Positions 1-32,000 of a stretch of 32,000 bases of DNA are shown here, one piece after another. How positions within the stretch are numbered: position 1 is the stretch's first letter; each line of letters opens with the position of its first letter. Below the pieces are notes generated by a model, which saw only the letters and a list, made by a program, of their open reading frames with translations, was not told the DNA's origin and made no database searches. The stretch spans positions 1 through 32,000 of the forward strand of contig CAKUIA010000003.1 in the NCBI GenBank assembly GCA_934660865.1. The letters are read 5' to 3'. A program made the position numbers and the translations under genes. Origin of the DNA: an uncultured Opitutales bacterium (GTDB taxonomy: Bacteria > Verrucomicrobiota > Verrucomicrobiia > Opitutales > Intestinicryptomonadaceae).

Positions 1-909
1 ATGTTTACCTGCAGCCTCGGCAAATCTTTAAAACGCTTTGCATAAAAACTGGCGTAGGTGTGCCGCAAAACGTCTTGCTCCCAACAACCACTAAAACCCG
101 AATCAGCGCGTATCTTGCGCCACCGACATACCCAATCTAGGGGACAAATATGCGAAGTGCTTTCTAGCTGGTGGGCAATTAAAAGTCTGTTTAATACGGG
201 AGGAATTTCAACTTGACGTACACCGCCAGTTTTCGAACACTGCGAACGAACCGTAATAATTTTTTCTTCGGTATCGATGTCGCGCCAAGTAAGGCGGCGC
301 ACTTCGCGCGGGCGTATTCCCGCATAAACTAAAAGGGCGACAACAATGGCATATTTAGGGCTTTCGCGTTGGGCGTTTTTTATTAGGCGTCTTATTTCAG
401 ATAGTTTTAAAGGTTGTATCTCTTTTTCTACAACTTTTTTGCGTTCTATTCGCTTAATCGGGTTTTTTGTCGCACCACTCGCGGCGAATTGCAAATTCAA
501 AAAAGGCATGCAACATAGCGCGCCCTTTGTTGTATTGGCTTGGGGTAGCAAACGCACAATTTAGCCACTCTTCACATTCCGATACACTAAACTCCGAAAA
601 ATTGCGCCTGGAAAGTTCGTGTTTGGTTTTAATCAGCCTATTTCCAATACAGCGAATGTCGCGTATAGAATCTGGGCGCAAATGCTGCTTGCTTTTTAAA
701 TACGTAACAAACCCGTCGGCAAAGCTCATTTCTTTAGTACGAATATTTCGCAAGCCAACTTCAATTACCTTTAAAACAAATTGCGCGTCGGTTAAATTGC
801 AGTTTTTGGGCTTTGCGTCCAAAATATTCCTGACAAACCTTGCCGAATCTAAAACCGAAACTTTCGTTTTCCCCAAAACTTCCTTAGCCAAATTTAATAT
901 AGTGTTCAT
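1..909 (-). pseudogene. Tyrosine recombinase (phage-type integrase), interrupted by a 1-nt frameshift in a homopolymer and cut off by the window start
   Basis: ORF 454..909 encodes the N-terminal SAM-like core-binding part (...SQYNKGRAMLHAFFEFAIRREWCDKK). I hand-translated the minus strand below 462 in the adjacent frame. It reads NPIKRIERKKVVEKEIQPLKLSEIRRLIKNAQRESPKYAIVVALLVYAGIRPREVRRLTWRDID...VLRHTYASFYAKRFKDLPRLQVNM. That is the catalytic domain with the box I Arg and the LRHT box II, and it runs off position 1. The two frames join at the T6 run 463..468 (A6 on the coding strand). Removing one A gives ...CDKNPIKRIE. Confidence 0.75.
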
Positions 910-1082
910 CGTATTATAAATACGAATGTCAAATATAAATTCAAAAGATTGTTTGAATTATTTGTAAGAAATAACTTACGCAAAATTTGCCGAACAGTTA
1001 GAACAGATTTAAAGGACAATTTTACATAACGCAAAACATATAATTTTATGCTTTTCAAAAGCTTGCAACAAAGCAAATGTCT

Positions 1083-1101
1083 ATAGTATTTATAATACTA
1101 T
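1083..1101 (+). promoter_or_regulatory. Candidate promoter/operator: 8-bp inverted repeat ATAGTATT-N3-AATACTAT overlapping a perfect TATAAT (1091..1096)
   Basis: Read directly. The TATAAT ends 20 nt before the ATG at 1117. I found no convincing -35 at 17 nt. Confidence 0.3.
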
Positions 1102-1116
1102 GGTTTCCCTCCTATT

Positions 1117-1884
1117 ATGAAACGGGAAATATCATATCCGGATTTTGAGCAGGGAAAGCTAAAGCAAATCAATGCTTTGATGAAGGAATGGAAGTCTTCA
1201 TTGCCGGAGAAAGAGCAAGAACTTTTCGTTTCAGACGGTTTTTATCCGTATTATTTTTCAAAGAAGCCCCGAATTTTGTTTGTAGCAAAAGAATCGACGG
1301 GAATGCTAGGGCTTGCATACACAGATACACTTTTCGACTGTTATAGAAACGAAAAACGCATAGGCGAAAAGAATATAAATCAATATAGATTTCATGCCAG
1401 AATGATGTATATGGCTTACGGAATTCTCAACAAAGAATCTACGTTTGAGGAATTCCAAGCCACTCCGTTTGCCTCGAAAATAGGCGATACGTTTGGGACT
1501 AAAGACGGCGTAAGTTTCGCCTTTATGAACATTTCAAAAAGCTCTAACGAAAACGGAACATATGCAAACGAAAAACTGATAGAGACTTCCTACACACACG
1601 GCAAAAAATTTATTAAGCGCGAAATAGAGCTGCTCGAACCAGATATAATAATTTCGGCAAATGTCACGGATAAAATTACAAACATCTTTGGAGAACCGAG
1701 CGTTTTGAAACGTATCGGCGGCAACAGCAAAGTATGCGACGTTTGCGCCCAAACAATAAAAGTAAACGCCAAAGACACGCTACTTTTGGATTGCTGGCAC
1801 TTTTCAAGTGTAAAAGGCAAAAAAGACTTTGAACACTTTTACCACCCAGTTTGTGAATTCACAAAAAAATACTTCAACCAATAA
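1117..1884 (+). CDS. Hypothetical cytoplasmic protein, 255 aa, with weak UDG-superfamily-like strand/motif order (function unproven)
   Basis: Long clean ORF with no TM segment. Blocks RILFVAKESTG, VSFAFMNISK, EPDIIISAN and LLLDCWHFSS follow the order and spacing of the four core strands of uracil-DNA-glycosylase-fold proteins. Both catalytic motifs are substituted. It is tightly coupled to the next gene. Confidence 0.6.
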   Translation: MKREISYPDFEQGKLKQINALMKEWKSSLPEKEQELFVSDGFYPYYFSKKPRILFVAKESTGMLGLAYTDTLFDCYRNEKRIGEKNINQYRFHARMMYMAYGILNKESTFEEFQATPFASKIGDTFGTKDGVSFAFMNISKSSNENGTYANEKLIETSYTHGKKFIKREIELLEPDIIISANVTDKITNIFGEPSVLKRIGGNSKVCDVCAQTIKVNAKDTLLLDCWHFSSVKGKKDFEHFYHPVCEFTKKYFNQ

Positions 1885-1893
1885 GGAATAAAT

Positions 1894-2256
1894 ATGGAAA
1901 AAGAATCAAACACTCCTAAACAAAACACACAAACTCCATCAACGGCTGATATGCAGTCGATGATGATGCAACAAATGATGCAACAGCAAATGATGCAGCA
2001 AAATGCAATGAATCAGCAGATGGTTAACCAGATGAAGGAAATGAATAATTCCGACAAAAGCAGGCTAACCTATATAATCATTGCTTTATTTTTGGGCGCG
2101 TGGGGAATCCATAACTTTTATGCAGGACATACCGGCAGAGGGATTATCCAGCTATTATTGGGCATAACAATGGTTGGCTGTTGTATAACAGTTCCGTGGT
2201 GCATTCTTGATATGATTTGTACCAAAAGAGACGGCGACGGAAAGAAAATGAGATAA
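1894..2256 (+). CDS. TM2 domain membrane protein with Q/M-rich N-terminal tail, 120 aa
   Basis: SRLTYIIIALFLGAWGIHNFYAGHTGRGIIQLLLGITMVGCCITVPWCILDMI matches the TM2-domain pattern of two TM helices (G.hGiHrFY.G....G). AAGGA lies 6 nt upstream of the ATG, which is 9 nt after the upstream stop. Confidence 0.8.
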   Translation: MEKESNTPKQNTQTPSTADMQSMMMQQMMQQQMMQQNAMNQQMVNQMKEMNNSDKSRLTYIIIALFLGAWGIHNFYAGHTGRGIIQLLLGITMVGCCITVPWCILDMICTKRDGDGKKMR

Positions 2257-2271
2257 AATAATATATAAATC

Positions 2272-2310
2272 AACGAATCAAATTGTAAATCGCAATTTGA
2301 TTCGTTTTTT
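2272..2310 (+). terminator. Rho-independent terminator closing the 1117..2256 two-gene unit
   Basis: Perfect 14-bp stem AACGAATCAAATTG (2272..2285) / CAATTTGATTCGTT (2293..2306) with a 7-nt loop, followed by a T-run to 2310. Confidence 0.85.
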
Positions 2311-2356
2311 GCGCAACTACTACAAAAAAATGAAGACATTATCATTGAAATAATTT

Positions 2357-3220
2357 ATGGAAAAATTAGCAAAAAATATACTCAAAGCCGTAAATTGTAT
2401 CCTATTGAGTTTAGGAGGACTTGTTGTTTTTTTTACATTGAGGACGTGTTTTTTTGAGAATATGTCGAATTCGGCAAATTCTTGTGCAAAAAGCAAAACG
2501 GAACGGGAAGAGCTATTGACAAGAATATGGGGCACAAAAATTGCTAAAGTTATTGTAGATGATAATGAAAGTTTATACCCTTATTTTACCACCGTTGGTG
2601 GATTATACGATTTAAGCGAATCTGACTGGGAAGCATTAATTTTAAGGGATCTCGTTTTTATGCAGTTATGGGAAAAAGTAAAAGCCAATGACGAGTATTG
2701 GCTTAATCGATTGCAAAATGATTACGGGAATTCAGTATCCGAATTTTGCCGAATAAGAGGAATTGACAGCATTCCTCCATATAAATTAATCAACGCACAA
2801 CCAAAATTTATTGATCTTTTTTATAATAACAAAGAATTGATAGATATAGCATCTGCAACCGCATCAACTCAATATGATATTTGCGCATTACTTCGCAGTT
2901 TATTTGTTCAAACTGCAGAAGGCTATAACTGGAAAGCGTTCAAACTTTTTGAAGATATTTTCAATTCTAGAGAAATTATAGGCGATAACATATACGAAGA
3001 ACAAATAAAAAACGAAGAATTGAACAAAGACAAATTCTTCACGGACGTAAAAAAATACGGGTATGCTTGCTATGCTTTTTTATATAAAAATGGAATTGTT
3101 GTAGAAAAAGATGAACAGAAATCGGCAGCATACGCAAAGTTTGCGTTGCCCTATCGTATTGTAGATAAAACCGGTTTTTTGGTTGGGGATAAAGCAGAGA
3201 TCAATAAATATCTAGAGTAG
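2357..3220 (+). CDS. Hypothetical N-terminally membrane-anchored protein, 287 aa, with one Sel1/TPR-like segment near the C-terminus
   Basis: Clean ORF in the AT-rich block with an N-terminal hydrophobic helix (ILLSLGGLVVFFTL). YGYACYAFLYKNGIVVEKDEQKSAAYAKFA resembles a Sel1-like repeat. It has no other recognisable motif and has its own terminator. Confidence 0.6.
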   Translation: MEKLAKNILKAVNCILLSLGGLVVFFTLRTCFFENMSNSANSCAKSKTEREELLTRIWGTKIAKVIVDDNESLYPYFTTVGGLYDLSESDWEALILRDLVFMQLWEKVKANDEYWLNRLQNDYGNSVSEFCRIRGIDSIPPYKLINAQPKFIDLFYNNKELIDIASATASTQYDICALLRSLFVQTAEGYNWKAFKLFEDIFNSREIIGDNIYEEQIKNEELNKDKFFTDVKKYGYACYAFLYKNGIVVEKDEQKSAAYAKFALPYRIVDKTGFLVGDKAEINKYLE

Positions 3221-3291
3221 ATAACTTTTTGTTATGCTCGGTTCAGCAGGGTGCCCATCTGGCGGGCTTCATCAATGGAATAAGCTTTAAA

Positions 3292-3334
3292 AATGCAAAA
3301 GAGCCTTTCGGGATTCGAAAGGCTCTTTTGCATT
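3292..3334 (+). terminator. Long hairpin / probable terminator downstream of 2357..3220
   Basis: An approx. 20-bp stem, AAATGCAAAAGAGCCTTTCG / CGAAAGGCTCTTTTGCATTT, around a 5-nt loop (3311..3315). The T-tail is short (TT only), so the call rests on stem strength and position. Confidence 0.55.
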
Positions 3335-3833
3335 GCTCGACGATAAGGTAAGATTTAAAGCTAATTTTTAGTTTGGCGGAAGAAGTGTTGCATTTTGGGA
3401 TTTGTAGGGTTGCGTTTTAGTGGGTAGGGTAGTGGCAAGCAACGGTTGTGTTATAAGTTTACTTGTAGTACTTTATTGAATTTAAGTTTGCATTTATGTG
3501 CTAAAATACGGAGCTAAATTATAGAGTAAAAGCGTTTGCAAAATGCGGGAGGGAAAGTGTAAAAAACAAATTATCAGAAACCCCATATTCTACAACTTTT
3601 AACGTTGAGGCGAGTTGTGGTTGCCGTGTTTGATAGTTTTTAATTTATGCGTGCTGTATGGGCGTTTTACGTTTGCTTTTTTTCGCCCATTTTTTGCCGA
3701 TTCATTTTCGGCAAATTAGCAAGGTTTTTAGAAGCGCGAATATTTAAGGCAAAACAAAAAATTGTTGTTCGGCAACGTGGTAATAAAAAACCTTTACCCA
3801 AAAACCAATTTGAAAAGCGGGCGGGAAAGTGGA

Positions 3834-3866
3834 CAATAAAAAAAGGACTTATTTTTATAAGTCCTT
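3834..3866 (-). terminator. Rho-independent terminator of tRNA-Lys
   Basis: The minus strand reads AAGGACTTA-loop-TAAGTCCTT followed by a T7 run. The stems are 3843..3851 and 3858..3866, 12 nt after the tRNA 3' end. Confidence 0.65.
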
Positions 3867-3877
3867 AATTGTTAATG

Positions 3878-3950
<73 letters not shown>

Positions 3951-3967
3951 TTAACAATAAAGTAGGT

Positions 3968-3995
3968 ATAGTACTAATTGCGTTGCCTTATGCAA
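3968..3995 (-). promoter_or_regulatory. Candidate sigma-70 promoter for tRNA-Lys (TTGCAT-N16-TACTAT)
   Basis: The minus strand has -35 TTGCAT (3995..3990) and -10 TACTAT (3973..3968), 17 nt upstream of the mature 5' end. Confidence 0.3.
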
Positions 3996-4331
3996 GCAAA
4001 TTTTTAGAAAAAGTTATTTTTATTTTTTGTCTGCAAAAATTTTGCGCTTTTGCCCAGCCTTTGCCCAATTTTTTTGCAAAACAGTGTTTTTGCGGCGGGC
4101 GCGCAAAATATAGTATCTGCGGCAGGGTGCGGTGCGCAAAATGCCTTGTTTGGCGCAAATTTGCCGGCGCAAAAAGCTTTGTGCGTTTAACGACCGGCCA
4201 AAATTTGCGGGGTATTTGCACAAATTGGGCTTTAAAAAAATTCGCGCAAATTTGGCGCATATTGTGCGGGGAATATTTTATATAAATTTAAAGCTTTTAA
4301 AAAGCCGTTAATATACTAACATTTTTACGCA

Positions 4332-5129
4332 ATGAAACAATATTTGGATTTACTTGATTTTGTACTAAAAAACGGCTGCGAGCGCACCGACAGAACAAAG
4401 GTGGGCACAATAGGCGTATTCGGCGCACAGGCAAGGTTTGATTTGTCGAAATCGTTTCCTCTTTTAACCACAAAAAAGCTGCACACGCGCTCTATTTTAT
4501 ACGAGCTGCTTTGGTTCTTAAAGGGCGACACAAACGTGAAATATTTGCACGACCACAAAGTTACGATATGGGACGAGTGGGCCGACGAAAACGGCGATTT
4601 GGGCCGCATATACGGCGCGCAATGGACCGACTGGCGCACGCCCGACGGCAAAAGCATTAACCAAATTAAAAACGTTGTAGAATCGCTTAAGAACGACCCG
4701 TTTGGCCGCAGGCACATTGTGTGCGCATGGAACCCCGGCGAGCTTTCGAAAATGGCGCTGCCGCCTTGCCATGCAATGTTCCAGTTTTACGTTAACGCAA
4801 ACAAAGAGCTTAGCTGCCAGCTATACCAGCGCAGTGCCGACCTGTTTTTGGGCGTGCCTTTCAACATAGCTTCGTACGCGTTTTTAACGTATATGGTAGC
4901 CCAGGTTTGCGGATATAAGCCCAAAGAATTTGTGCACACTTTCGGCGACTTGCACATATACAAAAACCACATTCAGCAGGTTAAAGAGCAGCTAAGCCGC
5001 ACCCCGCGCGAGCTGCCCACCTTAAAGCTAAACCCCGAAAAGAAAAATCTTGAAGATTTCGATTTTGAAGATTTCAAGATAGAAGGGTATAACCCATACC
5101 CGACTATAAAGGCGCCCATAGCCGTCTAA
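4332..5129 (+). CDS. thyA: Thymidylate synthase (ThyA type)
   Basis: Full-length match to ThyA hallmarks: MKQYLDLL..., [47 protein letters not shown] (catalytic Cys), [18 protein letters not shown]. Confidence 0.97.
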
Positions 5130-5132
5130 AAA

Positions 5133-6014
5133 ATGGCAACAGACAAAGACAAAGCCGCGTTTATGTCGGTTGTGGCCGCCGTATTCCTTACAACTTTCAA
5201 GATGGTTGTGGGGTTTCTCACGGGGTCGTTGGGTATATTGTCGGAGGCCTTGCACTCGCTGTTGGATTTTGTTGCGGCGTTTATTACCTTTATTGCGGTA
5301 AAAATTTCCGACAAGCCCGCCGACAGAGACCACAATTTCGGCCATGGCAAGATAGAAAACTTGTCGGCTTTAATAGAAACGGGGCTGCTTGTTGCAACGT
5401 GCGTATGGATTGTATACGAAGCCCTGGAGCGTTTGGCAAGCGGCAACACGCAAATAGAGGTAAGCTTTTGGGCGTATGCTGTTGTTATAACTTCTATTTG
5501 CGTAGATTTTTTCAGGTCGCGCGCGCTTAAGAAGGCGGCCAAAGAGCACAACAGCCAGGCCCTGGAGGCCGACGCCCTGCATTTTTCGACCGACATTCTA
5601 AGCAGCGCGGTTGTTTTGGCGGGTTTGATTATGGCGCAATACGGCTACTATTTTGCCGACTGCGTTGCGGCGCTGGCTGTGGCCTGCATAGTGGTGTTTG
5701 TTTCGCTTAGGCTTGGGGCGCGCTCTATAGACGACCTGCTCGACAAAGCCCCCAAAGAGGCCGTAGGCAAAATTTCAATGGCGATAAGCTCGGTAGACGA
5801 CATTATATTTTTCCACGATTTGCGGGTGCGCAATTCGGGGGCCGATATGCAGGTTGAAGTTAGCATACATGTAGACCCCCATTTGACGATTTTGCAGGCG
5901 CACGACATTGCCGAAAAGCTTGAAAGGGCCGTGCAAAGCGTAGAGCCGCGCGCCGACGTTCACGTGCATATAGAGCCCGAAAGCGAGTGTTCTGCAAACC
6001 TGCACAGAACCTAA
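5133..6014 (+). CDS. Cation diffusion facilitator (CDF) family metal efflux transporter
   Basis: Six predicted TM helices plus a cytoplasmic C-domain. CDF signatures are HSLLDFVAAFI...DRDHNFGHGKIENLSALIE and ALHFSTDILSS. It starts 3 nt after the thyA stop. Confidence 0.9.
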   Translation: MATDKDKAAFMSVVAAVFLTTFKMVVGFLTGSLGILSEALHSLLDFVAAFITFIAVKISDKPADRDHNFGHGKIENLSALIETGLLVATCVWIVYEALERLASGNTQIEVSFWAYAVVITSICVDFFRSRALKKAAKEHNSQALEADALHFSTDILSSAVVLAGLIMAQYGYYFADCVAALAVACIVVFVSLRLGARSIDDLLDKAPKEAVGKISMAISSVDDIIFFHDLRVRNSGADMQVEVSIHVDPHLTILQAHDIAEKLERAVQSVEPRADVHVHIEPESECSANLHRT

Positions 6015-6086
6015 ACGCCGTTTTTTTGCTGGCGCTTTTTAGTTTAAAAACGCAACATTTTTTACGAAATTAAACCAGATTGCATT

Positions 6087-7505
6087 ATGACAAGCAAAAA
6101 CCTTTTTACCGCATTTTTGTTTGCGCTTTCGGCGTTGCCGCTTTTTGCCATTCAGCGCAACTATTTTAAGCACCCCACCTACGATGTAGACAGCGAAATG
6201 CCGCTGCCTTACACGGCAATGTATAGCGACTATTACGACGATTTAGACGCCCCCAAGTGCCGTTTTTTTGAAGAGTGGTTTTCAAAAAGCGGGGCGTTCC
6301 CGTTCTTTTTCGACGAGCGCGCCAAGCTTGAAAGTTCGGGCATTGTTCCCGTTTTTACCTACATAGGCAACTTTGCGGGCAACCCCACCGGCGGCAGGGC
6401 AAGGGGCACGGGCATTTCAAATTCGTTTAACTTGGGCGTTGGCCTAGACATAGGCAAACTTAGCGGCAAAAAGGCGCTAAGCGGGTTAAGCCTTGGCAAC
6501 ACCTGGGCGTGGCGCTCGGGCGACAGCATAACCCCAAAATATTTGGGCAACACGTTTAGCGTTCAGCAAAACTACGGCTCGCAAACAATAAATTTACAGT
6601 CGCTGTTTTTGATGTACGAAAAGCCCGTTTTTGGCGACGAATATGTTTTTAGGCTTAAGCTTGGGCGCTTTGCCGCGGGCGACAATTTTATGGCAAAGCC
6701 CATATACTGGCTTTATATGAGCAATTCGGTAGACGGCAACCCCGTGGGCATGTTCTACCAAACAAAGCTTTCGGCATATCCTTCGGGCGTATGGGGCGCA
6801 TATTTGAATATAGAGCAAAAAGACGGCGCATACATAAAGGCGGGCGTATACCAAATTAACGACCCTTCGCAAGACGCAAATTCAAGGCACGGGCTAGACT
6901 GGTCTTTCGAAAAAAGCATTGGCGTAAACGCCAATTTTGAAATAGGCTGGGACATAAACCACGACGACAGCGGCAAATCTCCCGCAAACATTTCGGTGGG
7001 CATAATTTCGGATTGGTACAACGCCCCCCATAACGACAACCCAAACAAATATTCGTATTTTAACTGCAGCCTGTATTTTCAGGCCGACTATATGGTTTGG
7101 AATATGGGTATGCCCGAAAGGGAAAAAGCTTCGTATATAACGCGCGATACATCGAACGCCTACAGGGATTTGCGCGGCATTATTGCCTGGGCTGCAGTGC
7201 AATACGACCCTAACGAAAATCTGGCCTACATGCCCTTTTTTGCCTGCGGCGGTTTGCTGTTTAACGCCCCCTTTAAATCGCGCGCCGACGACGTTCTTTG
7301 CTTTGCCGTAGCCTACGGCAAATATTCCGACAAGCTGCTTGTTCCCGAAAAAGGCTCGTACGAAATGGTGCTAGAGCTAAACTACAAAATTCAGCTAAAC
7401 AAATTCCTGTTTTTGCAGCCCGACATTCAGTATATAATAAACACAAAGGGCGGGGCATACCCAAACGCCCTTGTTTTGGGCGCGCAGTTCGGCGTGGCGT
7501 TTTAG
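6087..7505 (+). CDS. Carbohydrate-selective porin, OprB family
   Basis: Signal peptide MTSKNLFTAFLFALSALPLFA. It has beta-barrel-like alternating sequence, FTYIGNFAGNPTGG, and the C-terminal LQPDIQYIINTKGG typical of OprB-family porins. The terminal residue is F. Confidence 0.85.
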   Translation: MTSKNLFTAFLFALSALPLFAIQRNYFKHPTYDVDSEMPLPYTAMYSDYYDDLDAPKCRFFEEWFSKSGAFPFFFDERAKLESSGIVPVFTYIGNFAGNPTGGRARGTGISNSFNLGVGLDIGKLSGKKALSGLSLGNTWAWRSGDSITPKYLGNTFSVQQNYGSQTINLQSLFLMYEKPVFGDEYVFRLKLGRFAAGDNFMAKPIYWLYMSNSVDGNPVGMFYQTKLSAYPSGVWGAYLNIEQKDGAYIKAGVYQINDPSQDANSRHGLDWSFEKSIGVNANFEIGWDINHDDSGKSPANISVGIISDWYNAPHNDNPNKYSYFNCSLYFQADYMVWNMGMPEREKASYITRDTSNAYRDLRGIIAWAAVQYDPNENLAYMPFFACGGLLFNAPFKSRADDVLCFAVAYGKYSDKLLVPEKGSYEMVLELNYKIQLNKFLFLQPDIQYIINTKGGAYPNALVLGAQFGVAF

Positions 7506-7557
7506 GTGTTATGTTTTATTTGGCTTTCAACGCAAAAATTTTTGCGTAAATATCGCA

Positions 7558-7596
7558 TAAAAAAAGCGAAGTTTGTTTTTTAACTTCGCTTTTTTG
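7558..7596. terminator. Bidirectional rho-independent terminator between the porin gene and the convergent lipoprotein gene
   Basis: Stem AGCGAAGTT (7565..7573) / AACTTCGCT (7582..7590), with an A-run on the 5' side and a T-run on the 3' side. Confidence 0.7.
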
Positions 7597-7729
7597 TGTG
7601 TTTGTAGTTTTTCGTTATTTAGACTGTCCGTTGCCGCCGAAAACATTTGCTATTGCGTTAAGATAGCCGTATTTGTGTGGTGTTTGTAGGCTGGCTGGAG
7701 GGTGTTGATTATCTTGAGCTTTCAAAAAA

Positions 7730-9814
7730 TTAAAGAGTTTTTGAATATCTTACATAATTGGTCAGAATTTCGTTAAATATAGAGGTTTTTCTGTCTACCA
7801 TTTGCTCTTTAAAATAGTCGCACAAATATTTATTTATTCTCACTTGTTGCGAAACGTCGTCTTTGGTAATGCTGTAGTAGTTATCGAAAGATTTGCTGTT
7901 TGCGGGGAACGTCGATTTTTGAAGGACATATATAATAAAAGCTCTTAGTTTTGCCTCGACGATTTTTTGATTGCCTTTTGCTTCGGGAAGAGAAGATATA
8001 AATTTTGTGTATCCTTGCGTGTAAAATCCGTTATTGCATGCATCTTTCGAACACCTGCTCAATACGGCAATCAACAAGTTGGCGTTATATTTGCAAATTG
8101 AACGGTATTCCGCTTGCTGTCTTTCGTATTCTTCCATAGTCATCGTTTGCCAAGCGGTATTTTTTAAAGTTTGTAGAGAAAGGAATTTTATGGGTATAAA
8201 TCTGTCGTAGCCCCGTGAATTTAAAAACATTGTGGCCTGTTCGTCCGAAAACGGCGAACGTTTCAAATCGGCGTTGCCTACAACAGCATTTAGGGAATCG
8301 TTAAAGATAATCTTTGTAAGCTTCGGGGTGGGCGGTTGCACTGAAATTGCACAAATATCTTTTATTTTTTCGTCTACCAAAAACGAATTTGAAGCTAGTG
8401 AAGTGAAATTCAAGTTGCTCGACTGTGCGTCTAAAGAAAACGCATAATTGTTTCTGAAAACATAGGCGCGGTTGTCGTATGCTCTTGTAGATGTTCCGTC
8501 AAGCATGTAGGCTACGCCGACTTTTGATATTCTCACGTCGAATAGCCTGTTCATATCAAGAAAATTGTTTTTTACGGGAAAAACGCATATGCCGCTAGAC
8601 GCATTCAATACCATAGATAAAGATGTATCGTCTGAAATTTTTTGCGCTTCGTCCAAATCCGGTATTTCGCCTATGTCTTCTGGCAAATTGTCTACTATAA
8701 ACCCGACAACCTTATATTTTTTATTTACTATCATTTTACTGCACGAAAGCGAAAGTGCGCTATTGTCGAACTTTGCGGGCAAAGAATCGGGTATAAGATA
8801 TTTATTGCCTAATATTACGGGTATTTTGTTTATCCTGCAAAGTATGCCTATTGTTGAACCGCCGCTACCGAAATCGCACTTAAATAGCACTTTGTTTAAA
8901 TCGTATTTCAGCTCGGTTTTATTGAACGCTGCTGGTGGCATTTTCTTTAGCTCTTCAAGCTGTTTTTCGAAATTGTCGGGGTATTTTTCCTGCAGCTGCT
9001 TTTTTACGTTTTCTACTTTTTCGTCTATTACATCGTATAACTTAAACTGCTTTAGTTCGGTATATTTGGAGCATAAATTGTTCAATTCTTCAAGGGCTTT
9101 GTTTGCGTCGCCCTGCGAGCGCGAAACGGCGGTTTGCTGTATTTTATTCCATACGGCGTCGTTATCTATTGCGGCGGAATTTCGGGAGCTAAAAAAGGCG
9201 CGCCATCTGTCGTAGTCGTCGGCCATTTGTTTAAAGTCGCTAATATTAAACTGCTTAAATACGTCGTCTATAAGCTTTCGCTCGGTTGGCGTTGCAGACT
9301 TTCTAAATTGATTATAGGTTATATAGCTTTGCCTGTTTACCTCAAAATAGTCCAGCTGGTTTACATAGTCGCCCTTGGCCTGCGTTTCGGAAAAGTTAAA
9401 AACTTTCATTTCCTCGAAACTTAGCGATTTTTTTATTTCGGCAAGTTTTAGATAGGCGGCAGCCTGCTCGTTAAACCAGGCTCGTTTCATTTCGGTATCG
9501 TAGTCTTGCCCCAGCTTTGAAAGGCCGTTTTTAAGATTGTTTAAAACTTCGGGCGGGAATTTTTGCTTTTGCTTGTGCGCAAAGTCGTTTATCAGCGAGG
9601 CGGCGGTTTCGGCAACCTTTTTTTTGATTGTTTCGCCGCTGTCTTTAACGGTGGTTTTTAAGTCGCGCTTGTCGGGTTTAGCTTCGTTTTGGTTTAAAAC
9701 TTCGTCGTAATAGTCGCGTTTTGGGTTATTGTTGCTTTTTTGCGGTTTGCTGCAGCCTGCCAGCAGCGCAAGCGCAAGAATACCAAGGCAAATAGAGGAT
9801 ATTTTCTTTGTCAT
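7730..9814 (-). CDS. Large orphan lipoprotein, 694 aa, function unknown
   Basis: Lipobox signal MTKKISSICLGILALALLAGC|SK. The first ~300 aa are K/E/Q-rich and helical. The middle is beta-rich with degenerate trypsin-like spacing (see findings). I recognise no family. Confidence 0.8.
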   Translation of the reverse strand: MTKKISSICLGILALALLAGCSKPQKSNNNPKRDYYDEVLNQNEAKPDKRDLKTTVKDSGETIKKKVAETAASLINDFAHKQKQKFPPEVLNNLKNGLSKLGQDYDTEMKRAWFNEQAAAYLKLAEIKKSLSFEEMKVFNFSETQAKGDYVNQLDYFEVNRQSYITYNQFRKSATPTERKLIDDVFKQFNISDFKQMADDYDRWRAFFSSRNSAAIDNDAVWNKIQQTAVSRSQGDANKALEELNNLCSKYTELKQFKLYDVIDEKVENVKKQLQEKYPDNFEKQLEELKKMPPAAFNKTELKYDLNKVLFKCDFGSGGSTIGILCRINKIPVILGNKYLIPDSLPAKFDNSALSLSCSKMIVNKKYKVVGFIVDNLPEDIGEIPDLDEAQKISDDTSLSMVLNASSGICVFPVKNNFLDMNRLFDVRISKVGVAYMLDGTSTRAYDNRAYVFRNNYAFSLDAQSSNLNFTSLASNSFLVDEKIKDICAISVQPPTPKLTKIIFNDSLNAVVGNADLKRSPFSDEQATMFLNSRGYDRFIPIKFLSLQTLKNTAWQTMTMEEYERQQAEYRSICKYNANLLIAVLSRCSKDACNNGFYTQGYTKFISSLPEAKGNQKIVEAKLRAFIIYVLQKSTFPANSKSFDNYYSITKDDVSQQVRINKYLCDYFKEQMVDRKTSIFNEILTNYVRYSKTL

Positions 9815-9912
9815 AATAGGCGGATAATTAAAAAGTAAGTATTGCCTGTCAAGACAAAAACACCGTTAACTAACAGGTGTTTTATGTGCTGAAAAGCAAT
9901 TACAATCTACAG

Positions 9913-10251
9913 ATGAACTATATGCTTTTTATTGGCAAAAGGCTTAGGCTTTTGCGAAATGCCGCAGCTTTCACACAAGAGGCTTTTGCCGAAAAGCTAG
10001 GGCTTGACTACAAGTTTTACCAGGATTTGGAATCGGGGCGCAAAAAGTACATAAGGCTTGATACCATAGAGCGCATTGCCCAAAATTGCAAAATGCCCGT
10101 GTGGGAATTTTTAAAACCTCCCTCAAAAGATTTTGTAAAAGACTGTTTTGTTAGGGTTGCGGCCCCCGTGGGGCGCCCGAAAAAAGTAGAGGCGGCAAAA
10201 AAAGGCAATGGTTTTTGCAAAAAGCGCAAAAGCTGCAAGCGCGTAAAATAG
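9913..10251 (+). CDS. XRE-family helix-turn-helix regulator with a basic AT-hook-like tail
   Basis: IGKRLRLLRNAAAFTQEAFAEKLGLDYKFYQDLESGRK...LDTIERIAQ is a classic Cro/C1 HTH. The C-terminus is PVGRPKKVEAAKKG...KKRKSCKRVK. The start is uncertain: the track starts at GTG 9877, and I prefer ATG 9913 or 9922. Confidence 0.8.
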   Translation: MNYMLFIGKRLRLLRNAAAFTQEAFAEKLGLDYKFYQDLESGRKKYIRLDTIERIAQNCKMPVWEFLKPPSKDFVKDCFVRVAAPVGRPKKVEAAKKGNGFCKKRKSCKRVK

Positions 10252-10359
10252 TTGCCCGAAAAATTTTTGTTTGCAAAAAGCGCGCCAAGTTGATTGCCTA
10301 AAAGGCAAGGTTTTGTATATGTATATTATATAGGGCTTTTTTATGGAGGATTATTATAT

Positions 10360-12300
10360 ATGGGTAAGATAAACAGGCGCAATTTTTTGACTGTATCGGC
10401 CGCAATGTGCGGCTATAGCTTGGTTGTGGCGGCGCCGAAAAACGCGGCCAGCAACCTGCAGCGCAAAAAAAAGAGCGCGCAAAAAAGGCAAAGTTTCCCG
10501 CCCAAAGACGCATTGGGCATATTGGAAGACACGGTTGAATTGCAGTGCGACATTCTTGTGGCAGGCGGCGGGTTGGCGGGGGTATGCTCCGCAATTTCGG
10601 CGGCGCGCCACGGCAAAAAAGTTGTGCTTGTTCAAGACCGGTCAAGACTTGGCGGCAATTCAAGCTCGGAAATTAAAATGCACCCGCTGGGGGTGTTTTC
10701 GCCCAATACGGGCTGGCGCGAGGGCGGCATTATAGAAGAGCTAAAACTTGCAAATGCGGCAACCAACCCGCAGCTGGCCTGGCAAATGTGGGACTTTTTG
10801 CTGTACGACAAGTGCGTAAGCGAAAAAAACCTAACGCTGCTTTTAGACACCGCCATTTGCGCGGTAGACACCAACGGCGACAAGATTAAAGCCGCGTATG
10901 CAAGGTGTTCTACTTCGCGCAAGCTATATAAGATTTCGGCAAAAATTTTTGTAGACTGCACGGGCGACAGCACCCTTGCAATGGAGGCAAACGCCGAAGT
11001 TATGTCGGGCAGAGACGGCTCTAAAAAGTTCGGCGAGTCTTTTGCCGACTTCGACCCCGTGGGCACAAGGCAGGGGTCGTCGATAATGTTTACTTCGAAA
11101 TTATACGACAAGCCCATGCCCTATACCCCGCCTGTGTGGGCAAAAAAAATAACCCCCGAACAGCTTAAATTTAGGGGCTTTAAAAGCGACGGCCTGGCCT
11201 ACGGCTATTGGTGGATAGAGCTTGGCGGCGACGGCGACGCCATTGGCGACAACGAAAAATTGCGCTTTGAACTGCTTTCGATTGTAATGGGCGTGTGGGA
11301 CTATATTAAAAACAGCGGCAAATTCCCTGAGGCTGCAAACAGGGCATTAGACAGCATTGCAATGGTTCCCGGCAGGCGCGACACTTTCAGGATTGTAGGC
11401 GAACGCATTATGACCGAGCACGACATTATGGGCAAGTGGCGCGATTTCGACGACGCCGTTGCCGTTGGCGGCTGGTCTATGGACGACCACCCCGCAAAGG
11501 GCTTTTACGCAAGCGACCGCAAACCCTGCCGCCAGTTCGGCAAAGTGCCGTACTACAACATAGGCCTTTCTTCGCTATATTCAAAAAGCATTAAAAATTT
11601 GATGATGGCGGGGCGCAACATAAGCTGCAGCCACGTTGCGTTTACGTCTACAAGGGTTATGTCGACCTGCTCGGCCGTAGGGCAGGCTGTGGGAACGGCC
11701 GCCGCAATGTGTTTAGACAAAAACATTTTGCCGTACCAGCTGCGCGCAAGCAGCCAAAATATTTTCGAGCTTCAGCAAACGCTTTTGAAAGACGACCAAA
11801 CTATTATTGGCATTAAAAACCAAGACCCCAAAGACTTGGCAAGAAGCGCAAAGGTTGTAGCTTCGTCTAGCATGGAAAACAGCAGGCCCGAAAACGTTTT
11901 AAGCGGCGTTGTTATAGACAAGCCCAAAGAAAACAAAAACAGGTGGGTTGCCGACGCCGCCGAAAAGCAGTGGATTGAGCTTAAGTGGAACAGCCCCGTG
12001 AAGGTTTCGAATGTGCAGTTTACGTTTTACGGCGGCTGCACCGAATTGTCGATGACCCATTCGGCGTATCTGCTAAAGCATATGCACCGCAGCGCGCAAA
12101 AAGAGCTTGTAAGGGATTTCGATTTAATAGCCACGTTGGAAAACGGCGAGCAAAGGAAGTTGTGCTCGGTTCGCAACAATTCGCAACGCCTGCTAAGGCT
12201 AAGCTTTAGCGAAGTTTCCATAACCGCGTTGCGCGCCGAAATCTTGGCAACCAACGGCTCGCCGAAAATTACGGTTTCGGAAATCAGGGCATACGCTTAG
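10360..12300 (+). CDS. Tat-exported FAD-dependent oxidoreductase with a C-terminal discoidin (F5/8 type C)-like domain
   Basis: GGAGGA lies 9 nt upstream of ATG 10360. Twin-arginine signal MGKINRRNFLTVSAAM...VAAP. Rossmann dinucleotide motif DILVAGGGLAGVCSAISAARHGKKVVLVQDRSRLGGN. The C-terminus VVASSSMENS...NRWVADAAEKQWIELKW...ITVSEIRAYA fits the discoidin pattern. The track start at 10294 adds 22 implausible residues. Confidence 0.85.
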   Translation: MGKINRRNFLTVSAAMCGYSLVVAAPKNAASNLQRKKKSAQKRQSFPPKDALGILEDTVELQCDILVAGGGLAGVCSAISAARHGKKVVLVQDRSRLGGNSSSEIKMHPLGVFSPNTGWREGGIIEELKLANAATNPQLAWQMWDFLLYDKCVSEKNLTLLLDTAICAVDTNGDKIKAAYARCSTSRKLYKISAKIFVDCTGDSTLAMEANAEVMSGRDGSKKFGESFADFDPVGTRQGSSIMFTSKLYDKPMPYTPPVWAKKITPEQLKFRGFKSDGLAYGYWWIELGGDGDAIGDNEKLRFELLSIVMGVWDYIKNSGKFPEAANRALDSIAMVPGRRDTFRIVGERIMTEHDIMGKWRDFDDAVAVGGWSMDDHPAKGFYASDRKPCRQFGKVPYYNIGLSSLYSKSIKNLMMAGRNISCSHVAFTSTRVMSTCSAVGQAVGTAAAMCLDKNILPYQLRASSQNIFELQQTLLKDDQTIIGIKNQDPKDLARSAKVVASSSMENSRPENVLSGVVIDKPKENKNRWVADAAEKQWIELKWNSPVKVSNVQFTFYGGCTELSMTHSAYLLKHMHRSAQKELVRDFDLIATLENGEQRKLCSVRNNSQRLLRLSFSEVSITALRAEILATNGSPKITVSEIRAYA

Positions 12301-12330
12301 CCCGTGCAAAACAACAGGCTTTCAAAACAA

Positions 12331-12359
12331 AACGCCGCAAAACAAAGCGGCGTTTTTTT
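12331..12359 (+). terminator. Rho-independent terminator of the FAD oxidoreductase gene
   Basis: AACGCCGC (12331..12338), 8-nt loop, GCGGCGTT (12347..12354), then a T-run. Confidence 0.8.
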
Positions 12360-12451
12360 CGTGTATATTGCAAAAACCGCAAAGCGTTTTTGTATAGCTG
12401 CGGGCACAAAAAAAGCCCGCAAACCTTGTAGTCAAGCGGGCTATAAAACAA

Positions 12452-12534
<83 letters not shown>

Positions 12535-12949
12535 TAAATCGCTTATTTTTAGCGTATTTAGCAATTTATTAAGTACTTGCGACATTGCTTTTTTGAAATC
12601 TCTTTGCCGTCTTTGCCGTTTTTTATGTAAAAATACGGCAAAAATTGCTTGAAATTCTGCAACACTTTTTGCAGTGCTTTTGCTACACTAAAAAGAACAA
12701 TTTTTTATTAGCGGCAAGTATCCAAAAATTAACAAAAAAAGCAAGCCATTTTTAGTAAGATGTCGAGATTTGGACGGAAAAATGTATATATCGGCAACAT
12801 TGGAAATCGGGTAGATGGGTTTTATCTTAAACCAGTGTTTTAACGAAATCTACAAGTTTGCAAAAGAGTAGTAGTTGCTTTATATACAATTTTGGAATAT
12901 CCATAGCAAATGTTGCTAACAGTAAAAAGACACAGTGTTTGTGTAAAAT

Positions 12950-12985
12950 AAAAGAGAGCGATGTTTAGCTACAATGCTCTCTTTT
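12950..12985 (-). terminator. Probable terminator of the toxin-antitoxin operon
   Basis: Starts 3 nt after the stop at 12988. Stem AAAGAGAGC/GCTCTCTTT (12976..12984 and 12951..12959), 16-nt loop, then a T-rich tail (TTTTATTTT) on the minus strand. The loop is large, hence moderate confidence. Confidence 0.5.
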
Positions 12986-12987
12986 TG

Positions 12988-13431
12988 TTAATCAATATTT
13001 GGCAGTAGATTTTTGATTTGCATAGAAACAGTTCTGCTATTTTTTACACATCTGATTACTTGTCGTAATGTATCTTTAGACAATGTTGCGTCTAGGCATT
13101 TTAATTCGTTGCAGTCAAATTTTTCTTTTATATATTTTACGTTAAAATATTTGACGTCGTTGCAGTTTATGTATGTAGGCTTTGAAAGAAATTTTTCGCT
13201 TCCCAATGAAATTTCCGCAATCGTATCAGCGCCATACATACTGCGCAACTGTGCAACGCGTTCTACTCTAGAAGAGGCAACCACAAGTGCGAAAGAGTCT
13301 CCATACGATGGATTGTCGTTTAATATTATTATATAGTGGGGCTCGTTGCTTGTTATGCTAGCTATATGCCCATAGAGCACGGAGCCACAACGCAATACTA
13401 CCTTTCTTAAGAGATTGAAGTTAGATGACAT
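12988..13431 (-). CDS. Putative toxin partner of the Panacea antitoxin, ~147 aa, family unassigned (possible MazF/PemK-like fold)
   Basis: Its ATG (13431..13429) is embedded in the antitoxin's last codons (GATGTCATCTAA), an 11-nt overlap that implies translational coupling. The block order GSVLYGHI / PHYIIILNDNP / FALVVASSR / PTYINCNDVKYFNVKYIKEKF / LSKDTLRQVIRCV parallels MazF/PemK strand order. This is inference only. The track start at 13458 is an alternative. Confidence 0.6.
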   Translation of the reverse strand: MSSNFNLLRKVVLRCGSVLYGHIASITSNEPHYIIILNDNPSYGDSFALVVASSRVERVAQLRSMYGADTIAEISLGSEKFLSKPTYINCNDVKYFNVKYIKEKFDCNELKCLDATLSKDTLRQVIRCVKNSRTVSMQIKNLLPNID

Positions 13432-14053
13432 CGTTGTGCTCTTTAAAAAAGTTATCAAATGATTCCGATTCGTCTATCATTTCCAAAATAACTTTTTTAT
13501 TCTCTTCGGACATATTAAAGCAGGGATTTAGCCCAGCTGGAGGCTCTTCCAAGAAGTCCCGAATATCCATAGGAATGGACGTTTTTTTTCCGTTTGGATT
13601 TTCGCTCGAAAGAATATCCTTTTCGTGTTTTTTCCACTCGGGATATTTGTGGGTTATGCTTACCAAATCAAAAGGTTTTTCCTTGCCGAATGTATCATAG
13701 GCAAATGATAACGCTTCAATATCGGACTCGGACAGAGCGGAAAAATCGATATCTTTTTTTATGAGCTTTAGCGTTTTCCCTCCGTTGGAAAGCTCAAGAA
13801 CATCGGAAGCAAATGCACAGGCATCTATCGGTAGCCAATCTTCGCTAATGTTTGCAACATTCAAAGTGTTCGACGCGACAGGGCCATAATTCATCGCTTT
13901 ATATGTATCACCCGATACGGTTCTACCGTATTTTCTTAGGTGGTATTTATCTGCAAAATACAATAGCTTTATGAGTAATATTTTACTAGTTTCGCAGTTG
14001 TATTTGCTGAGCAACCACGCCAAAATTTCAACAGCTTTTGTATAATCAAACAT
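13421..14053 (-). CDS. Panacea-domain (DUF4065, SocA/GepA-like) antitoxin, 210 aa
   Basis: ILLIKLLYFADKYHLRKYGRTVSGDTYKAMNYGPVASN and LSESDIEALSFAYDTFGKEKPFDLVSITHKYPEWKK match the DUF4065 signature (KLLYfa...G.pl..d.f.A...GPV ... tH...pW). The C-terminal extension is acidic. AAGGA lies 9 nt before the ATG. Confidence 0.8.
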   Translation of the reverse strand: MFDYTKAVEILAWLLSKYNCETSKILLIKLLYFADKYHLRKYGRTVSGDTYKAMNYGPVASNTLNVANISEDWLPIDACAFASDVLELSNGGKTLKLIKKDIDFSALSESDIEALSFAYDTFGKEKPFDLVSITHKYPEWKKHEKDILSSENPNGKKTSIPMDIRDFLEEPPAGLNPCFNMSEENKKVILEMIDESESFDNFFKEHNDVI

Positions 14054-14079
14054 TTATGAAAATCCTTTATATTGCCAGC

Positions 14080-14108
14080 ATTGTTTTTTACTGGGCTATT
14101 TTTGTCAA
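14080..14108 (-). promoter_or_regulatory. Candidate sigma-70 promoter of the antitoxin-toxin operon (TTGACA-N17-AACAAT)
   Basis: The minus strand has a perfect -35 TTGACA (14108..14103), a 17-nt spacer and a weak -10 AACAAT (14085..14080), about 26 nt upstream of the ATG. Confidence 0.35.
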
Positions 14109-14351
14109 GAGATTTTAGTTTTATTGGGAGTACTTCGTTCTTTTTAAGTCGGAAAGATTTTACTGGGTTTTAGAACATGAATTTACTCAAAAAGTTCCAA
14201 AAAACTGTAAAATTGCCTAGAGCGTGCACATGCAATATTGGATACGAGGCAAATTCGTAAGCTTCAAGATTTGCAAACTAGCATCTTGCAATCGGCTACA
14301 TTGACGCAAGTATGTTCGCCGTAAAAATTATGTTAGTCAAAAATTTTTCAC

Positions 14352-15479
14352 TTAGTAGGTAAGTGTTTTGTAGTAGCGCGGAACGCGCTTGGTTATGGAG
14401 CACAGGGCTTGGGCTGCAACTATGGACATGCTTCGGCAATAGTCTTCTATCTTGATTTCGTTTTCGCCAGATTTGCCTATTAAAATAACTTCGTCGCCTT
14501 CCTTTATGTCGTCAAGGCCTGTTGTGTCCAAACAGGCTTGGTCCATAGAAACCCTGCCTATAATCGGCAAAAACTTGCCCCTTACCAAAACCTTTGTTCG
14601 GCCGCCTGCGTTGCGTGTCATACCGTCGCCGTAGCCCGCCGAAATAAGGGCAATTCTGGTGTCTTTTTGCAATGTGTAGGTGTTGCCGTAGCCTACCGAC
14701 GCCCCTTTGGGCAGCCATTTTATTTGGCTTATTGCGGTTCTAAAATACATAATTTGTTCGGGCTTAAACTCCCTTAATATGGAATTTTCTTCGGGTGCAA
14801 CCCCGAACAAAATAAGGCCAATTCTTATCGCCGTAAGGAAATTTTCGGGCACGCGCGAATAGTCGAAAATATCGCCGTGGTGAATGTATATTTTTTTGTA
14901 TTTTAAAATTTCGGCGGCGTCTTTCAAAAAACCGGCGTCTACTTCTATGTCGTGCTCTTTTGCGCCGCTGCCTGTGCCCGACGCGCAAAAGGCCTCGAAC
15001 TTAAGGAATTTTGCCGAAAGCAGGGCGTTTAGCATTTTTCTCGCCTCGGCGTTGTCGGGTATAAGAGGTTTTTCTAGCGGCAGGCGCATGTGAACTGCCA
15101 GCGTTTTGCCGAGTTTTTCGCCCGCCTTTTCAAAGCGTTCAACTTCCTCGAAAGTTGCAAGCACGGGGGTAATGTCGTTTTCGAAATAGAAAGATTCTTC
15201 GCCCACAATGGAGGGGCTCATAACTATAATCTGCCAGCCAAGGCCGACGCTTCGCACCTGCATGGCCTCGGCAAGGTTGGTTACGGCAAAGGCGTCGGCG
15301 CCGCTTTCCATAAGGCGCGCAACCGCCGCGCTAATGCCTATGCCGAATGCGTCGGCCGGAACAAAAGCTATGTAGCCGCGTTCCCTCGGTAAAAAACGCC
15401 TTACGTTTTTAAGATTGCGCTCTAGTGCGCACAAGTCTATCTGAACGGAACACCTTAAATGTGTGCTTGCGAATTCCAT
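14352..15479 (-). CDS. Alanine racemase family protein lacking the PLP-binding lysine (probably not a canonical Alr)
   Basis: Collinear with Alr over the full length: VQIDLCALERNL, RIGLILFG, GASVGYGNTY, LISAGYGDG, IGRVSMDQ. However the VVKANAYGHG motif reads FVPADAFGIG, and the DTGMxRxG and SHFA motifs are absent. Confidence 0.8.
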   Translation of the reverse strand: MEFASTHLRCSVQIDLCALERNLKNVRRFLPRERGYIAFVPADAFGIGISAAVARLMESGADAFAVTNLAEAMQVRSVGLGWQIIVMSPSIVGEESFYFENDITPVLATFEEVERFEKAGEKLGKTLAVHMRLPLEKPLIPDNAEARKMLNALLSAKFLKFEAFCASGTGSGAKEHDIEVDAGFLKDAAEILKYKKIYIHHGDIFDYSRVPENFLTAIRIGLILFGVAPEENSILREFKPEQIMYFRTAISQIKWLPKGASVGYGNTYTLQKDTRIALISAGYGDGMTRNAGGRTKVLVRGKFLPIIGRVSMDQACLDTTGLDDIKEGDEVILIGKSGENEIKIEDYCRSMSIVAAQALCSITKRVPRYYKTLTY

Positions 15480-16093
15480 TTTGCAAATTCCCTTTTAGAC
15501 AACAGCAATGCGTCGGGTATGTTCGAGTTTTGTTCGGTTAAAAGCCCGGGGGCTTTTTCGAGCGTTTCGAACAAGTCGGCAATGTCGTATTCAAATTCGT
15601 TTGTGTTTTCGGCAATGCTTTCGGCGTTGCGCTGTTTTATGAAATAGCAGTCGCCCAATTTTTCGCTTTCAAAGTCGGCTGCGGCAATTTCCTTGGGGGC
15701 GCCGCCGTTTGCGCAAATATTGTAGCAGCCTTTGCGCGAGCCGCAATAGAGCGTAAACGGCTCTTTTACGTTTTTGGATTTTGCCAGCGCATACAGCGTT
15801 TCGAACAGCCTAAAAGTTTTAATTTTTGCATTGTTTAAAAACGCCATTGTGCAGAACGAAACGCTTGCGCTGCGTATTCCCAAAACCGAGCCCGTGCCCT
15901 CGCAAAACCAGTATTGCGAAATGTCTTTCGGGGCAATCTCTGCCGCGGCAAAAAGCTCGTTTAGTATTGGGAAAAAGTTTTCGAGCGGCGTAGCTTGCCT
16001 TTCTATTTTTGCAACAAGGGCTTTGTCTTTATAAATTGCGGCTCTTATTGTGTACGACGAAGTGTCGGCAATTAAAATAGTTTGGTTGTTCAT
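15455..16093 (-). CDS. tsaB: TsaB (YeaZ)-like tRNA t6A biosynthesis protein, divergent
   Basis: ILIADTSS... (N-terminal ASKHA phosphate-1 strand), then EGTGSVLGIRSASVSFCTMAF in place of GPGSFTGLRIG. Size (212 aa) fits. The start overlaps the rpoN stop (TAATG). Confidence 0.65.
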   Translation of the reverse strand: MNNQTILIADTSSYTIRAAIYKDKALVAKIERQATPLENFFPILNELFAAAEIAPKDISQYWFCEGTGSVLGIRSASVSFCTMAFLNNAKIKTFRLFETLYALAKSKNVKEPFTLYCGSRKGCYNICANGGAPKEIAAADFESEKLGDCYFIKQRNAESIAENTNEFEYDIADLFETLEKAPGLLTEQNSNIPDALLLSKREFAKWNSQAHI

Positions 16094-17475
16094 TATGAAA
16101 ATCGCCTTCTAAGCGTCTTTACGGGAATGCCCAGTTCCTCTCTGTATTTTGCGGCGGTGCGCCTTGCAATGTTTATCGAGCTTTCGGCCAAAATTTCGCA
16201 TATTTCGGAATCCGAATAGGGCTTTTTCGGGTTTTCCGACTCTATTATGCGCTTTATTTCCTCTTTTACGCTGCTGTTCGAAAGGGCGCTTTCGCCGTTT
16301 TTTGAAACCGCCGTGGAAAAGAAAAATTCGTAGGGCTTAATCGCGTTGGGAATTTCAAGATACTTGCCCGAAAGCGCGCGGCTTACTGTAGAGGGGTTTA
16401 TCCCCAATTCCTCGGCAATGTTTGTCATTGTCATGGGCTGCAATTTTCCGCCCTCGAAAAACGCAGTTTGCTTTTTCAAAATAAGCTCGGTTATTTTCAA
16501 AATCGTATTTTTGCGCTCCTGCAAAGAGGCAACCAAAGCTTTTGCTTCGCCGATTTTCTCCTTTATGTAGCTTTTGCCCTCGCCGGCAAGCTCGCCTTTG
16601 GCAAGCATATCGCGGTAGTCGTCGCTTATTTTAAGGCGCGGCAAAAAGGTGTCTAAAACTTCGCATTTTAAAGTGCCGTCTTTGGCCTTGTAAATTCTGG
16701 CGTCGGGCCAAATGTGGGTGGCTTCCTCCTGCTCGTATTCCCGCGCGGGCGATGTATGCAGCTTTGCCAGCACGCTAAAGGCGCCCTCAATTTTTGCGGG
16801 GGTAGTGGCGCACTTTTCGGCAAGGTCGGCCACCTTTCTTTTCACAAACAGCTCGTAATGCTCGTCTACAATTTCGTAGGCAAGGCTGTCGCGCAAGCCA
16901 AGCCTTTCAAGCTGCAGCATAAAACACTCCCTTAAATCGCTTGCGCCTATGCCCGCTGGCTCCATAGACTTTAGCAGCTCCAAAGCCTCGTTAATTTGCC
17001 CTTTTTTGTAGCCGTCGGCTTCGAGCGTTTCGGTAATGCCCAGCGGCAAAAACCCGCGCGAGTCTAAATGGTTGCACAGCTCTATAAAGGTTTTTACAAC
17101 GCTTTCGTCTTTGCAGTCGCAGGCGGCCTGGTTAACCAGTTCCTCCCTTAACGTGCTTTTATATTCTATGGAATTTACCAGAAAGTCGTAGGTTTCGGAG
17201 GCGTCTTTGTCGGACTTTTTCGGGGCGTAGTCGTCGTAGCCGTAATCGTAGTCGTCGTAAGTTTCGTTGTTTTCTTCGGTGTCGCGGTCGGGCGAATCTG
17301 GGCTTGTATAATCGGGGGCAATTTCCTCCAAAGCGGGGTTGCTTTCAAGCTTGCGGCGCAAAAGCTGCCTAAGCTCCAAAGATGGGGCCTGCAAAACGTC
17401 CAGGCTGTCGCGCATTTGGGCGTTTATCCCAAGCGACTGCCTAAGTTGAGTGTTTTGCGAAAGTTCCCTTGCCAT
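16093..17475 (-). CDS. rpoN: RNA polymerase sigma-54 factor
   Basis: N-terminal Q/L-rich region I (LRQSLGINAQMRDSLDVLQAPSLEL), acidic region II, HTH (MTNIAEELGINPSTVSRAL) and the RpoN box ARRTAAKYREELGIP. Confidence 0.95.
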   Translation of the reverse strand: MARELSQNTQLRQSLGINAQMRDSLDVLQAPSLELRQLLRRKLESNPALEEIAPDYTSPDSPDRDTEENNETYDDYDYGYDDYAPKKSDKDASETYDFLVNSIEYKSTLREELVNQAACDCKDESVVKTFIELCNHLDSRGFLPLGITETLEADGYKKGQINEALELLKSMEPAGIGASDLRECFMLQLERLGLRDSLAYEIVDEHYELFVKRKVADLAEKCATTPAKIEGAFSVLAKLHTSPAREYEQEEATHIWPDARIYKAKDGTLKCEVLDTFLPRLKISDDYRDMLAKGELAGEGKSYIKEKIGEAKALVASLQERKNTILKITELILKKQTAFFEGGKLQPMTMTNIAEELGINPSTVSRALSGKYLEIPNAIKPYEFFFSTAVSKNGESALSNSSVKEEIKRIIESENPKKPYSDSEICEILAESSINIARRTAAKYREELGIPVKTLRRRFS

Positions 17476-17608
17476 AGTTTTATGCGTGTTTTTTGCGCAA
17501 TGCCGTTCCGAAAATTTGCGGCGTAATTGCGCAAAAATACAGCCTTTTAGCTTGTATAATTTTCATTTTATTTCAAGCTATATTTCCCGTTTAAAGGCGG
17601 TTAAGAAA

Positions 17609-18883
17609 GTGGAAAACTTTAAGGATATAAGCTCTTTTATATACAACTTGCGCAATGTAGGTTCAAGTTTGTCGGTAGACAGAATGAAACTGTTTGCCGA
17701 TATTTGCGGCAACGTGCAAAACAACTACAAAAAGGTGCACATTGCGGGCACAAACGGCAAGGGCTCGACATGCGCAATGCTTGAGGCCGTTTTTAGGCAC
17801 TGTGGCTACAAAACGGGAATGTTTACCTCGCCGCATTTGATACATTTGGGCGAGAGAATTAGGGTAAACGGCGTTCAGACAAGCGAGCAGACCCTTGTAA
17901 AATACATTTCAAAATTAAAGGAGTGCGCCGAAAAGGAGGGGAAAATAGACCCGAAAATGTACCCTACATTTTTCGAGTTTATAACCGAGGCTGCCTTTCT
18001 TATTTTTAACGACGAAAATGTAGATGTTGCCGTTACCGAAGTTGGACTAGGCGGCAGGCTAGACGCCACAAACATAATCACCCCCGAAATTTCGGTTATA
18101 ACAAGCATAGGCAAAGACCATACCGACTATTTGGGCGATACTTTGGAAAAGATTGCCTATGAAAAGGCGGGCATTATAAAGCCCAATGTGCCCGTAGTTT
18201 GCGGCTTTATAGACGAAAAGCCGCTTGCCGTTATAAAGGCGAAGGCCAAGGAGTTAAACGCCCCAATCTATTGCGTTGCAGACTATTACAAATCCATTGA
18301 AGAGCTGCCAAAAACTTCGCTGTTTGGGGTGTATCAGCGCAAAAATGCGGCAACGGCAACTGTTTGCTGCAAAGTGCTTAACGAGCGAGGCGTTTTTAAG
18401 CTGCCCAACCGAGCTGTAAAAGACGCCCTTATGCAGGTGCAGTGGGCGGCGCGCTGGCAAACCTTTAAAATGAAGAACGGCGCAACCGTTATATTGGATT
18501 CTTCGCACAACGAGGAATGCGCCAAAGTTTTAGACGAAAATTTGGCGACTTTGCCCGAAAAACCTGTGGTTGTTTGCGGCGTTTTGGGCAAAGACAGGGC
18601 AATACCGCTTTTAAAGGTTATTGCAAAGCATGCAAAAAAGATAATTTTTGTGCGCCCCGACCAGCCCAGGGCATTGCCGCAAAAAGAGCTTGCCGCCCTT
18701 ATGCCGCCAAATTGCCGCGTTCCGTACGAGTATGCCGAAATCAAAGACATTTTCCCCGCAAAAAACGAATGCAGCGCAAAACTTGGGGGGCTTTCGGTAG
18801 TTAGCGGCTCCATATATTTGGCGGGCGAAGTTTTATCGGCAATAACGGCCGGCGAAAAGCCGTCGCTGTCGGACTTGATTTAA
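17609..18883 (+). CDS. folC: Bifunctional folylpolyglutamate synthase / dihydrofolate synthase
   Basis: KKVHIAGTNGKGSTCAM P-loop, FTSPHL, EVGLGGRLDATN, ITSIGKDHTDYLG. The track start GTG 17450 overlaps the divergent rpoN 5' end. The in-frame GTG 17609 (VENFKDISSFIYNL...) gives a normal FolC N-terminus. Confidence 0.9.
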   Translation: MENFKDISSFIYNLRNVGSSLSVDRMKLFADICGNVQNNYKKVHIAGTNGKGSTCAMLEAVFRHCGYKTGMFTSPHLIHLGERIRVNGVQTSEQTLVKYISKLKECAEKEGKIDPKMYPTFFEFITEAAFLIFNDENVDVAVTEVGLGGRLDATNIITPEISVITSIGKDHTDYLGDTLEKIAYEKAGIIKPNVPVVCGFIDEKPLAVIKAKAKELNAPIYCVADYYKSIEELPKTSLFGVYQRKNAATATVCCKVLNERGVFKLPNRAVKDALMQVQWAARWQTFKMKNGATVILDSSHNEECAKVLDENLATLPEKPVVVCGVLGKDRAIPLLKVIAKHAKKIIFVRPDQPRALPQKELAALMPPNCRVPYEYAEIKDIFPAKNECSAKLGGLSVVSGSIYLAGEVLSAITAGEKPSLSDLI

Positions 18884-19093
18884 GCTAAATTGCCCCGACG
18901 GCGAAAAGCGGAAAATTTTTTCGGGAAAATCCCTAAAAAAGCTTGCCAAAGACTGCGTTTTTTGGTGGCATTGCAGACTTTAACGCTCGCCGTTTTATGC
19001 AAAAAAGAGGGTTTTTTGCGTTGTTCGGCGTTCAACAAATAAAATTCAACCGCACATTCGACACTAACGCCGCTTGTGCGTATAAGGATAAAT

Positions 19094-20752
<1,659 letters not shown>

Positions 20753-20778
20753 TTTACATCTTAGATTACTGCAAAAAC

Positions 20779-20806
20779 GGCGCTTCTTTCGGGAAGCGCC
20801 TTTTTT
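20779..20806 (+). terminator. Rho-independent terminator of rpsA
   Basis: GGCGCTTC (20779..20786), 6-nt loop, GAAGCGCC (20793..20800), T6. Confidence 0.85.
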
Positions 20807-20951
20807 ATTTGCCGCAATGCGCCGTTGTTTTATATGCGGCAAACCCCGCAAGGCATTGCGCGCAATATATGCAAAAATAGCGTTGTTTTTTTGGATTTTA
20901 TATTTGACCAACGCGCCAATATGGAAAACATTTCAACTAATATATAGCTAT

Positions 20952-22628
20952 ATGGAACAAGAAGAAAAACCTACAGTTTCTAAAAATTTTGTAAGGCAAA
21001 TAATAGAGGCCGACATTGCAAACGGTTTGACAAAAGTGCATACGCGCTTTCCCCCCGAGCCCAACGGTTGCCTGCACATAGGCCATGCCAAGGCCTTTTG
21101 CCTGGACTTTGGCGTTGCGGCCGAATACGGCGGCATTTGCAACCTGCGCTTCGACGACACAAACCCCACTAAGGAGGATACGCGCTTTGTAGATTCCATT
21201 ATGGAGGACGTTCACTGGCTCGGCTTCGACTGGGGCGACAGGCTTTTTTACGCCTCCGACTATTTCGAAAAGCTATACGGATATGCCGTAGAGCTTATAA
21301 AGGCGGGCAAGGCCTATGTGTGCACGCTTTCGCCCGAAGAGTTTAAGGAATACAGGGGCGTTCCAGGCAGCGCGGGCAAGGAAAGCCCGCACCGCAACCG
21401 CCCCATAGAGGAAAGCTTGGACTTGTTCGAAAGAATGCGCAAGGGCGAGTTTAAGGAGGGCGAATATGTGCTTAGGGCGAAGATTGATATGGCGTCGCCG
21501 AACCTGCACATGCGCGACCCCGCCATTTACAGAATAAAGTACGACCATCACCACAGAACGGGCGACAAATGGTGCATTTACCCCATGTACGACTTTGCGC
21601 ACTGTCTTTGCGACGCAATAGAGGGCATTACCCATTCGCTTTGCACGCTCGAGTTTGTTGTGCACCGTCCCTTATACGACTGGTTTATTGAAAACACTTC
21701 GGCTAAAAACCTAAACAAGGTTCAGCCGCGCCAGTACGAATTTGCAAGGCTTAACCTGGGCTATACGGTTATGAGCAAGCGCCTGTTGCAGCAGCTTGTT
21801 GCCGACAAGGTTGTAGACGACTGGAGCGACCCGAGAATGCCCACGCTTTCGGGCATGAGGGCAAGGGGCTATACGCCCGAATCTATAAAGAACTTCTGCG
21901 AAACGATAGGGCTTACAAAATTCGACAGCCTTACCGACTTTGCGCTTTTGGAACACTGCGTAAGGCAGGACTTAAACAAAAAAGCCCTGCGCCGCATGGC
22001 GGTGTTCGACCCGTTGGAAGTCGAAATAGAGAATGTTGCCGAAGACTTTGTAGACGAGCTTGACGCCGTAGACAATCCCGAAGACGAAAATTCCACCGTC
22101 CGCAAAGTTGCCTTTACAAAGCATATTTTCATAGAGAGGGAAGACTTTATGGAAAACGCGCCCAAAAAGTTTTTCAGGCTTTCCACCGACAACGAAGTAA
22201 GGCTGCGCTACGCATACTTTATGCGCTGCAAGGAGGTTGTAAAAGACGAAACGGGCAAAATTGTAAAGCTTGTTTGCACAATAGACTTGGCTTCGCGCGG
22301 GGGCAACTCGCCCGACGGACGCAAGGTTAAGGGCACCATACACTGGGTAAGCGCAAGCCGCAATGTTAAGTGCACCGCCAATTTGTACGATAAGCTTTTT
22401 ACGAAGGAAGACATGTCGGACTTGCCCGAGGGCAAGACTCCCGTAGACTACCTTAACAAAGATTCCCTGAAAAAGGTTCAGTTTATAGGCGAAGAGGCCT
22501 TAAAAGACGCAAAGGTTCAGCAGCCCCTGCAGTTCGAGCGCATAGCGTATTTTACAAGGGCAAACTCGCCCGATGGCGAACTTGTTTTCAACAGAACCGT
22601 TTTGCTGAAAGATTCCAAAAAGTTTTAG
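20952..22628 (+). CDS. glnS: Glutaminyl-tRNA synthetase
   Basis: NFVRQIIEADIANG..VHTRFPPEPNGCLHIGHAKA (HIGH), CNLRFDDTNP and VMSKR (KMSKS) are collinear with E. coli GlnRS from ATG 20952. The track start at 20817 adds 45 non-homologous residues. Confidence 0.97.
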   Translation: MEQEEKPTVSKNFVRQIIEADIANGLTKVHTRFPPEPNGCLHIGHAKAFCLDFGVAAEYGGICNLRFDDTNPTKEDTRFVDSIMEDVHWLGFDWGDRLFYASDYFEKLYGYAVELIKAGKAYVCTLSPEEFKEYRGVPGSAGKESPHRNRPIEESLDLFERMRKGEFKEGEYVLRAKIDMASPNLHMRDPAIYRIKYDHHHRTGDKWCIYPMYDFAHCLCDAIEGITHSLCTLEFVVHRPLYDWFIENTSAKNLNKVQPRQYEFARLNLGYTVMSKRLLQQLVADKVVDDWSDPRMPTLSGMRARGYTPESIKNFCETIGLTKFDSLTDFALLEHCVRQDLNKKALRRMAVFDPLEVEIENVAEDFVDELDAVDNPEDENSTVRKVAFTKHIFIEREDFMENAPKKFFRLSTDNEVRLRYAYFMRCKEVVKDETGKIVKLVCTIDLASRGGNSPDGRKVKGTIHWVSASRNVKCTANLYDKLFTKEDMSDLPEGKTPVDYLNKDSLKKVQFIGEEALKDAKVQQPLQFERIAYFTRANSPDGELVFNRTVLLKDSKKF

Positions 22629-22629
22629 A

Positions 22630-23412
22630 ATGGGCTTTGCCTTATTTATAACCTTTTTATCGGGAGCCGCCACAAGTTTGGGTGCGGCTCTCATTTTTGC
22701 CGCAAAGAAAATCCCCATTTCAACGTTGGCGTTTTGCATGAGCTTTTCGGCGGGCGTAATGATATACGTTTCGTTCGGCGAACTGCTGCCCGTTTCCGTA
22801 AAGGAGGGGTTGCCGTCGTTGGGCGGGCAAAATGCAAAACTTTTGGTAATGGGGCTTTTTGCGCTGGGGGCCGTGATGGCGGCTTTAATAGACTATTTTA
22901 TACCCGAGCACCTAAACAGCGAAGACAAAGCCCTGTACGAAGCCGACAAAAAGCATGCGGCCGAAATGGAAAAAACTGGCGTGTTTATGGGGCTTGCCGT
23001 AATGCTGCACAATTTGCCCGAGGGCTTGGCGGTGTTTTCGACATTGAATGCCGACACAACATTGGGATTGTCGATTGCGCTTGCAATAGCGCTGCACAAC
23101 ATACCCGAGGGGCTGATTGTGGCTTTGCCCATATATGCTGCAAGCGGCAAAAAATTTAAGGCGTTTATGTGGGCTACATTTGCGGGATTAAGCGAGCCTT
23201 TGGGCGCATTGCTGGGCTTTTGGCTTTTGGCGGGCATTGCGCACGAATGGGTTTTTGCCGTTTCAAATTCGCTGGTAGCCGGCATTATGGTCTACATTTC
23301 CTTCGACGAGCTTTTGCCCATGGCAAAGGAATACGGGCAGGAACACTACGGTATTTTGGGCGTGTTTTCGGGAATATTGTTTATTGCGGTAATTACCGCC
23401 TTATTGGGCTAG
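22630..23412 (+). CDS. zupT: ZIP-family zinc transporter ZupT
   Basis: Multi-pass membrane protein with the paired HNLPEGLAVF and HNIPEGLIVA motifs of ZupT. It starts 1 nt after the glnS stop. Confidence 0.9.
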   Translation: MGFALFITFLSGAATSLGAALIFAAKKIPISTLAFCMSFSAGVMIYVSFGELLPVSVKEGLPSLGGQNAKLLVMGLFALGAVMAALIDYFIPEHLNSEDKALYEADKKHAAEMEKTGVFMGLAVMLHNLPEGLAVFSTLNADTTLGLSIALAIALHNIPEGLIVALPIYAASGKKFKAFMWATFAGLSEPLGALLGFWLLAGIAHEWVFAVSNSLVAGIMVYISFDELLPMAKEYGQEHYGILGVFSGILFIAVITALLG

Positions 23413-25120
23413 GGCGCTTAAGCGAACGCCTTTTTGCAGCGTAAAACAACGCCAAAAGCCCCGCGCAAAAGTAGGGGAATAAGTATCCGTACCTTACATA
23501 AAAAGACTGCCCCGAAAAGTTTTTAAAGCGGTATACATCGGTAAAGGCGGCCCCCCTAAAATATACGGTGTTGTTTTCGTTGGCCATTTCGGCGGGCTTA
23601 AGGATTTTATAGGTGTAGGGGTTTAGCTTATTGTTGTTTTCGTCGAAAATATCGAGCGGCACTTTAAGCCGGTTTGCTCCGTTGTAGGCGGTGTTGTCTT
23701 TCGACATAAGCGTTATTGTGCAAAGCTTTGCCCCGTATTCGTTAAACACGCAGCTAAGCCCGTTTACGGAGGCCCTTAAAAGGGGCTTTCGCAGCGAAAC
23801 CGCCTGCAATGCCGAATGTGCGGCATGCTGGTATGCGCCGCCTTCCTTGCCGTACCACGAATCGTTTGTGCATACAAAAAGGAAATCGGCGCCGTTTTTT
23901 GCCATTCTTCTGCCGAGCTGCTCGAAAATGTCTTCGTAGCAAATCATAACGCCAGCTTTGTAGTTTTTGCCCGCAATTTCGGTATTCAACGGCATAAAGT
24001 TTTCGCCGCGCTTCATTTCGCCTACGGGCACAACGCTTTTTAAGAACGAGCACCAAAACGGCATATATTCGCCGAAAGGCACAAGCTTTGTTTTTGCGTA
24101 ATATTCTTTTAAAAGCCCGTTGTTTTCCGACACAAAGCAAACCGCGTTTTGCGCCTTGTATTTGCCGTGTTCGGCTACAAACGTCATTGTGCCGCCCAAT
24201 ATGGGAAAGCCCAAGTCTTTTGCCAGATTTTCGGCATAGCTTTTTGCAAATGGGCTTGAAACAATGGGCATAGCAGGCGGGGTGGCGGCCTCGGGCCACA
24301 AGGCAACATCTACATTTGCGCTTTTTAGCGATTTTGTAAGCACCGTAAGGGTTTTTAAGTCGGCTTGGGCGTTTTGGGCGTCCCACTTTCTAAAGCCCTG
24401 CAAGTCGGTCTGTACGCAGCCGGCTCTGAACATATACTCGGCGTTCGACTTAAGCGGCAGGTTGTATGCGTATAAAAGAATGTTGAACATTAAAAGCAAA
24501 ACCGCCAAATAAAATTCGGGGCAAACGCTTATTTTGCTTTTAACACCCTTTAGCCTGTCTCTATTAAAGCGTATCAGGCGTATAACATATTTTGCAATGC
24601 CTATGTTAAACGCAATTATTATAAACGAAAGCATATAAACGCCGCCTATTGCAGCCGACTGCAGCAGTGCGGGCCTGCAATATTGGCTGTGGCCCAGGCA
24701 AAGCCAGCCAAAGCCCGTAAACATATTCGAGCGCAAAAATTCCAGCACAACCCAAAAGGCCGAAAAGGCTAGCATTGCAAATATTTTCTTTGCCCAGCTA
24801 TTTTGCGAAAAGCGCTCCGACAAAAAGTAGCCGCACAACGCAAAAAACGGGGCGTAAAAACACGCTATTGCGGCGGGCAAAAGCAACATTCCCAAAACGC
24901 CGTAGGGCGGGTATACAAAGCGCAGCCACGCCAATATTGCTACCCACGAGGCCATGCACATTAAATACGAGCACAACCACGTTTTTTTAGAGGGGCTTTG
25001 CCCCATATTTGCAAGCAAAACGGGCACTGCAAACATCCAAGCGGCCTCCGAACAGGCAAAAGGGTCGAAACTGACCACCCACAAAAGCGCGCTTAGAATG
25101 TATGCAATGTAGTAATACAT
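23393..25120 (-). CDS. lnt: Apolipoprotein N-acyltransferase
   Basis: N-terminal polytopic membrane domain plus a C-terminal nitrilase-type domain with VALWPEAA and VMICYEDIF (catalytic Cys), then NDSWYG. The start overlaps the secA stop (TAATG). Confidence 0.9.
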   Translation of the reverse strand: MYYYIAYILSALLWVVSFDPFACSEAAWMFAVPVLLANMGQSPSKKTWLCSYLMCMASWVAILAWLRFVYPPYGVLGMLLLPAAIACFYAPFFALCGYFLSERFSQNSWAKKIFAMLAFSAFWVVLEFLRSNMFTGFGWLCLGHSQYCRPALLQSAAIGGVYMLSFIIIAFNIGIAKYVIRLIRFNRDRLKGVKSKISVCPEFYLAVLLLMFNILLYAYNLPLKSNAEYMFRAGCVQTDLQGFRKWDAQNAQADLKTLTVLTKSLKSANVDVALWPEAATPPAMPIVSSPFAKSYAENLAKDLGFPILGGTMTFVAEHGKYKAQNAVCFVSENNGLLKEYYAKTKLVPFGEYMPFWCSFLKSVVPVGEMKRGENFMPLNTEIAGKNYKAGVMICYEDIFEQLGRRMAKNGADFLFVCTNDSWYGKEGGAYQHAAHSALQAVSLRKPLLRASVNGLSCVFNEYGAKLCTITLMSKDNTAYNGANRLKVPLDIFDENNNKLNPYTYKILKPAEMANENNTVYFRGAAFTDVYRFKNFSGQSFYVRYGYLFPYFCAGLLALFYAAKRRSLKRPSPIRR

Positions 25121-28101
25121 TATTCCCTAATGCGCCAGCCTTCCTCTTTTATGAGGCGTTCGGCTTTCTTGAATTTAAGCGTTTGCTCTTCGCCGTTTCT
25201 TACTATGGTTACAAGCTCGTTGCGGCCTATTTTGGGCATTTCTGGCTCTGCAATGTCGGGAAGCTTTATTTCGGTAGGCGAGTCGCCCTCGGCGGGTTTG
25301 GCTTCCTGCGGTTCGGCGCTTTTTGTTTCGGCCTTTGCCGATTTTTCCTGTATGCGCGAAATCATGGCCTGCAAAACCTCAATGCTTGAGGCGCTTCTGA
25401 AAAGCCCCGTGCAAATATCGTTGCGTATTTTACCCATAAGGGCTTCGAAATACTTAAAGGCTTCGCTCTTGTATTCGTTTAATGGGTCTTTTTGCCCGTA
25501 GCTGCGAAGGCCAACGCTCTTGCGCAAGTCCTCCATTTCGGTAAGGTGGTCCTGCCAGTTTTTGTCTATGGCGCGCAAAAGAACAAATCTTTCTATTGCC
25601 TTAAGCATTTCGGGCTCTTCAAGCTCGTCGCGCATTTTGTAAAGCTCGTCTATTTCGCCGAGAATTTTTTTGCGCATATCGGCCCTCGAAAGCCCCGTTA
25701 GGTCGTCGGCCGAAATCGTAATCGGGAAACGGCTTGTAAGCCAGCTTGCAAACATTGCAATGGAATCTTTGTCGGTGTTCGAATCGCCGTTTTCGTCGTA
25801 AACTGAAAGGCGCTCGTCTATTTCCTCGTCTACAAATTCCCTTACAAGCTTGCGGGTGTCGGCTGTGTTTAAAATGTCGTTCCTTATGCCGTAGATAATC
25901 TCGCGCTGCTTGTTAAGAACGTCGTCGTACTGCAAAAGCCTTTTTCTTGCCGAGTAGTTTTGGCCTTCAACCGTCTTTTGCGCGCGCTCTATAGAGCGGT
26001 TTAGCATTGGGTGCTCGAGGGGTTCTCCCTCTTTCATTGTTTTGTCGAGTATTCTCGATATTGCGCCCATATTGCTAAAGAGCCTCATTAGGTTGTCTTC
26101 AAGCGAGATTAGGAATTTTGTGTAGCCCGGGTCTCCCTGGCGGGCGCAGCGGCCGCGCAACTGGCGGTCTATGCGGCGCGATTCGTGGCGTTCGGTGCCA
26201 AGCACATACAGGCCGCCAAGTTCGGCAACGCCTTCGCCCAGCTTAATGTCGGTGCCGCGGCCCGCCATATTCGTCGCAATGGTAACCGCGCCTTTTTGGC
26301 CTGCGTTGGCAATAATTTCGGCTTCTTTTGCGTGGTTTTTGGCGTTAAGCACGCTGTGTTCAATGCCCGTTTTGCGGAGCATACGGCTTAAAACTTCGCT
26401 GGCTTCAACCGAGGCGGTGCCCACCAATATGGGTTGGCCTCTTTTGTGGGCGGCAACAATTTCGTTTATGGCCGCCTGGCACTTTTCCCTGCGGGTTTTG
26501 TAGATAACGTCGTTTGCGTCTATTCTGCGACAGGGTTTGTTTGTGGGAATGGCCATTACGTTTAGGCCGTAAATGTCGTTAAATTCCTGCGCTTCGGTTT
26601 CGGCCGTGCCGGTCATGCCCGCAAGCTTCGAGTACATTCTAAAGTAGTTTTGAATTGTAATCGTAGCATACGTTTTGCTTTCCTTTTCTATTTGGCAGTT
26701 TTCCTTTGCCTCTATGGCCTGGTGCAAGCCTTCGCTCCAGCGGCGGCCGTACATAATTCTGCCCGTGTTTTGGTCTACAATGTGCACTTTGCCGTCTTGC
26801 ACAACATATTCAACGTCTTTTTCGTACAGCGAATAGGCGCGTATAAGCTGGCTTATGCAGTGTATGGTTTCCGAGGTGGAAATAAATTCGGCTTCGGCCT
26901 TAAGTTTTGCCTCCTGCTTTTGCTGGGCGCTTAGGTCGGTTTTTGCGTCTATCTCGACAAAAATGCTGGGCAAGTCGGGCAACACAAAGGCGTTGGGGTT
27001 GTTCGGTTCAACCGCATTTCTGCCGCGCTCGCAAAGGTCGCTTTGGTGCTGTTTTTCGTCTATAACGTAGTATAGCTGCTCTTTTAATGCGTAGCGTTCC
27101 TGCTTGTTAAAGTCGGCGGCCATTTCCATGTCGAACTTGTCCAGCTGGCGGCGTACGGCGCCTATTTCCATAAGCTGGCGCAGGGTTCTGTTTTTGGGCA
27201 TGCCCAATTTTACCTGCCAAAGCTTTTGTATTGTGGGCCTGTCCAGCTCGGGGTTCTTTTCGGCCGCCTCTTTTACCTCTATTGCCAACCTGTTGCAGAA
27301 AGTGTGCTGAAGCTTAACAAGCTTTTCTACAGCTGGCTTTAAGAGCATAAAGGGGGCTTCGTGGTCTTCCTGAACGGGGCCCGAAATGATAAGGGGGGTT
27401 CTCGCCTCGTCTATCAAAATAGAGTCTACTTCGTCTACAATGCAGTAGAACTGGCCGCGTTGCACCTGCTCTTGCGCCGAGCTTGTCATGCCGTTGTCGC
27501 GCAAATAGTCGAAACCGAATTCGCTTGCCGTGCCGTAGGTAATGTCGGCCGCATATGCCCGCTTTTTCGAGGCGTTGTCTTGCTGGTTGTAAATCCAGTC
27601 TACAGTAAGGCCCAAAAAGTTGTACAAATAGCCCATCCATTCGCAGTCGCGGCGGGCAAGGTATTCGTTTACGGTTACCAAGTGGCAGTTGTTGCCCGTT
27701 AGCGCGTTTAGGTACAGCGGCAATGTGGAAACCAAAGTTTTGCCTTCGCCCGTGGCCATTTCGGCAATCATATTTTTATGGAGCGCAATGCCGCCAATAA
27801 GCTGGACATCGTAGTGCACCATTTCCCACTTTATGTCGTGGCCGCAAACGCTAACGGTTTTACCGCAAAGCCTGCGGGCGGCGTTCTTTACCGCGGCAAA
27901 AGCTTCGGGCAAAATGTCGTCGGTAGTTTCGCCGTTCTTTAGGCGGTCTTTAAATTCCTGTGTCTTTGCCTTTAGCTGCTCGTCGGTTAGCGACTGGTAC
28001 TGTTTTTCGATTTCGTTGATTTTAGCTACAACGGGGCGCACTTTCTTGTAGAATTTTTTGTAGTGGCTGCCCGCAAAAAGTTTGAAAATTTGAGCTATCA
28101 T
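25120..28101 (-). CDS. secA: Preprotein translocase ATPase SecA
   Basis: [10 protein letters not shown] Walker [33 protein letters not shown], and collinear SecA domains over 993 aa. Confidence 0.98.
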
Positions 28102-28202
28102 AAATGTTTAAATGTAAAGTTTGTATATTCGTATAATAATCTCGACAAATACCGCCGATTGCAACCAAAAAAAGCGTTTTATATTGTTGTATTCGTACAA
28201 AA

Positions 28203-28237
28203 AATCGGGGCACTTTGCCGATGTCCCGATTTTTTTG
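28203..28237. terminator. Hairpin terminator between the 28264 gene and secA (A-run and T-run flanks, potentially bidirectional)
   Basis: AATCGGGGC (28203..28211) / GTCCCGATT (28223..28231) flanked by A6 and T7. On the minus-strand transcript the stem has one A/C mismatch. Confidence 0.6.
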
Positions 28238-28263
28238 CAAAGTTTGCCGGGTTGTTTGCCCCG

Positions 28264-31200
28264 CTACTTGTTCGGGCGGGGGGCTTTAACGTATAGCGTG
28301 TCGTGTATCCATTGAAAATATTTTTCGTCGGATTCGAACGCGGGAATGGGCGTTTTGTCTTTCAAGTTGGGCTTTATTATGCCGCATTTTTGAAGAACCA
28401 TTGTGTATCCCTTGTTTGGCCTGAAATTCGGCTTGTCGTAGAACGGGCGGTTTTGGCTAAGGTATTCTTTGCACTTGTTTAAAAGCGACATAATGTCCTG
28501 GTAGTCGTAGTCTTTTTTGTCTTTGAAAACAACGGGGTGCACGTTCTTTTCGGCGCGCCCGCCTGCGCTTTTTGCAAGCGGGGTAAGCGCAAACACCGAG
28601 CGCTCGGGGTTGTCGAAATTAAACTGCAAATCGTGGGGGATTTTCGACGGCCTGCCCTTTTTGTCGGAAGTCGGCAGCTTGGCAACTCCGCCTATTGTCC
28701 AGCGCATTTGGCCGCCGTTTTTGTTGTGGCAGCCCATGCAGCGGCGTTTTATGGCCTCGTTAAAGGCCTTTGTTTCGGGCATATTGTTAAGCTCTATGCC
28801 CGTCATTGCCATGTAAAAGTTCATTCTTAAAAAGCCGGTGCCCTGTATGGCGTATGTGCCCGCCTGCATTGCTCCGGTGTCGAGCCACAGCATAACGCTT
28901 TCGCGCTCGAAATCGCTAAGTTTTACGTTGTGGTGTCCGCCCGAAATTTTGTCCATAAGCTTGCTAGAGCCGGAGCCGAAGTAGTAGGGCTGTGATTCTC
29001 CCCAGCGGTTGCGGCCGTCGTTATATTGGCCTTTTTTTGAAAGGGCCACATAGTTTAAAACGTTGTTTGCGTTAAGCCCCTTTTCCAGCGAAAGCGAGCC
29101 TTTTAAATCCACCGAATTGTGGCATTTTACGCAGTGTTTGTCGAATATGGGCTGCAGGTCGCGCGTTAGGTCTACAACAAAGGGCTGTTTGCGCCCCTTA
29201 AAAGGCGTTATCTTTTGCACGCCTTTTGTAAACGAAAGCGGGGTGTTTGTTAAAGTTGGTGCTTCCGTGCGCTTTTCATGGCAGCCTATGCAGCTTGTTG
29301 AAGTTGCTGGCGAAAAGCCCACCGAGCTTTGCATTTTCTTTATAAGTTTTCCGTCTTTATCCAGCGCCGAAAACGAAAGCGGCATGCCCGAGGGCACTTC
29401 GAACATTGCGCTGCCGTCTTCCTCTACGGGAACCGTTCCCCAAATCCTTTCCAAGATAAAGCCGCCGCCGTTTGAAATAGGGTGCATTCCGCCGTGGTAG
29501 TGCACGGGTTCTGGCAAAACCTCGGTTATTAAAAGCTTTTTAACCGAGCCTTTTTTAACCGACTGCATTTCCCTGCCGTTGTAGATGTCTATAAGCGAAA
29601 TTACGGCGGTTTTCTTTGAAAAGTCGGCCTTGTCGGGTATAAGATATTCGCGCGGGCGCGGCCTTAAGGGCTGAACGTCGCGCATAAACATTTTGCAGGG
29701 AACATTGTTTTTGTGCGTTAAAGTAAGCACTTTGTGCTCGCTTTTAAAGAGGTCGCCAGGCAGCTTAAAACCCGTAAATATGTGTCCGAAATCGTCCATA
29801 ATTACAATGTTTTTGCCGTTGGTTGTAAGGTAAAACCCTTTGCCCAGCGGGAATGGGTCGAAAAACTGGTTTGAGTAGCCGCCTACTATGATGTCGAATG
29901 CGTGCTCGTCGGAGGGGTCGGCTCCAATTTTCATCTTTGCGGGAAAGCCCCTGGAATCGGTCTGGCCGTGGCCCGTGCCCAAAGTGAAAACAATTTCGTC
30001 TTTGTCGGGCACCGGCTTTGCCGCCAAGAAAAGCCCGCCGGGCCTTTTGTTGCCCAAAAACACGGTGTTGTTCGAGCCGTCGGGGTTCATCGCCCAAAGG
30101 TGGTGGAATGAAACCTGGCTGCGCTGGTTGTAGTCCCAACGCATATATACAACGCGGCCGTCTTTTAAAAGGGCGGGGGTGTCGTCTTGGTCGGGGTTTA
30201 CGCTTATGTTGCGTATCATATTTTCCTTAGAATACCACCTGTGCAGATTGTTTGCCGGCACAAAAAGGCATTGCACGGTTTTCGGCTGGCGGTTTGAAAT
30301 ATAAAGAATGTCGCCGTTGGGCATATAGCAGGGTTCAAAGTCGTCCCAGTCGCCCGTCATGGGCAAAAGTTTCAGGTTTTTGCCGTCTATGTCTACCTCG
30401 TAAAGTTTAAAATGGTTGCTTGTTCCTTTTCTATACGAAAACAGAATTTTCTTTGCGTCGTAGTGAAGCCTGCAGTCGCGCACCGAGCCGTCGGGGTCGT
30501 CTACAATATATTCGTAGTCGCCCGTTTTTATGTTGTAGCGCACAAGCTTGCCGCCCATGCGCGAAAACATTTCCTGGTTAAACCACAAGTCGGCTTTGGA
30601 ATTGCCCTCGGGGGTTTCGGCGTATACGCTTTTGCCCACGTTTGCATACCAGTGCGCGTCCCGGCTAGACGACCTTACGCAAAAAACAACCTCGTCGCAG
30701 CCGAGGGCTTGCAGTGCCTTTTGCTCGAACTCTTTTTGATAGTCTTTTATTTTAGGGTCCTGCTTGTCGTCGGAAAGGCTTATGTAGTCGTAGACAACCC
30801 ATCTTTCGGAGTTTGCGCTTTTAAAACGGTGGGGCTTTATTTCAATTAAATTGTCTTTTTCCTTCAGGCTTTTGGCGGGAATGTTTATTTTAGACAGTGC
30901 CGGAATGCCCCATGTTTGGGGGTGGTAGGCAACCACCGCCGAAATGTTTGCCTTTTCGTAGTTGAACTTGTGGGGGTTTGCAATGCGGGCAAGTTTTTTG
31001 CCGTTTAAAAATATGTCCAAAAAATTGTCGTGGCGGCAATATTCATCGGTCAGTCCTATTCTTAATATGTAGGTTTTGTCGGGGTGGCTTTGGGCCTTTG
31101 GCGCGTCGAACTTAATCGCGTAGTCGGCGGCTTGAGCCGAGCCGCTCCAGCGGCAGCCCGAAATTGGGTGTACAAAGGGCCAGTCTTTGTCTTTGTTTTT

Positions 31201-31455
31201 GCCAACAACAAAAGTAAAGTAGCGATTTGTGTCTTTAAAGAATTTTTCGCAGCCGTCTACGTCCCTAAATGTGCGCCTCGGCTGTGTATAGTCGTTGTTA
31301 TAGGCGTGGCGGTCGTCGGCTAAATTTGCAAAGGTTTTAAATTCTTTTGCAAAAGAGTCGGGCTTGCCTATTTGAAATATCGTTTCGCATTCTGCATAAT
31401 TGCAAAAGACAACTCCCGCAACAGCCGCAATTTTTAAGGTGTTTAAAAGTTTCAT
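28264..31455 (-). CDS. Secreted multidomain protein: N-terminal beta-sandwich-like module, PD40/TolB-like beta-propeller, C-terminal region with three CxxCH motifs (PSCyt1-like)
   Basis: GGGGGAG lies upstream of ATG 31455. Signal peptide MKLLNTLKIAAVAGVVFCNYA. Propeller-type repeats include DAKKILFSYRKG, PNGDILYISNR, KDGRVVYMRWDY and NPDGSNNTVF. CIGCH is at 29278..29292, CVKCH at 29119..29133 and CMGCH at 28726..28740. SKLMDKISGGHHNVKLSDFERESVMLWLDTGA resembles the planctomycete cytochrome C (PSCyt1) tail. Confidence 0.85.
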   Translation of the reverse strand: MKLLNTLKIAAVAGVVFCNYAECETIFQIGKPDSFAKEFKTFANLADDRHAYNNDYTQPRRTFRDVDGCEKFFKDTNRYFTFVVGKNKDKDWPFVHPISGCRWSGSAQAADYAIKFDAPKAQSHPDKTYILRIGLTDEYCRHDNFLDIFLNGKKLARIANPHKFNYEKANISAVVAYHPQTWGIPALSKINIPAKSLKEKDNLIEIKPHRFKSANSERWVVYDYISLSDDKQDPKIKDYQKEFEQKALQALGCDEVVFCVRSSSRDAHWYANVGKSVYAETPEGNSKADLWFNQEMFSRMGGKLVRYNIKTGDYEYIVDDPDGSVRDCRLHYDAKKILFSYRKGTSNHFKLYEVDIDGKNLKLLPMTGDWDDFEPCYMPNGDILYISNRQPKTVQCLFVPANNLHRWYSKENMIRNISVNPDQDDTPALLKDGRVVYMRWDYNQRSQVSFHHLWAMNPDGSNNTVFLGNKRPGGLFLAAKPVPDKDEIVFTLGTGHGQTDSRGFPAKMKIGADPSDEHAFDIIVGGYSNQFFDPFPLGKGFYLTTNGKNIVIMDDFGHIFTGFKLPGDLFKSEHKVLTLTHKNNVPCKMFMRDVQPLRPRPREYLIPDKADFSKKTAVISLIDIYNGREMQSVKKGSVKKLLITEVLPEPVHYHGGMHPISNGGGFILERIWGTVPVEEDGSAMFEVPSGMPLSFSALDKDGKLIKKMQSSVGFSPATSTSCIGCHEKRTEAPTLTNTPLSFTKGVQKITPFKGRKQPFVVDLTRDLQPIFDKHCVKCHNSVDLKGSLSLEKGLNANNVLNYVALSKKGQYNDGRNRWGESQPYYFGSGSSKLMDKISGGHHNVKLSDFERESVMLWLDTGAMQAGTYAIQGTGFLRMNFYMAMTGIELNNMPETKAFNEAIKRRCMGCHNKNGGQMRWTIGGVAKLPTSDKKGRPSKIPHDLQFNFDNPERSVFALTPLAKSAGGRAEKNVHPVVFKDKKDYDYQDIMSLLNKCKEYLSQNRPFYDKPNFRPNKGYTMVLQKCGIIKPNLKDKTPIPAFESDEKYFQWIHDTLYVKAPRPNK

Positions 31456-31548
31456 AAATGCTCCCCCAAAAAAAGAAATATTTAAATGCAATTTCTAAAT
31501 TCCGTCGGCGCAAAGGCTATGCTTGCGGCAAAGTTTATGCAAGCAAAA

Positions 31549-32000
31549 TTAGCGGCGGTTTATAAGCAAATTCGGGTCGCTTTTTTTCATTACGCTTTTC
31601 GAGAGCTTTTTGCCGTCTTTGCCCAGCAGCAGCTTGCAGTGCGCAAAGGCGGGAATTTTCCAGCCGAAAGCGTTGTATATTGCCATTTGTTTTGCAGTGC
31701 TAAGCAAAAGGTCTTTGCCTCTTACAACTTCGCTTATCTGCATAAAATGGTCGTCTACAACAACGGCAAGCTCGTACGATGGGGCGTTTTGCCTCCGCCA
31801 AACAAGAAAATCGCCAAAATCTGCGCCCGCGGTAAATTCCTGCGCGCCCTCAAAGGCGTCGGTAAAGGCAAAGCTTTGCGCGTAGTTTAGGTTAAAACGC
31901 CAGTTTAATCGGTCGAAGTTGTCGGGAACGCTTCCCAATTTATACGAAGGGTCTATAAGCGACTTTTTAAATATCCTTTCGCCTGCGTCGTACCGCGAAA
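31549..32000 (-). CDS. gluQ: Glutamyl-Q tRNA(Asp) synthetase (GluQRS), 5' part outside the window
   Basis: DFLVWRRQNAPSYELAVVVDDHFMQISEVVRGKDLLLSTAKQ...GKKLSKS matches the YadB/GluQRS core (YqLAvVvDD, VvRG.DLl.sT, KLSK). The reading frame stays open to position 32000. The C-terminus ends only 14 aa after KLSKS, which is shorter than E. coli YadB. Confidence 0.8.
   Translation of the reverse strand, partial: SRYDAGERIFKKSLIDPSYKLGSVPDNFDRLNWRFNLNYAQSFAFTDAFEGAQEFTAGADFGDFLVWRRQNAPSYELAVVVDDHFMQISEVVRGKDLLLSTAKQMAIYNAFGWKIPAFAHCKLLLGKDGKKLSKSVMKKSDPNLLINRR

What the first reader, a model, noticed from the sequence alone, without database searches (positions are those of the whole stretch)
1083..2310. 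Self-contained two-gene operon: UDG-fold-like protein + Q/M-rich TM2 membrane protein (candidate undescribed system)
Seen: genes 1117..1884 and 1894..2256 are 9 nt apart, with an AAGGA overlapping the upstream stop. They are preceded by a TATAAT embedded in an inverted repeat and closed by a perfect 14-bp-stem terminator. This is an autonomous module on a mobile, AT-rich island. Protein 1 is cytoplasmic. It shows four hydrophobic blocks in the order and approximate spacing of the uracil-DNA-glycosylase superfamily core. RILFVAKESTG sits at the motif A position, VSFAFMNISK at the conserved Asn strand, EPDIIISAN next, and LLLDCWHFSS at the HPS motif B position. Both catalytic motifs are altered. 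Protein 2 is a TM2-domain two-helix membrane protein. Inference: a base- or nucleic-acid-recognising module coupled to a small membrane protein resembles the sensor-plus-membrane-effector logic of many two-gene antiphage or abortive-infection systems. DNA glycosylases are already known to act as antiphage effectors (Brig1). I know of no described system with this pairing.
Basis: partly seen in the sequence, partly recalled or inferred. Interest (0 to 1): 0.75.

Follow-up and report, generated by a model that had tools for sequence, protein, structure and literature searches.

The report
Unannotated UDG-fold glycosylase family gene
The first gene belongs to a rare, unnamed family with the uracil-DNA-glycosylase fold that probably cuts unusual bases out of DNA, perhaps phage DNA, while the small membrane-protein gene beside it is a local neighbour and not a required partner.

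Summary
The sequence features are real. Two co-oriented genes lie 9 nt apart and end in a strong hairpin terminator, on an AT-rich island next to tRNA-Lys and a frameshifted tyrosine recombinase. Protein 2 is a TM2-domain protein.

Protein 1 matches no Pfam, NCBIfam, PHROG or PADLOC model. Its AlphaFold model (pLDDT 95) matches almost only UDG-superfamily structures: family-4 UDG, TDG/MUG and UdgX. Alignments place its near-invariant Glu59 and His228 on the motif A Glu and motif B His.

The "two-gene system" is not supported:
- The family has about 1,000 clusters, mostly in PVC bacteria and spirochaetes.
- None of 74 species-level loci has a TM2 gene within 10 kb.
- Only 1 of 213 members carries a membrane extension.
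- In close relatives where the UDG-like gene has decayed to a remnant, TM2 is intact.

Across the family the gene sits in locally AT-rich DNA (−5.5 GC points, p≈1e-6). It often lies beside nucleic-acid or defence genes such as GmrSD, DEDDh exonuclease, AAA ATPases and WYL regulators.

Best reading: an uncharacterised stand-alone DNA glycosylase, plausibly Brig-like antiphage. A co-varying inverted-repeat pair upstream suggests an invertible promoter, which remains unproven.

The parts
1..909 (-). Tyrosine recombinase gene, cut by the window edge and frameshifted near codon 150 at an A6/T6 run around 460-467. The ORFs are 454..909 and 3..467.
   Evidence: PHROG integrase hit, E = 7.5e-7. tblastn with the intact 331-aa orthologue from L089 (Pfam Phage_integrase) matches in two reading frames, in the window and in the separately assembled contig L001.
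907..923 (.). IR1, the left arm of an inverted-repeat pair. It is itself a near-palindrome around an asymmetric central triplet (ATA) and abuts the recombinase start codon.
   Evidence: the repeat finder pairs 907-923 with 1086-1102: 17 nt, 94% complementary, 162 nt apart. The same pair is present in L012, L089 and L140, with a lineage-specific central triplet that is always reverse-complementary between the two arms.
1086..1102 (.). IR2, the right arm of the pair.
   Evidence: The arms are conserved through compensatory changes (ATAGTAT/ATACTAT against ATCGTAT/ATACGAT). The central hexamer is not conserved.
1117..1884 (+). [quoted passage not shown] Candidate functional residues are Glu59 (motif A), Tyr68, Asn138 and His228 (motif B).
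   Evidence: 71 homologous clusters, none with a Pfam domain. 1,014 cluster representatives in the exhaustive profile search. AF2 model pLDDT 95.4, pTM 0.93. Foldseek top hits are UDG-fold structures. Motif mapping. dN/dS about 0.10.
1883..1887 (+). AAGGA Shine-Dalgarno-like element for the TM2 gene, overlapping the protein 1 stop codon.
   Evidence: Read directly from the sequence. The 9-nt spacing is kept in L012 and L091 and in L148.
1894..2256 (+). Protein 2 (120 aa): a Gln/Met-rich N-terminal region followed by a TM2 domain with two transmembrane helices.
   Evidence: Pfam PF05154, E = 2.4e-12. PHROG families of unknown function, E down to 9e-15. dN/dS about 0.10, and 0.088 against genomes that lack a functional protein 1.
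2272..2306 (+). Intrinsic-terminator-like hairpin (15 pairs, 5-nt loop) followed by a T run.
   Evidence: -17.5 kcal/mol, z = -5.1. Listed in the terminator scan. Compensatory changes in L140 and L144.
2357..3220 (+). 287-aa ORF with an N-terminal hydrophobic segment. It occupies the variable cargo slot, which holds an unrelated lipoprotein in relatives.
   Evidence: No Pfam, NCBIfam, PHROG, PADLOC or PDB hit. No similarity to the 458-933 aa third gene of L012, L089 and L090. Its 90% cluster has only 2 members.
3241..3329 (.). Conserved element of about 90 nt that closes the module in all relatives. It includes most of a 19-bp hairpin (about 3292..3334).
   Evidence: blastn shows 77-90% identity to L012, L089, L090 and L140-L145, although the cargo between TM2 and this element differs. 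The hairpin folds at -30.7 kcal/mol, z = -8.5. No Rfam match.
3877..3950 (-). tRNA-Lys (CTT), at the right edge of the AT-rich island.
   Evidence: ARAGORN, Rfam tRNA E = 6.9e-15, GC profile.

Best explanation

Shown: it has the UDG fold. It keeps a Glu at the motif A position, an Asn at the end of beta2 and a His at the motif B position. It is under purifying selection. Across the family it lies in locally AT-rich, horizontally acquired DNA.

Inferred: it is a catalytically active, stand-alone DNA glycosylase that flips out and excises a non-canonical base. Given its sporadic, island-borne distribution and its neighbours, the most plausible role is a Brig-like antiphage effector. Such an effector creates abasic sites in base-modified phage DNA.

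The TM2 gene is co-transcribed with it in one shallow lineage of gut Opitutales-like Verrucomicrobiota. It is an independent, separable neighbour and not an obligate effector. Expression of the pair may be controlled by a recombinase-flipped promoter segment between two inverted repeats. That step is unproven.
For: Fold:
- AF2 model pLDDT 95.4, pTM 0.93.
- Foldseek PDB: S. tokodaii family-4 UDG E = 6.5e-6 (TM 0.52/0.65), TDG 2e-5, UdgX 2.5e-3, MUG 1.7e-2.
- Phage UDGs and UDG domains of phage polymerases at about 1e-4.

Motifs:
- The HMMER profile aligns llldtWHFSa with vFPTYHPAA of 4zbx.
- hhalign against a Pfam-UDG family (A5) gives its best local match on beta1 plus motif A (KILFIGRES against LFVG-EAPG, pairwise E 1.4e-3 to 2.3e-3). 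The extended alignment is colinear and puts His228 on RHPS.
- E59, Y68, N138, K141, H228 and F229 are at least 90% conserved in 62 sequences; S140 is invariant.

Selection: dN/dS is 0.10-0.11.

Accessory or acquired character:
- Only 74 of 185,579 species genomes carry it.
- It has decayed to a remnant in L140-L145.
- There are tandem paralogues in L070 and L072.
- The gene is 5.5 GC points below distal flanks in 40 of 47 loci, p = 1.1e-6.
- In the window it sits on a recombinase and tRNA-Lys island.

Neighbours:
- A GmrSD type IV restriction enzyme lies directly upstream on the same strand in L016 and L065 (Pfam). A 748-aa ORF holds the same position in L020, and three immediate neighbours hit GmrSD_N in all.
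- DEDDh exonuclease, AAA ATPase, WYL, SIR2, Fic and IetA-like genes also recur.

Precedent: Brig1, Brig2 and Brig3 are UDG-superfamily antiphage glycosylases. Brig1's best structural match is the same S. tokodaii UDG. Brig2 homologues lie in A/T-rich, MGE-linked DNA. Brig3 has a dispensable operon partner (PMC11078745; bioRxiv 10.1101/2025.10.29.685425; 10.64898/2026.02.25.707755).

TM2 is separable:
- No TM2 ORF in any of 74 species loci.
- TM2 is intact next to the protein 1 remnant on contigs up to 774 kb.
- TM2 dN/dS there is 0.088.
Against: - There is no biochemical or phage data of any kind.
- The sequence-level link to UDGs is weak: hhalign probability 12-18%, no Pfam hit, and no detectable similarity to Brig1 (probability 0.2%).
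- Structural similarity is moderate (TM 0.5-0.65, rmsd about 5 A).
- Motif A lacks the Pro-Gly of known families. In the window's own subclade the consensus Gly-Arg before Glu59 is Ala-Lys.
- The Asn138 and Tyr68 assignments rest on topology, not on a confident alignment.
- No PADLOC model matches. Neighbours are heterogeneous, and I could not run a controlled defence-island enrichment test.
- Recurrent WYL, DEDDh and AAA neighbours would also fit a DNA-damage regulon.
- tRNA linkage is not a family trait (8 of 57 loci).
- The family is almost absent from plasmids, phages and viral contigs.
- The protein 1 to TM2 adjacency, with its 9-nt gap, is kept in at least 4 sublineages while the downstream cargo changes. 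Some functional link in that lineage therefore cannot be excluded.
- No flipped orientation of the inter-repeat segment was seen in 12 contigs.
Confidence: 0.45

Rival explanations
1. The two genes form a dedicated antiphage or abortive-infection system, in which the UDG-fold protein senses a base or nucleic acid and activates the TM2 protein as a membrane-disrupting effector.
For: The genes are 9 nt apart with a shared upstream region and a terminator. The adjacency and spacing are kept in L012 and L091 and L148, and adjacency holds in L089, L090 and L147 as well, while the downstream cargo varies. A 50%-identity relative (L013) still has the orthologous TM2 gene 1.1 kb away. Both genes diverge at similar rates with dN/dS about 0.1. 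One family member (P0150) is fused to a domain of 4-5 TM helices. TM2 proteins occur in phage protein families.
Against: None of 74 species-level family loci has a TM2 ORF within 10 kb, by HMM and by motif search. 212 of 213 family members have no membrane part. In L140-L145 protein 1 is reduced to about 60 codons with His228 changed to Arg, a stop and a frameshift, yet TM2 is intact, constrained and found on many long contigs. That is hard to reconcile with TM2 being either a toxin restrained by protein 1 or an effector that needs it. Neither protein matches a PADLOC model.
Confidence: 0.07
2. Protein 1 is a genome-maintenance enzyme. It would be a specialised, perhaps damage-inducible, repair glycosylase for an endogenous lesion such as a deaminated or oxidised base. 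It would work with the neighbouring exonuclease and ATPase genes, under WYL-type regulators.
For: It has the UDG fold with conserved Glu, Asn and His. A cluster of a 324-aa unknown, an AAA ATPase and a DEDDh 3'-5' exonuclease lies on the same strand in about 10 Verrucomicrobial loci, and WYL regulators occur in 8 loci. WYL regulators such as PafBC and DriD control DNA-damage responses (general knowledge). A canonical Pfam UDG lies directly upstream in L052, and a C-terminal FtsK-gamma-like DNA-binding domain is fused in P0159.
Against: It is far too sporadic for a repair function: 74 of 185,579 species. It is lost by decay within a lineage. It lies in AT-poor-to-host, acquired DNA and beside GmrSD, SIR2, Fic and IetA-like genes. 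In the window it sits on a recombinase-bearing island with no repair genes nearby.
Confidence: 0.2
3. Protein 1 keeps the UDG fold but is not a DNA glycosylase. It might be a non-catalytic binder of a modified base or of DNA, or it might act on another substrate such as RNA, a nucleotide or a DNA adduct.
For: Motif A (GRES; AKES in this window) lacks the Pro-Gly turn of all characterised families, and motif B has Phe in place of Pro. The family has a unique, nearly invariant N-terminal DGFYPYYF motif with no counterpart in known UDGs. There is no Pfam UDG hit. UdgX shows that UDG folds can evolve other chemistry, in its case covalent DNA cross-linking (PMC4787834, listed).
Against: The three positions that matter most in family-4 and family-1 enzymes (motif A acid, beta2 Asn, motif B His) are at least 90% conserved across distant phyla. 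A pseudo-enzyme would not need that. Brig1, with similarly unorthodox motifs, is an active glycosylase.
Confidence: 0.15
4. The genes form an envelope-related operon. Protein 1, TM2 and, in relatives, a large repeat-rich lipoprotein would work together at the membrane, with no link to DNA.
For: In L012, L089 and L090 a lipoprotein of 458-933 aa follows TM2 after 4 nt. The window instead has a membrane-anchored 287-aa ORF. L013 has TM2, a 178-aa protein and DUF805, another membrane protein, upstream of the protein 1 homologue.
Against: Protein 1 has no signal peptide or TM segment and a nucleic-acid enzyme fold. The third gene is variable and is absent in L140. Outside this lineage the family's neighbours are nucleic-acid enzymes, not envelope proteins.
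Confidence: 0.05

Closest known systems
Family-4 uracil-DNA glycosylase (UDGa; e.g. S. tokodaii 4zbx/4zby)
   Same: It is the best structural match (Foldseek E = 6.5e-6, TM 0.65 on the target). The order of beta1/motif A, Asn strand, beta3, hairpin and beta4/motif B is the same. The motif B His aligns, and the motif A Glu aligns with a Pfam UDG family that carries GEAPG.
   Different: Motif A is G-R-E-S (A-K-E-S here) and not GE[AG]PG. Motif B is H-F-S and not H-P-[SA]. No Cys is conserved, so there is no 4Fe-4S cluster. The protein has an extra N-terminal helical region of about 50 residues with an invariant DGFYPYYF motif. There is no Pfam PF03167 hit. Identity is 15-16%.
Brig1, Brig2 and Brig3 antiphage DNA glycosylases (UDG superfamily)
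   Same: All are UDG-fold proteins annotated as hypothetical. Brig1's best structural match is the same S. tokodaii UDG. They are sporadic and island-borne. Brig2 homologues are in A/T-rich, MGE-linked DNA, as this family is. Brig3 sits in a two-gene operon with a dispensable accessory gene. This is the closest functional analogy.
   Different: There is no detectable sequence similarity to Brig1 (hhalign probability 0.2%). The taxonomic range differs: PVC, Spirochaetes and Bacteroidales here, Actinobacteria for Brig1, and Pseudomonadota and Bacillota for Brig2. No defence phenotype has been tested for this family.
TDG/MUG (family 2) and UdgX
   Same: They are the next-best structural matches (TDG E = 2e-5, UdgX 2.5e-3, MUG 1.7e-2) and share the core fold.
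   Different: TDG and MUG have an Asn in motif A (GINPG) and lack the motif B His. UdgX has the KRRIH loop and GEQPG. This family has neither.
TM2 domain proteins (Pfam PF05154), for protein 2
   Same: Protein 2 is a full match above the gathering score, with two TM helices. Related small TM2 proteins occur in phage protein families of unknown function.
   Different: It has a Gln/Met-rich low-complexity N-terminal half. No function is established for bacterial TM2 proteins, and none is known as a defence effector (no PADLOC hit).
Invertible promoters (invertons) of gut bacteria, flipped by tyrosine or serine recombinases
   Same: Inverted repeats of 17-24 bp flank a segment of 139-162 bp directly upstream of the operon, next to a small (331 aa) tyrosine recombinase gene. 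The asymmetric core co-varies between the two arms across lineages. Gut Verrucomicrobia are reported to be rich in intergenic invertons.
   Different: Both orientations have not been observed: 12 contigs all show the same orientation. The recombinase is frameshifted in this window, and none is adjacent in L012 or L140. Each arm is itself palindromic, which would also fit paired operators.

Membership tests
Uracil-DNA glycosylase superfamily (fold level) | Alpha/beta/alpha sandwich with a central four-stranded parallel sheet, detected as significant structural similarity to solved UDG-fold enzymes. | tested here: met
Uracil-DNA glycosylase superfamily (fold level) | Motif A in the loop after beta1, carrying the water-activating or catalytic residue. 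| tested here: inconclusive
   hhalign puts KILFIGRES on LFVG-EAPG, so Glu59 falls on the motif A Glu. The probability is only 12-18%, with pairwise E 1.4e-3 to 2.3e-3. Glu59 is at least 90% conserved. The motif string itself (GRES) matches no described family.
Uracil-DNA glycosylase superfamily (fold level) | Motif B (HPS-like) after beta4, with the leaving-group-stabilising His. | tested here: met
   Two independent alignments put His228 on the motif B His: WHFSa on YHPAA of 4zbx and on RHPS of the Pfam UDG family A5. H228 and F229 are at least 90% conserved. The variant string is H-F-S.
Uracil-DNA glycosylase superfamily (fold level) | Sequence match to the Pfam UDG model PF03167. | tested here: not met
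   No Pfam hit at E <= 1 apart from a spurious CagA_N match. None of the 71 homologue clusters carries a precomputed Pfam domain.
Uracil-DNA glycosylase superfamily (fold level) | N-glycosidic bond cleavage on DNA. | not testable with these tools
   This needs purified protein and substrate oligonucleotides.
Family-4 UDG (UDGa) | GE[AG]PG motif A and four Cys ligands of a 4Fe-4S cluster. | tested here: not met
   The consensus is G-R-E-S, and no Cys is among the invariant or at-least-90% conserved columns.
Brig1 family | Detectable sequence homology to Brig1. | tested here: not met
   hhalign of the family profile against the published Brig1 sequence gives probability 0.2% over 4 aligned columns. 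The sequence was taken from the machine-read supplement PDF of PMC11078745 and may contain small reading errors.
Brig-type antiphage glycosylases (functional class) | Protection against phages with modified bases through base excision. | not testable with these tools
   Only context could be examined: AT-rich acquired DNA, GmrSD and other defence-type neighbours, and a sporadic distribution.
Brig2 and Brig3 families | Sequence or structural homology to Brig2 or Brig3. | not tested
No Brig3 entry appeared among the top 50 Foldseek PDB hits.
TM2 domain family (protein 2) | Pfam PF05154 match above the gathering score, with two TM helices. | tested here: met
   47.3 bits against a cut-off of 27.9, E = 2.4e-12, residues 54-99.
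Conserved two-gene defence system (UDG-like plus TM2) | The two genes co-occur across the phylogenetic range of either family. | tested here: not met
   No TM2 ORF in 74 species loci. Adjacency holds only in relatives of at least 84% identity, plus one rearranged 50% relative. TM2 stands alone next to a protein 1 pseudogene in L140-L145.
Known defence systems (PADLOC-DB v2) | Match to any PADLOC protein model. | tested here: not met
   No hit at E <= 1 for protein 1, protein 2, the 287-aa ORF or the recombinase fragment.
Inverton (invertible promoter) | Inverted-repeat pair flanking a short intergenic segment, next to a site-specific recombinase gene. | tested here: met
   In this window the recombinase is frameshifted.
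Inverton (invertible promoter) | Both orientations of the segment observed in sequence data. | tested here: not met
   All 12 contigs that cover the segment have the same orientation within their lineage. Read-level data were not available, so this is weak negative evidence.

The most novel reading that the evidence does not exclude
The family is a fourth, sequence-independent lineage of UDG-fold antiphage glycosylases. It would be specific for a phage base modification not covered by Brig1, Brig2 or Brig3, and would be spread by horizontal transfer mainly among PVC bacteria and spirochaetes. In this gut Opitutales lineage its expression would be phase-variable through a recombinase-flipped promoter. 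That would make it a bet-hedged DNA-glycosylase defence, with the co-transcribed TM2 protein possibly acting as a second, independent barrier.
Probability: 0.2. Interest if true: 0.65.

Novelty: new variant of a known kind. Interest (0 to 1): 0.42.

Why it matters
UDG-fold enzymes that attack modified phage DNA (Brig1, Brig2, Brig3) were recognised only from 2024 onwards, and each was found by function or by structure because sequence searches miss them. This family is another branch of the UDG superfamily that is invisible to sequence-based annotation.

- It has about 1,000 clusters.
- It has its own motif set: DGFYPYYF, G-R-E-S, FMNISKxSN and W-H-F-S.
- It sits in acquired AT-rich DNA, next to a GmrSD type IV restriction enzyme in at least two species.
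- It is concentrated in poorly studied phyla, including gut Verrucomicrobia and Treponema.

If it is an active glycosylase, its substrate would say which modified bases the phages of those phyla use. It would also add a defined family to defence-gene catalogues.

The negative result matters too. A tight two-gene operon on an island looked like a "system", but comparative data show the pairing is a local accident of one lineage.

Tried and rejected
- **Protein 1 against HMM libraries.** Pfam, NCBIfam, PHROGs and PADLOC gave no usable hit.
- **Protein 1 against PDB sequences.** phmmer found nothing. The family profile's best PDB hit was a 27-residue match of DGFYPyYf to the cell-wall-binding domain of the phage endolysin PlyP35 (E = 0.03). 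I judged it a chance local match. It is not a UDG fold and lies outside the catalytic core.
- **Brig1 membership.** Rejected by hhalign. Brig2 and Brig3 sequences could not be obtained.
- **A wasted search.** Seeding a family-4 UDG alignment with the 66-residue S. tokodaii fragment returned a single 90-aa fragment. A canonical UDG next to the family member in L052 served as the seed instead.
- **Sigma-70 promoter at TATAAT.** Not above chance, and not conserved.
- **tRNA linkage as a family trait.** Rejected: 8 of 57 loci.
- **Plasmid or phage carriage.** No tblastn hit in 72,556 plasmid or 50,697 phage records, and only 3 loci in 2.9 million viral contigs.
- **Membrane association as a family trait.** Rejected: 1 of 213 members.
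- **Inverted orientation of the inter-repeat segment.** Not found in any contig.
- **Known RNA families in the island.** Rfam found only the tRNA.
- **Host.** I first assumed a Bacteroidales host. I corrected this to Opitutales-like Verrucomicrobiota, from the name on the ThyA cluster and from gene content.


Full report
**1. What is in the sequence**

An AAGGA at 1883..1887 overlaps the first stop codon.

Downstream, 2272..2306 folds into a 15-pair hairpin (14 Watson-Crick pairs plus one G-U) at -17.5 kcal/mol, z = -5.1 against shuffles, followed by a T run. The hairpin is kept in a diverged relative through compensatory substitutions.

Upstream, TATAAT (1091..1096) does lie inside a palindrome. 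As a promoter it is unconvincing for three reasons. No -35 box lies at a proper spacing. The region has fewer sigma-70-like sites than shuffled sequence, 10 against 12.6. The hexamer is replaced by TTGGAA in L012 while the palindrome arms are conserved.

The stretch 1..3876 has GC 0.372 against 0.470 for the rest of the window. It ends at tRNA-Lys(CTT), 3877..3950(-). It begins with a tyrosine recombinase gene on the minus strand, which is cut by the window edge and frameshifted near codon 150. The separately assembled contig L001 shows the same frameshift, and the orthologue in L089 and L148 is an intact 331-aa gene.

The host is probably an Opitutales-like member of the Verrucomicrobiota. 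The 90%-identity cluster of the window's thymidylate synthase carries that name, and the window encodes an OprB porin, sigma-54, SecA, GlnS and Lnt.

**2. Protein 2**

Protein 2 is a TM2-domain protein (Pfam PF05154, E = 2.4e-12, above threshold). It also matches several PHROG families of unknown function.

**3. Protein 1 has the UDG fold**

Protein 1 matches nothing in Pfam, NCBIfam, PHROGs, PADLOC or PDB sequences. It is nevertheless a real family.
- There are 71 clusters at 90% identity, all "hypothetical" and without Pfam domains.
- The exhaustive profile search of 1.84 billion representatives found 1,014 at E <= 1e-3 and 239 at E <= 1e-30.
- The 62-sequence alignment shows sharply conserved blocks: DGFYPYYFSQK, ILFIGRES, SFAFMNISKxSNES, LEPDIIIxMN and LLLDxWHFSA.

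An AlphaFold2 model built from that alignment is very confident (pLDDT 95.4, pTM 0.93). Foldseek against the PDB returns family-4 UDG from S. tokodaii first (E = 6.5e-6, TM 0.52/0.65). Human TDG follows at 2e-5, UdgX at 2.5e-3 and E. coli MUG at 1.7e-2. Every hit down to E = 1e-3 is a UDG-fold enzyme. The viral structure library gives phage UDGs and the UDG domains of phage DNA polymerases.

**4. Catalytic motifs**

The family profile aligns llldtWHFSa with vFPTYHPAA of 4zbx, which puts the near-invariant His228 on the motif B histidine.

By chance, the gene directly upstream of the family member in L052 is a canonical Pfam UDG with VGEAPG and RHPS. I aligned its family (A5) and compared profiles.
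- The best local match is beta1 plus motif A, KILFIGRES against LFVG-EAPG. The pairwise E is 1.4e-3 to 2.3e-3 and the probability 12-18%.
- The extended alignment is colinear over the whole domain. It again puts His228 on RHPS and LEPDIII on beta3.

So the motif strings are altered (G-R-E-S, or A-K-E-S in this window, and H-F-S). The Glu, the His, Asn138 at the end of beta2 and an aromatic residue nine positions after the Glu (Tyr68) are all at least 90% conserved.

The Asn and Tyr assignments are inferences from topology, not confident alignments. No Cys is conserved, so the protein is not a family-4 enzyme with an iron-sulfur cluster. It is also not detectably related to Brig1 by sequence (hhalign probability 0.2%).

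**5. Is TM2 a conserved partner? No**

I fetched 74 loci from 185,579 species-representative genomes. They come from Verrucomicrobia, Lentisphaerae, Planctomycetes, Kiritimatiellia, Spirochaetes, Bacteroidales and a few Gammaproteobacteria, and the best identity to the window is only 45%. A further 48 loci came from metagenomes.

A TM2 HMM and a TM2 motif search over all ORFs found TM2 genes only beside the window's closest relatives.
- In L012, L089, L090, L091, L147 and L148 (84-89% identical) the order is protein 1 then TM2, and the 9-nt gap is kept in L012, L091 and L148. In L012, L089, L090 and L091 a third gene follows after 4 nt. It is a repeat-rich lipoprotein of 458-933 aa, unrelated to the window's 287-aa ORF.
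- In L013 (50% identical) the orthologous TM2 gene lies 1.1 kb upstream, separated by two other genes.
- In L140-L145 a TM2 protein from the same 90% cluster sits in a housekeeping context on contigs up to 774 kb. DNA homology to the window starts inside protein 1, at window position 1714. Only about 60 terminal codons survive there, with His228 changed to Arg, a stop (DCWRF*) and a frameshift. TM2 and its terminator are intact.

dN/dS is about 0.10 for both genes, and 0.088 for TM2 between the window and those genomes. Only 1 of 213 family members has a membrane extension and none is TM2-like. Each gene therefore persists without the other. The pairing is a feature of one shallow lineage, not a system.

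**6. What the family's context says**

No neighbour is universal. The 132 immediate neighbours at the 74 species loci include AAA ATPases (6), RNase_T/DEDDh exonucleases (4), GmrSD (3), SIR2, Fic, RHS, WYL and IetA-like proteins (2 each).

In about 10 Verrucomicrobial species the gene follows a same-strand cluster of a 324-aa unknown, an AAA ATPase and a DEDDh exonuclease. In L016 and L065 a GmrSD type IV restriction enzyme lies directly upstream of it, 19-107 nt away. L020 has a 748-aa ORF in the same position. WYL regulators occur in 8 loci, and six Treponema loci have a 94-aa Cys-rich ORF 7-19 nt upstream.

Quantitatively, the gene is 5.5 GC points below the distal flanks of its own locus in 40 of 47 loci (p = 1.1e-6). 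With 1 kb on either side the drop is 3.8 points in 44 of 47 loci (p = 2.4e-10). Control windows average +1.3. That is a family-wide signature of acquired DNA.

Some expected links are missing. tRNA genes are not enriched nearby (8 of 57 loci). The family is absent from annotated plasmids and phages and almost absent from viral contigs.

**7. Comparison with what is known**

Brig1 (PMC11078745), Brig2 (bioRxiv 10.1101/2025.10.29.685425) and Brig3 (bioRxiv 10.64898/2026.02.25.707755) are UDG-superfamily antiphage glycosylases.
- Brig1's best structural match is the same S. tokodaii UDG.
- Brig2 homologues lie in A/T-rich, MGE-linked DNA. The same study found 11 further untested clusters of UDG-like proteins in integrons.
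- Brig3 sits in a two-gene operon with a dispensable accessory enzyme.

The present family resembles these in fold, genomic behaviour and neighbours. It is not a sequence relative of Brig1 and could not be compared with Brig2 or Brig3. I therefore class it as a new variant of a known kind: a distinct, unannotated UDG-superfamily family with its own motif set.

Its most likely function is excision of a non-canonical base, and antiphage defence is the most plausible biological role. A specialised repair role is the main rival. It is supported by the WYL, DEDDh and AAA neighbours and weakened by the sporadic distribution, the acquired-DNA signature and gene decay.

**8. An unexpected regulatory feature**

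The pair brackets the 162-nt segment between the recombinase start codon and protein 1.

The same pair exists in L012 (24 nt, 100%), L089 (18 nt, 100%) and L140 (24 nt, 92%), with 139-162 nt between the arms. Each arm is itself a palindrome around an asymmetric central triplet. That triplet differs between lineages (ATA/TAT, CCA/TGG, TAG/CTA) but is always reverse-complementary between the two arms. The inner segment has diverged to about 60% identity, while the flanking genes are 83-88% identical.

This is what recombinase core sites flanking an invertible promoter would look like. Gut Verrucomicrobia are reported to be rich in intergenic invertons. However, all 12 contigs I could examine show the same orientation. 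The recombinase is frameshifted here, and paired operators remain possible. I report this as unexplained but promising.

**9. Verdict**

The finding is of moderate interest as a candidate new family of defence-type DNA glycosylases. Every functional statement awaits biochemistry and phage assays.

Noticed in passing
window 907-923 and 1086-1102; also L012 6735-6758/6898-6921, L089 4643-4660/4811-4828, L140 4564-4587/4730-4753: Inverted-repeat pair (17-24 nt) flanking the 139-162 nt segment upstream of the operon. Each arm is palindromic around an asymmetric triplet that differs between lineages but is always reverse-complementary between the two arms. It is a candidate invertible promoter or a pair of operators. 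No flipped form was seen in 12 contigs. Two Logan contigs (L002, L147) end at or within about 10 nt of the inner edge of the left arm.
   Followed up: partly
window 1-909 (-), frameshift near 460-467: The tyrosine recombinase next to the operon is frameshifted at an A6/T6 run, both in the window and in the separately assembled contig L001. The orthologue is an intact 331-aa gene in L089 and L148.
   Followed up: yes
L140-L145, about 4790-4975 (homologous to window 1714-1884): In a set of related genomes the UDG-like gene is an internally deleted pseudogene. About 60 codons are left, with His228 changed to Arg, a stop and a frameshift. The upstream repeat pair, the TM2 gene and the terminator are all kept, in a housekeeping context (GH106/adh_short on one side, alpha-amylase and succinate dehydrogenase on the other).
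   Followed up: yes
window 3241-3329 (hairpin about 3292-3334): Element of about 90 nt with a 19-bp hairpin (-30.7 kcal/mol). It is conserved at 77-90% downstream of the module in every relative, although the gene between TM2 and the element differs or is absent. It may mark the right end of the mobile module or be a shared terminator. There is no Rfam match.
   Followed up: partly
L089 5986-8787, L090 1381-4050, L012 8084-9460: In close relatives the slot after TM2 holds a lipoprotein of 458-933 aa with a lipobox (LAGC) and many repeats of about 28 aa. It has no Pfam hit, varies in length and starts 4 nt after TM2. The window has an unrelated 287-aa ORF there.
   Followed up: partly
L016, L019, L020, L025, L031, L043, L048, L065 (upstream of the match at about 10001): Recurrent same-strand cluster in Verrucomicrobia: a 324-aa protein with no Pfam hit, an AAA ATPase of about 377 aa and a DEDDh/RNase_T exonuclease of about 165 aa. 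In L016 and L065 a GmrSD type IV restriction enzyme follows (L020 has a 748-aa ORF in the same position), and then the UDG-like gene. It is a possible multi-gene unit and does not match any complete PADLOC system.
   Followed up: partly
L052 9304-9957 (+), 44 nt upstream of the family member at 10001-10759: A canonical Pfam UDG (PF03167; VGEAPG ... RHPS) lies directly upstream of, and on the same strand as, the family member in a Bacteroidales MAG. Two different UDG-fold genes sit side by side.
   Followed up: partly
L024 3751-4038, L064 9692-9976, L073/L075 9689-9973, L076 2258-2542: A conserved Cys-rich ORF of 94-95 aa (C..HP...C..CG, zinc-ribbon-like) lies 7-19 nt upstream of the family member in Treponema and other spirochaete loci. 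It is a likely operon partner in that lineage, with no significant Pfam hit. A sixth copy lies 2.4 kb downstream of the family member in the Verrucomicrobiales locus L031 (7478-7762).
   Followed up: no
L070 2506-3309 and 4452-5288; L072 4493-5296 and 6439-7275; protein P0211: Two paralogous family members lie about 1.1 kb apart, separated by an ankyrin-repeat gene, in two Akkermansia MAGs. One 578-aa protein (P0211) is a tandem duplication of the whole domain.
   Followed up: no
proteins P0150, P0159, P0129, P0221, P0108: Domain fusions occur in the family. P0150 has an N-terminal domain of 4-5 TM helices. P0159 has a C-terminal FtsK-gamma-like winged helix (weak Pfam hit). P0129 and P0221 share an N-terminal domain of about 150 aa that starts MN(V/Y)W. 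I suspect it is a PUA/EVE-like reader of modified bases, but I could not test that.
   Followed up: partly
window 7500-9800 and 12500-14100: Two further low-GC patches (0.34-0.40). The first holds a 694-aa ORF (7730..9814, -) with no Pfam hit and only marginal PDB hits. The second lies beside tRNA-Leu (12452..12534, -) and holds ORFs 12988..13458(-) and 13421..14053(-), which have no PDB match. They are possibly further acquired islets.
   Followed up: partly
window 3990-4280: The intergenic region between tRNA-Lys and thyA carries at least five copies of GCGCAAA (or TTTGCGC on the other strand), seen when reading the sequence. Their meaning is unknown.
   Followed up: no
protein 1 residues 38-64 (window 1228-1308): The family's invariant DGFYPYYF-K-ILF stretch has a 27-residue local match (E = 0.03) to the C-terminal end of the cell-wall-binding domain of the Listeria phage endolysin PlyP35 (6s4s). 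It is probably chance.
   Followed up: partly

Follow-up and report, generated by a model that had tools for sequence, protein, structure and literature searches.

A conserved gene pair of a Panacea-domain antitoxin candidate and a predicted MazF-fold toxin candidate in an uncultured Opitutales bacterium

Gene organization of the locus and the antitoxin candidate

The window analyzed here was a stretch of 32,000 nucleotides from contig CAKUIA010000003.1 of an uncultured Opitutales bacterium (assembly GCA_934660865.1). Two overlapping genes were located in it, both on the minus strand, which the initial annotation had left unstated. The upstream gene, panA (13421..14053, minus strand), starts with ATG and encodes a Panacea-domain antitoxin candidate of 210 aa, as identified by its match to PF13274. 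The downstream gene, panT (12988..13431, minus strand), encodes 147 aa from its ATG and was classified as a MazF/PemK-fold toxin candidate on the basis of predicted fold and family. The two-gene module is alone in a low-GC stretch (12535..14351, no strand assigned), in which the GC content was 0.31–0.41 compared with 0.47–0.55 in the flanks. This stretch is bounded by tRNA-Leu(taa) and an alanine racemase gene, and the neighbors of the module in the window are housekeeping genes, namely, alr, rpoN, and a FAD oxidoreductase gene. A search around the cassette for att-like repeats in direct orientation that copy the 3' end of tRNA-Leu found none, and an Rfam scan of the entire window returned two tRNAs and no further match.

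Upstream of panA, a TTGACA-17 nt-AACAAT site (14080..14108, minus strand) matched the sigma-70 consensus at 10 of 12 positions. As the region contained 4 promoter-like sites against 6.1 expected from shuffles, i.e., no enrichment, the site was regarded as a candidate promoter only; the TTGACA element proposed earlier is thus present, but its kind of site is not overrepresented. A Shine-Dalgarno-like AAGGA (14063..14067, minus strand), read from the sequence, is located 9 nt 5' of the PanA ATG, and TAAAGGATTTTCATAA, the reverse complement of 14054-14069, is followed by this ATG. The overlap between panA and panT covers 11 nt (13421..13431, minus strand), with the panT ATG at 13431-13429 and the panA TAA at 13423-13421. 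Accordingly, GATGTCATCTAA, the reverse complement of 13421-13432, places the panT ATG 11 nt within the PanA ORF, and the overlap described previously, with the ATG of the 147-aa ORF in the last PanA codons, was confirmed on the minus strand. Immediately 3' of the panT stop, an intrinsic terminator (12941..12985, minus strand) was identified as a 10+3 bp hairpin with a U-tract; its arms (12950-12964 and 12971-12985) are followed by UUUUAUUUU on the minus strand. The hairpin that had been said to close the pair was well supported; its minimum free energy was −15.8 kcal/mol, and none of 200 shuffled sequences was as stable (z = −5.2). The homologous loci L001 and L003 have their own hairpin at the equivalent place. 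Beyond the terminator of each locus, no conserved third element was found 3' of the toxin gene, and no tandem repeat array flanked panT.

The assignment of the 210-aa protein to the Panacea (DUF4065) family held, as PanA matched PF13274 (SocA_Panacea) at E=2.3e-21 with 77.2 bits, above the Pfam gathering cut-off of 25.7. The Panacea core (PanA residues 27-141; 13631..13975, minus strand) spans model positions 1-113 of 113, and the protein contains KLLYFADKYHLRKYGRTVSGDTYKAMNYGPV and ITHKYPEWKK. PanA also matched phrog_1281 of PHROGs (E=7e-25). In the case of the NCBIfam SocA model NF047745, the match was confined to residues 17-62 and reached E=1e-4 and 22 bits, compared with an equivalog cut-off of 190. 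Downstream of the core, residues 142-210 (13424..13630, minus strand) form an acidic C-terminal extension, which is a candidate toxin-neutralizing tail. The pI of the whole protein was 4.94, and that of the tail was 4.5 (residues 142-210) or 4.1 (residues 160-210). A motif in this tail, MDIxDF...CFEL..E.K, is common to the PanAs partnered with the family of the 147-aa protein, and its D166 and F167 are invariant. When PADLOC-DB 2.0 was searched at E<=1, neither PanA nor PanT matched any model.

The PanT family and its pairing with Panacea genes

PanT is a basic protein (pI 8.98), and its charge is complementary to that of the PanA tail (pI about 4.1-4.5). All five motifs quoted in the initial annotation, including GSVLYGHI, PHYIIILNDNP, and FALVVASSR, were confirmed in it. 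The ATG start was favored because close homologues all begin at the equivalent Met (MSSNF/MSPNF), and a 156-aa version from TTG 13458 was rejected on the same grounds. No true match to PanT was obtained in Pfam, NCBIfam, or PADLOC; the Pfam hit to EcoRI_methylase (E=0.027) was attributed to chance. In PHROGs, the only match was phrog_19071, labeled 'unknown function' (E=1e-4). An exhaustive HMMER search recovered relatives in about 330 clusters at 50% identity, which were uniformly ~145 aa long and nearly all metagenomic. Searches of PDB sequences with 6-sequence and 122-sequence PanT profiles gave chance matches only (E>=0.1), and tblastn of the PLSDB plasmids with a central family member gave no match. 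A genome scan with narrow close-subfamily patterns produced 5 hits, a number that is no gauge of the frequency of the family in isolates.

Of the 14 further loci that were inspected, two of them viral, every one had a Panacea gene directly upstream of its PanT homologue, and the flanks of these loci were unrelated. The co-occurrence with DUF4065 genes raised in the initial annotation was thus borne out, and the TA-like bicistron is conserved. The inspected loci comprised close homologues (L001-L007), an Opitutales genome (L008), Dyadobacter (L009), distant metagenomic members (L013, L015, L017, and L019-25), and, as viral loci, Marinitoga camini virus 1 and one IMG/VR contig. The spacing of −11 was shared by L001-L005, and the remaining family loci ranged from −8 to +10 nt; the Dyadobacter loci have an additional small gene upstream. 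Genes for a methyltransferase, a ResIII helicase, DUF3800, and HipA were observed next to some PanT homologues. Among 2.9 million viral contigs, the patterns used in that search detected one locus.

By the criteria of Kurata et al. (2022), the partner gene of a PanAT module lies on the strand of panA and at most 100 nt from it, and here both genes are on the minus strand and overlap by 11 nt. The module also recurs, in the 14 other loci with unrelated flanks and with its own terminator in each case. The Pfam match far above threshold and the recurrence of the pair in these loci are more than chance would produce.

Predicted fold and putative active site of PanT

The structure of PanT was modeled with AlphaFold2 without templates from 120 sequences (pLDDT 90.5, pTM 0.86), which superseded an earlier model from 6 sequences (pLDDT 67.9). 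When this model was compared with the PDB using Foldseek, 49 of the top 50 matches were MazF/EndoA/PemK/MoxT endoribonucleases (best E=1.3e-5, probability 1.00, target TM 0.65-0.75). The remaining one was the endoRNase toxin CptN (4rmo) at rank 35 with E of about 1e-3, and no CcdB structure appeared among these 50. The best BFVD matches were labeled 'Endoribonuclease' and 'PemK-like'. Extra helices, spanning residues 57-66, 98-106, and 137-140, supplement the barrel in the model. PanT is accordingly predicted to adopt the MazF/CcdB SH3-like barrel fold, and the Foldseek comparison, named earlier as a check on the 147-aa protein, returned the MazF family.

Sequence profiles pointed in the same direction. 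PanT of the window did not match PF02452 (PemK_toxin) even at E<=1, and the gathering score was not reached. In its relatives, PemK_toxin was the sole recurrent Pfam family, at sub-threshold level, in 15 of 122 sequences (best 4.6e-5) and in 13 of 120 (best 1.5e-4). Together with the predicted fold, these matches bear out the hedged resemblance to MazF/PemK that had been noted from the sequence. When the family profile was aligned by hhalign with a 5-sequence MazF/Kid/ChpBK profile, in which the B. subtilis MazF sequence was the one checked against the PDB, the score was 27.7 (E=3.9e-4), compared with 7.7-15.5 for reversed, 20 column-shuffled, and unrelated controls. This profile-profile support is weak, with a probability of 35.6% for family profile A2 and an E of 0.053 for A3. 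When a homology search was seeded with a MazF profile to diversify the PemK side of the comparison, all the sequences that it recovered were nearly identical copies of NdoA. On these models and profiles, PanT is probably a very divergent, RNA-cutting MazF-like toxin.

Several residues are strongly conserved in the PanT family, namely, H32 (122/122), C90 (120/122), N91 (119/122), S132 (120/122), and K140 (112/122), and PanT of the window retains all family-conserved residues (G16, H32, N38, S53, S54, T70, C90, N91, S132, and K140). Judged by sequence, such a polar set would be typical of an enzyme. The catalytic residues of MazF, an Arg (BsMazF R25, EcMazF R29) and a Thr (T48 and T52, respectively), were compared with these positions in an extended hhalign alignment, which is of low confidence in its N-terminal half. 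PanT S53 falls on T48, and H32 is one position off R25. The family has no conserved Arg around the R25 position and an invariant His instead, and the Arg-Pro catalytic motif of MazF is replaced by Pro-His-Tyr. The active site of PanT may therefore be at the location of the MazF site and be built from different residues, as far as this low-confidence alignment can indicate. In the putative site, His32 would be within one position of Arg25, Ser/Thr53-Ser54 would align with Thr48, and Cys90-Asn91 would be on the strand of MazF Glu78/Gln79, which serves RNA recognition. As the canonical Arg is replaced by His, the RNase chemistry of PanT is not guaranteed.

Proposed working of the module, alternatives, and significance

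Kurata et al. (2022, PNAS, PMC8832971) described MazF-like PanT clusters (T5, T6, T8, T25, and T29) that have no CDD hit and that HHpred relates to EndoA/PemK/MazF at about 99.5%. The MazF-like PanTs of Pseudomonas moraviensis and Bifidobacterium ruminantium were toxic, were rescued by PanA, and specifically inhibited translation, and PanA:PanT of P. moraviensis formed a stable complex and required neither ClpXP nor Lon for neutralization (PMC8832971). Several predicted PanTs were non-toxic in E. coli, including the MazF-like one of Flavobacterium xanthum, and in the MazF-like pair of Chryseobacterium bovis (T5), PanA itself was toxic (PMC8832971). Neutralization through C-terminal extensions has been documented for PanA of C. 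doosanense (PMC10440598). The present locus is thus a new example of the Panacea and MazF-like pairing described in 2022, not a new kind of system, and the labels 'unassigned' and possible new PanT family in the initial annotation were overstated. Similar to the published pairs, it has a Panacea antitoxin without an N-terminal domain in the leading position, followed by the toxin gene at a short distance or with a short overlap, a 'hypothetical' toxin without a domain-database match that is related to MazF/EndoA/PemK by structure or profile, and a patchy, mobile-looking distribution that includes phages. Its distinctive features are modest. The family is ~145 aa long instead of ~110 aa and has extra helices, the catalytic Arg is replaced by His, a Cys-Asn pair is invariant, and its PanAs share the acidic tail.

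With MazEF, PemIK, and Kis-Kid, the module shares the predicted fold and secondary-structure order, the antitoxin-first bicistron, and a basic toxin with an acidic antitoxin tail. Unlike them, its antitoxin is a Panacea protein instead of an AbrB/SpoVT or RHH MazE/PemI/Kis, and its toxin has no PF02452 match, Pro-His-Tyr in place of Arg-Pro, and added helices. CptN of the type III CptIN/ToxIN systems is a distant structural match of PanT, but this match is far weaker than that to MazF, and the antitoxin is a protein here and repeat RNAs there.

From these features, we infer the toxicity, RNase activity, neutralization mode, and biological role of the module as follows. The low-GC stretch beside tRNA-Leu looks horizontally acquired. 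panA and panT would be transcribed on a single minus-strand mRNA ending at the intrinsic terminator, and the 11-nt overlap would couple toxin translation to that of the antitoxin. PanT, in which C-terminal helices are added to a MazF/PemK SH3-like barrel, would most likely act as a ribosome-independent, sequence-specific endoribonuclease that halts translation. PanA would neutralize it through direct binding, and the likely contact is the conserved acidic C-terminal extension in the RNA groove of the toxin, similar to the MazE tail, with the Panacea core serving as a scaffold or sensor. The module may stabilize an island or prophage, or provide abortive phage defense. Overall, the locus is likely a chromosomal type II PanAT toxin-antitoxin module, and this degree of confidence applies to the whole explanation, i.e., a PanAT module with a MazF-fold endoribonuclease toxin and a PanA that neutralizes it by direct binding.

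The fold of MazF is homologous to that of CcdB, and a toxin of this fold might have a target other than RNA, for example by poisoning gyrase as CcdB does or by binding and inhibiting some other protein, and still be neutralized by PanA. The missing catalytic Arg favors such a target, as do the HHpred lists for the MazF-like PanT clusters of Kurata et al., which also give CcdB (98-99%). However, the invariant His, Ser/Thr-Ser, Cys-Asn, Ser, and Lys near the RNA-binding and catalytic positions of MazF fit an enzyme better, the top Foldseek PDB matches included 49 MazF RNases and 0 CcdB in 50, and two validated MazF-like PanTs block translation; a non-RNase target was accordingly considered improbable. 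Equally improbable is a conserved pair that causes no growth arrest in its host, in which case the 147-aa protein would lack toxicity or be a degenerate member of the MazF fold that serves a different function. Although 8 of the 25 PanT candidates of Kurata et al. were non-toxic in E. coli, one of them MazF-like, the strict pairing with spacing of −11 to +10 nt, the patchy distribution, the unrelated flanks, the low-GC island, and the temperate-phage copy are the signature of a TA or defense system, and the catalytic-type conserved residues are all intact in PanT of the window.

The Panacea domain is the SocA domain, which raises the question of neutralization as in the type VI system SocAB of Caulobacter crescentus, where the antitoxin also has a Panacea/DUF4065 domain. 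PanA would then be a proteolytic adaptor handing the toxin to ClpXP instead of a direct inhibitor. The SocA domain of PanA and the weak NCBIfam SocA match (E=1e-4) are in line with this, but PanA, at 22 bits, falls short of the 190 that define a SocA equivalog, its partner has a MazF fold and is unrelated to SocB, and the PanAs of Kurata et al. neutralize without ClpXP or Lon through direct complexes, including that with a MazF-like PanT. Delivery to ClpXP is thus very improbable, and direct inhibition is expected. Compatible with the preferred PanAT explanation is a primary role in abortive-infection phage defense, in which a phage cue perceived by the Panacea core would set the RNase free. 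Ernits et al. [quoted passage not shown] As neither protein matches a PADLOC model, the patterns searched for picked out one locus among 2.9 million viral contigs, and the window neighbors are housekeeping genes (alr, rpoN, FAD oxidoreductase), this role was regarded as a tentative, rather unlikely possibility.

With a similarly low degree of confidence, the ~145-aa family may be a distinct, unannotated MazF-fold clade with Panacea-only partners outside the T clusters of Kurata et al., with which it was compared by description and accession list (Dataset S1). Its active site would be rebuilt on His32 and Cys90-Asn91, and it would be neutralized through the family-specific acidic PanA tail, not the Panacea core. 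If so, its cleavage chemistry or RNA target may be unlike those of classical MazF. The finding adds no new category, since validated pairs of Panacea with MazF-like proteins date back to 2022. It assigns a predicted fold and likely activity to a family that is absent from Pfam, NCBIfam, and PADLOC annotation and of 'unknown function' in PHROGs, and it ties this family to Panacea antitoxins in widely differing bacteria as well as in at least one temperate phage. The locus is thus a well-defined further case of Panacea as a promiscuous antitoxin, and it provides material to examine whether a MazF-fold toxin can function with His instead of the catalytic Arg and whether PanA neutralizes by its C-terminal tail or by the Panacea core.

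The panA-panT gene pair and its genomic setting

Both genes of the pair are located on the reverse strand. The panA ORF, 13421..14053 (-), codes for a protein of 210 aa; starting at an ATG, the panT ORF, 12988..13431 (-), codes for 147 aa. As the initial annotation had described, the panT ATG lies 11 nt inside the panA ORF, and the reverse complement of 13421-13432 is GATGTCATCTAA. A TTG start of panT at 13458, which would yield 156 aa, found no support because all close homologues open with the same Met (MSSNF/MSPNF). The motif AAGGA was read from the sequence 9 nt 5' of the PanA ATG (-). The hairpin said to close the pair was also found directly 3' of the panT stop (-), with arms at 12950-12964 and 12971-12985 followed by UUUUAUUUU; this terminator hairpin had a folding energy of -15.8 kcal/mol (z = -5.2), and 0/200 shuffles were equally stable. 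For the TTGACA promoter, the site itself exists (TTGACA-17-AACAAT, 14108..14080 (-), 10/12 matches), but promoter-like sites in the surrounding AT-rich region were not enriched compared with shuffles, and thus it was retained as a candidate only. The panA-panT feature is real, and the original observation was confirmed.

The full PF13274 SocA_Panacea model aligned with residues 27-141 of the antitoxin candidate PanA at E=2.3e-21 and 77.2 bits (cut-off 25.7), which bears out the earlier DUF4065 assignment. PanA was rejected as a SocA equivalog, its score being 22 bits where the cut-off is 190, and no N-terminal accessory domain was found in it. The whole protein is acidic (pI 4.94), with an acidic C-terminal extension of 69 residues (pI 4.5, and 4.1 when residues 160-210 are taken separately). 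This tail is kept among the PanAs adjoining this toxin family with the pattern ...PEWKKHE...MDIxDF..D....CFEL..E.K..., and D166 and F167 did not vary across 8 diverse sequences.

Across 12535-14351, the stretch that contains the module, GC content drops to 0.31-0.41, versus 0.47-0.55 in the flanks. This stretch is bordered by tRNA-Leu(taa), 12452-12534 (-), and by an alanine racemase gene; farther out lie rpoN, on one side, and, on the opposite side, an FAD oxidoreductase. In another Opitutales genome (L008), a 65%-identical pair likewise lies in a GC trough adjoining tRNA-Leu(taa) (L008 9000-10800), in the opposite orientation relative to the tRNA and with different other neighbors. A 70%-identical pair in the close homologues L001-L005 occupies yet another gene context. 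These differing contexts of related pairs point to a horizontally mobile module. Neither an integrase nor an att-like repeat turned up next to the cassette. A 14-nt inverted repeat (93% complementary; 12442-12455 and 14077-14090) brackets the whole cassette, its arms overlapping the 3' end of tRNA-Leu and the candidate -10 region, respectively; in such AT-rich DNA, this repeat is probably due to chance. Elsewhere in the window, Pfam searched at E<=1e-3 gave nothing for a 694-aa ORF, 7730-9814 (-), or for a 212-aa ORF, 15455-16093 (-); the latter borders rpoN and overlaps the start of the alanine racemase gene.

The PanT family and its pairing with Panacea genes

The 147-aa PanT alone gave no credible match in Pfam, NCBIfam or PADLOC, and its single PHROG match was to a PHROG of unknown function (E=1e-4). 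Only 5 relatives, with 61-99% identity, came out of 5.8 billion proteins in a word-indexed search. Using a profile of those relatives, an exhaustive HMMER search detected 330 representatives (50% clusters) at E<=1e-3, including 56 at E<=1e-10, nearly all of them 135-160 aa and matched end to end. A profile search added a further 176 proteins; the names listed were all 'hypothetical protein' or blank, and no Pfam domain appeared among the listed relatives. The named sources were MAGs of Ignavibacteriaceae, Dehalococcoidia, Sericytochromatia and Minisyncoccia, and look-ups added Melioribacteraceae, Pseudomonadota and Dyadobacter isolates. PanT is not an orphan. Over 122 diverse family members, conservation (window numbering) was counted as H32 in 122, C90 and S132 in 120 each, N91 in 119, G16 in 118, T70 and T/S53 in 115 each, K140 in 112, N38 in 110 and S54 in 104; the window PanT retains all ten residues.

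When co-occurrence of PanT homologues with DUF4065 genes was surveyed at the loci with a contig at hand, a Panacea gene directly preceded the homologue in the same orientation at 14/14; it was called as a SocA_Panacea gene or, for loci represented by an ORF list only, as an ORF with Panacea motifs. The pairs comprised close homologues (L001-L007), L008, a Dyadobacter locus (L009), distant metagenomic members (L013/14, L015, L017, L019-22, L023-25), an IMG/VR contig (L028) and UF08_38/39 of Marinitoga camini virus 1 (L018; KP836355.1 28057-29155), a temperate phage with a Thermotogae host. In this phage, the antitoxin UF08_38 matched PF13274 (E=1e-19) and the toxin UF08_39 matched the PanT-family profile (99.6% probability, E=2e-24); the two genes overlap by 8 nt, and both are annotated as hypothetical. 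Across loci, the flanks were unrelated, and the spacing of the two genes lay between -11 and +10 nt. Since the sequence 3' of panT was not conserved between loci except for each locus's own terminator, the unit is two genes.

Several loci showed individual features. The representative P0014 (242 aa) appears to join a C-terminal PanA portion (…LTHLCPEWKKHE…) in frame with an entire toxin domain; it could be a natural toxin-antitoxin fusion, or else an artefact of gene calling or of a frameshift where the contig is truncated. In Dyadobacter sp. CY347 (L009), a 144-aa ORF at 8883-9317 (+) with an HTH/XRE-like N-terminus precedes the pair; it had no Pfam match at 1e-3 and may serve as a stand-alone regulator where PanA itself lacks a DNA-binding domain. 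Defense- or mobile-type genes (DUF3800, HipA_2, ORF6N, N6_N4 methyltransferase and ResIII helicase) flank L013, L014, L017 and L019-L022, and a DDE transposase lies beside the L015 pair.

Evidence linking PanT to MazF

PF02452 PemK_toxin was the only Pfam family recurring among the PanT relatives, with all matches below threshold: 15/122 (best 4.6e-5) and, in a second set sharing with the first only the window PanT and its four closest homologues, 13/120 (best 1.5e-4). The next most frequent families matched <=5 members. In hhalign, the 122-sequence profile aligned with a MazF/Kid/ChpBK profile at a score of 27.7 (E=3.9e-4, probability 35.6%); the latter was small, with five sequences, of which B. 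subtilis MazF alone was compared with PDB and corrected at one residue. Controls (reversed, 20 column-shuffled and the unrelated PanA) scored 7.7-15.5 with E>=0.066, and a less diverse family profile reached only E=0.053. The sequence-level signal is thus real but weak, and the argument for MazF rests on the predicted fold.

AlphaFold2 produced a poor PanT model from 6 sequences (pLDDT 67.9). With a 120-sequence alignment and no templates, pLDDT was 90.5 and pTM 0.86. The initial annotation had noted a MazF/PemK resemblance, and Foldseek agreed, as 49 of the top 50 PDB matches were MazF-family endoribonucleases (best E 1.3e-5, probability 1.00, target-normalised TM 0.65-0.75). These included B. 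subtilis MazF/EndoA/YdcE, S. aureus MazF, B. anthracis MoxT, D. radiodurans MazF, E. coli MazF and the M. tuberculosis entries MazF-mt1, -mt3 and -mt6. The remaining match was CptN, another endoRNase toxin, and CcdB was not among the top 50. Among viral predicted structures, the top matches were 'Endoribonuclease' and 'PemK-like protein'. The model runs from β1 to β7 and then a C-terminal helix, in the strand order of MazF, with additional helices at residues 57-66, 98-106 and 137-140.

In the extended hhalign alignment, which is of low confidence, PanT G16, E30 and S53 align with BsMazF G6, E20 and T48, C90-N91-D92 with L77-E78-Q79, and H32 lies one position off R25. R25 and T48 are the MazF catalytic pair, and E78/Q79 are RNA contacts. 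On this alignment, the conserved polar residues of the family would sit at or next to MazF functional positions with different chemistry, a His apparently replacing the active-site Arg.

Proposed mechanism and relation to known PanAT systems

The two genes would be co-transcribed, and the overlapping stop and start would couple panT translation to that of panA. PanT is basic (pI 8.98) and, with its predicted MazF fold, probably cuts single-stranded RNA, arresting translation. PanA would bind PanT directly. In MazEF, the MazE C-terminal region fills the MazF RNA groove; by analogy, the conserved acidic PanA tail is an obvious candidate to occupy that of PanT. The general scheme is supported by published work on MazF-like PanTs of P. 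moraviensis and B. ruminantium, which were toxic, were rescued by PanA and specifically blocked 35S-Met incorporation; the P. moraviensis PanA:PanT complex was stable, and neutralisation was independent of ClpXP and Lon (PMC8832971). Moreover, PanAs neutralise via the Panacea core or via appended elements such as C-terminal helices (Ernits et al. 2023, PMC10440598). The pair is probably a PanA-neutralised MazF-fold toxin module, and RNase activity of PanT specifically is somewhat less certain.

The earlier interpretation was largely right, although its 'new PanT family' was too generous, as Kurata et al. 2022 already described MazF-like PanT clusters T5, T6, T8, T25 and T29, whose members are mostly annotated as hypothetical proteins (PMC8832971). 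Representatives without a CDD hit matched EndoA/MazF/PemK in HHpred at about 99.5%; T5 has a wide taxonomic spread (Bacteroides, Prevotella, Photorhabdus, Chlorobium, Dyadobacter and Planktothrix), and T29 includes an Opitutales species (PMC8832971). Whether the window family is one of these clusters is about evenly balanced. Its distinctive features are modest, namely, the apparent exchange of Arg for His at the active site, the invariant Cys-Asn, the additional helices and the family-specific tail of its PanAs. Pairs of Panacea and MazF-like toxins are an already established kind, to which the window pair adds a member either way.
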